From Dictyostelium discoideum (Eukaryota), in assembly GCA_000004695.1 (NCBI GenBank), contig CM000152.2, positions 3,968,001 to 4,032,000 on the forward strand: a DNA stretch of 64,000 bases. Reading direction: 5' to 3'. Within the stretch, counting starts at the first letter, position 1, and each line of letters begins with the position of its first letter. Under the pieces are notes generated by a model. The model was not told the DNA's origin, did not search any database, and was given only the letters and a program-made list of their open reading frames with translations. The translations under genes were made by a program, and so were the position numbers. Of this stretch, positions 1-64,000 are shown piece by piece.

Positions 1-631
1 AACAATCTCAACAACAATCTCAACAACAACAACAACAACAACAACAATCACATTCATTACCACCTATTTCACATGGCGGTGGCGGTGGTGGTGGTGGCAG
101 TGGGTTGGATTATAATATAGCAAGACAGGCTCAACAAATTTCTCAACATATGATGCAACCACAATCACATCATGGTTATTCAGGTTATTCAAATATTTTA
201 AATCATAATAACAGTAGTAATAATAACAATAACAATAATAATAATAATAGTAATAATAATAGTAATAGTGGTAGTAATAATAATAGTCCAACCAATATTG
301 CTAGTATAAATAATTTAACCAACCCTGTACAATCACAACAACAATCACATACACCAATAAGACCATCACAAAGTCCTTCAAACCAAATGTTTCAACAACA
401 ACAACAACAACAACAGCAATTACAACAACAACAGCAATTACAACAACAACAGCAATTACAACAGCAACAACAACAACAACAACCAGCACCACAATCACCA
501 ATTAGACAACAACAACAATTTGACAATGCCTTTTATTTCTTGGAACAAGTTAAAATGCAATTTTCAAAACAACCAAGAATTTATAATCAATTTTTAGATA
601 TTATGAAAGATTTAAAAGCTCATAAGTAAGT

Positions 632-682
<51 letters not shown>

Positions 683-1517
683 CAACATATTAATATTAAT
701 TTTTTATTTTATTATTTTTTAGTATTGACACACCAGTTGTTATTGCGCGTGTTATTGAATTATTTAAAGGACATAAACATTTAATTTCTGGCTTTAATAC
801 ATTTTTACCAGCAGATTATAGAATTGATGTTTCAACATTTGATGATGATGGTAAGCCTTTTTCTGTCCCTTCTCCAAATTCAAATATACAGCAGCAACAA
901 CAACAACAACAACAACAGCAACAACAACAGCCACAATATGTAGTTAAACAACAACCACAACAAACACAACAAACACAAAGTCATATTTTACCACAACCAA
1001 CAATGAATCAACAAATTCAACAACATTTTCAACAACAACATATTCAAATGCAATTACAACAACAACAAGCAGCATTACAAGCACAACAACAACAAGCTCA
1101 ACAACAAGCAGCCTTACAAGCTCAACAACAGCAACAAGCAGCATTGCAAGCACAACAACAAGCTCAACAACAAGCAGCATTACAAGCTCAACAAGCAGCC
1201 GAAAAAGCTCAACAGAATCAACCACCTCAAAAGAAACAAACAGAGTTGGATCATGCTAGAAACTACGTTAAAAAAATCAAAAATAGATTCATTAATCAAC
1301 CAGATGTATATAGACACTTTTTAGAGATTTTACATAATTATCATAACGAACCTCAAACCATCAAAGATGTTTACGACCAAGTAGCCGACTTATTTAGAGC
1401 TCATCCAGATTTATTATCAGAGTTTACTCAATTCCTTCCTGATGCCGTTAATGCAAGCCAAAATCCTAATGCAGTACTAGAACAACAACAACAACAAATG
1501 CTTCAACAACAACAGCT

Positions 1518-1548
<31 letters not shown>

Positions 1549-1621
1549 ATGCTACAACAGCAACAACAACAACAACAACAACAACAACTACAACAACAAC
1601 AACAACAGCAACAACAACAGC

Positions 1622-1679
<58 letters not shown>

Positions 1680-1956
1680 GCAACAACAGCAACAACAACA
1701 ACAACAGCAACAACAACAACAACAGCAACAACAACAAAAACCGCCAAGAAAATATCCAAGTGGAAAAGCTAGAACTCAATCAATGACTCCACCTCCATAT
1801 GCACAACAATCACAAGCTGGTTATCCAAATTATAATCAAGGTAATCAACAATTGACTCCACAACAACAAGCACAAATTCAACAACACCAAGAATACCAAC
1901 AACAACAACAACTCCAACAACAACAACAACAACAACAGCAACAACAACTATTAGCT

Positions 1957-1987
<31 letters not shown>

Positions 1988-3821
1988 AAGCATTACAACA
2001 ACAACAACTTCACCAACAACAACTTCACCAACAACAACTTCACCAACAACAATTGGCCCAGCAACATCAACCAATGAATCTTGAAGGTCAAATTAATGCG
2101 GCAGTTCACCAAATGGGAGAAAGATCTCCAATGGGAGGAGAAAGATCTCCAATGAGCACAATTCATGAAAAAGAACGTTTGATGAAATTGGATAAAGAAC
2201 GTCAATCCCAATTACAACAATTACAACAAATACAACAACAACAGGCTCAACAACAACAGCAACAGCAAGCTCAACAACAACAACAACAACAACAATCTCC
2301 ATCACAAAATATTCAACAACAATATCAACCAGGATCATCAGAAAAAGAAAAGAAAAAACGTTTTAGTAAAAAATCAGATGATAAGAATGAATATGGTCAA
2401 CAAATTTCTGGTGGAGTTCAAATGTATCCAACAAATAATAATTTAATCAACAGTATGATGAATAGTAATGCCAATAACAACAACAATAATAATAATAATA
2501 ATAACAACAATAATAACAATAATAATAATAATAATAATATTATGAATCAACAAAATATGAATCAACAACAAAATATGAATAATATGATCAGTAATAATAA
2601 TAATATTAATAATAATAATATTATAGTTGGAGAACAAGGTACATATGAAGAATTAGACTTTTTCCATAAAGTGAGAACAGGTGTACCAAATAATAAACTT
2701 TATAATGAATTCTTGAAATGTTTAAATCTTTTCAGTCAAGAGATTATTAGTCGCACAGAATTGGTATTATTGGTAAAAGATATTTTATTACCACGTTTAC
2801 CAGCATTATTTGAATGGTTCAAGTCATTTATTGGTGTTGATGATCAATCTATAGAACTATTGGAACGTATGGAACAATCATCACCAGGCAAACAAAATAA
2901 TGCATGGTCAGAGATTGATTTCACCACATGTAAACGTTTGGGACCAAGTTATCGTGCATTACCAAAGAATTATCCACAACCAAGATGTACGGGTAGAAGT
3001 GAATTGGCAGAGAGTGTTTTAAATGATGTTTGGGTTTCATTCCCAACTGGTAGTGAAGATTTTGGTTTCAAGAGTCAAAGAAAGAATCAATTCGAAGAGA
3101 ATCTATTCAAATGTGAGGATGAACGTTTCGAATTGGACTTGATCATTGAATTGAATGCCTCAACCATTAGAGTATTGGATCCAATCTTGAATTCATTGAT
3201 TGATATGCACGATCATGAACGTCTAAACTTTAGAATGCCAAATTTAGATGTACTACATCATCGTTCCATCGAAAGACTTTACAATAATAAAGGTATGGAA
3301 ATTATCACTGCACTCTACAATAATCCATTGGTATCACTACCTGTGATCTTGAAGAGATTGAAACAAAAAGATCAAGAATGGAGAAAAGCTAAACGAGAAT
3401 GGAATAAAGTTTGGAAAGATACCACCGAAAAGAACTACTATCGCTCTTTGGATTATCAAAGTACTTCCTTTAAACAATCTGATAAGAAAACTCTTACTCC
3501 AAAGGTTTTATTGGCAGAAATTCGTCAGAAATATTCAGAGAAAATACGTGAACGTGATGATTTACTCCAAAGAAGATCTCGTATTAAACAAACTATCATC
3601 AAACCACCACCATATCATTTACTCTATTTTATGCCTGACTACAAAGTTTGTTCAAATATTTCCTCTTTAATTTTATTTGCCGCTGAAAAAATTGTACAAA
3701 AACAAGATTTAGAAAAAATTGAAAACTTTTTAAATTTCTTTTTATTAACTTTCTTTTATATTGATAATGATAAAAAAGATTTAATTATTGATGAAAAATC
3801 ACCAAATAATAATAATAATAC

Positions 3822-3855
<34 letters not shown>

Positions 3856-5178
3856 ACACCTACAAATACAACAACTACAACAACTCCCTCAACTTTAAAT
3901 AAATCAAATGAAGATGTTGAAATGAAAGATGGTAATTCCGATGGAGGTCTTAAAAATGTAAATATAATTCATCAACCAAAAGTTTTCTCTGGTAAAACAA
4001 AAAGGATCTTCTATGGAAATAATACCTTTTATATATTCCTACGTTTATATCAAATTTTATATGAAAGATTACATAAAGCAAAAGAATTGGCTGAGTCTGC
4101 TATGAAATCACATTGGACTTCAAAACCAAATGTTACTAGATTCTTTTCTGCAAATTCAAATACTGATTCAAATAATGATTCAATGGATGAAAAATTAAAT
4201 GGTATTTCTCATTCAAATAATAATAATAATAATAATAATACAAATAATACAACAGCAACAACAACTACAACAACTACAACAACAACAAATTCATCAGAAT
4301 CAAGTAATAATAATAATTCAGAAAATTCAAATAATACAACAACAACTACACCAATTACTATTGAAGAATCTGAATTATCAGATGTTGAAAGATATGATAG
4401 ATTTATTTCAAGTCTTCAAGAATTTATGGATGGTGATAGTAATCAAGAGAAATATGAAGATAGTTGTAGATCTTATTTAGGTATTTCTTCATATATCTTG
4501 TTTACATTAGATAAATTAATTAATCAATTGGCAAGACAATTACAAGCATTATTACAGGGTGAGAATTGTTTACGTTTATTATATTTATTTACACTTGAAG
4601 TTAAATCTTATACTGGTTGGTCTGATGAACTTTATCATTCAAAAGTTTTGGAGGTTTTAAAGGATGAAAGGGTTTTCTTATTCGAGTTTGAAGCTACCTC
4701 TCAACCAATGGGTACATTCACCATCGAGCTAATGGATCCAACTTCAGAATCAATGTTAAAGAAAGCTGAAGAGGTCATTGCTATCAGTGAAAGAATGATT
4801 CAAGACTCTGAAGCTGAAATGGAAAAAGCTAAACAATACGTTGCCGATTATAAACAATTGGATTCAAATATTGATCCAAGAACTCATAAAGTATTCCTAA
4901 AGAGAAATATCCCAAGGGTACTCTCTGAAATACCCACCGAGAATCAACAACAACAACAACAAAAACTTATGGATGAGGCTCTAAAGGATACAATCAATGA
5001 AACTGGCTTGGAATGTAGAATATGCACTCAAACCTACAGACTCTTTTATGTAGAAGATACAACCGATTATTTCTATAGGAAAAATGCTATTTCTAGATCC
5101 AAAAATTATAAATCTCCAAAATTAGATATTAATATTTTCCAAAAAAAAGTAACTAAAAAAGATTTAGAAAAAGAATAA
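1..5178 (+). CDS. sin3: Paired amphipathic helix protein Sin3 (HDAC co-repressor scaffold), 5'-partial. The reading frame is open from the window start. Exon 1 is <1..625, intron 626..722 (GTAAGT...TTTTTTAG, phase 2), exon 2 is 723..5178 (stop TAA).
   Basis: PAH1 spans the intron: FYFLEQVKMQFSKQPRIYNQFLDIMKDLKAH|N|IDTPVVIARVIELFKGHKHLISGFNTFLP. PAH2: ARNYVKKIKNRF..VYRHFLEILHNY..VYDQVADLFRAHPDLLSEFTQFLP. PAH3: FFHKVRTGVPNNKLYNEFLKCLNLFSQEI. HDAC-interaction domain: CKRLGPSYRALPKNYPQPRCTGRSELAESVLNDVWVSFPTGSEDFGFKSQRKNQFEENLFKCEDERFELDLIIE. Long poly-Q and poly-N tracts. The splice was read directly: exon 1 ends ...cataa|gtaagt and exon 2 starts tttttttag|tattgac, in frame with ORF 1003..5178. 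Confidence 0.85.
1495..1737 (+). repeat. (CAA/CAG)n trinucleotide microsatellite encoding a poly-Gln tract of about 80 residues inside sin3
   Basis: Near-perfect CAA repeats with occasional CAG, read directly. The opposite strand gives spurious poly-Val and poly-Leu ORFs. Confidence 0.85.
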
Positions 5179-5434
5179 TATTTTTTCTATTCTTTTCATT
5201 TTTTTTCCAAATCCCTTGTTTAAATAATTATTCTAAAAAATAAAAATAAAAAAAATAAAATAAAAAATAATAAAAAAATATATATATAAAAATTAAGATT
5301 TTAAAAAAAAAAAAAAAAAACAGATTCTTTTTAAGATTTATTACAATGAGAGTTTGAGTTTATTTTTATTTATTATTTATTATTATATTAATAATAAATT
5401 ATAATATTATCTTTTTTTTTTTTTTTTTCTTTTT

Positions 5435-7219
5435 TTATTGAGAAACAACCACCGACAAAGGTGTTGTTTTTTCAGATTTGTCACCATTATTACTGTTATT
5501 ATTATTACTATTATTATTATTATTATTATTATTAACATTATTATTAGTTGAAGAGTGTGAAGTTATATTTGTATTAATTGGTGAAGTAGTTCTACTACTA
5601 TGACTACTACTACTTCCACTTGGTGAGTAGTTTTGATTATTAAATAAATTAGTTGAGGAAAGAGATTTTTTTACTGGTCTTGTTATTAAATTTGTTGGCG
5701 CTGTTGATGTTGTTGATGCACTTGATGTTGTTGTAGCTGTTGTTGTTGTTGTTGTTGTTGTTGCTGTTGATTTTATTTGTTGATGAAAATGTTGTTGTAG
5801 TTGTGGTTGTTCAATTGTATGTTGATGATGATGTGAAGTTGTTGTTGTTGTTGTTGTTGCCGTTGCAGTTGTTGCTATTGCAGTTGTTGCAGTTGTTGAA
5901 GAATTTATTGATAACTTTTCAATAAGAACTTTTTCACTGAAAGGAGAAGAATGTCTTAATGGTGAAAGTGGAGGTTTTAAAGAAGATGATGGAGATAATT
6001 GAATTTCTGTATTTGTAATTGTTTGTAATGGATAATTTGTTGGTTTTAATGGTGTACTCCCACCACTACTCCCGCCATTACTCCCATTACTAATTCCGCT
6101 ATTTACACTACCAATACTACTAATACTACTACTCATACTATTATTATTATTATTATTATTGGTATTATTATTATTATTATTATTGTTATTATTATTATTG
6201 TTATTATTACTATTATTAACTGTATAAAAATTTGGTTTTGGAGGTGGTGGTGAAATTGGTCGAAAAGTTGTATTTTTAGTTATTTTATGACAATTATCTT
6301 GTATTGAAGTAGTTGATTTTAAAGATGGTTTCCAAGGTTGGTTTTGTTGTGAAGAGGTAGTTGATTGTTTCTTTGGTGTATGAAGTTTATTCTCAGAGAA
6401 TAATTCCGAATACGGACTAATACCAGTTGGTAATGGATTATCATAAATATATTGTCTATCTTGAACAGTTTGAGAGAATCTCCACTTTGGTGATGGTGAA
6501 AGTTCAACTTTTGATCTTGACCAAGCTGAACTTGCTTGAGTTGGTCTAAGATATGAAGGTAAATGTGAATAATCATTATTATTATTGCCAGCACCATCTG
6601 ATAAAACTGCATCAATTGCTTTCTTATGCATTGCAATACTATTTCTTGGTTTTCTTTTTGATGATGCTGATGCTGGTCTTTTAATACTATTTGAATTATT
6701 ACTTTTATTACTACTACCACTACTACTATTACTAAATGTACTATTATCATCATCATCATTTTCCTATAAAAATATTTTATACATATATAAATAAATAAAT
6801 AAATAATAAAAAAAGTTAATATTATTATTATTATTTTTATTATTAAATAATTTAAAATTTACATTTGAAGTTATACAATCATTAATTTCTTTTGCAGTTT
6901 CTCTAACTGTTTCAATTAATTTTTGCATATTTTTATAATCACTATTTTGTATATTTGTATTCTTTGCTAATTCACTAAATAATAATAGATATCTTGGTGT
7001 TTGTTGTACTGGTAAAATTAAAAAACTTGGTAAATATCCAAATGATTCTGCTAATTGTGCAAACTCTTCGTCCTCTTCTGATAATGTTGAATAAATTTTA
7101 TATGCATTATTATAATTTTTAACATATGGATAATAAATTGTAAATTTTGGTAACTAGTTAAAAAAAAAAAAAAAAAAAAAAAAGAAAATTTGAATATGAA
7201 TTAAATGTAAGTATAATAG

Positions 7220-7252
<33 letters not shown>

Positions 7253-7530
7253 TTATAAAAAAAAAAAAAAGAAAAAAACTTTACCATTTCTAAATAAAGT
7301 TCAGTTATAATTAAAGGTTTTGTTTCTATTAATTTATTATATATTGTTATATGTAATTCTCTAATTTCTTCAATATTTGAAAATATGTTATTCACTTTAT
7401 CATGTGATATATTTGTATTTTGTAATAATGGTATTTTCAAGTTTTCCAATAAATAATTTATCTTTGATATATATGTCTTTTCAAATCCAATGATTTCATT
7501 TATTACAAATTTTCTAATTTTAATCTTTTT
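5435..7530 (-). CDS. RhoGEF (Dbl-homology domain) protein with a long Ser/Thr/Asn-rich C-terminal tail. Exons (minus strand): >=7530..7285, 7153..6863, 6763..5435. The 5' end is unresolved.
   Basis: DH-domain translation across two exons: RKFVINEIIGFEKTYISKINYLLENLKIPLL..EEIRELHITIYNKLIE..ITELYLEM | LPKFTIYYPYVKNYNNAYKIY..FAQLAESFGYLPSFLILPVQQTPRYLLLFSELAKNT. QQTPRYLLL is the conserved DH helix (QRIPRYxLLL). Donors GTAAAG (7284..7279) and GTAAAT (6862..6857), acceptors ...AACTAG (7157..7154) and ...TTTATAG (6770..6764), read on the minus strand. Exon 3 is in frame with ORF 5435..6631. No in-frame ATG lies upstream of the first DH exon, so a short 5' exon is expected. Confidence 0.6.
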
Positions 7531-7559
7531 AACTAATTTTTATAAAATTTTATTAATTT

Positions 7560-8296
7560 AAGGTAAGTAAATAATTGTTTTTTTTTGGTTGTTTAATAGT
7601 TTTATAAAATTAAAAAAAAAAAAAAAAAAAATATTTACAAAATTCTAAATGTTGTTTCCTAACTAACCAACCTCTGACCCATTTTTGTATAATAATGATA
7701 CTTTTTTCTCTCTAAATATTTATTATAAAAATAAAAAAAATATCTATATTAGTTTAAATTTTTAATAAATTATAATAATGATAATAATTTCTAAAATAGT
7801 TTATATTACTTCTAATTCACCCATTTTTAAGCATTGATATATTTGTTGTTTTTTTTATTGTATAATCTAGAAAAGCTAGAATCGATCTTTTTTTTTTTTT
7901 GAGTTATTGATATTTTGAAATCACACCCAATTGAAATAAATAAATAGATTTTTTATTTTTATTTTTTTGTTTCTATTTTTCTTTTTTTTTTATTTCTTAT
8001 TGATTTTTTTTTTTTTTATTACTATTTTATTTTATTTTATTTTTTTTTTTTTTGATAATTATTTTACATATAAATGACACTAAAAATAAAAATAAAAAAT
8101 TATTATTAGTTGAATGTTTGGAATTAAAACTATTATTTATTGTATGAATTGTATTCTGTGTAATGATATTAAATAACGAAAAAAATAATAATATTATTAA
8201 TAATAATAATAATAATAAAAAATAATAATAATAATAATAATTATAACCATCGTACCACACTCACACCATTAACAGCTGTTTTATTTTATATTTTTA

Positions 8297-8327
<31 letters not shown>

Positions 8328-8582
8328 TTTATTATTTTTTTTTTTTTTTGTTGATATTATTATTTTGAGTTGATTGATATGGCTATAGGTTATTTGAGGC
8401 TATTCTATTTAAATAATTATCTTTCTATATCTCTCTCTCTATATCTTTTCTTTTCTATCTCTCACCAGTTTGAATATTATGTGACATAACCAACCCACAA
8501 TTCTACCTCTTTTTATCTTTTTCTTTTAATATTATTGTGTGGTTTTTTTTTTTTTTTAAATTTTAAAAAAAGAAGGGAAAAA

Positions 8583-8637
<55 letters not shown>

Positions 8638-8887
8638 AGTGAGTGTGAATGTGTGGTAGAAAAAAAAATATCAAAAAAGAGATATAATTGTTTTTTACCT
8701 TTTAGTTTTTTTGTTTTTTGTTTTTTTTATTTTTATTTTTATCTTTATTTTTATTTTAATTTTAATTTTAATTTTAATTTTAATTTTTATCTTTTTTTTT
8801 TTTTTATAAAATTTATTTAAGAATAATATACAAATAATTTTTCTTTGAGAAAACGATAAATGTGACTCTCGAGAATATTAGTTATCC

Positions 8888-8935
<48 letters not shown>

Positions 8936-9203
8936 TTTAAAATTAAAAAAAAGAAAAAAAAATTTTAAAATAAATAAAAAATAAAAAAAAAACTGTGATT
9001 AATTCCTTTATTTTTATTTTATTTTTTTTTGTTTAAATAAATCTGATTAAAAATTTTATTTCAAATGATTAAAAAGAATTTTTTTTATTTTTTTTATTTT
9101 TTTTTATTATAAAAAAAAGAATACTCAAAAGTTTACTATGAAAACAAAAATTAATTAATTTTTTTGTTCCTTTTAATGGGAAAAAAAAAAAGAAGGAAAT
9201 TTG

Positions 9204-9252
<49 letters not shown>

Positions 9253-9637
9253 AAAAGGTTTATCTGAAAAAATAAAAAAAAAAAAAAAATGGATAATAGA
9301 TAGAAAAAACCATCAATCATTTTTAAAAACCATTTTTTTTATTTTTTTTTTTTTTAAAATAAAATTTATTGTAAAATAACCCAAATCCATTTTTCAAGTA
9401 AAAATTTTAAAAAAAAATTTTGGAAAAAAAAAAAAAAAAAAAAAAATATCTTTTTTTTAAATTAAATTTTGAAATTTTTTATCAAAAAAAAGAAATCAAT
9501 AAACCAATCAATTATTTATTTATTTATTTATTATTTATTATTTGTATATTATTTGTATAATAAATTAACTTTTAAAAATTTATTTTTAGAAAATCGAACC
9601 AAACAAAAAAAAAAAAAAAAATAAAATAAAATAAGAA
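7560..9637. other. About 2.1 kb AT-only intergenic region with no ORFs, dense in A(n)/T(n) homopolymers (several over 30 nt) and a short (GT)7
   Basis: Read directly. The longest runs are A38 near 8881..8930 and A-rich 8575..8640; (GT)n at 7241..7255. Confidence 0.7.
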
Positions 9638-9876
9638 ATGTCAGCAACTAAATGTGAAGAGTAAGAAATTAAAAAAAAAAAAAAATATCAAACCAAAAAA
9701 GGAAAACAAGAAAAAAATAGAAATAAAAAAAAAAAACTTTATATTTCCTTGGAAAACAAATTTTTAATTTATTAATAATTTTTTTTGAAAAAAAAAAAAA
9801 AAAAAAAAAAAAAACTTCAAACAAATGTACCAAAACAGTGTATCCACTTGAAGCCTTTTCAGTTTTAGGTTTGATG

Positions 9877-9907
<31 letters not shown>

Positions 9908-10912
9908 AAAAAAAAAAAAAAAATTTTCTTTTTTTTTTTCCAGATTTTCACACTTTTGGAAACTAAATTAACATTTATTTTATAATTTAATTTTTAATTA
10001 ATTAATTAATTAATCAGGTAAATCATGGCACAAAATTTGTTTTAAATGCAGTGTCGCAGAATGTAGACAAGTATTAAACTTAAAAACAGTTCAACCACAT
10101 AATCCAACTGGTAAAATCTATTGTGCAAATCATTATCCAAAAGAAAAAGCTACCTCTGTTGCCGATTCATTATCAGTTGTTAATGCAACCAATGCACCAA
10201 AAGTAGCATTAACTAATACTCAAGTTAAACCAGTTGGTAAGTTTTATTTATTATTATTATTATTATTTTTTTTTTTTTTTTCTATAATTATTAATTTTTT
10301 ATTTTTTTAAAATTTCATTTTTTAATAAATTGAATACAGATGCACCAACTCAAACTGCTGATACAATGCAATTAAATAATGCTAGAAGTGCACCAAAAGT
10401 AGCATTAACTAATAATCAAGTTAAACCAGTTGGTAAGTATTTTTTTTTTTTTTTTTTTTTAAATCAAACTCCCCTCCCCCTTGGAAAAGTTATAAATTTT
10501 TTTTTTTTTTTTTTTTTTTAACTACACAGATGCACCAATCCAAACTGCTGATACTATGGCATTAAATAATGCAAAGAATGCACCAAAAACAGGTTTGGTT
10601 AATCAACAAATTAGAGATGTTGATGCTCCATCACAAACTGCTGATACTATGGCATTGAATAATGCAAAGAATGCACCAAAAACAGGTTTGGTTAATCAAC
10701 AAATTTACAATGTTGATGCACCAACACAAGCTACCGATACTATTGCATTAAATAATGCTAAAAATGCTCCAAAGACTAATTTAGTAAATCATCAAATTTA
10801 TGATGTAGATGCACCAAGCCAAACCATAGATTTGAAATTACAAAATGCATTAAACGCACCAACCCTTCCAAAAGTTAATAATGAAATTAAAGCCATCGAA
10901 AGAAATGTTTAA
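9638..10912 (+). CDS. LASP-like protein: N-terminal LIM domain followed by about 5.5 tandem 31-35 aa nebulin-like repeats, with no SH3 domain. Exons 9638..9660, ~9825..9868 (acceptor uncertain), 10018..10236, 10340..10432, 10530..10912.
   Basis: Spliced translation: MSATKCEE|CTKTVYPLEAFSVLG|KSWHKICFKCSVAECRQVLNLKTVQPHNPTGKIYCANHYPKEKATSVADSLSVVNATNAPKVALTNTQVKPVG|DAPTQTADTMQLNNARSAPKVALTNNQVKPVG|DAPIQTADTMALNNAKNAPKTGLVNQQIRDV DAPSQTADTMALNNAKNAPKTGLVNQQIYNV DAPTQATDTIALNNAKNAPKTNLVNHQIYDV DAPSQTIDLKLQNALNAPTLPKVNNEIKAIERNV*. The LIM part aligns closely with the LASP-1 LIM domain (MNPNCARCGKIVYPTEK..WHKACFHCETC..LNMKNY..KPYCNAHYPK). Donors GTAAGA (9661), GTTTGA (9869), GTAAGT (10237, 10433); acceptors at 10016-17, 10338-39, 10528-29. 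The last three introns are phase 1 and sit exactly at repeat boundaries (..KPVG|DAP..). Confidence 0.6.
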
Positions 10913-10932
10913 AACATTTACATTTTTTTCAC

Positions 10933-10989
10933 TTTTTATAAAATAAAATAAAATAAAATAAAATAAAATAAAATAAAATAAAATAAAAT
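10933..10989. repeat. (AAAAT)n pentanucleotide microsatellite
   Basis: aaaataaaataaaat... repeated about 11 times immediately 3' of the LIM gene. Confidence 0.8.
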
Positions 10990-11791
10990 TTTATAGTTAA
11001 ATTTTTAACCTTACACTTTTTTTGGATTTTACAAATTTTTACTTTAATTGGAAAAAAGTGATTTATTTTTAAAATATTCCTAGTCAGTAAAATATTAAAT
11101 TATAAATAAATAAATAAATAAATTAAATTAAAACTTTTCCTTTTTTATTTTATTTTATTTTACTTATAATTAAAAATAATTAATATTCAATGTTTCTTAA
11201 TTAACATTAATATAGTTTTTTAAATAGTTTATACAAGGAAAATAAAAAAAAAAAATAATAATTATAATAATATTTGTTGATGATCAAATTGATTATAATT
11301 TTTAAAAATAAAAAAAAAAAAAAGATAAATATTATAATTAAAATGTTATACCCCACAATCATTTTTTTTAAAAATAATAATTAATTTAATCAAAAAATTT
11401 TTTTTTTTTTTTTTTTTTTTGTGTTTGCGAAAATATTTTTTTTTTATTTTTTTTTTTTTTTGGCAATAGGTAAATAAATTAATTTTATTAATAAATTTTT
11501 TTTAACCAATCTAATTAGACTAATAGTAAACAATCAAATTTGATTAATTTATATAGGGAAAAAAAAGAAAAAAAAAAAAAAAAAAATAAATTTTTTTGGT
11601 GTTTAAAAAAATTCTTGATGTTCACAAAAAAAAAAAAAAAATTAAAAAAATTAAAAAAAAAATAAAAAAAATAAAATTTTTAAATTAAATTTTTTTTCAA
11701 ATTTTTTTTTTTTATTTTTTTTTTTTTATTAATTTTTTAACTTCACTCACATAACTTATTTATATATATATATATAACATTTAAATATAAA

Positions 11792-13586
11792 ATGACAATT
11801 GGATTAGAACCAGCAGTTTCAAGCAAAACCAAAGATAAAATGGAGCAAGATTTATCTCCAATTGCTGATAAATCATGTAAAGAAAATAGAGAACTCGCAA
11901 AAGTAAATAATAACAATATTGATCATCATAATAATCACAATCAATTTTTCACATACTTATATGTATATTATATATTTTTATTATTATTATTATTATTATT
12001 TAGAGTGGCAAATTAATTGAAGCAATTGAAAATTTATTAATAACAGAAAAACAATGTCGTCAAGCAGAGGATTCACCATCAACATCAAAGATTGCAGCTG
12101 AAATTATTAAATTATGTTATGAAGCTGGAAGATTAGATTTAGTAAATGAGAAATTAGTATTATTATCAAAGAGAAGAGGTCAACTCAGACCAGCCATCAA
12201 AGCTATCGTTCAAGAATCAATGGTATATGTCGATCAAATTACTGATATGAAACAAAAATTAGAATTAATTGATACTCTTAGAACAATTTCAGATGGAAAA
12301 GTAATATATACATATATTTAAATTATATAATAGGAGTTTTATATATTCTAATTATTATTATTATTTTTAAATTAGATTTTTGTTGAAAATGAAAGAGCAA
12401 GATTAACAAAAACATTATCAAAAATTAAAGAGGATGAAGGTGATATTGCATCAGCAGCAAAAATTCTCCAAGATTTACAAGTTGAAACCTATGGTACAAT
12501 GGAAAAGAGAGAAAAGATTACATTCTTTATTGATCAAATGCGTATTTGTATGAATAATAAAGATTTTATTAGAGCACAATTGATAGGTAACAAAGTTAAT
12601 AGAAAAACTTTGGCTGAAGATGAGAATCAAGATCTTAAAATCGATTATTTCAAACAAATGATCCGTTACTTTTCTCATAGTGCAAATTATATTGAGATTG
12701 CACGTTGTTATCTCTCAATCTATGATACTCCTTCCGTTGAAAAAGATACACCTCAATTACTTCAAACACTTAAATACATTTGTATCTATGTAATTCTCTC
12801 TGCTTCTTCAAATGAACAATCTGATCTCTTAAATAGAGTTTATGAATTTAAACCATTAACTGATATTCAAAATTATAAGTAAGTAATAATAATAATAAAA
12901 AAAAAAAAAAAAAAAAATTATTTGTTTATTAACATTTTATTTTATTTTATTTTAAAAAAAAAAAAAAAAACAGAGATTTATTAAATCAATTTAAGACATT
13001 AGAATTAATTAGATGGAGTACATTCTTTGAACTTAATAAACCAGAATTAGATTCACAAACAGTTTTCAAAACTGAACCAAATGCATGGGAAGATTTACGT
13101 AAGAGAGTTATTGAACATGTATGTTTTTAATTTTTTTTTTTTTTTTTTTTAATTGAAAGATAAACTATTGATACTAATTTAACTTTTTTTTTTTTTTTAA
13201 AAAAATATTTAGAATATTCGTGTTATTTCAACTTATTATCAAAAGATTTCAACTGCAAGACTTGCAGAGTTATTGGATCTTTCTTTAGATGTAAGTAGTA
13301 TATTAAATATATAAATAATGATAATAAAAATAATAATAATAGATTATTAATTGTTATTTTTTTTTTTTTTTTTTAGGAATCAGAAAAATTCGTTTCAGAT
13401 TTAGTTTCAAATAAAACTATCTTTGCAAAGATTGATAGACCAGCTGGTATTGCAACATTCACCACAACCAATGATCCAAATAAAGTTTTGAATGCTTGGG
13501 CAAATAATATTACTTCATTATTAGATTTAGTTGAAAAAACAAATCATTTAGTTCAAAGAGAGTTTATGCTCCATAAAATTAATTAA
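11792..13586 (+). CDS. psmD12: 26S proteasome non-ATPase regulatory subunit 12 (Rpn5, PCI-domain lid subunit). Six exons: 11792..11902, 12004..12300, 12376..12878, 12974..13118, 13213..13290, 13377..13586. About 447 aa.
   Basis: The spliced protein is collinear with human PSMD12 along its whole length. Examples: SGKLIEAIENLLITEKQCRQAEDSPSTSKIAAEIIKLCYEAGRLDLVNEKLVLLSKRRGQL vs [90 protein letters not shown] vs [67 protein letters not shown]. All five introns are GT..AG (GTAAAT, GTAATA, GTAAGT, GTATGT, GTAAGT) with reading frame maintained. Stop TAA at 13584-13586. Confidence 0.9.
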
Positions 13587-13736
13587 TTTGGTTTATTAAT
13601 CTCTTGAAAATAATAATAATAATAATAAATAATAAATAAAAAAAAAAAAAAAAAACATTTTATGTCAATAATGTAGTAATACCCCTCCCAATCCTGATCC
13701 TAATATATAAAATAATAAATAGAACAAAAACATAAA

Positions 13737-13781
<45 letters not shown>

Positions 13782-13890
13782 TCTGAAATAATTATTGGAT
13801 TTTAAATTAAGTATTTTATTTATTTTAATTTTTTTTTTTTTTTTTTTATTATTTATTTTTTTATTTTTATTTTTGTTTTTTCTGATTAAA

Positions 13891-13928
<38 letters not shown>

Positions 13929-14007
13929 CAAAACGTTATTTTTTTTTTTGTTTTTATTTTTTATTTTATATTTCACCATCCATATTAATTAAAATAAAAA
14001 AAAAAAA

Positions 14008-14871
14008 ATGATACAAACAACATTTTCATCATATTTAGCAGAATCTTGGAATAAAATTGGAGAAATTAAAATTTTAAAACCAGGTGGTATGACATTAGAT
14101 TTTTCGATTGATGCATTAAATTTAACGATTCCAAAATGTAAAATCAATGAAAATATAAAGATATTGGATGTTGGGGCTGGGTTTGGTGTTTTATCAATTT
14201 ATGCATCAACTAATTATCCAAATAGTGAAATTATTGCAACAGATATTTCAAAATGTATGATTGATTCATTAAATTATTCAATTCAAGGAAACCAAATAAA
14301 GAATGTCACTGCCAAAGTAATGGATGGCCAAAGTATGCCAGAGCTACAATCTGAATCATTCGATTACTGTTTTTCAATGTTTGGTTTGATTTATTTCCCT
14401 GATAGATTAAAAAGTCTTAAAGAGATGTACAGATTATTAAAATCAAATAATAATTCAAAAGTTTCAATTGGTAGTTGGCAATCTGATGCTTTCTTACCAA
14501 TGGTATTAGAGAAAACTTATGAAAAAGTAACAGTTGGTAGTAGTGGTGGTTTGAAATTGACATCAAAACAACCAGCTTTATCATTAGATGATAAAGTTTT
14601 ATTCAAGAGTGAATTGGAACAAGCTGGTTTTAAAAATGTTGAAATTCACAGTATTGGTCATCCATTAGAGGTAACAACTGAAAGTTTATCAAATTATCTT
14701 AGACCCGAAAACCCAGTTGTTGATGATTTCTTTAAACTTATTGGTGATGATAATATTAATAAATTTAAAGAAACTTTTATTAACCTAGTCTTAGAATTAT
14801 TTCCAAAAAATGAAAATGGTTTTCATATTGTTCCATGGAATTCTTATATTGGTATTGGTGAAAAATTATAG
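14008..14871 (+). CDS. Class I SAM-dependent methyltransferase (Methyltransf_11/25-like), intronless, 287 aa; paralog 1 of a tandem pair.
   Basis: SAM-binding motif I ILDVGAGFGVLSIYAS, followed by an acidic post-I motif (ATDISKCM). Conserved C-terminal block FDYCFSMFGLIYFPDRLKSLKEMYRLLK. Single uninterrupted ORF. Confidence 0.7.
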   Translation: MIQTTFSSYLAESWNKIGEIKILKPGGMTLDFSIDALNLTIPKCKINENIKILDVGAGFGVLSIYASTNYPNSEIIATDISKCMIDSLNYSIQGNQIKNVTAKVMDGQSMPELQSESFDYCFSMFGLIYFPDRLKSLKEMYRLLKSNNNSKVSIGSWQSDAFLPMVLEKTYEKVTVGSSGGLKLTSKQPALSLDDKVLFKSELEQAGFKNVEIHSIGHPLEVTTESLSNYLRPENPVVDDFFKLIGDDNINKFKETFINLVLELFPKNENGFHIVPWNSYIGIGEKL

Positions 14872-14990
14872 AATTAAAAATTAAAATTAAAATAAAAAAT
14901 AAAAAATAAAAAAAAATAAAATTAATTTATCGTGGTGGGGTGTATATGTGTGTGGGTATGCGTGGTGTGAATGAACACTGTTCTAGAATT

Positions 14991-15028
<38 letters not shown>

Positions 15029-15102
15029 AGAATTTTTTTTTTTATTTTTTTATTTTTTTATTTTTTTATTTTTTTTTAATTTATAAATATAATTATATTA
15101 TT

Positions 15103-15966
15103 ATGTCAATTAATTCAACATTTTCATCATATAAATCAGAAGGTTGGGATAAATTATCAGATTCAACACTTTTAAAAATTGGTGGACCAACAGAACCATT
15201 TTCAATTGATGCACTAAATTTAACGATTCCAAAAGAGAAATTGAATGAAAAGATAAGAATATTAGATATTGCAGCAGGTGTTGGTAATTTAACAATTCCA
15301 GCAAGTAGACAATTCCCAAATTCAGAGATTGTTGCAACTGATTATTCAAAATGTATGATTGATTCATTGAATTTAATAATTGAGCAAAATAAAAATAATA
15401 TTAAAAATGTTAAAACTCTAATTGTTGATGGTCAAAATATGGTAGAGATCGAATCTGAATCATTCGATTACTGTTTTTCAATGTTTGGTTTAATTTATTT
15501 CCCTGATAGGTTATCAGGTATGAAAGAGATGTATAGAATTTTAAAATCAAATAATCAATCACGTACTTCAATTGGTAGTTGGCAATCTGATGCTTTCTTA
15601 CCCTCATTATTAGAGAAAACTTATGAACAAGTAACAAGTGGTAGTGGTGGTGGTTTGAAATTAACATCAAAACAACCAGCTTTATCATTAGATGATAAAG
15701 TTTTGTTTAAGAGTGAATTGGAACAAGCTGGTTTTAAAAATGTTGTAATTCATAGTGTTAAACATATAATTAAAATCAATGATTTAGAACCATTATTATC
15801 ACCTAAAAATCCAATTGTTGATGATTTCTTTAAATTAATAAATTATGAAAATATTGATAAATTTAAAGAAACTTTTAAATCAATTGCAAATTCATTATAT
15901 AAAAAAGATGAAAATGGTAATTATTTATCTGAATGGAATTGTTTTATTGGTATTGGCGAAAAATAA
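15103..15966 (+). CDS. Class I SAM-dependent methyltransferase, intronless, 287 aa; paralog 2 of the tandem pair, roughly 55-60% identical to 14008..14871.
   Basis: ILDIAAGVGNLTIPAS motif I. FDYCFSMFGLIYFPDRLSGMKEMYRILKSNN and SIGSWQSDAFLP..LEKTYE..GGLKLTSKQPALSLDDKVLFKSELEQAGFKNV are shared near-verbatim with the upstream paralog. Confidence 0.7.
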   Translation: MSINSTFSSYKSEGWDKLSDSTLLKIGGPTEPFSIDALNLTIPKEKLNEKIRILDIAAGVGNLTIPASRQFPNSEIVATDYSKCMIDSLNLIIEQNKNNIKNVKTLIVDGQNMVEIESESFDYCFSMFGLIYFPDRLSGMKEMYRILKSNNQSRTSIGSWQSDAFLPSLLEKTYEQVTSGSGGGLKLTSKQPALSLDDKVLFKSELEQAGFKNVVIHSVKHIIKINDLEPLLSPKNPIVDDFFKLINYENIDKFKETFKSIANSLYKKDENGNYLSEWNCFIGIGEK

Positions 15967-16593
15967 AATAAAAATAAAATAAGATTAAAATTTTATTATT
16001 TATTTTTATAATTATTTGTAATTATTTGTAATTGTTTTTTTTTTTTTCTTTTAATTTTTTTTTTTACTTTTTTTAAAAGTGGTTGAAATTAACAATAATT
16101 TAACTAATTTTATTTCTAAATACATTTATTATTTTATTTTTTTCAAATCCAAATATATATTTATAAAAAATAAAATGTTTTTTTTTTTTTTAAAAAATTT
16201 ATTAGTTTGTAAAATTCCAATCATTTAAAAAGAAATTCTAATTCTTCACCCCACCTTTTGTATTTACATTTGTAAAAAAAAAAAAAAAAAAAAATATGAT
16301 GTGTGGGGGGGGTGTAATGTCTTAAAGTTTATTTAGGTATATTAATTTTAGAATAAGCAGCAGTATTATTTGACAATTTATATTAAAATATTAAAATAAT
16401 TTTTATTCTCTTTCTAATTATTTATTTAATTTTTATTATTTATATTTTATTTTTTATTTTAAAATTATTTTATTTTTTATTTCTTTCTGGAAAATAAAAA
16501 AAAATAAAAAAAAAAAATTTATTTTTAAACAAAAACACAAAAACACAAAAACAAAATAAAAACAAAACAATAAAAATTATATTTTGTAATAAA

Positions 16594-18192
16594 ATGATCA
16601 AAAAAAATAAATTACTAGTTTTAATAATTTTAAATTTTTTAATAAATTCTATTTGTAAGTAATAATAGAAAAAAAAAAAATATTAATAATAATAATTTAA
16701 TTAATTTTTTATTTTTATTTATTTTATTTAAAAAGATTCTGATAGACCATTAATCAATTATATTGAACCATTAACTAGAAATGATAATAAATTATCAGTG
16801 TTTGGTAGATTTTTTGGAGAGAAATTACAAGATGTTAAAGTTGAAATCGATGGTAAACCATATAAAATAAGTGAATGGAGTAATTCAAGTTTTGAAGTAA
16901 CTTTACAACCACCAAATCCAAAGCAATCAAAAATTAAAGTTACAACACCAATTAATTCTGTTGAGAAGGAGATTTACTTTTTAAATGAAAATTGTTTAGG
17001 AATTGATGTTTGTAATGGGCATGGAATATGCATTAAAAATAGTACAGAATGTGTATGTAATGAACCATGGTCTGGTAAAGATTGCTCCATAATCACTGGC
17101 GAATCTATGATAGAGTTAGTTGATAAACCTAAAGTTTACACATCAACAAAATTAAATATTTTTAAAATTCCTGAAATTGAAAATATTAATTTTAACACTA
17201 GTTTTGGATTAGTATTAAAAGAGTATACTAAGAATGATATAATTCTTAACACTTATTTATTAACGCCCTCTATTCAATATGGGAGTATAAAAGGACCAGA
17301 TTTACAAGTTTACAGATACAGAACCAATACATTAATATCTTCGTCAGATCATTCATTCAATTGTGACATCACTCTAACTCATTATCAATCTAATCAAACT
17401 AAAAGTTTCTATAATCAATATATTAATGAATTAAAAGATTCATTTGCATTGAGTGTAATAATTAATAATTTCATACCAATTTCACCAACTAATAAATTAA
17501 CATTATTCATTTATCCAATGATAAAATCAAAGAAATCATTTGGTGGTAAATTAAGTACAATTGTCAATGATAATAATAATAATAATAAAATTGATGAAAA
17601 TGATGATGGTCAATACATTAATGGTACAACAAGTATTAAAATGTCAATTGGTACTCAAAAATTAAGAATTAATCTTTATAATTTTGGTTTATTTTCTCAA
17701 AAATTTACAACTTTTAATACTTCAATTGTTGAAATTTTTAATAATACAAATAATATAAATAATACTAATAATAGTGATAGTAGTGATAATAGAGTTATTG
17801 ATAATGATATTTATTCTATAATTTCAATAACTTCAAATTCATCAAAATATATTTATTTTAATGCAGATTTTTATCCATATTTGGATGATTCTGAAAATGT
17901 AGATAGTTCTGATAAATTAACTTTATTTAGTGACGAAGAGAGTGGTAGTAGTGATAGTATTAGTAGTAGTAGTGGTAGTGGTAGCAGTAGCAGTAGTAGC
18001 AGTGATAATAATACAAGGAATATTATTGATGATAGTAAACATAATTTAACACCAACTCAAAATATTACTACCGAAGTTAATCATGAAAATCATCAAAATG
18101 AAAGTAATAGTAGTAGTAGTATTGGAAATAAATTACCAATTTCGATAATAACTTATTTTGGCCCTGTTTTTATTTTTTGGAAGTTAATTTGA
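16594..18192 (+). CDS. Secreted or membrane protein with a signal peptide, an IPT/TIG-like domain, an EGF-like domain, a Ser/Asn-rich region and a hydrophobic C-terminus. Exons 16594..16654 and 16736..18192.
   Basis: Exon 1 encodes MIKKNKLLVLIILNFLINSI (signal peptide), donor GTAAGT at 16655, acceptor AAAAG at 16734-35 (phase 1). IPT-like: INYIEPLTRNDNKLSVFGRFFGEKLQDVKVEIDGKPYKISEWSNSSFEVTLQPP. EGF-like: CLGIDVCNGHGICIKNSTECVCNEPWSGKDCS. C-terminus LPISIITYFGPVFIFWKLI (TM or GPI signal). The architecture resembles Dictyostelium Tgr/IPT-EGF surface proteins. Confidence 0.65.
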
Positions 18193-18736
18193 AACCTTTC
18201 CAAAAATAAAAATAAAAATATAAATAAAAATTTCATTACCGAATTAAAAACCTATTCCAGTATTTCATTTGTTTTCAGATATGAAAGAAACAATCGGTGA
18301 TGTCGAACTATATTTATAAATTTATTAATAAAAATAAAAAAAGGGAGTATTTTTTTTTTTTTTTTTTTTGTAACCCATTTTTTTTGTAACCCATTTTTGG
18401 AAAATTTAATAAAGATTTATTACTTTTAAAATATGTTTTGTTTTTTTTTTTTTTTTTTAATTTATTTCATTTTTTAAATTCCCAAAAAAGAGAACAGTGT
18501 TAAAACAAATGTTTTTTTTATTTTTAATTTTTTATTTTTAATTTTTAATTTTTTATTTTTATTTTTTATTTTTAATTTTTTTTTTTTGAACAAAAATTTT
18601 TGAAAAATTAATTTTTTATTTTTTTGAAACAAAATTTTAAAACAAAGCAAGTTTGTATTTGTGTATATATATGATTATATAAATATCAATTTTTTGGTTT
18701 TCTATTTTTTATATATATATATTTTTTTATTTATTT

Positions 18737-19486
18737 ATGTCAAATTATAATAATAACAATAATAATATACCAATTTTAAAAAACAATGTAAAACCTCGTC
18801 AATATCAAGAAGATGCATTCAATCAATGTATTAGTAGAAATACGATTTTAGTTTTACCAACTGGTATGTATTATTATTATTTCATTTTATTTTTATTTTT
18901 AGTTTAGGTATACTAATTTATTTAATGGTTTTTTTTTTTTATTATTTAAATTTATTTAAATTTATAGGTACTGGTAAAACTTTAGTATCAATTTTAACAT
19001 TTTTAAAAATGTTTGAAATAAATGAAAAAAAAAATAATGATAAAGTTGCATTATTTTTAGTAAATAATATTTTATTAGGAAAACAACAAACCGAGACGAT
19101 AAAGAATTTAACTGATAAGAGAGTAATGGTTTTAAGTGGAGACGATTTATCATTTCAAACTAAAAAGAAAAACTATGATATAGTTGTTGCAACGCCACAG
19201 ATTTTAATGAATTTAATTAATAAGAATAAAATTAGAATTGATAATTTTCATTTCATAATTTTCGATGAAGTTCATAATGCTACTGGTTTGGATAATTATT
19301 GCAAGATCATGTCTTTAGTTAAAAATTTAGATCCACCATTTAGACCAAGAATCCTTGGTTTAACTGCATCGGTTTTAAAGAACGCTTCAAATTATACCAC
19401 TGAAAGAGCAACCAATGAAATTAAAAAGTTGGAAGATATAATGTTATCAAAAATCTATTGTCCATTAATTGAAATATTTAAAGATC

Positions 19487-19520
<34 letters not shown>

Positions 19521-22500
19521 TCATCATCATCAATCACCTAATTTTGAAATTTATGAACCATCTATTCAACAAACTAAATTAACTTCAATCATTTCAAAAT
19601 TAATCATTGATAAAACTAGATATCTCTCAAAGAAAAATGGTCATAAAGATGTAAAATTGGAACAAATTGAACTTCCAATTTTAAAATTCATTCAATCATT
19701 ATCAAGTTTAAAACCAAAATTAACTTCAGAAAGAGATTCAAGTGAATATGCTACAATCGTTAATTTATGTAATAGTTTAACAACATTATCAATTGAAGGA
19801 CCACAACAATGTTTAACTTCAATTACTGATGGTTTTGTAAATGGTATAATTTATCAACAATTAATAGATTATGATTCAGAAGAAAATCAACAACAACAAG
19901 AAGAAGAAGAAGAAGAGGAAAAAGAAGATGAAGATGATGGTATTGAAATGAAAACCAATAAATTTAAATCATTATTAAAATTATTAAGTATTGAAATTAA
20001 AGAAAATAATATAAATGATAAAATAAATTGTATTGTATTTGTTGAAACCAGAGATACTGGTAAAAAATTATTAAATCTATTAATTAGTGAGAAGGAAATC
20101 TCAAAATTAAATCCAAAATTAATCTATGGTCATAATGGTAGAAATGGTATGAAACATAGTGAACAACAACAAATCATTCAACAATTTAAAGAAGGTGTTT
20201 GTCAAGTATTGGTATCAACAAATGTATTAGAGGAAGGTATAGATATTAAAGAATGTAATTCTGTAATTTGTTTTGATAATCTTTATAGTTTAAAATCATT
20301 AATTCAACGTCGTGGTAGAGATAGAACTTGTTCATCATTTACATTAATTCTTGAACAAGATCAACGTTTAAGATTAGAGGATTTAATTAAAAGTGAAATC
20401 ATTATAAATAGATCATTAATTGATATAATGACTGATAGAATGAGACAAAAAGAATTATCTACTTCATCATCTTCAACATCTTCATCTTCATCATCATCGT
20501 CAAATAATTCAATTTCAATGGTTTCTTCTTTATCATCTTCATCATTATCACCTTCTTTATCAACATCATCAAGTGGAGTTGTAACAGATGAAGAAAATAG
20601 TATTTATGATTATCAAACTTTTTTCTTACCAATTTTCCATATTAAAGAGAATGAATATGAATCATTCAAAGAGTATTGTTTTAAATATAATATAAAATGT
20701 TCAAAAGAAGCTGCTGATATAGATGATGATAGTGATGATGATGATGAAAATGATAGTGACAGTGATAGTGATAGTGACGGTGACAGTGACAGTGATAATA
20801 ATAGTAACAGTGATAATAATAGTGATCGTGATGAAGCAATTAAATTAAAGAATGGACCATTAGTAATTTGTTCAATTGAAAAGAAAGGTAATGAATTTCA
20901 TGAACCTTATTTATCTAAATTCTTATTGTTAAATATTAAAGTTGATTCAACAGAAAAAGATACACTTATCAACAAGTTTACAATTTATTTATCAAAGAGA
21001 TTTGGATATTGGATAAATTATAGTCATTATATTGATGCAATAGAATTAGATAATGAACAAGAGATTAACAATACCTTTGAATTGGTTAAAGAGACCTCTA
21101 GACCATCAGAGGCAAAAACTAAATTTGAATTTGGTAATATTTTAAATTCACCACCATTACAATTCAATAAAGTCGATCATTTCAATTCTAATATCGAATC
21201 AATTATCATTAGAAAAGATCATATAGTATTTAAGAGTGTTCAAAATAGTAGTGGTAATATTTATTATCTTCATCATATGTCATGTCGTGATGTTGAACAA
21301 TATTGTCTATACACTCCCCCAACTTTAATTAGAACGGGTAGTTCAAAGTTAACAAACTCTTATGACTTTTATTTCTTGGTTATTAGACCTATAACATTGG
21401 TTAGAGTAAAATATGATTGTAAATCAAAGAGAACCTTTACAGATGAAATAGAAATTGAAAATAAAAATTTTGGTAGATCTTTTGTTTATAAATTCACAAT
21501 TAATTTAAATTTTGAAAAAGTTAATAGATTACTATCACAATTAAAATATATTGGTTTTGATTTATATTTATTTAGAAATGTTAATAATAATGAAAATAAT
21601 AATAATAATAATAATAACAATACTAATAAAAATATTAATAGTAATAATATTATTATTAATAATAATAATAATAATAATGGTAATAATATAAATAATATTA
21701 ATAATGGTAATGAATTAAATTTTCAAAATATTAATAATGAAGAAATTTATTACTTAATTAATTCATTAAATTCAGAAAGATCCTTTGGTAGAATTATAAA
21801 TCAAGATTTTGTAAATCAAATTATTGATTTATTAAAATCAAATAGAATTGAAGAAGCAAGATATATTATTGGTGTTGCATCAACAAAGAAAACAAAATTC
21901 TTTGATTATTCAAAATTATTTAAAAAAGTAATTTCTTTAAATGGTAATTTTAATAATATTGATAGTGGTGATATTAATGATAATAATAATGGAAATTATA
22001 ATATTATTGAAGAATTATATAAAGATAAACCAATACAATCAAATAATGGTTGGGTATTAATTAATGAAATATTTGTAACACCATCAAGAATTGTATTAAA
22101 ACCACCAAGATTAACATTGGGTAATAGAATTTTACGTAAATTTTCACCAGAGAAATTCATTTTATTCAATTTTACAGATGAAAATTTAGAACCATTTAGA
22201 GGTTTAAATAAAAGTTCACCATTAACAAAAACAATTGAAAGAATCTTTAATAATGGTATTGAAATCATTCAAGGATCTGGTAAGAAATACTTTTTCATTG
22301 GTTGTTCTCAATCTCAAGTTAGAAATTATTCAGCATGGTTTGTATTGGAAGATAAAGTTACCAATGAAAAATCGGCATTAAATTGGAGTGGTATAAAATA
22401 TGAATCACTTCAAATGATAAAAGTATTTAGAAATCTTTGTTTATTATTTTCCACCACTTTAAAATCTCAAGTTATCTATAAAATTGAAATGATACCTGAT

Positions 22501-24586
22501 ATTATCTCAAAGGAAGGTCATAATTTTACAGAAGGTTGTGGTTTCATTGGTTCTAAATTAGTGGAATTAATTAATCAACAAAATAATTACAACTCAAGTA
22601 CTTGTGCCTATCAAATTAGACTTGGTGGTTCAAAAGGTGTTTTAGTATTAAATGAAAATATAGATGAAATGTCACTTCAAATTAGACCAAGTATGAGTAA
22701 ATTCGAATTGGATTACAAAAGTGGTCAATTAGATGAAGAACATAAAACATTGGAAATCGTATCGGCATCAACTACAAGTAGATGTAAACTCAATAGACAA
22801 GCCATTACATTATTATCGAATGCAGGTGTTGAAGATTCAACTTTTCTTCAAATGTTAGAGGTGGAGTTAAATCAAAACGCTCAAACATTGGTTGATGTTA
22901 ATCTTTCAAAAGAACTTTTAGGTGATTTCTTTCAACATATTACAGAATATGAACTATTCAATGATTACTATATTAGAAGTATTCTTTTAAAACTTTATAA
23001 ATCAAAGTTAATTAAAATTCAAGATAAATGTTGGATCGAAGTAAAAGAGAGTAGAAATCTATTGGGTGTTTGTGATACATCTGGTACTTTACCAGAAGAT
23101 ACTGTCTATATTGAAGTTGAAGAATTAGATCCAATCGATAATTTAATGAAACCAAAGGTTATAATTGGTAGAGTCGCAGTTTTAAAGAATCCATGTCATC
23201 ATCCTGGTGATGTTAGATTCTTGAAAGCAATTGATCATCCACCACTCAATGGTAAAAGAAATGTATTATTCTTTTCAACAAATGGTATGGTACCAAATTT
23301 CAAACAATGTTCAGGATCAGATTTAGATGGTGATAGATATTTCGTAATTTATGATCAAACTTTAATTAGAGAAGATTTAATAACTCATGAACCTTATTTA
23401 GGTGAAGAACAAACTGTAAATCCACTCATTGGTGAAGAAGATAGTGATGATGATCAATATGAAAATGATGATAATGATATTACCATTCCAACTTCAACAA
23501 CTACAAAATCAACCAATAACACTCCCACTAAACTATCGGATATTTATTTAAAAAATGTTGATAAATCAAAATTAGGTACAATTTCAAATACACATTTAGC
23601 CATCTCTGATATTGAAAAAGTTTCAAGTATAAACTCAATAAAAGTTGCAATTCAATGTGCAATCGAAGTTGACTCTGTAAAAACCTCTGTTCATGGTATA
23701 ATTCCACGTGATGTAAAATCAATACTCAAAGAGAAAGGTTATCCTCACTTTATGAAAATTAAAAATGGTTCCACTTTTGAATATAAAGGTGGCAATCAAA
23801 GAAAATATTATATCAGTGATCGTGTTATTGGTAAAATCTATGATTCTGCAGAGAATTTATTATGGTTTGGTGACTTCTTACCAGAGGCAAAAGTCGATGA
23901 ATCTTTATTGGTCCAAGGATACAAAGAGTATCTAAACCATGAAAACTTTACAACCTATATGGATTATAAATCTAAAATCAATTCAATACTTAGAAGATTT
24001 GGTGCTCAAAGTGAAGAAGATCTTTTAATTGGTTTTATGGATCCACAATTTAGTGAAAAATTATCAATTGAAGCTAAAGCTCATTTCAAATCAAACTATA
24101 ATTCAATTCAAAAACTTTTCTATCATAATTTCTTAAATGAATTTAGAAAGAAATCAAATAATAATAATAATAATAATAATAATTTATCAATGTTACAAAT
24201 TGAAGAAGAGGAAGAATTAATCAATGAAAACTATACAGAAATTGAAAAGAAAGTTTGTGCTTGGTATTTCATCTCTTATTCAGATCCTGAAAATGATAAA
24301 ACTTTAGGTTTCTATAGATCAGTTAAAGGTTTATTAAAAACTACTGAAATTAATAATTTTGAAACTCAAAAACATAATGATAAAAAACCTTTAAATTTAA
24401 GTATTCTATCTTTTGCTAAAGAAATGAAAGATACATTACTTTTTGGTTATCAAGAAAAACTTTTAATATTTGATGAAATTAAAGAAATCTTAAATGATCA
24501 TTTATTGGAAAATCAACTAAATGATCATTTCATTTTTAATTTATTATTTTCTGGTCAACAACAAAATAATAATCATCAACAAGAAG

Positions 24587-24623
<37 letters not shown>

Positions 24624-25698
24624 GCAACAACAAGAAGAAGAAGATGTAGAACAATCTAATATACCAAGTTTTTATTTATATCTACAACCTTTAGAGAATG
24701 AAATAGAAAATGAAAAACTTTTATTGGTATTAAAAGAAAAGTTGGAATCATCATTCTCAAATAATCTCTTTGAAATTATTAAAATTACATCAACTATATT
24801 AGAATTTGAATTCAAAAAAATTAAGTTTATCATTGATTTCAATTCAAATAGTTGGTATCAATCAAAAGTAATTTCTTTATATATAACTAAACATCCATCT
24901 TTAGTACCAACTTTATTAGTTATAATTGAACATATTAAAAATATATCATTACTATTAAATTCAAATAAAAATACAACAACAACAACAACAACAACAACAA
25001 CTTCAACTACTACAACAACAACAACAATAAGTTATAATAATAATAATAATATTAAAGAAAAAATTGAAAATTTTTCAATTTCACCAATTGGTTTAGTTAT
25101 TTTATTTATTAGATATGCAATTGAAAATGGTTTAATTAAGGAATTTGAAGAAAGTGATATCGAATTTGAATTATCAAATAATAATAATAATATTTATAGC
25201 TATGAAGATTTAAAAGATTTATTAAAAATAGAATGTGAAGTTGGTCAAAGTGATAATCTTCTTGGTTTCTATAGATATTACTCTGAGATTTTCCTTTTGG
25301 GTGTTTATAGTAAAAAAGAATCATTCAAATTGAAATCTTTTGGAAAATCAAGCATTGGTGTCGATAATGAAGTAACCATTACAAATGATCCTCAGCAACT
25401 TTCATTATTAAGCTCTCAATTTAAATTTGCATACAATGGAATTTGTGCAACAGTAAATGTTCATAAATTCTTGGATAGTTGTTTAATCATATCAAAGAGA
25501 TCCATTTTAATACAAATTGGTGTCGATCAAATTGATAATCTTATAAAGAATCAATTGGCCATAAGAGAATCAATCGAACTTTTAAATGTTTCCATTCAAT
25601 TCATTTATAATTCACCAAAATCTTGCACCATTGACATAAATGGTTTACCAAATCGATTAACAAAAGCTCGTGATAAAATTAGAGAGTTTCTCAAATAA
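18737..25698 (+). CDS. RNA-dependent RNA polymerase with an N-terminal Dicer-like DExH helicase domain (Dictyostelium rrpA/rrpB/rrpC[dosA] family; which paralog cannot be decided from the sequence). Exons 18737..18863 and 18968..25698. About 2285 aa.
   Basis: Exon 1 gives MSNYNNNNNNIPILKNNVKPRQYQEDAFNQCISRNTILVLPTG, donor GTATGT at 18864, acceptor TTTATAG at 18967 (phase 1). Exon 2 continues TGKTLVSIL, completing helicase motif I (PTGTGKT); motif II is FDEVHNATG (DEVH); helicase C-terminal part is QRRGRDRTCS. The eukaryotic RdRP catalytic region is GRVAVLKNPCHHPGDVRFLKAID...QCSGSDLDGDRYFVIYD (the DLDGD signature). Confidence 0.85.
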
Positions 25699-25845
25699 AT
25701 AAATATAAAATATATAATAATTGTTGTTTATTTCCTTTAATTGATAATTAATAGTTTTATTTATGAATTTTAATTAAGATGTAAATTAGTTATTCTTTTT
25801 CAATCATAGATATCTATCTTATCTAAAAATTGAGACGATTGTTTG

Positions 25846-25857
25846 AGAATTGAACCC
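25846..25857 (-). promoter_or_regulatory. Candidate external B box (ex-B) 29 nt downstream of tRNA-Ala
   Basis: GGTTCAATTCTC on the minus strand, resembling the Dictyostelium ex-B consensus GGTTCGAATCC. The spacing is identical to that of the second tRNA-Ala copy. Confidence 0.5.
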
Positions 25858-25885
25858 TTATACTGATTTGAAACTTAAATAAAAA

Positions 25886-25958
25886 TGGAGAAGAAGGGTA
25901 TCGATCCCTTTACCTCTCGCATGCTAAGCGAGCGCTCTACCATCTGAGCTACATCCCC
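25886..25958 (-). tRNA. tRNA-Ala (anticodon AGC), 73 nt
   Basis: Minus-strand sequence GGGGATGTAGCTCAGATGGTAGAGCGCTCGCTTAGCATGCGAGAGGTAAAGGGATCGATACCCTTCTTCTCCA. D-loop AGCTCAGATGGTAGAGC; anticodon loop cTTAGCAtg; T-arm GGGATCGATACCC; G3:U70 alanine identity pair; TTTTTATT terminator immediately 3'. Confidence 0.9.
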
Positions 25959-26226
25959 TTTGATGATTTTTAAATTTATGACAACAAAAATTTATATAAA
26001 ATTATTTCACAATTGATTGTTCACAATCCTAAATAATTAGTTTTTAATTTTAAAATTTAAAATTATTTCGGAAACTCACACAAAATAAAATAACTAAAAA
26101 AAATTCAAATTTTAATTTTTTTATTTATAAATTTTATCCAAAACGATTATAATTTCTCATATTTCCGTTTCTTCGTTTTTTTTTTTTTTAATTTCTCATA
26201 ATTTCATTGCTTCGTTTTTTTAAAAA

Positions 26227-27458
26227 ATGAAAAAAGCTAATAATAAACAAATAGCTCAAACTAATAAACTTGTAAAATATGACTCTTTCAGATCTAATGA
26301 TAGGAATTTAATTTTATCAAACTTAAATAAATTAAATGATTGGATAAATAATAGTAAATTTTAACCACCAAAAATAAAATAAAAAAAAAAAAATATCATT
26401 AATAATAATAAATATTTACTAACAAATTTAAAAATAGAAAGTAATTTTAAAGAAATTGAAGAAACAGGTATATTTAAAGCTTTAAGTGAGCTAATTGATC
26501 AATATAATGAAAATCAAGAAAATCAAGTTGAAAATAATGAATTTACAGAAATTATAATATTATTAGTTAAATTTTTAAAGAATTTATCAGTTAAAGAAAC
26601 GGAAACAAATGAAATTTTGAGATCATTAGATTATATTCACAGATTAGAATTGATTTTAAATAATAGTTATGATAGTGATTTATTAAATGATTCTTCAACA
26701 ACAATTGAATGTTTACGTAAATGTGCACCTTATAGTGTTAGAAAAGTGGGTGTTGGAGAATATAGTGAACAAACTGGTCAATTCCAATGGATGATTGAAA
26801 TGAAACAATTACATTTTGATGAAGTATTTGTAGGTTGGAGAGTATGGGAAGCTGGTATTGGATTTGGTAAATGGGTTTTAGAGAATAAACAAATTTTCCA
26901 AGGTAAAGAAGTTTTAGAACTTGGTTCAGGTTTAGGTGTCGCTGGTTTTATGGCTGGTTTAATTTGTAAATCTGTTTTAATGACTGATTATACTCCAAAG
27001 GTAAATAACTCTAATTAATATTTTAAAATCTAAAAACTAATTAATAATTAAAATATTTATAATTTTATTATTATTCATAGCTTGTATCAGCATTAAAAGA
27101 TAATTTAAAAATAAATTCTAGAATTCCAGAAATTAAAAAAGCATGTACTGTTCAAGCATTAGATTGGGTTAATGATAAAGCACCAAAACCATTTCACTAT
27201 GATATTGTAATTGGAAGTGAAGTTATTTATGATGAAAAGATTGTTGATCATTTAGCAAATATTATTCATCAAAGTCTAACACCTAATGGTATATTTTATA
27301 GTACAGCTGCAACTGTTAGAAGAGGTATTCCTGAATTTATTCATTCAATGAAATCTCGTGGTTACACTGTTAATTGTACTGAATTTCCAAAAAGATTTAT
27401 GCCTGATACAAAATTTGATACTCACTTTTTTGAAATTTATAGAAATAAAAATAAATAA
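26227..27458 (+). CDS. METTL21/FAM86-like (Methyltransf_16) putative protein-lysine methyltransferase. Exons 26227..26353, 26438..27000, 27081..27458.
   Basis: MKKANNKQIAQTNKL..DWINN| exon 1 (donor GTAAAT at 26354, acceptor AAAATAG at 26437, phase 1). Exon 2 holds the signature: WRVWEAGIGFGKWVLENKQIFQGKEVLELGSGLGVAGFMAGLICKSVLMTDYTPK| (donor GTAAAT at 27001). Exon 3: LVSALKDNL..VQALDWVNDKAPKPFHYDIVIGSEVIYDEKIVDHLANII... Confidence 0.65.
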
Positions 27459-27610
27459 ATAATTTAATACCCTAAGGATACAAAATTAAAAAGAAAATAT
27501 TTTTTTTTTATTTTTTTTTATCAAACAATTTTTTTTTTTTTTTATTTTTTTACCAATAAATCTAAAAATAAAAATTAAATTTTATTATGAAAAAAATAAG
27601 ATTATATTGC

Positions 27611-28786
27611 AATAATACCCCCTTTACCATTTTCTTATTTTGAATATTTTCCAGATTTGGAAATTTTTTTATGGCCATTGGATTTTACTACAAATAGTAA
27701 AAATCCCTTTTTTAATTTCAAAAAATTGAAAAATGATCGAGTATAAATTGAAAAAAAAAAAAAATAATCATTTATACAAATGTAAAAAAAAAAATAACAA
27801 ATAGAAAATAAATCTAACTCTAACAATTAAAAATGGTTCAGATAAAGTTGGCTGATAGTATAAAATATAAAAAAAAAAAAAGGGAATTACTTTAAAAAAA
27901 AATATATAACAATTTAAATCTAACTTTAATATTCTTTTTTATAAAGTAATTTTATCAAATAAAAATGGTTTCCATCAATAATGACCTAGATAATATAATA
28001 TATGAATCAATACCAATCAAATGATAGAGAAAGGAAAGATTTATCTATGCACTATATCATAAAGAATCATCATATTAATATTATTTCTAAACAAATAAAA
28101 TGAATCAATTCAAATCAAATGTCAGAGAAAGGAAAGATTTATCTATGCACTATGGCATTTTGAAAAGAAGATGATATCATTTATAAATAAATAATTAGAA
28201 ATCAAAAAACTAAAAATAAATTAAAAACTAAAAATAAATATTAAAAGGTTTAATAAAATATTTTTTTTTTCATTATTGTTTAAAATATTAATTTAATTTA
28301 TTTAAAAAAACTATTTCTTTTTAATTCTATTATTAATAAAAAATTAAAATTATTCAAATGGTTGGTTTTTATGTTTTTCAAAATAAAATTAAAATTGTAA
28401 GTTGGTAATTATTATTTTTAGGTTAAAAATTAAAATTAATTGAAATGGGGGTATTGTTATATATGATGGGTTTAGTTTTTATTTATTTCATAAATTATTT
28501 AATAATTTAATAAAAAATTGTGTGATGTGGTATATCTGAATAAAAACAAATTTGTTTATCAATTAGAAATTTCAATTTTATATAATTTTATCCGTTTTTG
28601 TATAATCTGTCAAAAATGAATATTACAAAATAAATAAAATAACATAACAAAGTATTTTGTTTTATTTGAATTTTGTGGTAACCTTTTAGACTTTGTTATT
28701 TGTAAAAAATTGGTTAATTTACAAATAAGAATAATAAGAATAATTAAAAAAAAAAAAAAAATAATAAAAAAAGTGATTTGATTTAA
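27611..28786 (+). repeat. Non-coding repeat family, copy 1 (about 1.2 kb, full length)
   Basis: Starts ..AATAATACCCCCTTTACCATTTTCTTATTTTGAATAT and ends in an A-run followed by GATTTGATTTAA. Contains an internal about 110-bp tandem duplication with the core AGAGAAAGGAAAGATTTATCTATGCACTAT, present twice. About 85% identical to copy 2 (30002..31200). Confidence 0.6.
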
Positions 28787-28912
28787 TATTCTTAAAAAAA
28801 AAAAAAAGTATAAATTAAAAGTTTTTTTTTTTTTATTATTCATTATACCAATTATTTATAATACAAAATACAAAATAAATCAAATCAAATCAAATCAAAA
28901 TAAAATAAAAAA

Positions 28913-29278
28913 ATGACACTCTTTTGTAAGTATTTAAAAAATTTTATTTACCTTTTTTTTTTAAAAAAAAATAATTTAAAAACTCATTAAATTAATAAAT
29001 TATTAGCATCGATCTCATCATTGTCAAGTTCAATGACAAGTTCAAGATCTATTTTCGCTTCATTTGGTAGTGGAACAATTATGGGTTCAAATTCTATTTC
29101 ATGTACTGTCGGTAGTGGTAGTTGTGGTAGTGGTAGTGGAGGTTGTGGTGATTTAACTGGTGGAGCTAAATCAAGTGGTGGTAGTTGTGGAGGAAAAGGT
29201 GGATCACACAATCATGGCCATGGTCATGGACCACATGGTCAAGGTGGTAAAGGTTCAGGAGGTTCATGTAGTTGTTAA
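28913..29278 (+). CDS. Small Gly/Ser/Cys-rich protein of the hssA/2C/7E-like family. Exons 28913..28925 and 29007..29278. About 94 aa.
   Basis: A 13-nt first exon ATGACACTCTTTT, donor GTAAGT at 28926, acceptor TATTAG at 29005-06 (phase 1). Product: [82 protein letters not shown]. The MTLFSSISS start and the Gly/Ser/Cys body are typical of this Dictyostelium family. Confidence 0.6.
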
Positions 29279-29600
29279 TATTTACACATATATATATTTT
29301 AAATATTACTTCAATTGTAATAATAAATTATTTAAAATAAAAATCGCACCTATTTTAATTTTATTTAAAAATAATTTATTTTTATTTTTATAGTAAATTT
29401 AAAAAAAGGACTATTTCGCACCATTAAATCTTTTGTTTATTTGTGAATATTAAATTATTTTAATCCTGTTTTAAATAATTATTAACCTCTGCCTTTACTT
29501 CAATCCTTTCACCAGTAGTACTCTAAAGATTTACAACGGAATTTGCACCTTGATACCGAAAATTTTTTTTTTTTTTTTTTATTTATTAATTCATTTGTTG

Positions 29601-29706
<106 letters not shown>

Positions 29707-30001
29707 AATTTTTCAAAATTTAAAAAAAAAAAAAAAAAAAAAAACTTTTTCATTTTAAAATAATAAAAATATAAAATAAATTTTGAATTTTTTTTATTTG
29801 TTATTTTTATTATTATTTCTCAATCAAATAATTAAAAAAAAAAAAAAAATACTCTTTAAATTAATAATTATTAATAAAAAAAGAATTTTTTTTTCCCACA
29901 ATCAAACATGTTTGAACTATAATTTTTTTTTTTAACAATAAATCTTAAAATAAAAATAAAGTTTTAGTGCTTTTCTAAAGAAATAGATATCTTTTTATTG
30001 T

Positions 30002-31150
30002 AATAACACCCCTTTTACCATTTTCTTATTTTGGATATTTCCAGATTTGGAAATTTTCTTTTTGGCTATTGGATTTTACTTAAAATAGTAAATTATTTTT
30101 TTTAATTTCAAATAATTTAAAAAATTGAAAAATGATCGAGTATAAATAGAAAGTTTTTTGAAAAAAAAAAAAATAATAACCATTTATACAAATGTAAAAA
30201 AAAAAATAACAAATAGAAAATAAATGTAACTCTAACAATTAAAAAGGTTTAGATAATAGTTGATTGATAGTTTAAAATATAAAAAAAAGGTAAAGCCATA
30301 AAAAAAAAAAATAATAAATAACAATTTAAATCTAACTTTAATTATATATATATATATTATAGAGTAATTTTATCAAATAAAAATGGAAAAAATTCAATTA
30401 TAATCAAGATAATATAATTTATGAATCAATACCAATCAAATGATAGAGAAAGGAAAGATTTATCTATGCACTATATCATAATGAAAGGTTGATCATCATA
30501 TTAATATTTATTCTTACCTTATAAAATGAATCAATTCAAATCAAATGTCAGAGAAAGGAAAGATTTATCTATGCACTATGGCATTTTGAAAAGAAGATTA
30601 TATCATTTATAAATAAATAATTAGAGATCAAAAAACTAAAAATAAATTAAAAAACTAAAAATAAAATTAAAAGGTTTAATAAAATATGTTTTTTTTTCAT
30701 TATTGTCTAAATTATCAATTAAATTAATTTAAAAAAACCATTTCTTTTTAATTCTATTATTAATAAAAAATTAAAATTATACAAATCGTTTATTTTTATG
30801 TTTTTCAAAATAAGTTGGTCATTTTTTATTATTTTTGGGTTAATTGAAATGGATGTATTGTTATATATTCGATGGGTTTATTTTTTATTATTTCATTACC
30901 ACCATAAATTATTTTAATTATTTAATAATTAATAAAAAATTGTAAAATGTGGTATGTCTAAATAAAAACTAATTTTTTTATCAATTAGAAATTTCAATTT
31001 TATGTATTTTTATCCGTTTTTGTATAAACTGTCAAAAACGAATATTTACAAAATATATAAAATAACAAAACCAAGTATTTTGTCGTTTGAATTTTGTGGT
31101 ACCTTTTTGACTTTGCCTTTTTTAAAAAATTGGTTAATTTACAATAAGAA

Positions 31151-31191
<41 letters not shown>

Positions 31192-31200
31192 TTGATTTAA
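30002..31200 (+). repeat. Non-coding repeat family, copy 2 (about 1.2 kb, direct orientation relative to copy 1)
   Basis: AATAACACCCCTTTTACCATTTTCTTATTTTGGATAT... collinear with copy 1, including both copies of the AGAGAAAGGAAAGATTTATCTATGCACTAT core. Ends ...A(n)GGATTTGATTTAA. Confidence 0.6.
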
Positions 31201-31281
31201 AGTTAATCTTTTTTTTTCATTAAACGATTTTTAAAATAAATTTATTTATTATTTAATTTTTTTATCTTTTTTTTTTTTTTT

Positions 31282-32753
31282 TTATTCCTCTTGTTTTTTT
31301 GATTCTTTTTCTTCTAATTCTTTTTGAATTTCTTTATCACCCTCAATTGTCATTTTTCTAAGTTTTAATGGTCTACTATCTTGAATAGTTTCTTGATTTT
31401 TATTTTTATTATTGTTATTAATATCAGTAGTATCATCAATATCTTGTTCATCTAAACTTAAATCATCATCTTCTTTATTTTTATTATCAGTACTATTCAT
31501 CATTTGTTTTGAATAAGAAACATGTTTTCTGTATTGTTTCTTTTCAATTGATTCTAAAACTGATTTTAATTCAGCTGGTTTTAAAGTGGTTGAAGCATCA
31601 ACAGAATTGATTGCAATAACTACTTTATTATCAGATTGTTGAGATAAAGTTGTTGAATCGAAAGCAATTGCAACATCGACCTCTTTTGTAGTTGGTAATA
31701 AAGATGCTAAAATGGTTTTACCATTATCAATTAAATCGATTGAAATTGGTGATGATTGAGTGAGTGGAATTGTTTTAAGTTCTGATTGATTGAATTCACC
31801 CTTTTCAACATTCATTGGTAAAATGTAAATATTATTTGAATTTTCAATTGAAAATATTAATTGATTGGTGGTGGTGGTTGCATCGACTTTGAAGACAACT
31901 TGTGGAATTGTAATTGCATTTTCATGCTTACTATTGAAATCTACAGTTTGTAAACATTTACCTTGTTTCCAATTCCATAATTTAATTGTACCATCACCAG
32001 AACCTGAAATTAATAAATCATCTCTACCTGGTACCAATAATATCTCTGTAACATATTTTGTATGACCAAGACAAAAACTTTCAATATCGAAACAATTTGG
32101 ATAATGACTAACTCTAATTTTCTCATCTCTATCTGCTGATAATAAATAATTAAAACATGGTGAAAATTTAATATCAACAATTGATGAATAATGTCCAAAT
32201 ACTAAATTCTTATCACTTTCTTTTTCATCATGTTTGGCTGATTTATCACCACTAACTTCAATTTTATTCTTTGAATCATCAATTAATGAATATTTAAAAA
32301 CATCACCACATTTATCTGATACTAAAATTTCTGAATCATCTTTGTTCAAAATTGAACAAATAATCTTTTTATTTGTATTACTAAAATATAATGAAAAAAA
32401 AAAAAATTAATAAATAAAAATAATTTAATATTTATATTTAATATTTACATTGATTTTATATTTTTAAAATTATTTGTTGTATCCCAAATTTTTAAAAATT
32501 TATCACTTGATGAAGTAATTAAAGATTGATTATTTTTAGTAAATTCAATTGATCTAATAATACCAGTGTGTTGTGAACCTGATTCTAATTCACCAAGTTT
32601 ATTTAATTTATTATCAAAAATGTTTAATTTATTATTAAGCCTGTATGCAATGAAATTACTATCTGATGAATGTGTAATAATTGAAATTGGTACTTTTTCA
32701 ACATTTGATGTTACCATAATTTGTGGTGGAATAAATACTGCTGTGGTTGACAT
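31282..32753 (-). CDS. wdr4: WD-repeat protein WDR4/Trm82 (non-catalytic subunit of tRNA m7G46 methyltransferase). Exons (minus) 32753..32449 and 32380..31282. About 467 aa.
   Basis: Exon 1 MSTTAVFIPPQ...LKIWDTTNNFKNIKS (donor GTAAAT 32448..32443; acceptor TATTTTAG 32382..32381, phase 2). Exon 2 has WDR4-specific blocks: DKCGDVFKYSL (human DKSGDVYSFSV), [30 protein letters not shown] (human [30 protein letters not shown]), SGSGDGTIKLWNW (human SSSGDGTLRLWEY). Acidic/Lys-rich C-terminal tail. Confidence 0.75.
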
Positions 32754-33319
32754 TATTTTATTTTATATTTGGTAATAATGATAATAATGATAATAATGAT
32801 TTTGATTTTTAATTTTTAATTTTGATTTTGATTTTGATTCCAAATTAAGAAATTGGTTGGGTGACAACTTTATTATTATAAGAAAAAAAAAATAAAAAAA
32901 ATAAAAAAAATAAAAAAAAACCGAAATTCTTCAAAAATTAAAAAAAAAAAATAAAAAAAAAAATTAAAAATAAAATAAAAAAAAAAAAAGCGAAAAATGA
33001 CAGTTAAAAATTCAAAATTTAAAAATAACACAACACATTTTTTAAAAAAAGGAACACGCATTATTTTTTTTTTACCAAAAAATCTACTGGTAAAAACCAA
33101 TCAGTTTTTTTTTTTTTTTAAAAAAAAAGTTTATTTTTAAATTTTTTTATTTTTTATTTTATTTTTATTTTTATTTTTATTTTTTTTTTTTTTTTTTTAA
33201 ATTTTTGCTGTGAAAATTTTTTTTTTTTTTTATTTTTTTTTTTTTTTACCTTTTGACAATTGCTTTTTAATTTTTTTCAAAAAAAAACTAATTATTATAA
33301 AAAACCTTTTAAAATAAAA

Positions 33320-33787
33320 ATGGATTCAGTCGAAAATACCACCACTACCACCACCGCTTCCACTGCCAATGAAAGTTCACCATTATTAAATCACTCAAGT
33401 TCAACAATGGATCTTGGTAGTGAAAATGTTAGCGAACTTTTAAGAAATAAATTGGCCCAATCCCCAACTTGCCTTTTCTGTAGCCAAAAACTCAATGGTC
33501 CATTTTTATATTCCCATTACATTTCATGTACCAACATTTTCCTTAAAGAATTACAAACTTCTTTCCATCCATCTTCAATCTTATCCTATTGTATTACTCC
33601 AGAACTTTTAGAAAATACTTTCCAAACTCCAATTTATATCCCACAATTACAAGCTTTAATTGGTCAATTAAATACTCACCTTGGAAACCTCCAAGCTCAA
33701 CAACAACAACAACTTTCCGGTATTCCAGCTCCATCTCAAGCCACTTCTGCTGCCACCGCAAAAACTGATGCCAAAAAGAAGAAATAA
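33320..33787 (+). CDS. Hypothetical protein, about 155 aa, with a Cys/His cluster
   Basis: ATG at 33320 in an A-rich context (aaaataaaaATGG). MDSVENTTTTTTASTANESSPLLNHSS...CLFCSQKLNGPFLYSHYISC (possible small zinc-binding motif)...poly-Q, Lys-rich C-terminus. I recognise no family. Codon usage is Dictyostelium-like. Confidence 0.45.
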   Translation: MDSVENTTTTTTASTANESSPLLNHSSSTMDLGSENVSELLRNKLAQSPTCLFCSQKLNGPFLYSHYISCTNIFLKELQTSFHPSSILSYCITPELLENTFQTPIYIPQLQALIGQLNTHLGNLQAQQQQQLSGIPAPSQATSAATAKTDAKKKK

Positions 33788-33792
33788 ACAAT

Positions 33793-33833
<41 letters not shown>

Positions 33834-34250
33834 ATAATAATAATTAGCCGAACCCAATATCCATTGATATCAATTCTTCACTTAAATGAAGAACAACCAA
33901 ATTTAAATAAAAACCTTGTATTAAAATTTTTTAAATTTTTTTTTTTTTTTTTTTTTTTTTTGTTCAACCCACATTCAAATAATTAATATCCAAAATTTTA
34001 AATTTGCAGTTTTATTTACAAAATAAAAACAAAAATAAAAATAAAATTAAAAATAAAATTTAATCTTTTTTTTTATTTTATTTGTTACCCAAAAAGAATG
34101 TAAAAAAAAATAATAAAAAATAAACAAATAATATATTTATATTTTTTTTAACATTAAAAATATCTCAAACTTGGATATTTTTTTTTTAAAATTGTTAATA
34201 AATTTATTTTTTATTATTAAAAAAAAAAAAAAACAATCAAATTAAGTAAA

Positions 34251-34287
<37 letters not shown>

Positions 34288-34362
34288 AATAAATAAATAA
34301 ATAAGTTTGTGATTTTATTAATGATTTTTTGTTTTGTTTTTTTTTTTTTTTGAAATTTTTTC

Positions 34363-35396
34363 TTAAAACATTAAAATCAATGATAAAATAGAGATTATTA
34401 ATAAAGTTGGGATAATGATTAAATTTGAACCATTACCATCACCATAAATTGAACATGGGTATAACTCAACATGTGATACAACATCACAAACTTCAATAAA
34501 ATCTTCACATTGTTTTTGAGTTACTTGATAAATTGGTTTACCATCAGAACCTGGAGCAAGTGGGAAACTAACATCACATAAAACTTTTTCATATAAATTA
34601 CCACATTGAGAGGAATTTTGTCCAATAACTAATGGATTTGCCATATTATTCTTGAAAACACCTTGAGTTCTTTGATCGTATTCACCTAATTGTGTACCGG
34701 CTGGGAGTAAAACAACTTTGTTGACAACTTGATCACAGAATTTGACATTATCTTTAACTTGGACATTGTATTCGACCAAAGCGGTTTCTTCTGCTGCTTT
34801 ATCACAAGCACTTGAGTCAAGTTTAATAGCTGAGCATGAATACCAACCACTGCTTTCTGTGTAGGCTTGGAGTGTACAAATACCATTGGTACCTGTGCAT
34901 GTGGTACCAGTTGGAACTCTGACATCCATATAATAAGTTCCAACTTCCTTTGGATCACTACCTGAAAGAACTTTACTTGTTAATGTGGTAGTGAAATCAC
35001 CTTCTGTTGTTCCACCATTAGTTGCTAATTTAAATGTGACTGCACCTGCACCATCACCAACAACAATTTTCCATGTGGCTCTGTTTGTTTTGCTTGAGTT
35101 TGGACACCAAGTAATTTGTGCAACAGTTTGTTTTGTACCACCACCACATAGTTTAGTTTTACTTGGGTTGGTAGAAAATGGGGTTGGTGCAACTCTTTAA
35201 AATAAAATAAAAAAAATAAAAAATAAAAAAATAATAAAAAAAATTTTGATTAGAAAGTTGCGAAAAAAAAAAAAAAGGAAATGGTTGAAAAAAAAAAAAA
35301 AAAAAAAAAAAAAAATTATATTTACAAAACAGCATGACCACTGATAAAGTTTACCAAAATTGAAAGTATTAAAATACATGAAATAAGAAGTCTCAT
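34363..35396 (-). CDS. Secreted, probably GPI-anchored Cys-rich cell-surface protein, about 300 aa. Exons (minus) 35396..35326 and 35194..34363.
   Basis: Exon 1 MRLLISCILILSILVNFISGHAVL (signal peptide), donor GTAAAT 35325..35320, acceptor TTTAAAG 35196..35195 (phase 2). Mature part: VAPTPFSTNPSKTKLCGGGTKQTVAQITWCPNSSKTNRATWKIVVGDGAGAVTFKLATNGGTTEG...12 Cys... C-terminal SNLIIIPTLLIISILSLILMF* (GPI-attachment-like hydrophobic tail after a small-residue omega region GDGNGS). Confidence 0.6.
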
Positions 35397-36079
35397 TCTT
35401 ATAAATAAATAATAAAAGTTGGGATTAAAATATTGTGAATAAAAAAAAAAAAAGAAAAAAAAAATTTTTTCTTTTTGACCAACAAAAAAAAAAAAAGTTT
35501 TTATTATATTCGAATTGATTTTTTTTTTTTTTTTTTTTTTAACCTCCATAATGTCGCCAAAAAAAAAAATATCTTTTTTTTCAATCCGATTAGATTCCAA
35601 TATTATTATTATTATAATTGTTTTTTATATTTATTTTTTTTTATTTTTTTATTTTTTTTATTAACCAAATAAATAAATGTGATACAATCTTAAAATTTTA
35701 TTTTAATTAAATTTTTTTTATTTTTTATTTTATTTTATTTTTTAAAAAATAAAAAAAAAAAAGTCTTTTCATTTAAAACTTAAAATGTCATTGTCCTTAC
35801 TAACTGATATTTTTTTTTTTTTTTTTTTTGTTAACCATAAATAAGTATTGTAAAAAAAAATAATTAATTAAATAAATACTTGGAGTGTTTGAAAAAAAAA
35901 AAAAAAATAAATAAAATAAAATAAAAATAAAAATATCCAGGTTTTCAGGATTACAACTTTTTTTTTTGTTTTTTTTATTATTTTTTTTTTATTTTTTTTT
36001 TTTTTTCTGATCACAACAATGATCCTTTACAAGAAAAAAAAAAAAAAAAAGAATTTTAAAAGAAAGGATGATGATGTCA

Positions 36080-36118
<39 letters not shown>

Positions 36119-36122
36119 GAAC

Positions 36123-36157
<35 letters not shown>

Positions 36158-36287
36158 ATAGATATTTGATAATAAAAACCATTTTTTGTGTGTATCTATT
36201 TGAACACTTAATTTTTAAACAAACACTCACTTTTTCTATCATCCTTAATTTCAATTCCAATTTTTTTTTTTTTTTTTTTTTTTTTCA

Positions 36288-36318
<31 letters not shown>

Positions 36319-36577
36319 TCTATTTTCATTTTTCCATTTTTTTTTTTTTTTTTTTTTTTTTTTCTCATCAAATTTTACGACATATCACCAAAAACCATTA
36401 CATTATTAAAAAAAAATATATATATTAATGGTAATATTCATGTTGATGATTTAAACAAATTACAATCATCCAAAAAAGGGTTTGAATAGTCAATAAAAAT
36501 AAAAATAACTTCCCTAGCAAAAAAATAAAAATAAAAAAAAAATAAAAAAAAATAAAAATAAAAAAAATTGTAGCAAA

Positions 36578-36608
<31 letters not shown>

Positions 36609-37342
36609 CACACACAACATATATTATTAAAATTCATAAATCAAAGAATTATATTATATATATATAAATAAATAAATTGTATATTATATATATAATTATA
36701 TAAATATTATTTTTAATTTTAGTAAATATATATTTATTTTTTTTTTTTTTTATTAAATTAAAAAAAAAAAAAAAAACTTAAAAATCAAAACTGGATTCTT
36801 CAGTAAATAATAGTAACATTAATAACAATAATAATAATAATAATAATAATAGTATTAATAGTGATACAACAACACCAACAACATTAAAAAGGAGTGGAAG
36901 TATTGGTAATAGTAGAAAAAGAATTAGCTCATTAGGGGATTCATCATCATCATCATCATCTTATTATCATTCTTCATCATTCCATCAAAGTACACATAAT
37001 AATAATAATAGTAATAATAGCAGCGGCAACAATAGTGGCAGCGGCTTTATAAATACAGAAATAGTAGAATCAAAATTAAAAAGTTTAAATAAGAATAAGA
37101 ATATAGGAGGTGGTGACGTTGTTAATGCTACTGAAGACAACGTAAACCAAGATAATTTAAATATTAATAGTAGTGGTAGTGAAAGTAGCAGTAATAGTAA
37201 TAGTAATAGTGGTAGTGAAGATAATAGTAACATCTTTAGTAATAATATAAGTAATAGTAATAACAATAATAATAATAACAATAATAATAATAATAATAAT
37301 AACATTAGTAGTAGTGGTAGTAGTAGTGGTGGTAAAAATAAA

Positions 37343-38768
37343 ATGGGATCAAATAATATAAATTATGAAGATTATAATGGATCAACCATATTTACATCAT
37401 CACATTTATTAGAGGATAGTATGAATGATAATGATATTTATCAACCATTAACAGAGTCAAACTTTTATAAAATTTATGAAAATCATTTATCATCAGTTCC
37501 AAAAAAAAGATGTATGTTATCAAATAAATATATATATATATATATATATTTTATAATTAAAACTCATGCATCAAATTATTAATTTTAATTTTTATTTTAT
37601 TAGTTGTTTATTTATTTCCAGTTTGGTTAGAAGAGAAATTAAAAGTTTTTGATGATCCAATAATTAGGTTATGCCAAAGTTATACTGGTAAACCAATGTA
37701 TTATTTTAGTTTATTTATAACGGCATTAGTTTCTGTAGAGATTGCAATGATAGCACCATTTTTTTTATATATTTTGGGACAGGATACATTGGCGACCGAG
37801 TTTACCTATTTAGCATTGTTATTGTCATTGGTTTCACAGATACCTAAACGATTTTTATGGAGATTTAGACCCTACATGGTGAAGAGAGCAAAAACCGTAA
37901 AGAAGGATATGACCTCTTCTTTCCCATCACGTGCCGTAACGTGTGCGGTAGTGTATAGCTATGCAATCATTTGGATAGTGACCTACTATGACGATTATGA
38001 TATTACAGTGGTACGATGGTGGATGCCATTGTTATTTATAGGTTCAATTTTATTATCAAGTTTTGCACGTATCAACCTCGGTGTACACTATCCCTCCGAT
38101 TGTGTTGGTGGTGTCATTCAGGGTACATTGGTTTGTGTGATTGGTACAGCTTTTAGAAAGATCGATATATTAGGTTGTCGTTCTTGTTGGGATGAAATGT
38201 GTTATGCTCCAATTAATTCGGCTCAAGAAATCACTTTCTCGCATTTGAACCGTTTGAATTTCATAATGTTGGTGGCCTTGTTATTGATATTTTTAATTAT
38301 ACCAATCGTTTCCGTTATGAAACCTGTCGATTTTTGGTCAAAATGTGATCGTGTTTATGGTATGCTTTTCCCTGCTATAGCTTTTCAATTATTATTACTT
38401 TGCCCAAGTTCTTATCGTCTAAATGGTTCCTTATCAAAACCTTCCACACCTCATTGGTATTCTTTTGTTTTTGGTGGAATTTTAGCTTTATGTGCAACTG
38501 TAAGTGTTTTTATTAATTTATTAATTTATTTTATTTATTTATTTATTTATTTATTTGTTTCTCTAATAATTATTAATCATAATTTTTTTTATTTTTTTTA
38601 TTTTTTTTATTTTTTTTATTTTTTTTATTTTTTGGATAATCCATAATTAATCAGTTAATACCAGCAAAAACAAAAATACCACCAAAGTATTCAATTGTAA
38701 CTTTTTGGATATTATTTTTATCATTATCAATTTCCTTATTTTCTTGGCGTTTATCTCAAATAGGTTAA
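37343..38768 (+). CDS. PAP2-superfamily (type 2 phosphatidate phosphatase / lipid phosphate phosphatase-like) membrane protein. Exons 37343..37511, 37622..38499, 38655..38768.
   Basis: PAP2 motif 1 KRFLWRFRP (KxxxxxxRP). Motif 3 SFARINLGVHYPSDCVGGVIQG (SRxxxxxHxxxD). Motif 2 reads SFPSRAVT where PSGH is expected. Multiple TM helices. Donors GTATGT (37512) and GTAAGT (38500); acceptors ..TTTCCAG (37620-21) and ..AATCAG (38653-54). The start was chosen as the first in-frame ATG in an A-rich context; the upstream low-complexity in-frame stretch 36782..37342 lacks an ATG. Confidence 0.7.
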
Positions 38769-39009
38769 ATAAAAAAAAATAAATAAAAAATTGAAATAAA
38801 TAATAAAAAAAATAAAAAAATAATTAAAAAATAAAAAAAAATAAAAAAGTAATGTTAACTTCAATTGTCTGATCAGGGTTGTTGTTAACATTTTATTTAT
38901 TTTTATTTTTAGTTTTTTTATTTTCATTTTTATTTTTTTTTTTATATTTTTGAGTCAATATTTTTGAGTCAATGTTTTTATTTTTTTATTTTTTTTTCTG
39001 AATTGACAC

Positions 39010-39040
<31 letters not shown>

Positions 39041-39756
39041 CACATCACTGTTACGAATCCTAAAATTATCAATTTTGACTCACCTTTAAAAATGACACAA
39101 TCTTTAATTTTTAAAAAAAAAAAAAGTATCACCATTTATCAAGCATTTGCATACATTTTTTAACTAAAATTTAATATTAAATATAGAATTTTCGGGTTAT
39201 GTTAATACACAAAAAAAAAAAAGAGTCACTGGTAGATAAAAAGAAAAAAAAAAAAAAAAAAATATGTAATATTTTATATCGTTCACATCTGATAAAAAAA
39301 AAATAAAAAATAAAAAAAAAAAAATAAAAATAAAAATAAATAATAATAAAAAAAATAATTAATAAAAATAAAAATAAAAACAAAAATAAAAAATTAATAA
39401 AAATAAAATAAAAAAATAAAAAAAATAATAAAAATTATTAATAAAATCTTACATAATTTTAAAATGGTTTTGGATGGTGATTATTTCCCATTTGCAGTTT
39501 TTTTTTTTTTTTTTTTTTTTTTAATTTCTTTTCGGCTGCCGGAGGTTATTTTTTTATAAATTTTTTTTTTTAATTTTTTTTTTTTCTTTTTTCTACTTTT
39601 CATAAAATAATTCATTTTTGTTTTTTTTTTTTTTTTTTTTTTTTTTTCATTTTCTAAACAAAAGTTATTAATAACCAATTACTGTATTGGACATTATTTA
39701 TTTTTCAATTATTTTTATATATTTTCTTGTATTATATACCTCCTCTCTCAATTAAA

Positions 39757-41126
39757 ATGGATCCAACAACATCATTCCCAAAAGATAAAATTAAAATTTT
39801 ATTATTAGAAAATATTCATATTGCAGCAATTAAACAATTCGAGGAACAAGGTTTTCAAGTAAGTAAAATAAAAATAAATAAAAAGTTAAACAAATAAGTT
39901 TATTATAATTTATTAATTTTTTTTTTTTTTCCTAATTTTCATTTTTTTTTTTTTTTTTTTTGGTTTAAATTAAATTTTTAATTTAAACAATTTTTTTTTT
40001 TTTTTTGGATTTTTTTTTTTTTTTGTTTAAATAATTATTTTTTTTAGGTTGAATCAATTTCATCATCATTACCAGAAGATAAAATAATTGAAAAGATTAA
40101 AGATGTTCATGTATTAGGATTAAGAAGTAAAACTAAAGTTACAGAAAAGATATTATCAGAAGCCAAAAGATTATTAGCAATCGGATGTTTTTGTATTGGT
40201 ACAGATCAAGTTGATTTAATTGAAGCAGAGAAAAGAGGTGTACCAGTTTTTAATTCACCATTTTGTAATAGTCGTTCAGTAGCAGAGTTGATAATTTGTG
40301 AAATCATTACACTTTCAAGAAAATTAGGAGATAGATCAACTGAGATGCATAATAAAATTTGGAGAAAGGAGTCGGCCAATTGTCATGAAATTCGTGGTAA
40401 AACATTAGGTATCATTGGTTATGGTCATATTGGTAGCCAATTATCAGTATTGGCAGAGGCAATGGGCATGAGTGTACTCTACTACGATATCGCCCGTCGT
40501 CTTCCATTGGGTAATTCTAAAATGTGTCCAGATATGAAAACACTATTGGAGAATAGTAATTTCGTCACTTTACATGTACCAGATACAAAAGAAACCGTTG
40601 GTTTAATTGGTGAAGAGGAGATTAATACCATGAAAAAGGGAAGCTACCTTTTGAATGCTTCACGTGGTAAAGTAGTTCAAATTCCACATCTTGCAAACGC
40701 TTTAAGATCTGGTCATTTGGCTGGTGCCGCTGTTGATGTTTATCCAGAGGAGCCAAGTGCAAATTGTAAAGATTGGGAATGTGAACTCCAAAAATGTCCA
40801 AATACAATTTTAACTCCACATATTGGTGGTAGTACTGAAGAAGCCCAAGAAGCAATCGGTTTAGAAGTTAGTGATCTCATCGTTCAATTCATCAATAGTG
40901 GTGCATCTGCTGGTTCTGTCAATTTCCCTGAAATCGCTTTACCAGTTTCACCTTCAACTCACCGTATTCTTAATATTCATAATAACAAACCTGGTGTTTT
41001 AAGAGTAATTTAAATTATTTTTAATTTTCTTTTTTTTTTTCTTTTTTTAATAATCTATTTATTTATCTATCTATTTATCTATCTATTTATTTATTTATTT
41101 ATCTATCTATCTTTCTCCTTCCATCC

Positions 41127-41165
<39 letters not shown>

Positions 41166-41455
41166 AAAGGAAATTCAAAATATTAATATGTAATTATAAT
41201 CATATAATCATTTTATTACGTTTGTATATATTTAAAATTATAATTTTTTATTTTTATTTTTTATTTTTTATTTTTTTTTTATTATCCTAGGATATCAATA
41301 ATATTTTATCAGAATTTAATGTTTCAGCACAAGTACTCTCAACAAGAAAACAAATTGGTTATATTATTGCAGATGTAGATTCAGAAGCATCTAAAGAGAT
41401 TAAAAAGAAAATTTCTTCTTTACCAAATTCAATCAAAACAAGAGTACTTTATTAA
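39757..41455 (+). CDS. serA: D-3-phosphoglycerate dehydrogenase (serine biosynthesis), E. coli SerA-type with a C-terminal ACT domain. Exons 39757..39858, 40048..41004, 41291..41455. About 407 aa.
   Basis: Collinear with E. coli SerA along its whole length: KDKIKILLLENIHIAAIKQFEEQGF (E. coli KDKIKFLLVEGVHQKALESLRAAGY); LAIGCFCIGTDQVDLIEAEKRGVPVFNSPFCNSRSVAELIICEII (E. coli VAIGCFCIGTNQVDLDAAAKRGIPVFNAPFSNTRSVAELVIGELL); NAD site GKTLGIIGYGHIGSQL; catalytic region HLAGAAVDVYPEEP..LTPHIGGSTEEAQEAIGLEV; ACT domain in exon 3 QIGYIIADVDSEASKEIKKKISSLPNSIKTRVLY (E. coli MGYVVIDIEADEDVAEKALQAMKAIPGTIRARLLY). Donors GTAAGT (39859) and GTAATT (41005). Confidence 0.85.
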
Positions 41456-41656
41456 GCTGTAACCATATAACCTCCACAAAAACATTTTATTAACCAATGA
41501 TATTATTTTTAGAAAAATATTAATTTCTCAAGACCACAATTGTAAAAAAAAAAAAAAAAAAATAAAATAATAGTAGTAATAAAATAGATAAATCAAATTA
41601 ATTTTAAAACCATATATATTTTTAATTTTTTATTTTTTTATTTTTTTATTTTTTTA

Positions 41657-43765
<2,109 letters not shown>

Positions 43766-44100
43766 TTTGGAGTGAATATAATATAAAAAGTTTTTTTTTT
43801 TTTTTCAGTGGGAAAAAATACTAGAAGTTTTTTTTTTTTTTTTTAAAAATTAAAAAGTGGAATTACTTTGAGTATTTTTTCCCCGCACTGTTTTTTTTTT
43901 TAAAAAAAAATTTAAAAATCCAAAAAATATCGAAAGTCTTTCCATTTTATTTTTGATTTTTTTTTTAATGGCGCAAACAAAGCCAAAAAAATAAAAACAA
44001 ACGATTTGTATAATTTAAATTTTTTATTAATAATAGAATTAATAAAGAAATAGTTTTTTTAAATAAATTAAATTGATATTTTAAACAATAATGAAAGAAA

Positions 44101-44491
44101 ATATATTTTATTAAACCTTTTAATTTTTATTTTTAGTTTTTAATTTATTTTTAGTTTTTGATTTATAATTATTTATTTATAAATGATATCATCTTCTTTT
44201 CAAAATGCCATAGTGCATAGATAAATCTTTCTTTCTCTGACATTTGATTTGAATTGATTCATTTTATTTGTTTAGAAATAATATTTAAATGATCAACCTT
44301 TCTTCATGATATAGTGCATAGATAAATCTTTCCTTTCTCTATCATTCGATTGGTATGTATTCATATATTATATTATCTAGATTATAATTAAATGTAAACC
44401 ATTTTTATTTGATAAAATTACTTTATAAAAAATAATATTAGAGTTAGATTTAAATTGTTATTTATTTATCTATTTATTTATTTGTTTTTTT

Positions 44492-44534
<43 letters not shown>

Positions 44535-44828
44535 ATCACTTTACCTTTTTTTTATTATACTTTTAACTGTCAATCAACTTTTATCTAAACCTTTTTAATT
44601 TTTAGAGTTAGATTTATTTTCTACTAGTCTTTTTTTTTTTACATTTGTATGAATGATTATTTTTTTTTTTTTTAAAAAAAGTTTCTATTTATACTTGATC
44701 ATTTTTCAATTTTTTAAATTATTTGAAATTAAAAAAAGGAAATTTTACTATTTAAAGTAAAATCTAATAGCCAAAAAGAAAATTTCCATATCTGGAAATA
44801 TTCAAAATAATGAAAATGGTAAAAGGGT
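44101..44828 (-). repeat. Non-coding repeat family, copy 3 (partial, about 730 bp, inverted relative to copies 1 and 2)
   Basis: The reverse complement of 44101..44828 matches the first about 750 bp of copies 1 and 2 (ACCCTTTTACCATTTTCATTATTTTGAATATTTCCAGATATGGAAATTTTC...), including both GAGAAAGGAAAGATTTATCTATGCACTAT cores. Confidence 0.6.
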
Positions 44829-44868
44829 ATTAATTTAATATATTCTTAGTTTTCTTAATAAAATTTAT

Positions 44869-44914
<46 letters not shown>

Positions 44915-45015
44915 TAAACAATTAAACAATTAAATTTGAGAAATAAAAAAATAATAATGATTTATTTAAAAAATTTGATTAATGGATTTAACTCGCAGAC
45001 AATTGTGAGAGATCA

Positions 45016-46101
45016 CTATGTATTAAATGTGCATTGGGGCACATTTGGTTGAATTAAATTCTTATTGTCGTATGATACATTTAAACAGTATAAGCTATTC
45101 TCTTTTAAGGCCAAAATAACTTCAGCAATATTTTGATCTGTGAACCTTAATAATTTATTTTGATTTTTTTTATAAGATTCACCACCTATTGTAAAATGAT
45201 TACCGAAATGGGGGAACAAATCGTTATCGTCATAGCTTTGAGCAGTATTAACAAAACGATTCCCATGTAGTTGAGAATTTCTAAATTGTTTCACCAAGAA
45301 AATGCTAGAGGGATCATTTGTTTCTTTAATGGTAAGGACAACTTGAAAACCACCACTTCTATCATATTCACTTGGTTTATTAGGGTTATGTGATCTTCCA
45401 GCCTTGAAATAATTGGAAAGTAAAAATAATTTATAAAAGCAGAGGCCAGCTATTTTACATTCCACACCATCAATTTTTCTAGCTATTGCTATTACTTCAC
45501 CTGATTTTGGAGGTTCGACTCTGTGTGGTTTCCCAACAAACTTAATCTCTGGTAGCGCCAGACTATAAATGTTTGGTTGGGGTCTAGGTTTTTTGTTTTT
45601 GCGATGACAACCATCGCCATCAGCTCGTTTACAACCTGTAATCGAACACTCTATGGTGACACTATTACCATAGCTAATTTTATAACCATTTAATTTTGTT
45701 TCAAAGCGATAGTAACGAAGCTTTTGAACAGAAAAATCTTTATTTGGTTCTATTGAAAATTTACCACCTTCAAACGAGATATCTTTTGGTTTTACGATCT
45801 TTGCAGTTATTTGTTCTACTGAATCTAAATCGGTTGACACAAAGAAAGTGAGTGTACTTGAATCTGTTAGTTGACTCTTAATCGGATTCCACCTCGAATC
45901 ATAAATTGTTAATTCATTGGTTGAGCCAAGCACTTGCCCATGGCCAAAGAAGGATCTTGAACTTTCTTCTAATTGTTGATTGCTAAAACCGGCCTTTAAG
46001 AGCTTCTTTTTAATACGTGATGAATAAGCATTTGCAAACTCGTCAAAATCAATACTCCATTGTATTAAATTACCTTCACCATTGGTAATTGGGATACCCA
46101 T
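45016..46101 (-). CDS. Unknown-function ORF, at least 362 aa from the first in-frame ATG. The frame stays open about 150 codons further upstream without an ATG. Codon usage is atypical for the host.
   Basis: Long ORF with no recognisable motif: MGIPITNGEGNLIQWSIDFDEF...SITGCKRADGDGCHRKNKKPRPQPNIYSLALPEIKFVGKPHRVEPPKSGEVIAIARKIDGVECKIAGLCFYK...YDDNDLFPHFGNHFTIGGESYKKNQNK...CTFNT*. It is enriched in codons Dictyostelium normally avoids (CCG, GCG, CTG, CGC, CGA, GGG, GGC, CCC, GTG, TCG, AGG). The far N-terminal F-rich part of ORF 45016..46560 is a translation of poly-T and is probably not coding. Confidence 0.45.
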   Translation of the reverse strand: MGIPITNGEGNLIQWSIDFDEFANAYSSRIKKKLLKAGFSNQQLEESSRSFFGHGQVLGSTNELTIYDSRWNPIKSQLTDSSTLTFFVSTDLDSVEQITAKIVKPKDISFEGGKFSIEPNKDFSVQKLRYYRFETKLNGYKISYGNSVTIECSITGCKRADGDGCHRKNKKPRPQPNIYSLALPEIKFVGKPHRVEPPKSGEVIAIARKIDGVECKIAGLCFYKLFLLSNYFKAGRSHNPNKPSEYDRSGGFQVVLTIKETNDPSSIFLVKQFRNSQLHGNRFVNTAQSYDDNDLFPHFGNHFTIGGESYKKNQNKLLRFTDQNIAEVILALKENSLYCLNVSYDNKNLIQPNVPQCTFNT

Positions 46102-46777
46102 CTCCTCAAGACCTAATGGAGGAGGAATAGGAGTAATTTCCTTTGAACGTGAGGTTGTATCTTCATTATTATTATTATTATTAACGACACCATCATTTCT
46201 TGAAAAGGTTTCCGTGGGCAAGCAAACTCGGACTATGGTCTCTAAATTTTCATCATTACTACTTTTCTTTTCTGAGACATCCTCAGGGCAATTATTTACT
46301 AAATTAAAATTATTTTTTGAAAAAAAAAAAAAAAAAAAATTTTTGTTATTTACTAAATTATTATTATTTTTTGAAAAAAAAAAAAAATAAAATAAAAAAA
46401 AAAAAAAAAACCTACTCATTCTTTTCACAAATCGGAAATTAAAAATAAAAAATAAAAATTTAATTATTAAAAATAAAAAATAAAAAAATTTAATTATTAA
46501 AAATAAAAAACAAAAAAAAAAAAAAAAAAAATAGGTGCAAAAAAAAAAAATACCATACAAATTTTGAGTTGAATATTTTTTTAAAATAAAAAAAAAAATT
46601 AATATTTTTTAAAATAATCATTTATTATTTTCTTTAAATAATAAAATATATATTTTATATTTCAATAAATTATTTTTTTATTTGGTCAAAAAAAAAAAAA
46701 AAAAAATTGACAAATTTAATATTCAACTGTTCTAATGATATATAATTTCTAGTAATTTTTGATTTATAATCATCAAA

Positions 46778-46850
46778 GGGGATGTAGCTCAGATGGTAGA
46801 GCGCTCGCTTAGCATGCGAGAGGTAAAGGGATCGATACCCTTCTTCTCCA
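46778..46850 (+). tRNA. tRNA-Ala (anticodon AGC), 73 nt; sequence identical to the copy at 25886..25958 but on the opposite strand
   Basis: GGGGATGTAGCTCAGATGGTAGAGCGCTCGCTTAGCATGCGAGAGGTAAAGGGATCGATACCCTTCTTCTCCA followed by TTTTTATT. Same AATCATCAAA 5' flank as the first copy. Confidence 0.9.
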
Positions 46851-46878
46851 TTTTTATTCCAATTAAATTTAGATCAAG

Positions 46879-46890
46879 TGTTCAATTTCT
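46879..46890 (+). promoter_or_regulatory. Candidate ex-B box 29 nt downstream of tRNA-Ala. It overlaps the target-site duplication of the TRE3 insertion.
   Basis: GTGTTCAATTTC, same spacing as the ex-B of the first tRNA-Ala. Additional GTTCAA-containing units (GAATTGTTCAAAATCT, twice) resume after the retroelement at 50131..50200. Confidence 0.45.
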
Positions 46891-46891
46891 T

Positions 46892-49800
46892 CACCTTTTC
46901 AAATAAATAAACATAAGAAAAGATGGATATTATCACCTGGTACTGCAAATGACCATGAAGCAATCAATATTATCAATCATTTAATAACTAATCACAATAA
47001 CACATCAATCAATCAATTTACAAATTGGTCAAAAGTAAAATCAAAAATTATTAAAACTCTAAAAAACTATCAATATAACAAAGACAAACAAACTCAACGT
47101 GCAAAACAAATACTATTAGAAAAAGCAGCAAAATTCAAACATCTTGAAGAACAATGCATCGCTGAATACAATATTATATGTAACAAAAACAAATTACATC
47201 AAAACCACACAAACATATTAAAAAAACATATAAATGGAGAAATACCTAGCAAGTATCTATCAGCAATACTAAACAAAAGATCAAAAGATGCAAAAATTGA
47301 ATCAATCCAATGTGGTAACATCATTACATCCGACCCCGACCAAATTGAAAATGTGTTTGTTGAATTCTACACAAATCTATATAGCTTACAAATATGTTGT
47401 CCAATTACTCACCAGCTCATGCTAAACACATGGCCAATTATAAAAAATGAATATTGGAATGGTTTAGACTCACCATTTATACAAGATGAAGTTGAAGCTG
47501 CAATTAAAACCTGTAACCCCAACAAATCACCCGGTCCAGATGGCGTTACAAATGCATTCTACATTAATCATTTAAACCAAGTTAAACCAATTCTCACTAC
47601 ATTATTCAACGATATACTAGAAAATCCTCACCACATCACAACAGAATTCACCGAAGGTCTTATACACACAATATACAAGAAAGGCAACCCCTTACTCATA
47701 TCAAATCGTCGTCCCATTACACTTCTTAACACTGATTACAAGATCCTCTCAAAAGTAATCAATGCACGTCTTCTGAGAATACTTCCTTTCATCATCAACA
47801 ACAACCAAACTGGTTTCGTACCCCACAGATTCATCATAGACAACATCATCAACATCAACGAATTAATAAACTACCTCAAATCTAAAAACCTCCCTGGTAT
47901 CATCACACTATTTGACTTCTTTAAAGCATTTGATTCTATCTCTCACAATAGCATTAAAAGAACATTAATTCATATTGGAATACCAATAAAATTAATAAAT
48001 TTAATCCACAAGCTATTATCTGACTCACAAGCAAAAATTTCAATTAATGGTAAAACGACCAGAAAATTCGATATTAAAAGAGGTGTAAAACAAGGTGACC
48101 CAATCTCAGCCACTTTATTTGTAATTGTAATTGAAATATTAGCAAGAACAATAAATGCAGACAATTCAATAATTGGATTACCAGTTTCACCCAATCCACA
48201 AATTAATATCAAATTTACCCAATTTGCAGACGACTCTACAACATACAACATCAACTACGAACAACAACAACAATCAATCAAACATTTCGATAATTTCTGC
48301 GCTTCAACATCATCATCTTTAAATTTTGACAAAAGTGCAATAATAGAAATCAACCCCCACAAAATCGCTGATAAACACATAATAAACAACATTCCACAAT
48401 CAAAAAGAATTCCAATAACCAAAAAAGATCAATCAGAAAGAGTTCTTGGCTATTTCTTTAATCATAATGGTTTACATAGGAAATTACCCGAAACAATGAA
48501 AACACTGATTAAATCATTAGTGCTATGGAAAACTAGTGGTACAACATTAAAAACAAAAACAACCATCATAAACACCTACTCACTATCACCAATAACATAT
48601 TTATCATACCTTGAAGAATTTACAAAAGATGAAGAAATTCAAATTAATAAATTAATCTCATGGTTTATGAATTCTCCCGCAAATTCTGAATCACCAACTC
48701 TCAATACCAATTCCATTGAAAACAACACATCAACCATCCATTCACGTGCAAAAATACCTTTGATGTGTTATGATAGATCATTAAAACCATTAAAAGAAGG
48801 TGGTTGGGGTATGTGGAATATACAATTACGACAAGTTGCTCAAAAGATTTGGATATACAACAGATTTTTACTAATGCATAAATCTGCAAACAATTCAATA
48901 TACATGATAAGTTGGATGGATCAAATCATCAACAAATCAATCTCTTCTCCATACCTTATAAAAATCAAAAAAGAATGGGAAAACTATGCAACTCAAATTG
49001 GACATCTAAAAGATAAAGTTCAAATCCTACAACCAATATTAACAAAAAACCAACCCTCTCAAACATTAAACACAAATAATATTTCACTACCACCAACACT
49101 CAAAGAAATCTACTCGACAATACTAAACAATCACCAATGCAAATCAAAAGACTATATTGGCAAGAAATATTCAGATCTACTTCTTACTTCGCACCAACAA
49201 TCAATACAACTATTATGGAAATACACATACGACCAACTTTTTGTCAAAATTCAAAAATTAAAAGATCCAAAAGGCCGAGATACAATGCAAAGATTCCATG
49301 CTAGATGTCTTCCGATTAATCATCTACACAACAAAGTTTGCCCCATTTGCAACAATGAAATGAATAATGATCCCTATGGTCATTTGTTTTTCAATTGTCA
49401 GCACACAATCAACTTCATTAACCACGACAAATTAAAATATTTTATATATAAAAATTGCAATGGAAACAAAAACTGGTCACTAACAAAAAACCAAACAACA
49501 AAATTATACACACTCATCTATAAACCACAAACAAACAACAAAGCATTTAAACCAGATCCAACTATCAATATTAATTTTCATTTTGCAGAAAACGCACAAT
49601 ATAAAAAATACAGGTTCAACTGGAATTATATAAACACAAATCTTGATCTAGTCAGAACACATGCATATTGGAACATAATCTCATTAGTTATTCACCAAAT
49701 ATGGATATGGTTATGCAAATCATTATTTGATATCAATATAACTCAATCAATTGACAATTGGAACAACCAAATAAACAACACAACACTAGATTATGATATA

Positions 49801-50130
49801 TTAAAATCAAAATGGCACAAGCTAATAAGATTGGAATATTCAAGAACATTATCAAACTTTAACCAATACTCAATTAAAAACAACCTCACAAAAACTCAAA
49901 AAGAAACCCAATGGTCCGAAACCATCAAAAAATTTAAAAAAGAATGGAGCATAAACACAAATGAACCAATTCCAACAATTACACCACCAATTAATTATTA
50001 ATTACCTAATCTAAAATAACATACCATTTTATATTCACAAAAACTAAAAAACCTAAAATAAATAAATAAAAATAACATACTAATTGTATACTATAATAGT
50101 TTATTTATATCAAAAAAAAAAAAAAAAAAA
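46892..50130 (+). mobile_element. 5'-truncated TRE3-type (tRNA-gene-targeted, L1-clade non-LTR) retrotransposon inserted about 40 bp downstream of tRNA-Ala, same orientation as the tRNA. It ends in a 23-nt poly(A) and is flanked by a 14-15 bp target-site duplication.
   Basis: TSD AGTGTTCAATT(T)CTT at 46877..46891 and 50131..50144. The internal ORF (46905..50001) carries the tail of the AP-endonuclease (RWILSPGTANDHEAI, matching L1 EN SDHSAI), the linker region (..IENVFVEFYTNLY) and the reverse transcriptase (KSPGPDGVTNAFY.., RPITLLNTDYKILSKVINARL, LFDFFKAFDSISH, KRGVKQGDPISATLF, QFADDSTTY). C-terminal Cys/His motif CPICNNEMNNDPYGHLFFNCQHT. Poly(A) at 50108..50130. Confidence 0.75.
46905..50001 (+). 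CDS. ORF2 fragment (C-terminal end of the endonuclease, reverse transcriptase, Cys-rich tail) of the TRE3-type retrotransposon
   Basis: See the mobile_element entry. The frame is continuous from 46905 to the stop at 49999-50001. Confidence 0.75.
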
Positions 50131-50654
50131 AGTGTTCAATTCTTGAATTGTTCAAAATCTACACCGCTTTTAGGTAAAAAAAAAAAAGAATTGTTCAAAA
50201 TCTGCAATTGTAATAAAGCCCAGTAAAATAATAGATAATTATTTTTTTTTTTTTTTTAGAGTGATTTGTTCTTGAGTGGTTTGGTTTATATGGTTAATTA
50301 ACTAATAATAATAATAAATAATTTATTTAATTTTAAATATCAACATATTTAAAAAAGGATATTTAAAAAAAATAATAATAATAACAATACTATATTTTAA
50401 AATAAAAATTCATAAATCAACCATTAATTTTTTTTTTTTTCCTTTAATGTATGGCACTGATTAATCAATATTCAAAAAAAAAAAAAAAAAATCTATCCTT
50501 GACTCCTCTTCATTCCATCAATTCATTTGAAAAAAAAAGTTTAAACTTATAAAATTTATTACAAAATTAAAATTGATTAAATTGAGTAAACTAGTGTCGT
50601 ATCCATCCTGTAACTTTAATTTAAATTTTAATAAAATATTATTTGATTTTATTT

Positions 50655-51913
50655 TACGATTGGGTATGATGAAGTGGCTAATTATAAAAGGTATTATTTA
50701 AAAATAAATGTTAGTTTTGTGAGTAATAATTTAGTAAACAAAAAATTATAATAATCCTGATTTTGATGGCGGTTTATTATCAGTGGTAATATTTGATGAT
50801 GATGACGATGATTCTTGACAAACTTTGTTAACTGATAATAATGGATTAATTGAATATGCTTTTTGAATATATCCAAATGTGTGTGATGATCCGACTTCGA
50901 TACTGTTTTTCCAATTTGGTAGTGTGAATGTATTTGATAATTTTTGAACTTCCCAAATACTTTGAATATCATTTAATTCGAATGTATATGATTGAATCAT
51001 TGATTGGCCAATATTTGTAATTATTGTTTCTACTTGAATATAATCTTGATTATTTTCTCTCCATGAACTTGTAATAGTTTGTGTTACATTTGCATTGCAC
51101 GATGAAGTTGGTGTGGTTGGTGTTGGTGTTGGTAATTCATCACATGTTGATGTTTCGTCAGTGAGTGGTGTTGTTTGATTTGATTGTTGAATATATCCAA
51201 AACTATGAGACGATCCTGATGAAATACTACCAACCCAATTTGGAAGTTGATAATCATTACTACTTAATAATGTTTCAACTTCCCAAATGCTAATGATTTA
51301 ATTTGAATGAAAATGAACGAATTGTTGTTGGTCCAATGTTGGTAGTACTGCTATCTTTGAATGCTTCATATTTTAAAAAGAATTGATCGGCTCTGTAAGT
51401 TCTATTGAATTGATTTGACCATTGAATAAATGAATTTTGATATTCAAGTTCTCTTTTTCTACAATCTTTACCATATCTACCAAATTTACAACCACAGATA
51501 TCACGGCCATAATGGCGATGATGGTGACTTTGATTATGAAGTGATTTAGCATTTTCTTCATTATTTTCATTATCACCATTGCTATCATTTGATATATCGC
51601 CACCACTACCATCAATATCACTACCTAATTAATCACTATCATTTTCACTATTATTATTAATATTAAAACCTTTGCATCTATTTGCTTTATCATCTTGAAT
51701 ATCATCTAATTCTTTATTAGGTTGATGTTCATGGTCATGATCATGATTATTTTTAATTATTACTTTAACAGTAATTTCATCACCTTGATCTTTTACTTTT
51801 GTATTTACTTTGATATCATAATCATCATTATCATCATGTTTACATAATGAAAATGTAAACAATGAACTAAATAATAAAAATATTATTAAAACAAATAATA
51901 TACTAACTTTCAT
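50655..51913 (-). pseudogene. Decayed copy A of the CBM-containing cysteine protease (signal peptide, His-rich region, partial propeptide, one CBM repeat, fused to the last exon). It has a nonsense mutation and two deletions and lacks the catalytic-domain exons.
   Basis: The N-terminus is near-identical to copies B and C: [51 protein letters not shown]... Then TCA>TAA at 51618..51620 (gatagtgatTAAttaggt in copy A vs gatagtgatTCAttaggt in copies B and C). About 250 bp is missing near 51300-51370 relative to copy B. The CBM region joins directly to the terminal-exon/3'-flank sequence at about 50750. Confidence 0.65.
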
Positions 51914-52360
51914 TTTTTATAACAGCAATTGTTGTCAATTTAAAAATATTTAAAATGAAAACATTTAAATAAAAATTTTTTACATACTTTTATAGTCGTT
52001 AGGTTTTCACAAAATAAAAGAATCTCTTTCTTTTTTTTTACACAAAAAAAAAAAGATTTTGGCTATTTGGTGATAATGGCAATTCAAAAATCAAAAAATT
52101 CCCGATAATAAAAAAAATATCGACCAATTTTTTTTTTTAATTTTCCAAATAAAATTTTATTCAATAATGTTATTAATGATTATCTAATTTTATACTATAA
52201 TAAAAAGAAAAATAAATATTAATAATAAAAAAAAAAAAAAAAAAAAAAGATGTTTGTTAATTGTTAAAAATTTATTATAAAATTAAAATTGATTAAATGA
52301 ATTTAACTAGCGTTGTATCATCTTGATACTTTAATTTAAAATTTAAAAAAAAATTTGATT

Positions 52361-54888
52361 TTAAATTACGACTGGGTATGATGATGCAGTGGCTAATTAT
52401 AAAAGGTATTATTTTAAAAATAAATGTTAGATTGTGAGTAATAAATTAGTAAACAAAAAATTATAATACTTACCAATTCCACATTTATCGCCAGTATTTC
52501 TTCTCATTCTAAAGTATCCTTTTTCACCTGTGATATTTATCATAATTTTGGAAAATAAAAAGAAAAATTAAAAAACAATATATAAAATTAGTATAGTAGT
52601 AAAAATGTGTTTTAAAAATTTTTTTTATCTTTTTTTTTTCTTACCCCATCCGTCGCCCCATGAATTCTAAAAGAATGAAAATAAATAAAAAAAGTGTTAG
52701 TAAAAGATTAATGAAAAAATTTAAATAGGACAGAGAATGATATATTTTACTTTTATAATCCAAAAGTCAACCCCATTTTCAATACCATATCCAACTACAA
52801 CAACAGCATGAGTGGTTCTATATTTATCACAACTGTCACTGTTGTAAATGCCACTTGAATAATACATAAATTCTCTTGTCGATGCATCATAAGCAACTGA
52901 AACAGGACCCACTGAAGCAACTGCATTTGCTAAGTCCTCTTCATCATGTTGTTTAATCATAACATAGTTTGAAATTCTTGATTGTGCATCTCCACTATTA
53001 TAACGACATAGTCCAACTCTGCCTTCATAAGGATAAGTACTTTGGAGATTAATTCCACCATTTTCTTTTATATATCTAAAACAATTATGCATCCTTTTTT
53101 TAAAAAAAATAAATTGTTGTTAATATCCATTACTACATTAATTTTAAATACAATAGTAGTAGTTTAATTAAAGTTTATTAAAATCAAAAATAACATACCA
53201 TCCTCCACTACATTCACCATTTCCATAATTTCTGGTGCAATCAACTAAATTTTGTTCAGAAAGGTTTAACATTCTATTATTCTTTCTATAATAATGGGCT
53301 TCTAGTGCACCAACTGTACTAAATGCATAACAACTTCCTATAATAATTATTTTTAAATAAAATTAGAACTTTATGGTAATGGAATATAATTAATTATATA
53401 TTTAAACTTACCGCAACTGCCTTGATTTTTAACTTTGCTCACCATACCCCAGGTTCTCCAATCAATTGAGATTGGTCTCGACCATTTTAATAATCTTGAT
53501 TTTGATGGTTCATCAGTGGTAATATTTGATGATGATGATGACGATGATTCTTGACAAACTTTGTTAACTGATAATAATGGATTAATTGAATATGCTTTTT
53601 GAATATATCCAAATGTGTGTGATGATCCGACTTCGATGCTGTTTTTCCAATTTGGTAGTGTGAATGTATTATTTGATAATGTTTGAATTTCCCAAATACT
53701 TTGAATATCATTTAATTCGAATGTATATGATTGAATTATTGATTGACCAATATTTGTAATTATTGTTTCTACTTGAATATAATCTTGATTATTTTCTCTC
53801 CAAGAACTTGTAATAGTTTGTGTTACATTTGCATTGCATGATGAAGTTGGTGTGGTTGGTGTTGGTGTTGGTAATTCATCACATGTTGATGTTTCGTCAG
53901 TGAGTGGTGTTGTTTGATTTGATTGTTGAATATATCCAAAACTATGAGACGATCCTGATGAAATATTGCCAACCCAATTTGGAAGTTGATAGCTATTACT
54001 TGATAATGTTTCAACTTCCCAAATGCTAATGATATTATTTAATTTGAATGAAAATGAACGAATTGTTGTTGGTCCATTGTTGGTAATTATTACTTGTACT
54101 TGAGTAAAGTCTTGATTACCATCATTCCATGAGTTTATAATAGTTTGAGTAATATTAACTGAGCATGGACTATTTGATGGTGTAGTTTCATTTAAATTAA
54201 ATTCATATAATTTACTTGTATATATATTTAAAAATTCGTCATGAGTCATATCAGAGAATTGAGTTAGACCAAGTTCCATAGTTGAATTTTGATTTTCTCT
54301 CTTGTATTGTTCGATGAATCTACTGCTATCTTTGAATGCTTCATATTTTAATAAGAATTGATCGGCTCTGTAAGTTCTATTGAATTGATTTGACCATTGA
54401 ATAAATGAATTTTGATATTCAAGTTCTCTTTTTCTACAATCTTTACCATATCTACCAAATATACAACCACAGATATCACGGCCATCATGGTGATGATGGT
54501 GACCATGATTATGAAGTCTTTTAGCATTTTCTTCATTATTTTCATTATCATTATTGCTATCATTTGATATATCGCCACCACTACCATCAATATCACTACC
54601 TAATGAATCACTATCATTTTCACTATTATTATTATTAATATTAAAACCTTTGCATCTATTTGCTTTATCATCTTGAATATCATCTAATTCTTTGTGAGGT
54701 TGATGTTCATGGTCATGATTATGATTATTTTTAATTATTACTTTAACAGTAATTTCATCACCTTGATCTTTTACTTTTGTATTTACTTTGATATCGTAAT
54801 CATCATTATCATGTTTACATAATGAAAATGTAAACAATGAACTAAATAATAAAAATATTATTAAAACAAATAATATACTAACTTTCAT
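52361..54888 (-). CDS. Papain-family (C1A) cysteine protease precursor with an unusual layout: signal peptide, His-rich stretch, I29 propeptide, 2x about 95-aa CBM49-like carbohydrate-binding repeats, then the catalytic domain. Copy B, six exons (minus): 54888..53412, 53337..53199, 53093..52751, 52666..52645, 52527..52474, 52392..52361. About 688 aa.
   Basis: I29: [68 protein letters not shown]-like repeats: [80 protein letters not shown] and [80 protein letters not shown]. Catalytic domain across exons: [22 protein letters not shown]|[30 protein letters not shown]|[24 protein letters not shown].......[20 protein letters not shown]|NSWGDGWG|[17 protein letters not shown]|[10 protein letters not shown]. 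All donors GTAAGT/GTATGT/GTAAAA/GTAAGA and all acceptors ..AG were read on the minus strand, with phases consistent. Confidence 0.75.
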
Positions 54889-55262
54889 TTTTTATAACAG
54901 CAATTGTTGGCAATTTAAAAATATTTAAAATGAAAACATTTAAATATAAATATTTTACATACTTTTATAGTCGTTAGGTTTTCACAAAAAAAAAAAAAAA
55001 AAAAAGATTTTCACTGTTTGGTGTGATCAAAAAAAACGTAAACTGCAATGCAAAGATCAAAATTTCTAATAATAAAAAATCGCAACCGGTTATTTTTATT
55101 TTTCTATATAATATTTTATGTAATAATTGATTGGCTAATATTATAAAAAGAAAAAAAAATAATTAATTTCTTTTATTTTATTTAAAAAATTTCTTTTTCT
55201 TTTAGTATTTATTTAGAAAAAAATAATAAAAAAAAAATAAAAAAAAACAAAGATGTTTGATA

Positions 55263-55460
55263 ATTTTTAAAAATTTATTACAAAATTAAAATTGATTAAA
55301 TTAAATTAACTAGTGTTGTATTGATCTGTTCTTAGTTTAAATTTAATAAAAATTTTGATTTGATTTTAAGCTACGACTGGGTATGAGGTGCAGTGGCTAA
55401 TTAAAGAGATATTATTTTAAAAATAAATGTTAGTTTTGTGAGTAATAAATTAGTAAAAAA
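55263..55460 (-). repeat. Orphan duplicate of the cysteine-protease terminal exon plus 3' flank, lying between copies B and C
   Basis: aaatttattacaaaattaaaattgattaaattaaattaactagtgttgtattgatc...aagctacgactgggtatgaggtgcagtggctaattaaagag parallels 55627..55830 and 52265..52470, with substitutions (GATGATGCAG>GAGGTGCAG) that break the reading frame. Confidence 0.55.
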
Positions 55461-55738
55461 AAAAAAAAAACTGCAACACAAAGGTCAAAAATTTTCTAAT
55501 AATAAAAAAAAAATCACATTCATTTTTTTTTTTTTATTTTCATAAACGATATTTTATGTTATAAATGATTATCTAATTTTATACTAAAAGAAAAAAAAAA
55601 AAAAAAAAAAAAAAAAAAGATGTTTGATGATAATTGTTAAAAATTTATTATAAAATTAAAATTGATTAAATTAATTTAACTAATGTTGTATCGATCTTGT
55701 TACTTTAATTTAAAATTTAATAAAAAATTGATTTGATT

Positions 55739-58272
55739 TTAAGCTACGACTGGGTATGATGATGCAGTGGCTAATTATAAGAGGTATTGTTTAGAAATAA
55801 ATGTTAGTTTTGTGAGTAATAATTTAGTAAGAAAAAATTAAATTAATACTTACCAATTCCACATCTATCGCCAATATTTCTTCTCATTCTAAAGTATCCG
55901 TTTTCACCTGTGATATTTATCATAATTTTGGAAAATAAAAAAAAATTAAAAACAATATATAAAATTAGTATGGTAGTAAAAATGTTTTTTAAAATTTTTT
56001 TATCTTTTTTTTTTTCTTACCCCATTTGGCGCCCCATGAATTCTAAAAGGATGAAAAATAAATAAAAAAAAGTGTTAGTAAAAGATTAATGATAAAATTT
56101 AAATAATAGGACAGAGAATGATATACTTTACTTTTATAATCCAATAGTCAACCCCATTTTCATTATCATATCCAACTACAACAACAGCATGAGTGGTTCT
56201 ATATTTATTACAATTGTCACTGTAGTAAATACCTCTTGAATAATACATAAATTCTCTTGTCGATGCATCATAAGCAACTGAAACAGGACCCACTGAAGCA
56301 ACTGTATCTGCTAAGTCCTCTTCATCATGTTGTTTAATCATAACAAATTTTGAAATTCTTGATTGTGCATCTCCACTATTATAACGACATTGTCCAAATT
56401 TGCCTTCATAAGGATAAGTACTTTCCTGATTAATTCCACCATTTTCTTGTATATAGCTATAACAATTATGCATCCTTTTTTTTAAAAAAATAAATTGTTG
56501 TTAATATCCATTACTACATTAATTTTAAATACAATAGTAGTAGTTTAATTAAAGTTTATTAAAATTAAAAATAACATACCATCCTCCACTACATCCACCA
56601 TTTCTATATTTATTACTAGCGGTGCAATCAACTAAATTTTGTTCAGAAAGGTCTAACATTCTATTATTCTTTCTATAATAATGGGATTCTAATGCACCAA
56701 CTGTACTAAATGCATAACAACTTCCTATAATAATTATTTTTAAATAAAATTAGAACTTTATGGTAATGGAATATAATTAATTATATATTTAAACTTACCG
56801 CAACTGCCTTGATTTTTAACTTTGCTCACCATACCCCAGGTTCTCCAATCAATTGAGATTGGTCTCGACCATTTTAATAATCTTGATTTTGATGGTTCAT
56901 CAGTGGTAATATTTGATGATGATGATGACGATGATTCTTGACAAACTTTGTTAACTGATAATAATGGATTAATTGAATATGCTTTTTGAATATATCCAAA
57001 TGTGTGTGATGATCCGACTTCGATACTGTTTTTCCAATTTGGTAGTGTGAATGTATTATTTGATAATGTTTGAATTTCCCAAATACTTTGAATATCATTT
57101 AATTCGAATGTATATGATTGAATCATTGATTGGCCAATATTTGTAATTATTGTTTCTACTTGAATATAATCTTGGTTATTTTCTCTCCATGAACTTGTAA
57201 TAGTTTGTGTTACATTTGCATTGCACGATGAAGTTGGTGTGGTTGGTGTTGGTGTTGGTAATTCATCACATGTTGATGTTTCGTCAGTGAGTGGTGTTGT
57301 TTGATTTGATTGTTGAATATATCCAAAACTATGAGACGATCCTGATGAAATACTGCCAACCCAATTTGGAAGTTGATAGCTATTACTTGATAATGTTTCA
57401 ACTTCCCAAATGCTAATGATATTATTTAATTTGAATGAAAATGAACGAATTGTTGTTGGTCCAATGTTGGTAATTACTACTTGTACTTGAATAAAGTCTT
57501 GATTACCATCATTCCATGAGTTTACAATAGTTTGAGTAATATTAACTGAGCATGAACTGTTTGATGGTGTAGTTTCATTTAAATTAAATTCATATAATTT
57601 GCTTGTATATACATTTAAAAATTCGTCATGAGTCATATCAGAGAATTGAGTTAGACCAAGTTCCATGGTTGAATTTTGATTTTCTCTCTTGTATTGTTCG
57701 ATGAATCTACTGCTATCTTTGAATGCTTCATATTTTAATAAGAATTGATCGGCTCTGTAAGTTCTATTGAATTGATTTGACCATTGAATAAATGAATTTT
57801 GGTATTCAAGTTCTCTTTTTCTACAATCTTTACCATATCTACCAAATATACAACCACAGATATCACGGCCATCATGGTGATGATGGTGAACATGATTATG
57901 AAGTCTTTTAGCATTTTCTTCATTATTTTCATTATCACCATTGCTATCATTTGATATATCGCCACCACTACCAATCTCACTATCTAATGAATCACTACCA
58001 TCCACATTATTATTATTAATATTAAAACCTTTGCATCTATTTGCTTTATCATCTTGAATATCATCTAATTCTTTATGAGGTTGATGTTCATGGTCATGAT
58101 CATGATTATTTTTAATTATTACTTTAACAGTAATTTCATCACCTTGATCTTTTACTTTTGTATTTACTTTGATATCATAATCGTCATTATCATCATGTTT
58201 ACATAATGAAAATGTAAACAATGAACTAAATAATAAAAATATTATTAAAACAAATAATATACCAACTTTCAT
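55739..58272 (-). CDS. Papain-family cysteine protease precursor with 2x CBM49-like repeats, copy C (tandem paralog about 3.39 kb from copy B, about 95% identical). Exons (minus): 58272..56799, 56724..56580, 56474..56132, 56042..56021, 55907..55854, 55770..55739.
   Basis: Same exon/intron structure as copy B at an offset of +3387 (exon 1) or +3381 (later exons). Exon 2 is 6 nt longer (..[20 protein letters not shown] vs ..[18 protein letters not shown]). Exon 4 encodes NSWGAKWG (NSWGDGWG in B). Catalytic Cys (GSCG|SCYAFS) and His ([11 protein letters not shown]) are intact. The C-terminus is ..[10 protein letters not shown]. Confidence 0.75.
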
Positions 58273-59471
58273 TTTTTTTTTTTTTTTTTTTCTAACTATT
58301 GATAATTATTATAAAAGAAAAAAAAAAAAAACTGTGCCTTATAAAATACAGTTAAAAAAAAAAAAAAAATTATCTAAAATTATTTAACTCGTGCAAATGG
58401 TTTGTGATATCTTAAAAGATAAAAAATTTTCTATGTCACCCCCACCAATTCTCTTCATTTTACAAGTCATTTGCATGAGTTAAATTATTTTAATTTTTTT
58501 TTTTTTTCCAGTATCAAAGGGTAAAAATATGATTGGTTGTTTAAATTTAAATTTTATTGCAAACATTTGCAAAAAAAAAATAAACCTGGAAATCTTTGCA
58601 AAAAAAAATCAGTTGATTTTTTTTTAACCAAAAAAACATCATTTTACAACACTTTTTTTTTTTTTCCTAAAAATAACGCACATCAAAAAATATCAAACAG
58701 ACACTAATCCCTAAATGAAATTAATTAATTGAAATTTAATTTAATTTTCATTTTTTTTTTTTTTTTTTTATTTAAAAATTTAATTTCTGAATATCCCAAA
58801 AATAGATTATATACAAAATAAAAAAAAATGAATTTTTTTTTTTTTTTTTTTAATCAAAAATAAAATAAATAATCAAGAATTAATTATTTTTTTTTATATT
58901 TTTTAAATCAAATATACACAAATGATACAAAATAATAATAAAAGTGAAAGTAATCGAAATAAAAAGAATTACAAAAAATGAATTATAAAAAAAAAAAATG
59001 GAAAATAAAAAAAAAAAAAAAAAGATAATATTTTTTTTTTTTTTTATTTTTTTTCTTGAGTCAGATTTGAATAGATTTTTAATTATTTATCAAAAAACGA
59101 ATCCAGAAAAAAAAATCTGTGAATTGGTTCGTTAAAATCCAAATAGGTTTAATATCTAATAAACGATTATATTTTCAACTTCTGTTTTAAAATATTAAAA
59201 AATAAAATAAAAAATAAAATAAAATAAAAAAAAAAAAAAAAAAAATAAAATAAAATAAAAATTAAAATGAGGAATTAGTTCGTTTTTTTTTTTTCATTTT
59301 TCTTTTTTTTTTTTTATTTTTTTTTTTTTTATTTTTTTTGTAATTTATTTTTTAAACTTCAATTTATTTTTTATTTTATTTTTCATTTTTCCATTTTATT
59401 TATTCACATATAAAAATTTAAATATATTTATATACATATATTTAATATTAATATTAAATAATACTATCTAA

Positions 59472-61368
59472 ATGATTCAATCTTCAATTAGAAAATGTTT
59501 AACTTCAATAAAACCAAATAATATAATTGGTAGAAGTAAAGTTAACATTATCAATATCAATTTCAATATCAATAATAGAAACATTAGATACTTTGCATCA
59601 AATAGTAGTAGTAGTAGTAATAATAATAATAATAATAATAACAATGGTAATAGCGGTGAAATATCAATGTGTAACAACAATATAAATAGTAACAATAATA
59701 ATAGTAACAATAACAAAGAAAAAGATAATTTAATAAGAGTATTAGAAGATGATAAACTAAGGAATATTTCCACAACAGGATTAGTTGATACATTATATAA
59801 AAAATCGAACCAATCTGAATTACCATTAGAGAATCCAATTTCATCAATACAACAAGCTACTGGAGGCAGTAGTATAATGGAATTATCAGAACAATATACA
59901 GACCCATTATTAGATCCAGTTGTTAAAGTTTTCTCAGTTTTAACTTCTCCAAATTATTTTATACCTGTAGGTTTAATTTTATTTTATTTTATTTTAAATT
60001 CATTTATTAATTAATTAATTATTATTATTTTTTTTAAAAAACTAGTGGCAAATGAAACCACAAAGAGAAGTAACTGGTAGTGGATTTATAATTAGTGGTA
60101 AAAGAATTTTAACAAATGCACATGTTGTAGCGGATCAAACATTGGTGATGGTAACCAAATTTGGTAATCCAAATAAATTTCCAGCCAAATTAGTTTCATC
60201 AGCACATGATTATGATTTAGCAATGTTAACAGTGGAGGATGATGAGTTTTGGGAAGGATTAATTCCGTTGGAATTGGGTGATTTACCAGATTTACAAGAT
60301 ACTATTACAGTGGTTGGTTTTCCAACTGGTGGATCAAATATTTGTGTGACACAAGGTGTTGTGTCTAGAATTGATCTTCAACCTTATGCACATAGTGAGA
60401 CAAGATCATTATCGATTCAAATCGATGCAGCTATTAATCCAGGTAATTCTGGTGGTCCAGCATTAAAAGATGGTAAAGTTGTAGGTATTGCATTTCAAAA
60501 TTTAACAGGTGCATCATCGGTTGGTTTCATTATACCAACACCAGTGATTCGTAGATTCATTAGAGATATCGAATTGAATGGTAAATTCACTGGTGTACCA
60601 ATGTTGGGCATAGTTTCACAAAATTTAGATTCAATGCCAAAGGAATACTTTAAAATTCCAACCGATTCACCAATTACAGGTGTGGTTGTAAACGAGTTAC
60701 ATCCATTCTCTGCCGCAAAAGGATTGATTCAAGTAAAGGATATTATAACTCATATCAATGGTGTATCAGTGGCTGATGATGGTTCAATTGCTTTTCGTAG
60801 ACGTGAACGTATTAGTTTTGGTTATCTATTTAGCAATCATTTCATTGGTGATCAAATCGATTTAACAGTATTAAGAAATGGTGAACGTTTAAATGTACGT
60901 GTACCATTGGTTAGTCAATTCAGTGTTGTACCATTCCAAATGTATGATAGTCGTCCAAGTTATTTCGTTTATTCAGGTTTAGTTTTCGTACCAATCACTT
61001 ATCCATTCTTACAAGAATTATCCGATGATTTGGCAGTAACCTATCGTAGAGTTTATGAACGTATTGAAAAAATCACATCTGAAGATTTTCAAGTTGTCAT
61101 ATTATCTCAAGTACTTTTTGACAAAACTAATCATGGTTACTCAAATTTAAGTTTAACAGAGGTTAAAAGAGTTAATGATATTCCAGTTAAAAATTTAAAA
61201 CATTTAGTACATTTAATAGAATCAAATCAAAATCCTTATTTAGTCATCACTTTAGAACATGAAAACTTTATCATTTTGAAAAAAGATGAAGCTGATCAAG
61301 CAAATTTAAGAGTTATGAAACAACATGCAATTCCTCATTTAAAATCTGAAGATTTAAGATTATCTTCA

Positions 61369-61412
<44 letters not shown>

Positions 61413-61494
61413 TAATAATTTAAATGTAAATCTTAATAATAATGATAATGAAGTTAATAATAATAATGATAATAGTAATAAAACTATTTTTTAA
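59472..61494 (+). CDS. DegP/HtrA-family trypsin-like serine protease (Deg, plant/organellar type) with an N-terminal Asn/Ser-rich presequence. Exons 59472..59966 and 60046..61494. About 647 aa.
   Basis: Exon 1 ends ..DPVVKVFSVLTSPNYFIP (donor GTAGGT at 59967); exon 2 starts WQMKPQREVTGSGFIISGKRILTNAHVVAD (acceptor AACTAG at 60044-45, phase 0). Catalytic triad context: TNAHVV (His), DYDLAML (Asp), GNSGGPAL (Ser). C-terminal PDZ-like region and a poly-N tail. The junction matches the conserved Deg motif ..PNYxLPWQ.K.Q..SSGSGF.I. Confidence 0.8.
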
Positions 61495-61590
61495 ATTATT
61501 TTATTATTGTATATATTAAAAAAAAAAAAAAATATGGATTATTATTTAAATTTTATTTTTATTTTATTTCTTTTTTTTGTTTTTTAAATA

Positions 61591-63529
61591 TTAATTTGAA
61601 CATGAAACAATATATTCACAACAATTATGACAATTATTATTTTTAAATTGTTCATTTTTAATTGAAATACATTTTAATCCTTGAGATGGACAATTCAAAT
61701 CATCACAAGAGGTACAATCAGTTTTGGAACAAATTGCAAAACCATTAATGTTATTACAATGTTGATTCTTTGGACATTTTTTATTTGAACATGGATCATA
61801 TATTGATGTGGTACTTGAAATTGTGCCTCCAAAAGTTGTGGATGATATTGTTGATGTAGTTGTTGATGATGATACTGTTTGAGATGTTGTACCACTAGTG
61901 GTTGTAGTTGGGTTTTGAGTTGTTGTTGCTGTTGTTGATGTTGGTGAAGTTGTTGATGTTGGTGAAGTTGTTGTTGCTGTTGTTGATGTTGGTGAAGCTG
62001 TTGTTGATGTAGTTGTTGTTGAAGTTAATGGTGAAATTGTGGCTCCAGTTGTTACAACAAATGAACCATCACTACTGCCACTTCCTCTTTGGCAATCTTG
62101 TATTTCGACAAATTCACAAACGCCATCTAATGAACAAAATCCCGTAATACATGGGTTTGGATGGTCACAATTAATTGGTACTTCAACACATGATGGAACA
62201 CCAGAATCAGAAATTTGACATTTAGATGGTAAGCAGGGATCAGTAGTTATACAAGCTAAAGATCCACATTGAACACAATTTCCAGTTTCAAAGAAAATAC
62301 ACTCACCATTATCAGAATCACAACCTCCTAGAATACATGGGTTGGGATGTGAACAATTCTTTGTTGATACATCACATTTATTTGCTGTTACCGGACTACA
62401 TTGTGAAATAAAACATGGATTGGTTGAAATACAAGCATCTGTTCCACAATCAACACAATTATCAACGAGTGTATTTATACAACCAACATTGGTATCACAA
62501 GAATCAATAGTACAATGATTATTATCATCACAATCAGTTGTCACCGATCTACAACCTTCATTCAAATTACAAACATTTGAAATACAAGCATTGCCACCAT
62601 AGGTTTCAGAACAATTAAATCCAGATTCCACACATTGATTATTAACACATTCTCTTTTAATACAAATAAACTCTTCTGAATTACAATTTATACCTTCAAA
62701 ACAATTACATGTTGTATTATCACCATTACACACTCCACATTCGTCAATAGTATCACATTGAAATTCAAAATTTGTTTCAACTCTATAAAAAATATTTATT
62801 ATAAATAAATTAAAAAAAAGAATTTCACATTAATAATTTAAAGAAATAAATAAATAAAATATACTTTTTAAAAATATATAAATAAATAAAATTACCCAAA
62901 AACATGAATATCTCTTCTTTTTCTATTACAATTTATAATATCTATTGGTGTGGTTGAAAAAACATTACTTCCAGAATCATTTTCAATTTGATGATAACCT
63001 TCTACTTCGTCAGCAATACCCAAATATGTAAAAATTAATTTACCTCTAACAAAAATAAAAATATCATCGGAATGTGTAACTTTAAGAGTAGTTGAAATAT
63101 TACCTGGGTTTAATAATGAATCGAAACGAATTCTTACGCACCATTTAAAATTATGTTCCTCACCTTCATTACCAAATCCTATATTATCAACTATAAAAAA
63201 AAAAAATTAAAAAAATAAATAAACAAAATTTTAAATAATAAAATAAATAAATAAATAATAAATAAATAAATTAACACTAACCTGGAAAGAATGATCTATT
63301 ATAATAACCGCTTTTTATTTCTGGTACTTCATATTGTCCACCAAAAGTTATATCAGGATTAATAACCCTTGTCCATTGATTAAAAGTTGTTTCATTATCA
63401 ATTAAAATAACATTATTTCCAAAATCAGGTGTTGGTTGATCACCAGCTACATATACCATGCTACCAGTATCTGAAAGATATTGGGTGAATTGTATTACTT
63501 TCATATGTAAAAAAAAAATCAGGAACATC

Positions 63530-63531
<2 letters not shown>
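61591..63531 (-). CDS. PA14-domain protein with Dicty_CTDC Cys-rich repeats and a Thr/Ser-rich mucin-like segment (psi-family-like secreted protein). Exons (minus) 63531..63282, 63190..62888, 62782..61591. The 5' end is tentative.
   Basis: PA14 across exons 1-2: ..SMVYVAGDQPTPDFGNNVILIDNETTFNQWTRVINPDITFGGQYEVPEIKSGYYNRSFFPG|VDNIGFGNEGEEHNFKWCVRIRFDSLLNPGNISTTLKVTHSDDIFIFVRGKLIFTYLG.. Donors GTTAGT (63281..63276) and GTAATT (62887..62882); acceptors TTTTATAG (63192..63191) and TTTTATAG (62784..62783); phases 1 and 2. Exon 3: CNGDNTTCNCFEGINC..CDDNNHCTIDSCDTNVGC..CDHPNPCILGGCDSDNGEC.. (Dicty_CTDC-type repeats), then TTSTTASPTSTTATTTSPTSTT.., then a Cys-rich C-terminus. Confidence 0.65.
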
Positions 63532-63575
<44 letters not shown>

Positions 63576-64000
63576 GGATTAGAACAGTTAATTATCAAGA
63601 TGTTTTTTTTAAAAGTTAAATAAAGAGAAGAATTAATTACTTTTGAGAAATCTGGGTTTTTTATATCATTTGTATCAAACCAAAATAAAGTTTGGCCTAT
63701 TTAAATTTAATTATTGATTAGTAATTTTTTTTTTTTTTTTTTTTTTTCTTTATACACATTACAATTTATTCTTAAAACTATTAAAAAACATATTAAAAGA
63801 TATGCCTTCATTTTTCATAGGTAGAGAAATAATTAATGAATGTAATGAAATTTATTTATGCTATTTACTTTTTTCTTTTTTTTTTTAAAATTAATTAAAT
63901 TTGTAGAATGTAATAACCCCACACCCCTTCACCCAAATCTTTTTTTTTTTTTTTTATTTTTTTTATTCAATATTTGATTTCTTATTAAATTTTTATGTTA

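Follow-up and report, generated by a model that had tools for sequence, protein, structure and literature searches.

A Dictyostelium LIM protein gene with a LASP-like N-terminal module and six tandem repeats of a putative amoebozoan type

Introduction

[quoted passage not shown] 2012), and the origin of this class has been placed in Holozoa (PMC3305314). In Lasp-2, F-actin binding requires the LIM domain together with the first repeat (PMC2761545). The LIM proteins of Dictyostelium have all been assigned to the CRP class (PMC3305314). Among them, LimE is composed of a LIM domain, a glycine-rich segment with two repeats, and a C-terminal coiled coil; a fragment that lacks the coil (LIM plus repeats) is the standard in vivo marker of F-actin in Dictyostelium (PMC13064307, PMC8523838).

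The window analyzed here is a stretch of 64,000 nucleotides (23% GC) from Dictyostelium discoideum (GCA_000004695.1, contig CM000152.2, positions 3,968,001 to 4,032,000). It contains a real, protein-coding gene of a Dictyostelium species, with five exons. A sequence-only reading of this DNA had taken the product to be a LASP-like protein with a LIM domain followed by nebulin repeats. The explanation that we favor, and consider reasonably probable, is that the gene encodes a 253-aa cytoskeletal LIM protein with a LASP-related LIM domain and tail and six amoebozoan repeats of 31 aa, that the repeat array has grown by duplication, and that one exon junction is affected by a base difference at position 9824.

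Gene structure

The joined exons form an open reading frame of 762 nt (253 aa). The neighbors on either side are a gene for a 651-aa product and psmD12 (RPN5). The features, in window coordinates, are as follows.

Exon 1, 9638..9660, + strand: ATG start, 7.67 codons (MSATKCE and the first two bases of E8); first LIM Cys
Intron 1, 9661..9824, + strand: 164 nt, 88% AT; donor GTAAGA; acceptor AA in the window
Exon 2, 9825..9868, + strand: last base of E8, CTKTVYPLEAFSVL, and the first base of G23; second Cys and VYPxE motif
Intron 2, 9869..10017, + strand: phase 1, within the LIM domain (VL/GKSWHK); donor GTTTGA, acceptor CAG
Exon 3, 10018..10236, + strand: remaining part of the LIM domain (ends at K64, about 10142), LASP-like tail HYPKEKATSVADS, repeat 0 (aa 64-94), then V95 and D96 (first base only)
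Intron 3, 10237..10339, + strand: phase 1, GTAAGT..ACAG; KPV/DAP junction between repeats 0 and 1
Exon 4, 10340..10432, + strand: 93 nt, symmetric 1-1; exactly one 31-aa unit (repeat 1)
Intron 4, 10433..10529, + strand: phase 1, GTAAGT..ACAG; KPV/DAP junction between repeats 1 and 2; contains a C-rich island, CTCCCCTCCCCC
Exon 5, 10530..10912, + strand: repeats 2-5 with a 93-nt period; stop TAA at 10910-10912
Repeat bounds in exon 5 (rough), + strand: to 10618, 10619-10711, 10712-10804, and 10805-10909, 93-nt period

The exons are 67% AT, and introns 2-4 range from approximately 80 to 94% AT. Introns 2, 3, and 4 are all GT..AG. They are also all phase 1, as the sequence-only reading had noted in proposing three consecutive phase-1 introns at KPVG/DAP repeat boundaries. 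Only introns 3 and 4 lie at repeat junctions, where they split an Asp codon (G/gtaagt...acag/AT); the 'G' of KPVG is the first base of this codon and not a glycine, and intron 2 interrupts the LIM domain rather than a repeat boundary. The gene model itself was correct, given the 253-aa frame, the N-terminus of an orthologue, and a second assembly. The orthologue, from Polysphondylium violaceum (P0001), is 59% identical, with the first 18 aa the same, and starts with the same MSATKCEECTKTVYPLEA; because of this identical N-terminus, the join between exons 1 and 2 is correct at the protein level. In assembly GCA_054883475.1, which is 99.6% identical to the window, the gene call at the corresponding place yields a product of 253 aa, with identical exons and all four introns GT..AG. 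Further orthologues were found in Acytostelium and Tieghemostelium; the matches of the homology search included no protein from either D. discoideum or D. purpureum.

The acceptor of intron 1

In the window, intron 1 ends in ..caaacaa/ATGTACC, with an A at 9824 and thus without an AG. No AG occurs between 9722 and 9836, and no alternative AG preserves the frame: use of the sole downstream one (9837-9838) gives GAT GTA TCC ACT TGA, and hence a stop. Where the window reads CAAACAA/ATG, GCA_054883475.1 reads CAAACAG/ATG, so that the junction of exons 1 and 2 cannot be closed in the window because of one base, A for G at 9824. The sequence-only reading had made the join acaa/ATGTACC and offered a non-canonical acceptor, a sequence error, or a slightly different exon 2 to account for it; the join stands, and the missing AG comes down to one A/G difference between the window and a near-identical assembly rather than to any peculiarity in the biology of the gene.

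The window and GCA_054883475.1 differ by 13 substitutions in 20.9 kb, 10 of which fall inside 9257-10494, all of these in non-coding, homopolymer-rich DNA. This clustering points to the quality of the local sequence and not to mutation. At 9824, the A is most likely an error, arising where the source sequence is homopolymer-rich and poorly resolved, or otherwise a splice-site mutation specific to the strain. If the A were real in the source strain, the allele would be a splice-defective pseudogene or hypomorph, or the intron would be of a GT-AA type. Such a reading of the junction fits the absence of a usable AG in the window, as well as a second difference in a splice signal, the intron 2 donor (GTTTGA in the window, GTATGA in GCA_054883475.1), in which an A to T change at +3 (position 9871) would likewise weaken splicing. 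It is nevertheless somewhat unlikely, as the concentration of 10 of the 13 substitutions in non-coding DNA, with the exons untouched, is a pattern of sequence quality, and GCA_054883475.1 is canonical at both splice sites. A single error or SNP in an acceptor can thereby conceal a conserved gene from annotation.

The LIM domain and its tail

A LIM domain was defined as C-x2-C-x16-23-H-x2-C-x2-C-x2-C-x16-21-C-x2-(C/H/D) with a score above the gathering cut-off. The Pfam LIM search (PF00412) that the sequence-only reading had proposed matches residues 6-64 (E=1.1e-9; 38.8 bits against a cut-off of 22.9), with the full set of eight zinc ligands (C6, C9, H27, C30, C33, C38, C58, and H61) and one deviation in spacing, C-x4-C at ligands 5-6. 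The ligands are invariant in 24 family members, and in the AF2 model of an orthologue the LIM domain has a pLDDT of 87-95.

The domain is followed by a 13-residue tail, HYPKxxxTxVAD[ST]. A BLASTP alignment with human LASP1 (44% identity over 68 aa, 63 bits) reaches VAD[ST], the start of nebulin repeat 1, and the distance from the last ligand to the Asp that starts the repeat is 11 residues in both proteins (H61-D72 here, H56-D67 in LASP1). By phmmer, LASP1 proteins score 53-54 bits, compared with 33.5 bits for the best solved LIM domain outside the LASP class. Without the tail, the LIM domain scores 32-43 bits against LASP (a panel of vertebrate proteins only) and 27-34 against CRP/MLP, a modest lead of about 9 bits. 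The tail on its own aligns with LASP by hhalign with a score of 22.9 (P=4.3e-5), whereas permuted tails score 7.1+/-1.7 with a maximum of 13.6, and none of the 250 permutations reaches the observed score. When H.PK is removed, the T.VAD[ST] match still has P=0.024; the similarity to LASP ends after D-S/T. A profile of the LASP LIM domain plus tail, run over a panel of 166 LIM proteins, places repeat-bearing proteins in the top 13 positions (median best-domain score of 50.5 bits, vs. 36.7 for the other LIM proteins of the panel). An exhaustive profile search was uninformative as a LIM-class ranking for LASP, as its best 150 places are filled by multi-LIM proteins through their summed scores, with the single-LIM LASPs below. 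The LASP comparisons argue for a specific relationship of the N-terminal module (LIM plus tail) to its counterpart in LASP, as had been suggested from the HYPK tail.

The protein could instead be a LIM adaptor of a generic CRP type, whose disordered tail evolves fast, is specific to the lineage, and has no specific actin-binding role. Its likeness to LASP would then be convergence or a matter of shared ancestral LIM features. The literature assignment of Dictyostelium LIM proteins to the CRP class agrees with this, as do the top solved-structure matches, which are CRP1, CRP2, and MLP. However, LASP scores 20 bits above the CRPs once the tail is included, and the last ligand with the residues after it reads His and x-P-K, the LASP pattern, instead of Cys and GPKGxG; at least 90% of family members have His at this ligand, and no glycine-rich motif follows it. 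With the repeats described below also taken into account, a CRP-type adaptor is quite improbable.

The tandem repeats and their family

Six 31-aa repeats follow, at residues 64-94, 95-125, 126-156, 157-187, 188-218, and 219 to about 249, and the protein ends inside the repeat array; five or six modules had been predicted. Their consensus is ..P..Q.aD(S)M...NAkNAPKv.tVN.Q.RG. Across 98 units aligned from 25 proteins, the best conserved positions are A21 (96%), A24 (94%), R39 (88%), N35 (85%), and the P and K (84% each). AF2 modeling of the orthologue gives the repeats a pLDDT below 50, with helices of 4-7 residues over the NA.NA part. This predicted disorder would suit the CRP-type alternative, but the repeat positions are conserved in both Dictyostelia and Discosea, and are therefore not drifting low complexity.

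For this analysis, a family was defined by a LIM domain ending in C-x2-H-x-P-K, a tail T-x-V-x-D-S, and at least two repeats of the form '..D(S)M...NA.NAPK..VN.Q.RG'. The window protein carries this motif, all six of its repeats are matched by the family model, and its full-length E-values against relatives run from 1e-73 to 1e-8. Members of the family come from dictyostelids as well as from discosean amoebae (Stenamoeba, Sappinia, Gocevia, and Pellita), and the repeat type is also present in the apusomonad Thecamonas. The best 150 of the exhaustive profile search, which did help to uncover new architectures, include 140 new representatives, and one or more such repeats are present in 47 of these. 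Fusions of LIM-repeat units with AIF-1-like EF-hands and with SH3 domains, both of them domains of the actin cytoskeleton, also occur, and such partners further speak against a generic CRP-type adaptor. The Thecamonas protein has the order LIM-repeat-LIM-repeat-SH3 and is collinear with human LASP1 through its C-terminal ..PANYVxxI (91 bits, E=2e-25). Database proteins of LimE architecture (P0254, P0284, and P0228) are matched by the family repeat model as well. As no more than a lead, a query that we take to approximate the LimE sequence scored 239 bits with P0254 and 88 bits with the window protein. By its motifs, the gene belongs to a family of LIM proteins with this repeat (the NAPK repeat). 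The family extends across Amoebozoa, and proteins of LimE architecture are its relatives.

Relation to nebulin repeats

A Pfam scan of the protein and 23 relatives (E<=10) returned LIM and chance matches only, with no Nebulin, WH2, or other repeat family and, for the window protein, no SH3, whose absence had been remarked on from the sequence. None of the 24 members matches Pfam Nebulin (PF00880), with which LASP1 as a positive control scores 74.6 bits, and the Thecamonas protein has no match to it at E<=0.01. An alignment of the 98 family repeats with 143 nebulin repeats gives a probability of 0.8% (hhalign, P=0.07), and a model of nebulin repeats derived from LASP reaches no more than 0.1 bits with the family members and finds nothing in Thecamonas. 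A nebulin identity is disfavored by these non-significant profiles, by the period of 31 aa (93 nt) rather than 35, and by the absence of the conserved Tyr of the SDxxYK type. The sequence-only reading had given module lengths of up to 35 aa and equated an 'IY' in the repeats with SDxxYK; among the 98 family repeats, however, the position in question, a Tyr in two repeats of the window protein, is Arg in 88%, Lys in 8%, and Tyr in 3%. Its nebulin claim fails because no significant Nebulin profile match was found, an outcome that it had itself named as counting against the claim. As far as the profiles can tell, the repeats show no detectable nebulin character, they appear to be an amoebozoan repeat type, and a nebulin identity cannot be shown.

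Highly diverged nebulin repeats are nonetheless an alternative to be weighed. The protein would then be a true LASP/nebulin member whose SH3 domain was lost or never present, and each repeat would be predicted to bind one actin subunit, as in nebulin. The first repeat does begin at the exact LASP position (T-x-V-A-D-S/T vs. T-x-V-A-D-T-P-E in LASP), where the short T.VAD[ST] match still has P=0.024, and the repeat type occurs in a LIM...SH3 protein collinear with LASP1, that of Thecamonas. Moreover, in 120 of 120 LASP proteins the best match of the family repeat model is the N-terminal half of nebulin repeat 2, albeit a tiny one (2-4 bits, per-sequence E of about 0.002-0.01). Against this stand the profile results above, the loss of similarity past D-S/T, the 31-aa period, and the unconserved Tyr, which together make a nebulin identity unlikely. 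The preferred reading, an amoebozoan repeat type, would add an undescribed type, namely a conserved repeat of 31-33 residues without any Pfam match.

Growth of the repeat array

The 93-nt copies in exon 5 (DNA repeat family D1) are 78-89% identical. The end of an exon together with the start of the following intron is also duplicated (10160-10265 and 10356-10461, 79% identical). In P. violaceum, phase-1 introns that cut the repeat at another position flank a 99-nt 1-1 exon. The idea that homologous phase-1 introns are a footprint of duplication is borne out by the duplicated exon/intron segments and the 93-nt 1-1 exon, and the array has probably grown by tandem duplication of genomic segments bearing a phase-1 intron.

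Proposed function and evolutionary meaning

The protein is probably actin-binding, by analogy with its relatives. Judging from these relatives and from its architecture only, its function is most likely binding to the side of F-actin. [quoted passage not shown] In the unbound state, the further repeats may be disordered apart from a short helix in each over '.M...NA.NA'; they could lie along the filament, where they would add avidity. Hence, the protein would decorate or stabilize dynamic actin filaments.

The presence of a LASP-like LIM domain and tail in amoebozoans, along with the apusomonad SH3 fusion, suggests that the N-terminal LASP module goes back to the root of Amorphea; the entire LASP architecture possibly dates to the same root. 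More tentatively, the NAPK repeat may share descent with the nebulin repeat, as its counterpart in amoebozoans and apusomonads. The LASP architecture (LIM, tail, and actin-binding repeat, with or without SH3) would then stem from the ancestor of Amoebozoa and Opisthokonta rather than from Holozoa, and LimE would be a relative of LASP with nebulin-like actin binding. Once learned, the actin-binding mode of the repeat would explain a widely used F-actin probe (LimE), and it could reveal a second repeat of the filament-ruler type, either independent or ancestral.

Comparison with LimE, LASP, and CRP proteins

LimE-like proteins, compared here through database proteins of the published architecture, share with the window protein a single N-terminal LIM domain, its C-x2-H-x-P-K ending, and the T-x-V-x-D-S tail. 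Their repeats take the form '.LD.....A..APK' and are recognized by the same repeat model. However, the window protein has six repeats, while LimE and LimE-like proteins have two or three; the second half of the repeat reads 'V.tVN.Q.R(G)' in the window protein and '..AEGLG.VQKGTG' in the LimE-like proteins; and the window protein lacks the acidic or coiled-coil C-terminal tail of LimE.

With LASP-1 and LASP-2, the protein has in common one N-terminal CCHC-CCCH LIM domain, the HYPK-x3-T-x-VAD-S/T tail with equal spacing to the first repeat, and short tandem repeats after the LIM domain; an SH3 domain is also found in the apusomonad relative. On the other hand, its repeats lie outside the nebulin profile, are 31 rather than 35 aa long, and lack the SDxxYK-type Tyr. 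It also has no linker or SH3 domain and has two additional residues between zinc ligands 5 and 6.

CRP1-3/MLP and CRIP are likewise small cytoskeletal LIM proteins, and they provide the top-scoring solved LIM domains (27-34 bits per domain), but they score about 20 bits under LASP when the tail is included. In CRPs, the LIM domain ends in C-x2-C, a glycine-rich GPKGxG follows, and there are usually two LIM domains, whereas the LIM domain of the window protein ends in C-x2-H-Y-P-K and leads into NAPK repeats.

Gene Structure and Intron Positions

The LIM gene lies in typical dictyostelid DNA (window GC content, 23%), and the join of its five exons forms a 762-nt open reading frame encoding 253 a.a.:

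9638-9660 (+), exon 1 of the LIM gene
9825-9868 (+), exon 2 of the LIM gene
10018-10236 (+), exon 3 of the LIM gene
10340-10432 (+), exon 4 of the LIM gene
10530-10912 (+), exon 5 of the LIM gene

The AT content is 67% in the exons, 88% in intron 1, and approximately 80-94% in introns 2-4. The window protein contains one Pfam LIM domain at residues 6-64 (E-value 1.1e-9; 38.8 bits, cut-off 22.9), followed by six tandem 31-residue units, designated repeats 0-5 (64-94, 95-125, 126-156, 157-187, 188-218, and 219 to about 249). The coordinates, LIM domain, repeats, and homologous phase-1 introns described in the sequence-only reading are all borne out by the ORF join, Pfam, and comparison of the repeat DNA; the gene is real, and its uncharacterised product belongs to an amoebozoan family of NAPK-repeat LIM proteins.

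Introns 2-4 share phase 1 and GT..AG ends. That reading had set all three at repeat junctions, which holds for introns 3 and 4 but not for intron 2, which falls inside the LIM domain, where there is no repeat junction. Introns 3 and 4 split an Asp codon at KPV/DAP (G/gtaagt..acag/AT), and the glycine of the proposed "KPVG" does not exist. Introns 3 and 4 occupy the same point in repeats 0/1 and 1/2, exon 4 is symmetric (93 nt) and codes for exactly one repeat, and a 106-nt stretch across the exon 3/intron 3 boundary recurs, at 79% identity, across the boundary of exon 4 and intron 4. Exon 5 holds three full 93-nt copies (78-89% DNA identity), its intron-less repeats 2-4 being the most similar copies. 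In the Polysphondylium violaceum gene (locus L004, 1821-2866), phase-1 introns interrupt the consecutive repeats 0 and 1 just before NAPK and enclose a symmetric 99-nt exon; the T. lacteum orthologue (locus L003, 3001-3743) is interrupted only once, by a phase-0 intron in the LIM domain one codon off intron 2 of the window gene. Judging from these intron positions, intron-carrying segments have been duplicated in tandem, apparently in separate events in different lineages.

Several other features were observed in and around the gene. A C-rich island (CTCCCCTCCCCC, 10470-10481) sits in mid intron 4 amid AT-rich surroundings, and immediately past the stop codon come about ten units of a (TAAAA)n microsatellite (10938-10990). 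On the sense strand (+), five copies of TTGGAAA are spread over the 5' flank (9420), introns 1 (9749), 2 (9956), and 4 (10481), and the 3' flank (11048); this pattern was picked post hoc, and the 64 kb hold 33 matches on both strands, or about 0.8 expected per 1.6 kb. Farther downstream, 14008-14871 and 15103-15966 are tandem paralogues encoding 287-a.a. class I methyltransferases (~78% DNA identity).

The Intron 1 Junction

The intron 1 donor is GTAAGA; in the window the 3' end of the intron reads ..caaacaa/ATGTACC, with no alternative AG in the window sequence that would keep the frame. The exon 1/2 join is nevertheless right at the protein level, because the P. violaceum orthologue starts with the identical N-terminus, MSATKCEECTKTVYPLEA. 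A second NCBI assembly, GCA_054883475.1, carries an exact match to the window ORF 14008-14871 on contig CM142509.1 (6.43 Mb), and a gene with a 253-a.a. product is called there at the place corresponding to the LIM gene. The two assemblies are 99.6% identical over 20.9 kb (CM142509.1 4046550-4067413), and all five LIM-gene exons are identical, but the intron 1 acceptor of GCA_054883475.1 is a canonical CAAACAG/ATGTACC, and the intron 2 donor is GTATGA rather than the GTTTGA of the window. The anomaly at this junction, which had been described as not closable with a canonical AG, comes down to one base, either an artefact or an allele.

The assemblies differ by only 13 substitutions in 20.9 kb. 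Ten of these fall within 9257-10494, all of them non-coding, in the LIM gene's promoter and introns, where long homopolymers abound; the remaining three lie within 40 nt near 18180 (18163-18201). All 11 indels are homopolymer-length differences, with the window longer every time. The clustered substitutions and homopolymer indels suggest that one of the two assemblies is of poor quality locally. It is likely that the source of the window is unreliable in this stretch; a real splice-site mutation is the less likely reading.

A Family of NAPK-Repeat LIM Proteins

A first homology search with the window protein found 24 proteins (E-values 1e-73 to 1e-8), every one with a single LIM domain at the N-terminus and repeats of this kind after it. 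The family is recorded from dictyostelids (Polysphondylium, Acytostelium, Tieghemostelium), discosean amoebae (Stenamoeba, Gocevia, Sappinia, Pellita), and soil, marine, or transcriptome data. With the window units as its basis, a repeat model gathers 98 units from the proteins of this first search, with the consensus ..P..Q.aD(S)M...NAkNAPKv.tVN.Q.RG, in which two alanines (96 and 94%), Pro and Lys (84% each), Asn (85%), and Arg (88%) are conserved. Searching 1.84 billion representatives exhaustively with a profile yielded 123 proteins at E<=1e-30; the top 150 include 140 new representatives, of which 47 have one or more such repeats. The repeat is undescribed, and none of the Pfam families covers it in the window protein or its relatives. 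The AF2 model of an orthologue has a pLDDT of 87-95 in the LIM domain and <50 in the repeats, with helices of 4-7 residues over the ".L.NA.NA" part, which suggests that the repeat region by itself is disordered.

The spacing between zinc ligands 5 and 6 varies in the family alignment from C-x2-C through C-x4-C (window protein) up to C-x8-C, a variable insertion in the second zinc finger that is unusual for LIM domains. Six metagenome or metatranscriptome relatives (P0244, P0248, P0259, P0263, P0265, and P0283) carry AIF-1-like EF-hand pairs, a Pro/Ala/Thr-rich linker, and a LASP-like LIM, an unreported architecture; all but P0263 continue with one NAPK repeat and end in "..QG.KKD.RMTFAPG".

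Comparison with LASP and Nebulin Repeats

The human LASP1 sequence used was identical (100%) to database LASP1 over residues 1-136, and as a control Pfam resolved it into LIM, two Nebulin repeats, and SH3. By BLASTP, LASP1 and the window protein share 44% identity over 68 a.a. (63 bits), in an alignment that spans HYPK(E/Q)..T.VAD(S/T), the start of LASP1 nebulin repeat 1; in both, the Asp lies 11 residues after the last zinc ligand. The window protein scores 53-54 bits with LASP1 proteins (phmmer) vs. 33.5 bits with CRP2, the highest-scoring solved LIM outside the LASP class. The LIM alone gives 32-43 bits with LASP and 27-34 bits with CRP/MLP, and for the LASP1 LIM the top score with a solved relative outside LASP is 45 bits (CRIP). 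When the LIM is excluded, the tails that follow it, 43 from the family and 67 from LASP, align over exactly 13 columns (H~Pk~k~T~Vads / HYPkt~FT~VaDT; hhalign score 22.9, P=4.3e-5), a score reached in 0 of 250 column permutations (7.1+/-1.7, maximum 13.6). Among 166 collected LIM proteins, a vertebrate-derived LASP LIM+tail profile places repeat-bearing proteins in the first 13 positions (median best-domain score 50.5 bits vs. 36.7 for the others). The LASP-like LIM and HYPK tail proposed earlier are upheld by the BLASTP and tail alignments, and the N-terminal module is, at the sequence level and against a vertebrate-only panel, demonstrably and specifically LASP-like.

The repeats, on the other hand, cannot be called nebulin repeats on their sequence, contrary to the original proposal. 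Pfam Nebulin matched none of the 24 family members at E<=10 (LASP1, 74.6 bits), a nebulin model derived from LASP never exceeded 0.1 bits with the family, and the 98 family repeats aligned with 143 LASP nebulin repeats at an hhalign probability of 0.8% (P=0.07, 14 columns). The nebulin period is 35 residues and that of the family 31, and the Tyr that had been equated with nebulin SDxxYK is present in only two window repeats, the family having Arg in 88%. As had been stated, Pfam finds no SH3 domain in the window protein. The family/LASP tail alignment ends directly after D-S/T. Both repeat kinds do open with T/Q-x-(V/A)-D-(S/T), which gives P=0.024 with H.PK removed, and in every LASP protein the family repeat model matches best, at 2-4 bits, on the front half of nebulin repeat 2; this faint similarity is a lead, not a demonstration.

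Predicted Function and Age of the Module

P0254, P0284, P0228, P0230, and other relatives consist of LIM, two or three ".LD.....A..APK..QKGTG" repeats, and an acidic tail. A putative LimE sequence gives 239 bits with P0254, 88 bits with the window protein, and two repeat-model matches, a lead only. The architecture of these relatives equals that published for Dictyostelium LimE, in which the LIM is followed by two repeats within a glycine-rich segment and then by a coiled coil; the LimE fragment without the coil is the standard F-actin marker (PMC13064307; PMC8523838). Lasp-2 binds F-actin through LIM plus the first repeat, and not through LIM alone or the repeats alone (PMC2761545). In other proteins, LIM-repeat units are joined to AIF-1-like EF-hands or to SH3. 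Together, these three lines led us to propose that the window protein binds the side of F-actin: LIM, tail, and repeat 0 would contact the filament, and the five further repeats would add contacts along it.

The LASP class has been dated to the Capsaspora-Metazoa ancestor, and Dictyostelium LIM proteins have been placed under CRP (Koch et al., 2012; PMC3305314). The apusomonad Thecamonas trahens encodes a bridging protein, XP_013760603 (database name "transcription factor lim1," a misnomer), which is arranged as LIM-repeat-LIM-repeat-low complexity-SH3; the family repeat model gives 23 and 15 bits on this protein, and the nebulin model finds nothing. The data suggest that the LASP-type N-terminal module is older than the Capsaspora-Metazoa ancestor, and perhaps LIM-repeat-SH3 as a whole is also older. 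Human LASP1 aligns with XP_013760603 from the LIM to the last residue (91 bits, E=2e-25), the two proteins ending in ..MLPANYVEAI and ..MFPANYVQRI, respectively.

Follow-up and report, generated by a model that had tools for sequence, protein, structure and literature searches.

A minus-strand open reading frame at positions 45016-46560 of a 64,000-nucleotide stretch of Dictyostelium discoideum contig CM000152.2 (hereafter the window, meaning the whole stretch analysed) raises the question of whether it belongs to a tRNA-targeting retrotransposon, was acquired from a foreign donor, is open by chance, or is an ordinary host gene. The region had looked transposon-like because a tRNA gene that serves as a retroelement landing pad is close by. 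The evidence presented below makes it very probable that the frame is a vertically inherited, single-copy chromosomal host gene of D. discoideum, and neither a retrotransposon remnant nor foreign DNA. The gene has been annotated previously as hypothetical protein DDB_G0281075 (UniProt Q54UH6); full-text literature search retrieved no papers mentioning either identifier.

The translation of exon 2 in the window matches NCBI protein ACTFIT_011242 (428 aa) with 100% identity; this protein falls in one 90% protein cluster with DDB_G0281075 / Q54UH6 of strain AX4. The open frame is present as first described, spanning 45016-46560. Its coding appearance is confined to 45016-46298, and the remainder of the frame corresponds to poly-T/poly-F read-through of an intron and the 5′ flank. 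The predicted gene structure and its immediate surroundings are as follows.

45016..46298, minus strand: exon 2 of DDB_G0281075, encoding residues 2 (partly) to 428 and including the TAG stop at 45018-45016.
46299..46415, minus strand: spliceosomal intron of 117 nt, AT-rich, phase 1, GTAGGT...TTTAG, placed by comparing the sequence with the annotated protein MINNCPEDV...
46416..46419, minus strand: coding part of exon 1, 4 nt (ATGA, the start codon and the opening base of codon 2), lying in a conserved block.
46292..46392, minus strand: tandem duplication with a period of 54 nt, copies 46392-46346 and 46338-46292, 47 nt each, with 3 mismatches.
46420..46777, no strand assigned: divergent spacer of 358 bp separating the tRNA gene from the start codon, presumed to hold the promoter and 5′ UTR.
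46778..46850, plus strand: tRNA-Ala(AGC) gene, a divergent neighbour and not part of the protein gene (ARAGORN; Rfam 58.1 bits).

Apart from the tRNA, an Rfam scan of 43500-47500 detected nothing. The initial annotation had taken an ATG at 46101, about 600 bp from the tRNA gene, as the first one of the frame. That placement was not borne out, as coding continues to 46298 and would be spliced to the ATG at 46419. By contrast, its suggestion that a host gene might have a 5′ exon hidden in the poly-T region proved right: three other genomes share the ATGA found here at 46419-46416 and the GT...AG intron that follows it. Those genomes are the divergent D. discoideum-complex isolates L002 and L003 and D. 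dimigraforme (L001), which together with the window were compared throughout. In the window, L002 and L003, the block gtgaaaagaATGAgt around the mini-exon stands out as a conserved island from A/T sequence of low complexity. The counterpart introns begin with GTAAGT in L002, GTGGGT in L003 and GTAAGT in D. dimigraforme, and in all four genomes the conserved reading frame is reached only through a GT...AG intron that immediately follows ATGA. The two isolates and D. dimigraforme have kept the very small first exon as well as the phase of the intron. We infer splice-site choice and transcription of DDB_G0281075 from these sequence comparisons: the pre-mRNA would lose the 117-nt intron, joining the 4-nt exon ATGA to the long second exon to give a 428-aa product.

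The tandem duplication next to the start of exon 2 had also been noticed and suspected of duplicating a splice acceptor, and both observations held. What is duplicated is a T-run with the 3′ splice site (TTTAG) and, after it, the opening 7 nt of exon 2. The 446-aa AX4 model (DDB_G0281075 / Q54UH6) relies on the upstream acceptor, which is in frame (18 codons), whereas the downstream acceptor yields the 428-aa model (ACTFIT_011242). The two public models thus differ because the duplication doubles the splice acceptor, and the 18 extra residues of the AX4 model (NNKNFFFFFFSKNNFNLV) are translated from intron-like A/T sequence. Since L002 and L003 carry a single copy of the unit and lack the duplication, sequence comparison favours the shorter, 428-aa model as the ancestral form.

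The gene occupies the same position in every genome compared. The tRNA-Ala(AGC) gene and the target diverge, an FNIP-repeat gene follows in the same orientation as the target, and serA converges on it; this order is identical in L002, L003 and D. dimigraforme. With PAP2 included, order and orientation of tRNA-Ala, the gene, the FNIP gene, serA (encoding a 2-hydroxyacid dehydrogenase) and PAP2 are kept in all three. Downstream of the gene in the window lies a 1.25-kb spacer and then the host FNIP-repeat gene, which is likewise the next neighbour in the three other loci, and the same tRNA-Ala(AGC) is found at the same relative position in each. The gene is single copy, with one in the window and one per compared locus, and only 4 protein clusters were found in 5.8 billion, each on one contig. 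Thus, the dictyostelid homolog, the conserved synteny and the intron-containing 5′ end by which the initial annotation proposed to recognize an ordinary host gene were all found.

In D. dimigraforme, the annotated model is probably wrongly fused to the neighbouring FNIP gene. A single transcription unit with that gene was considered and rejected: the D. dimigraforme frame ends in two stops right after the conserved C-terminus, and the conserved ...QCTFNT stop that ends the D. discoideum-complex genes also opposes a fusion.

Sequence conservation of the product is limited in both degree and taxonomic range. Ortholog identities are 81%, 78% and 39%, as compared to 98-100% for serA and 95-99% for PAP2. 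Searches of about 15 billion proteins returned no credible homologs beyond the D. discoideum-complex isolates and D. dimigraforme; more distant dictyostelids and other eukaryotes yielded none in protein database searches. Outside D. discoideum and its closest relatives the family is undetectable, and it evolves faster than its neighbours. The frame is intact in all four genomes even though the distance to D. dimigraforme amounts to a dS of about 1.0-1.2. Over that distance dN/dS is 0.41-0.50. Within the discoideum complex it reaches 0.63-0.80, and two of the three comparisons there fall significantly below 1 (p = 0.016 and 0.03). The protein is under purifying selection, and the constraint is weak; values near 0.7 among close isolates are compatible with a very relaxed constraint.

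The first reading to be weighed against a host gene is that the frame is a remnant or domesticated ORF1 of a TRE5-type non-LTR retrotransposon inserted head-to-head upstream of tRNA-Ala. TRE5 elements integrate about 50 bp upstream of tRNA genes (PMC3159450, PMC5006619), with their 5′ ends pointing toward the tRNA gene's 5′ end (PMC3159450). The gene shares with TRE5-A/B/C ORF1 its location upstream of a tRNA gene, the facing 5′ ends and codons that are G+C-richer than the host average, its GC3 (0.25) and rare-codon use approaching those of the TRE3 RT ORF of the window (0.28). The absence of a sequence match is weak counter-evidence, as TRE ORF1 proteins are mutually dissimilar (PMC5006619), with an identity of only 25% between TRE5-A and TRE5-B. 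In addition, the tRNA-Ala site is a proven landing pad: a TRE3-type element lies downstream of it in this strain, and an LTR-type element lies 10-68 bp upstream of it in L002. The adjacent tRNA gene, in other words, acts as a target for incoming retroelements.

The orientation proposed in the initial annotation was correct, the two 5′ ends facing each other as described for TRE5, but the proposed insertion was not. The distance from start codon to tRNA gene is 358 bp rather than about 50 bp, and the whole spacer, 46420-46777, is colinear over its full length with that of the insertion-free isolate L003; the L002 version is broken only at 10-68 bp from the tRNA, by the LTR-type insertion. Because this insertion sits between the tRNA and the gene, the gene lies outside the integration window. 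The arrangement of gene and tRNA is the ancestral layout and not an insertion. No ORF2, endonuclease or RT is found behind the gene, where the host FNIP-repeat gene comes next in all four genomes. A TRE5 element would be expected to be dispersed, multi-copy and intronless, whereas the window and each compared locus hold one copy of the gene, which has a conserved 5′ spliceosomal intron. An intact ORF with dN/dS of 0.4-0.5 across dS >1 rules out a decaying remnant, and a profile search of 1.84 billion representatives returned no transposon protein. The gene thus differs from TRE5-A/B/C ORF1 in its orthologous position across species, in purifying selection and in that no similarity was found to any protein outside its four-member family. 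Conserved synteny, the intron, the single copy, the lack of an RT ORF and the distance of 358 bp led us to reject the TRE5 ORF1 reading, to which we attach a very low probability.

In an older version of this scenario, a tRNA-targeting retroelement would have had its ORF1 domesticated long ago to give the present gene, or the gene would be some other factor linked to the neighbouring Pol III gene. This version outlasts the tests above, since the divergence among TRE ORF1 proteins is too great for sequence comparison to decide and the product gave no confident fold; we regard it as a long shot all the same. If it were true, the factor would have stood head-to-head with tRNA-Ala(AGC) since before the split of D. 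discoideum and D. dimigraforme, and its transposon-like codons and fast evolution would be the mark of a continuing conflict with the TRE and DGLT elements that keep arriving there.

For the preferred reading, a host gene, the codon usage has to be accounted for. The enrichment in host-avoided codons reported initially was confirmed: the 11 listed rare codons make up 29 of 426 codons (6.8%), the highest share of all ORFs in the window, against 7.7 expected for a protein of this amino-acid composition if synonymous codons were chosen as in the 15 other host ORFs of the window (pooled host frequency of rare codons 1.4%; binomial p = 5.5e-12). GC3 is about 0.25 (0.246, against 0.128 expected). 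The claim that the frame is G+C-richer than every other coding sequence in the window did not hold, as the serA ORF fragment has a G+C content of 0.371 versus 0.343 for the target, and the GC3 values of PAP2 (0.262) and the TRE3 RT ORF (0.284) equal or exceed the 0.248 of the target; serA has 0.227. Codon usage lies nearer to that of the host than to that of the TRE3 RT ORF, by +0.092 log-likelihood per codon. The elevation is common to the orthologs, with GC3 of 0.228, 0.227 and, in D. dimigraforme, 0.206; in the D. dimigraforme locus, the matched segments of the FNIP gene stand at 0.12 and 0.15. These data indicate that the raised G+C and the rare codons belong stably to the gene, fall within the upper tail of the range among host genes, and do not betray a foreign or transposon origin.

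The same composition had suggested horizontal acquisition from a bacterium, a virus or another G+C-richer donor whose codon usage was retained. An excess of rare codons, a GC3 about twice the host expectation, the lack of homologs in more distant dictyostelids or other eukaryotes, and a lone weak match to a bacterial PKD-repeat protein (E = 1.7e-5) are in keeping with such a transfer. However, no credible donor homolog was present among the roughly 15 billion proteins, in which only Dictyostelium proteins were found, and the PKD match did not withstand either hhalign or Pfam. The gene carries a conserved spliceosomal intron, and host genes, namely PAP2 and serA, reach the same GC3. Composition decaying toward that of the host would not be expected to leave the D. 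dimigraforme ortholog at its present GC3 at dS >1. Along two polarised branches, 22 GC→AT changes were counted versus 39 AT→GC, so that there is no excess of GC→AT and no amelioration; the neighbouring FNIP gene shows the same trend (AT→GC 31 versus GC→AT 12). Because there is no outside homolog and the G+C is not decaying, horizontal transfer is unsupported, and we consider it highly improbable.

The lack of a placeable motif stood up to more sensitive searches. Scanned against Pfam, the ORF and all four members of the family gave sub-threshold hits only (Interfer-bind, E = 0.03; AfaD, E = 0.15), and protein and profile searches of PDB sequences gave no match below E = 0.16. AlphaFold2 models built from the four sequences were unusable, with pLDDT of 38 for the full-length alignment and 46 for region 64-228, and Foldseek searches of the PDB with these low-confidence models returned no match below E = 0.04. 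In the exhaustive search with the profile, 1.84 billion representatives yielded a single addition, the bacterial PKD-repeat protein, its E value being summed over 6 stretches. Membership in the PKD / Ig-like beta-sandwich class was examined and rejected: hhalign against the 19 aligned repeats of that protein gave a probability of 22.8% over 43 columns, Pfam gave no PKD match, and the structure models had low confidence.

Some features of the product can be proposed. It appears to be soluble, with neither a signal peptide nor a membrane segment: Kyte-Doolittle hydropathy peaks at 1.26 over 19 residues, and the N-terminus is hydrophilic. An Asn-rich N-terminal stretch, approximately residues 1-65, is modelled with very low confidence and is probably disordered. 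Secondary-structure tendency and conservation point to a beta-rich region at about 70-225, and the short basic Lys/Arg/Pro linker after it, CHRKNKKPRPQ, may act as a nuclear localisation signal. Conservation is highest in the C-terminal region, about 248-420. Our best guess from secondary-structure tendency and conservation is a non-enzymatic binding or scaffold protein.

That the frame is merely open by chance or decaying, as a pseudogene or annotation artefact, would fit the lack of a domain, of literature and of a confident structure, and the dN/dS of 0.63-0.80 among close isolates, which for the window versus L002 is not significantly below 1 (p = 0.18), but it is scarcely credible given a 427-codon frame open in four A/T-rich genomes (genome G+C about 22-25%) despite more than 1 synonymous substitution per site, 134 invariant columns in the four-sequence alignment, dN/dS of 0.41-0.50 to D. 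dimigraforme, and conservation of both the start context and the intron.

As a host gene, DDB_G0281075 resembles orphan fast-evolving genes in its restricted taxonomic range and its lack of a known domain, and nothing sets it apart from this general class; recent birth from A/T-rich intergenic DNA would give the opposite of its G+C-richer codons. The strain-specific 54-nt duplication of the 3′ splice site accounts for the 18-residue disagreement between the public models, a matter of annotation hygiene. The neighbouring tRNA-Ala gene is found in three states according to the isolate: with a TRE3-type element downstream, with an LTR-type element upstream, or with no insertion seen within about 50 bp on either side. 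The gene itself provides a clean example of a fast-evolving gene of a few close species that carries unexplained G+C-rich rare codons in an extremely A/T-rich genome.

The minus-strand ORF at 45016-46560 proposed in the initial annotation is present as a mechanical ORF. Its coding appearance is limited to the 3' 1.28 kb, with a G+C content of 0.32-0.38 versus 0.08-0.2 in the flanks, and its 5' 260 nt are poly-T/poly-A low-complexity sequence, open by chance. Searched against 5.8 billion protein clusters, the product had four matches, all from Dictyostelium: a 428-aa D. discoideum protein with 100% identity, two homologs with 81% and 78% identity, whose source isolates carry the labels D. discoideum and D. 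cf. discoideum, and a D. dimigraforme protein with 41% identity. The 90% cluster containing the 428-aa protein includes the AX4 reference DDB_G0281075/Q54UH6 (446 aa), so an annotation of the gene, as a hypothetical protein, already exists. Neither identifier was found in the literature searched. The annotated protein starts MINNCPEDV, so that the DNA must supply ATG plus A, a donor GTAGGT, a 117-nt intron and exon 2. Exon 1 was placed from the annotated protein start, and the intron and exon 2 by comparing DNA with the annotated protein:

46419-46416, minus strand: exon 1, coding part (ATG plus A), then donor GTAGGT
46415-46299, minus strand: intron of 117 nt, 3' end TTTAG
46298 to the stop at 45016, minus strand: exon 2

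The coding start had been put at a "first ATG" at 46101; this was incorrect, as 46101-46298 is also coding, in frame and conserved in all four genomes. In two other isolates of the D. discoideum complex (loci L002 and L003), gtgaaaagaATGAgt forms a conserved island within the A/T-rich leader, with a GTAAGT donor in L002. Exon 1 of the D. dimigraforme ortholog is ATGAGCAACA, followed by a GTAAGT donor, and its longer intron ends before TAAATAAT..., in the same phase and position as in the window. Of the alternatives initially offered, the one borne out is a host gene whose 5' exon was hidden: ATG plus A is joined by an intron to exon 2, and this arrangement is conserved in relatives.

The tandem duplication noticed initially is real. 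It consists of two 47-nt copies (46392-46346 and 46338-46292) with three mismatches between them and a 54-nt period, and it went unreported by Tandem Repeats Finder. As proposed, it duplicates the splice acceptor, each copy containing a T-run, a TTTAG acceptor and the first 7 nt of exon 2. As 54 nt equal 18 codons, either acceptor keeps the reading frame. The AX4 model Q54UH6 (446 aa) uses the upstream acceptor and so gains an odd insert, NNKNFFFFFFSKNNFNLV, from 18 codons of the duplicated, intron-like stretch; the insert is absent from the newer-assembly model (428 aa), where the downstream acceptor is used. L002 and L003 have a single copy of the 47-nt unit, indicating that the duplication is specific to this strain lineage and that the 428-aa model reflects the ancestral gene. 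The predicted 428-aa form is supported over the 446-aa one by these isolates without the duplication.

The neighbourhood of the gene comprises:

46778-46850, plus strand: tRNA-Ala(AGC), divergent from the gene
41657-43765, same strand as the gene: FNIP-repeat gene, downstream
40288-41013, strand opposite to the gene and FNIP: 2-hydroxyacid dehydrogenase (serA) gene
37696-38646: PAP2 gene

In L002, L003 and the D. dimigraforme locus, the ortholog likewise has a divergent tRNA-Ala(AGC) upstream and, downstream, a same-strand FNIP gene, an opposite-strand serA-type dehydrogenase and PAP2. All three thus hold a syntenic homolog with an intron-containing 5' end, the feature initially named as the mark of an ordinary host gene. 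The spacer between tRNA and gene is colinear with L003 end to end; in L002 the sole break in colinearity is a 4.1-kb insertion located 10-68 bp upstream of the tRNA. The 3' spacer up to FNIP measures 1250 bp in the window versus about 600 (L002) and 365 bp (L003), and includes a ~0.9-kb dispersed repeat copy (43985-44905).

This copy makes up most of the extra spacer length. The repeat, A/T-rich and ~0.85-0.92 kb long, has three copies in the window that are 82-84% identical; that at 43985-44905 is inverted relative to those at 27529-28378 and 30010-30805, and is likely the "inverted repeat copy" of the initial annotation. The two upstream copies carry a small repeated ORF (MLELDLFSICYFFFYICIN...). 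In D. dimigraforme, a 583-aa protein model (P0004, L001 10001-13164) joins the ortholog to the N-terminal part of the adjoining FNIP gene and removes an in-frame Lys-rich stretch by splicing. The genomic frame reads ...SYDNERLKDQSELIQFFFKI and then two stops right after the conserved C-terminus, making the fusion a probable artefact of a chimeric model.

Retroelements are found around the tRNA. Directly downstream lies a reverse-transcriptase ORF (47353-50001; Pfam RVT_1, E = 7.5e-31) of an element that, judged by position, is a TRE3-type non-LTR element. It spans about 46908-50530 on the plus strand, begins ~57 bp downstream of the tRNA and looks 5'-truncated; L003 has no such element at this site, and its colinearity with the window picks up again near 50532-50616. 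The L002 insertion (5602-9729), located between tRNA-Ala and the ortholog, codes for a 674-aa gag-aspartyl-protease protein, identifying it as an LTR-type element at a site where tRNA-targeting elements land; it also has a 105-aa ORF (9184-9501), and the ortholog stays outside it. DGLT-A-type LTR elements reportedly land in the position that this insertion occupies. A second tRNA-Ala(AGC) (25886-25958, minus strand) lies ~190 bp past the 3' end of an oppositely oriented gene (18925-25698, plus strand) encoding a 2257-aa helicase plus RNA-dependent RNA polymerase (E = 9e-126); beside this tRNA the window showed no retroelement ORF.

TRE5 elements choose sites ~50 bp upstream of a tRNA gene and insert with the 5' end toward the tRNA 5' end (PMC3159450, PMC5006619), a placement initially ascribed to the gene. 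Its orientation agrees with this; its distance does not, the start codon lying 358 bp from the tRNA. Also against a TRE5 ORF1 remnant are the lack of an ORF2 behind the gene, its single copy in the window and at each locus, its conserved spliceosomal intron and its maintenance in place as an intact ORF over a dS of about 1.0-1.2 with dN/dS 0.41-0.50; these findings exclude a decaying one. That the gene descends from a TRE ORF1 domesticated long ago could be entertained since TRE ORF1 proteins reportedly lack mutual resemblance (PMC5006619), yet it is highly improbable. Horizontal acquisition was not upheld either, no donor homolog being found among the 5.8 billion clusters or 1.84 billion representatives: besides the gene's own family, an exhaustive profile search of the latter turned up a single bacterial protein with PKD repeats (E = 1.7e-5, summed across six short stretches), discarded because profile-profile comparison with its repeats gave 22.8% probability over 43 columns and Pfam found no PKD domain in the product.

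The codon usage that had suggested a foreign origin is in part as described. The 11 codons named as rare occur 29 times versus 7.7 expected from the amino-acid composition of the product and the synonymous usage of 15 other host ORFs, and GC3 is 0.246 versus 0.128 expected. The gene is not GC-richer than every other CDS, since the serA fragment reaches a G+C of 0.371 against its 0.343; GC3 values of 0.262 (PAP2), 0.227 (serA) and 0.284 (TRE3 RT ORF) also show that it is not unique, and in codon usage it resembles the host set more than the TRE3 ORF. The elevation is common to the orthologs (GC3 0.228, 0.227 and 0.206); two matched FNIP-gene segments of the D. dimigraforme locus have 0.12 and 0.15. 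Polarised substitutions on the window and L002 branches (22 GC-to-AT versus 39 AT-to-GC) revealed no G+C decay, much like those of FNIP (12 versus 31). Such an AT-to-GC excess in both genes, in small counts, is unexpected for so A/T-rich a genome. Absence of decay and elevation in orthologs indicate that the gene's composition, which lies in the upper tail for host genes, is stable. The initial observation was mostly right, and its transposon and foreign-gene interpretations wrong.

Elsewhere in the window, tandem pairs encode 287-aa class-I methyltransferases (14008-14871 and 15103-15966, plus strand) and ~505-aa ORFs (53371-54888 and 56758-58272, minus strand) in which a cathepsin propeptide (I29) accompanies two CBM49 domains; these ORFs are parts of cysteine-protease genes.

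The product of the host gene has no signal peptide and no membrane segment (maximum hydropathy 1.26). Its regions are:

Residues 1-65: Asn-rich, modelled with very low confidence
Residues about 70-225: predicted beta-rich with two helices, followed by a basic linker, CHRKNKKPRPQ
Residues about 248-420: best conserved, with motifs LPEIKFVG, GGFQVVLTIKE, LVKQFRNS, DLFPHFGNHFTIGGESY and LNVSYDN

Protein identity to the window in L002, L003 and D. dimigraforme, respectively:

Target gene: 81%, 78%, 39%
FNIP: 90.5%, 89%, about 51%
serA: 99.6%, 100%, 98%
PAP2: 99%, 98.5%, 95%

Comparisons within the discoideum complex give a dN/dS of 0.63-0.80, and dS versus L002 and L003 (0.095-0.176 over 45016-46296) is higher than for FNIP (0.040-0.055) by a factor of two to three. 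DDB_G0281075 is a fast-evolving gene, confined to a few close species and under weak purifying selection.

What the first reader, a model, noticed from the sequence alone, without database searches (positions are those of the whole stretch)
46778..50144. TRE3-type retrotransposon fragment with an intact target-site duplication, inserted into the ex-B box region downstream of tRNA-Ala
A 3.2 kb stretch on the + strand encodes the tail of an AP-endonuclease, a complete L1-clade reverse transcriptase and a Cys/His tail. It ends in a 23-nt poly(A). It is bracketed by a direct repeat AGTGTTCAATT(T)CTT at 46877..46891 and 50131..50144. The insertion point is about 40 bp 3' of a tRNA gene and in the same orientation. 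That is the signature of the Dictyostelium TRE3 family, which targets the region downstream of tRNA genes. The 5' truncation inside the EN domain means this copy is dead, yet the TSD is still nearly perfect (a single T indel), so the insertion is recent. The TSD overlaps the tRNA's candidate external B box, and two more GTTCAA-containing units lie just beyond the element. The insertion therefore split an array of ex-B-like motifs.
Basis: partly seen in the sequence, partly recalled or inferred. Interest (0 to 1): 0.5.

Follow-up and report, generated by a model that had tools for sequence, protein, structure and literature searches.

The report
Dead TRE3-B retrotransposon copy beside tRNA-Ala

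Summary
The main call holds. Window 46883-50131 is a 5'-truncated, poly(A)-tailed non-LTR retrotransposon. It lies 32-41 bp downstream of tRNA-Ala(AGC) (46778-50 strand +) in the same orientation. It is 99% identical in nucleotides to a 5.3 kb Dictyostelium discoideum family. Full-length copies of that family also sit 30-45 bp downstream of tRNA genes, which is TRE3 behaviour. By element length the subfamily is most likely TRE3-B. An orthologous empty site in another assembly proves the target-site duplication.

Four details need correcting.
1. The copy keeps no endonuclease residues. It starts about 7 codons after the EN domain ends.
2. The TSD is an exact 11-12 bp, (A)AGTGTTCAATT. The "extra T" is element sequence: the full-length element reads CAATTTCTTCACC at the break. 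The 5' junction is therefore a microhomology join, not a mutated 15-mer.
3. The A run is 20 nt, not 23.
4. The "two more GTTCAA units" are not an ex-B array. They are the perfect 16-bp TSD of a second, 27-bp insertion, the 3' tip of another TRE family.

Twenty-nine coding differences separate this copy from the active copies, and 19 are synonymous. Most are therefore lineage differences rather than decay.

This is known biology and of low interest.

The parts
46778..46850 (+). tRNA-Ala(AGC) gene, the target of the insertions. It is identical to the second tRNA-Ala at 25886-25958 (-).
   Evidence: ARAGORN; Rfam RF00005, 58.1 bits; sequences read.
46851..46855 (+). T5 run immediately after the tRNA, the presumed Pol III terminator.
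   Evidence: Sequence read. Its function is inferred from general Pol III knowledge.
46877..46887 (+). Left copy of the true target-site duplication, AGTGTTCAATT (optionally with the A at 46876). It carries 8 of the 9 nt of the tRNA's external B box. The tRNA-proximal box now reads GTTCAATTT (46880-46888) and has lost the conserved final C.
   Evidence: The ex-B consensus GTTCRAnYC, about 41 bp downstream of tRNA genes, comes from PMC3159450.
46883..46887 (+). Microhomology CAATT, shared by the target and the element at the 5' junction. Homology to full-length copies starts at 46883. Unambiguous element sequence starts at the T at 46888.
   Evidence: Blastn start at query position 33, which is window 46883. 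The full-length element reads ...tcaacaaCAATTTCTTCACC.... The empty site reads AGTGTTCGATTCTTGAAATG.
46888..50111 (+). Body of the 5'-truncated TRE3-type (probably TRE3-B) element. It corresponds to about nt 2075-5304 of the 5.3 kb full-length element. It is 99.0% identical to four identical full-length copies (32 mismatches, no gaps).
46879..50001 (+). Open reading frame remnant of ORF2 (residues about 238-1275 of 1275). ORF1 and the whole EN domain are missing. The first codons read through the TSD.
47677..48372 (+). Reverse transcriptase domain (Pfam RVT_1).
   Evidence: residues 267-498 of the translation from 46879, E=3e-30.
49339..49404 (+). Cys/His zinc-knuckle motif CPICNNEMNNDPYGHLFFNCQH.
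   Evidence: Translation; alignment.
50112..50130 (+). Poly(A) tail. The A run is 20 nt (50112-50131). The last 1-2 A cannot be told apart from the TSD.
50131..50141 (+). Right copy of the TSD, AGTGTTCAATT. With the next base it forms an intact ex-B box GTTCAATTC (50134-50142), now displaced 3.25 kb from the tRNA.
50145..50160 (+). Left TSD (GAATTGTTCAAAATCT) of a second, minute retroelement insertion.
   Evidence: the repeat finder family D8.
50161..50187 (+). Second insertion: the 15-nt 3' tip ACACCGCTTTTAGGT plus A12. The source is another TRE family (the P0022 family, probably TRE3-C).
   Evidence: The same ...CCGCTTTTAGGT(A)n end is found at three other places. One is at the ex-B box of a tRNA-Thr in L002, with a 14-bp TSD. 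One is in L004. One is at the 3' end of a P0022-family element in L011.
50188..50203 (+). Right TSD (GAATTGTTCAAAATCT) of the second insertion. It matches the left copy 16/16.

Best explanation
A TRE3-type, L1-like non-LTR retrotransposon of Dictyostelium discoideum, most likely subfamily TRE3-B, inserted by target-primed reverse transcription at the external B box of a tRNA-Ala(AGC) gene. It was dead on arrival.

Inferred steps:
1. The element's endonuclease nicked the bottom strand about 26 bp downstream of the tRNA, opposite ...GATCA|AGTG.... It was presumably positioned by the Pol III/TFIIIC complex on the tRNA gene.
2. The poly(A) RNA was reverse-transcribed for only about 3.2 kb.
3. The incomplete cDNA joined the upstream target end through the microhomology CAATT(T)CTT, which the target ex-B box and the element share at ORF2 codon about 237.
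4. Fill-in of the 11-12 bp stagger produced the TSD (A)AGTGTTCAATT.

What is shown: family identity, downstream and same-orientation geometry, the TSD, the empty site, the truncation point and the microhomology. What is inferred: the targeting factor and the order of nicks.

The copy lacks its 5' UTR and promoter, ORF1 and the whole EN domain, so it cannot move on its own. The tRNA-proximal ex-B box now reads GTTCAATTT, and the intact copy GTTCAATTC lies 3.25 kb away.

Three bp further downstream, a second TRE family left a 27-bp 3' tip with its own 16-bp TSD.
For: Family identity:
- The ORF is 99% identical (1031/1039) to D. discoideum pol AAD43057.1, residues 237-1275.
- It is 99.0% identical in nucleotides, without gaps, to four mutually identical 5.3 kb copies.
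- Those full-length copies have ORF1 plus ORF2 in the order EN-RT-ZF.

TRE3 geometry:
- As a control, the P0037 family (30% identical) lies about 46 bp upstream of a tRNA, head to head, which is TRE5 geometry.
- The published TRE3 range is 40-150 bp downstream in the same orientation (PMC5911963). For TRE3-B it is 34-188 bp (PMC5006619).

Subfamily:
- The 40%-identical P0012 family measures 5228 bp, against the published TRE3-A consensus of 5229 bp.
- This family measures 5298-5304 bp, closest to TRE3-B at 5279 bp.

TSD and microhomology:
- The ACTFIW orthologue has the uninterrupted sequence ...TTTAGATCAAGTGTTCGATTCTTGAAATGTTC....
- The full-length element reads CAATTTCTTCACC at the break.

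Age: 19 synonymous against 10 nonsynonymous differences, where neutral decay predicts about 80% nonsynonymous (P=1e-7).
Against: - No sequence explicitly labelled TRE3-B could be obtained. The subfamily rests on element length, which is 20-25 bp off the published consensus, and on elimination.
- The insertion point lies at the short end of the published TRE3 window.
- How TRE3 is targeted has never been shown experimentally. Only TRE5-A has been studied (PMC5006619).
- The alternative of a 14-bp TSD plus a later T insertion cannot be formally excluded. It needs an extra mutation that happens to recreate 9 nt of element sequence.
- The only empty site comes from a divergent lineage (neighbouring gene 81% amino-acid identity), so it does not date the insertion within D. 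discoideum.
Confidence: 0.9

Rival explanations
1. One reading: the TSD is 14-15 bp (AGTGTTCAATT(T)CTT), a single T was inserted in the left copy after integration, and the element starts at CACC inside the EN domain.
For: The two 14/15-nt strings exist at the stated coordinates. The three bases CTT do follow the 11-mer on both sides.
Against: - Homology to full-length copies begins at 46883. The element itself reads CAATTTCTTCACC there, so the extra T and the CTT are explained without any mutation.
- The empty site and the right copy lack the T.
- The other copies of this family have 10-13 bp TSDs.
- The EN domain ends at residue 231, and the copy starts at about residue 238.
Confidence: 0.06
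2. The element belongs to a subfamily other than TRE3-B, for example TRE3-A (Tdd-3) or an unnamed variant.
For: No labelled reference was available. The measured full length of 5298-5304 bp is not exactly 5279 bp.
Against: - A different family (P0012) matches the TRE3-A consensus length to within 1 bp: 5228 against 5229.
- TRE3-C is 4734 bp, and TRE3-D has no full-length copies, whereas this family has several intact identical copies.
- Relative abundance fits TRE3-A being more numerous than TRE3-B.
Confidence: 0.12
3. The flanking repeat is not a TSD. It reflects a pre-existing array of ex-B-like GTTCAA motifs downstream of the tRNA, into which the element fell.
For: Four GTTCAA-containing motifs occur within the region. 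GTTCAANNTC is mildly over-represented in the window (8 observed against 3.0 expected).
Against: - The orthologous ACTFIW locus has one copy of AGTGTTCGATTCTT followed directly by GAAATGTTC.
- The two downstream units flank a 15-nt retroelement tip plus A12 with 16/16 identity. The same tip with its own TSD recurs at another tRNA.
- GTTCAAAAT does not fit the ex-B consensus GTTCRAnYC.
Confidence: 0.02

Closest known systems
TRE3-B (formerly RED), a D. discoideum tRNA-gene-targeted non-LTR retrotransposon
   Same: - Same species.
- About 5.3 kb full length, with two ORFs and ORF2 in the order EN-RT-ZF.
- Poly(A) tail.
[quoted passage not shown]
- Multiple intact copies.
- The window copy is 99% identical to this family.
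   Different: The window copy is only the 3' 3.2 kb, with no ORF1 or EN. The subfamily label is inferred from length (5298-5304 against the published 5279 bp), not from a labelled reference.
TRE3-A (Tdd-3)
   Same: Same architecture and same downstream, same-orientation targeting. About 40% ORF2 identity.
   Different: - It is a different family: 5228 bp, with a 5' end AAAAACCGTACCGCG and a 3' end CCAATATT(A)n.
- In the few copies seen here it inserts further out, 75 bp from the tRNA end in L007 and roughly 35 bp beyond the ex-B box, whereas the family studied here lands on the ex-B box.
TRE5-A (DRE)
   Same: L1-clade non-LTR element with an EN-RT-ZF ORF2 that targets tRNA genes.
   Different: It inserts about 48 bp upstream, head to head with the tRNA. 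This was verified here for the P0037 family. It is only about 30% identical to the window ORF.
5'-truncated mammalian L1 insertions with microhomology at the 5' junction
   Same: Dead-on-arrival truncation, a poly(A) tail, a 10-16 bp TSD, and a few shared bases between target and element at the 5' join.
   Different: L1 picks sites mainly through the sequence preference of its EN (TTTT/AA). TRE3 picks a position relative to a Pol III gene. The comparison with L1 rests on general knowledge, not on a test run here.
Skipper-2 (LTR retrotransposon that inserts downstream of tRNA genes)
   Same: Same landing zone downstream of dictyostelid tRNA genes (PMC5006619).
   Different: It is an LTR/integrase element. 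The window shows no LTRs or integrase here.

Membership tests
TRE3 (tRNA-gene-targeted retroelements, 3' type) | Non-LTR element with ORF1 plus ORF2, ORF2 in the order APE-RT-zinc finger, and an oligo(A) tail | tested here: met
   Full-length relatives have an ORF1 of about 400 aa and an ORF2 of 1275 aa, with Exo_endo_phos at 8-231, RVT_1 at 502-732 and a CCHC motif. The window copy retains RT, ZF, the 3' UTR and A20.
TRE3 (tRNA-gene-targeted retroelements, 3' type) | Located tens of bp downstream of a tRNA gene in the same transcriptional orientation (published: 40-150 bp overall; TRE3-B 34-188 bp) | tested here: met
   The window junction is 32-41 bp after the tRNA-Ala 3' end, on the same strand. 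Relatives lie 45, 32 and 30 bp after tRNA genes.
TRE3 (tRNA-gene-targeted retroelements, 3' type) | ORF2 groups with TRE3 rather than TRE5 families | tested here: met
   The ORF is 99% identical to a family with TRE3 geometry, 40% to TRE3-A and 30% to the P0037/P0042 families. P0037 shows TRE5 geometry.
TRE3 (tRNA-gene-targeted retroelements, 3' type) | Variable-length target-site duplication from TPRT | tested here: met
   An exact 11-12 bp TSD is confirmed by the empty orthologous site. Relatives have 10-13 bp TSDs.
TRE3-B subfamily | Consensus length 5279 bp with several intact copies (Spaller 2016, Table 1) | tested here: inconclusive
   Full-length copies measure 5298-5304 bp without the A tail. 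That is nearest to TRE3-B. TRE3-A is excluded because another family measures 5228 bp against its 5229 bp consensus.
TRE3-B subfamily | High nucleotide identity to the deposited TRE3-B reference sequence | not testable with these tools
   No labelled TRE3-B sequence was reachable. Searches for accession numbers and for Glockner 2001 failed. The Spaller supplement holds no readable alignment.
TRE5 | Insertion about 50 bp upstream of a tRNA gene, with the element's 5' end facing the tRNA's 5' end | tested here: not met
   The element is downstream of the tRNA and co-oriented with it. There is no other tRNA within the window near its ends.
External B box (ex-B) of D. discoideum tRNA genes | GTTCRAnYC motif some 30-40 bp downstream of the tRNA coding region | tested here: met
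   The ancestral and right copy, GTTCAATTC, fits. Orthologues and paralogues carry GTTC[A/G]ATTC at +30 to +37, and 8 of the 13 tRNA genes sampled have such a box. The consensus comes from PMC3159450. The tRNA-proximal copy now reads GTTCAATTT. The units at 50150 and 50193 (GTTCAAAAT) do not fit.

The most novel reading that the evidence does not exclude
TRE3 subfamilies may use different molecular rulers. In the few copies seen here, the TRE3-B-like family lands on or just before the ex-B box, 30-45 bp after the tRNA end and about 50-62 bp from the internal B box. TRE3-A lands roughly 35 bp beyond the ex-B box.

Because the TRE3-B TSD spans the ex-B box, each insertion moves an intact TFIIIC-type box to the element's 3' end. 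That could seed the next insertion and explain TRE-TRE tandems and recurrent hits. This tRNA-Ala was hit independently in three lineages.

The sample is very small (n=3-4 per family), and the idea may already be in the older TRE3 literature that I could not read.
Probability: 0.2. Interest if true: 0.3.

Novelty: already known. Interest (0 to 1): 0.1.

Why it matters
It matters little beyond annotation. The locus is a textbook example of how TRE3 elements use the zone downstream of tRNA genes as a safe harbour in a gene-dense genome.

Three practical points follow:
- The truncation and TSD boundaries are now defined precisely.
- The tRNA-proximal ex-B box was altered at its last conserved base, while an intact copy was moved 3.25 kb away. 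This could be used to test whether ex-B boxes affect tRNA expression.
- A public gene model (ACTFIT_011244) that starts at an ATG inside the tRNA gene is an annotation artefact of this dead element.

Tried and rejected
- Fetching AX4 loci through the exact proteins P0001 and P0123 failed, because no gene positions are on record. I used ACTFIT-assembly copies instead.
- I could not obtain a labelled TRE3-A/B/C/D reference. Full-text searches for AF134169-71, AAD43057 and Q9Y1H5 found nothing. A search for the subfamily names found nothing. Glockner 2001 is not held. The Spaller 2016 supplement has no readable RT alignment.
- I considered whether P0123 (DDB_G0293152, 1041 aa, 'partial') shares the same truncation point. 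Its N-terminus looks like diverged and frame-shifted element sequence upstream of the break, so it is not a second identical truncation.
- I looked for other TRE coding fragments in the window, including the compositionally odd 1-5 kb region. There are none.
- Rfam finds only the two tRNAs.
- I considered that the second, 27-bp insertion came from a TRE5. I rejected this because both clear examples sit downstream of a tRNA and co-oriented with it. The subfamily of its source, the P0022 family of about 4.7 kb (probably TRE3-C), remains unverified.
Full report
**Source of the window.** The window is Dictyostelium discoideum DNA, about 22% G+C. Window 36776-60013 is collinear at 99.86% identity with contig CM142509.1 of assembly GCA_054883475.1, locus-tag prefix ACTFIT. 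The gene just upstream of the finding is DDB_G0281075, which lies on AX4 chromosome 3.

**Checking the observation.** ARAGORN and Rfam both find tRNA-Ala(AGC) at 46778-46850 on the + strand. A T5 run follows it directly. A single frame is open from 46879 to the TAA at 49999-50001, which is 1040 codons. Pfam finds only RVT_1, at nt 47677-48372. A CX2CX11HX4C motif lies at 49339-49404. The element ends in TATATC followed by 20 A (50112-50131), not 23.

**What the element is.**
- The ORF is 99% identical (1031/1039) to residues 237-1275 of D. discoideum 'pol' AAD43057.1/Q9Y1H5, which is 1275 aa long.
- Four full-length copies were fetched from the ACTFIT assembly (L002-L005). They are 100% identical to one another over about 5.3 kb. 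Each has an ORF1 of about 400 aa and a 1275-aa ORF2 in the -1 frame.
- In ORF2 the Pfam Exo_endo_phos domain spans residues 8-231 and RVT_1 spans 502-732.
- The window copy aligns to these copies from window 46883 to the poly(A), with 32 mismatches and no gaps (99.0%).
- The copy therefore begins about 7 codons after the end of the EN domain.

**Family behaviour.**
- In L002, L003 and L005 the full-length copies lie 45, 32 and 30 bp downstream of a tRNA gene, in the same orientation, with TSDs of 12, 13 and 10 bp.
- ARAGORN finds no intact tRNA in L004, although tRNA-like fragments are present.
- This geometry is the published definition of TRE3: downstream, same orientation, 40-150 bp (PMC5911963; PMC5006619).
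- As a control, the P0037 family is only about 30% identical to the window ORF. It lies about 46 bp upstream of a tRNA-Ala with its 5' end facing the tRNA's 5' end, which is TRE5-A geometry (PMC3159450).

**Subfamily.**
- Table 1 of Spaller et al. 2016 gives consensus lengths of 5229 bp for TRE3-A, 5279 bp for TRE3-B, 4734 bp for TRE3-C and 1559 bp (partial) for TRE3-D.
- A second TRE3-type family, P0012, is 40% identical. It measures 5228 bp in L007, so it is TRE3-A.
- The family of the window copy measures 5298-5304 bp and has several intact copies. By elimination it is most likely TRE3-B.
- I could not obtain a labelled reference sequence, so this assignment stays an inference.

**The target-site duplication and the 5' junction.**
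- At the break, the full-length element reads ...TCAACAACAATTTCTTCACCTTTTC....
- The left junction in the window reads ...GATCAAGTGTTCAATTTCTTCACC.... The right junction reads (A)nAGTGTTCAATTCTTGAATTG.
The 'extra T' needs no mutation.
- The orthologous locus in assembly GCA_054859355.1 (ACTFIW, L008) was reached through the neighbouring gene. It has the uninterrupted sequence ...TTTAGATCAAGTGTTCGATTCTTGAAATGTTC... after the same tRNA-Ala. This is an empty site. It proves a real TSD and shows that the ancestral state lacks the T.
- The true TSD is (A)AGTGTTCAATT, 11-12 bp, which fits the 10-13 bp seen in the other copies.
- The 5' join used the microhomology CAATT, extended imperfectly by (T)CTT. 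This is the usual outcome for 5'-truncated L1-type insertions (general knowledge).

**The ex-B box.**
- Siol et al. 2011 give the ex-B core as GTTCRAnYC, found about 41 bp downstream of 66% of tRNA genes.
These include the paralogous tRNA-Ala at 25886-25958 (GTTCAATTC) and both orthologues (GTTCGATTC).
- The right TSD copy plus one base is an intact box, GTTCAATTC at 50134-50142.
- The tRNA-proximal copy became GTTCAATTT at 46880-46888, because its last base now comes from the element.
- The insertion did hit the ex-B box. This is simply where this family lands: L002's TSD also overlaps an ex-B box, and L003's insertion lies just in front of one.

**The 'two more GTTCAA units'.**
- GAATTGTTCAAAATCT occurs at 50145-50160 and again at 50188-50203, matching 16/16. 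The two copies flank ACACCGCTTTTAGGT plus A12.
- The same tip, (A)ACACCGCTTTTAGGT(A)17, sits at the ex-B box of a tRNA-Thr in L002, flanked by a 14-bp TSD GGTTCAATTCTTTA. It also occurs in L004.
- ...CCGCTTTTAGGT(A)18 is the 3' end of a P0022-family element in L011.
- That family is 33-34% identical to TRE3-A and TRE3-B and appears to be about 4.7 kb long (the 5' boundary in L011 could not be defined), so it is probably TRE3-C.
- The two units are therefore the TSD of a second, 27-bp insertion, not an ex-B array. GTTCAAAAT does not fit the ex-B consensus.

**Recurrent targeting.**
- In ACTFIW the orthologous GAAATGTTC site carries a different fragment of about 120 bp with a poly(A) tail and its own TSD.
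- In GCA_054859205.1 (ACTFIY, L009) a different TRE3-like zinc-finger-tail fragment sits immediately after AGTGTTCGATTCCTT(A). It is 45% identical to TRE3-A.
- The 30-bp zone downstream of this tRNA-Ala has therefore been hit independently in three lineages.

**Age.**
- Of the 29 coding differences from the identical full-length copies, 19 are synonymous and 10 nonsynonymous. Neutral decay would give about 80% nonsynonymous (binomial P=1.3e-7).
- Most differences therefore arose in active lineages before insertion. The copy has decayed little, and the ORF is still open over 1040 codons.
- The insertion is shared with the ACTFIT assembly and absent from the divergent ACTFIW and ACTFIY lineages. 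Their neighbouring gene is 78-81% identical in amino acids, so this gives only a loose upper bound on age.

**Mechanism.**
- Inferred steps: TPRT with a bottom-strand nick opposite GATCA|AGTG; priming on the poly(A) RNA; an early end of reverse transcription after 3.2 kb; a microhomology join; and fill-in of the 11-12 bp stagger.
- Positioning by TFIIIC/TFIIIB is assumed by analogy with TRE5-A. It has not been shown for TRE3.

**Verdict.** This is a correctly recognised but ordinary TRE3 insertion, most likely TRE3-B, in a sequenced model genome. Four details need correcting: the EN tail, the TSD, the poly(A) length and the 'array'. It is already known biology and of low interest.

Noticed in passing
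window 50145-50203: A second, 27-bp retroelement insertion (ACACCGCTTTTAGGT plus A12) with a perfect 16-bp TSD lies 3 bp beyond the TRE3-B TSD. The same 3' tip recurs at a tRNA-Thr ex-B box in L002 (2501-2561) and at the 3' end of a P0022-family element (L011, about 5560-5597), which is probably TRE3-C.
   Followed up: yes
L001 10001-13209 (equivalent to window about 46776-50001): The public gene model ACTFIT_011244 (P0124, 1043 aa) for this dead element appears to start at the ATG inside the tRNA-Ala gene (GGGGATGTAG). It seems to use a predicted intron of about 77 bp to reach the ORF2 remnant. This is an annotation artefact.
   Followed up: partly
L002-L005, positions about 3840-9143 in each: Four full-length 5.3 kb copies of this family in assembly GCA_054883475.1 are 100% identical to each other. 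This suggests very recent or ongoing retrotransposition. L005 carries a tandem second copy starting about 9198.
   Followed up: partly
L008 5230-5470 and 5982-8006; L009 8500-9500: The orthologous tRNA-Ala in two divergent lineages was hit independently. ACTFIW has a poly(A) fragment of about 120 bp with TSD GAAATGTTC downstream of the tRNA. It also has an LTR-type gag/protease gene between the tRNA and the neighbouring gene. ACTFIY has a different TRE3-like ZF-tail fragment plus further poly(A) fragments right after the ex-B box.
   Followed up: partly
L007 1980-2056; L010 2762-2831; L003 9175-9225, compared with L002, L003, L005 and the window: In this small sample TRE3-A copies insert roughly 35 bp beyond the ex-B box (75 bp after the tRNA end in L007). 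The TRE3-B-like family inserts on or just before the ex-B box (30-45 bp after the tRNA end). This may reflect subfamily-specific spacing.
   Followed up: partly
window 27540-28786, 29923-31200 and 43985-44479 (the last inverted): A repeat of up to about 1.3 kb occurs three times at 84-93% identity. The first two copies contain no ORF of 100 aa or more. Its identity is unknown.
   Followed up: no
window 50745-58277: Tandemly repeated CBM49 / papain-type cysteine protease genes form units of about 2.7 kb at about 95% identity. The first copy is partial.
   Followed up: no
window 1-2000: This stretch has unusually high G+C for the window (0.29-0.36) and a strong negative GC skew with positive AT skew, similar to the TRE body. 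It shows no tblastn similarity to any TRE protein.
   Followed up: partly
window 25886-25958 (-) and flanks: A second, identical tRNA-Ala(AGC) has an intact ex-B box GTTCAATTC 31 nt downstream. No similarity to TRE proteins was detected anywhere else in the window. It would serve as a natural control locus for the effect of the insertion.
   Followed up: partly
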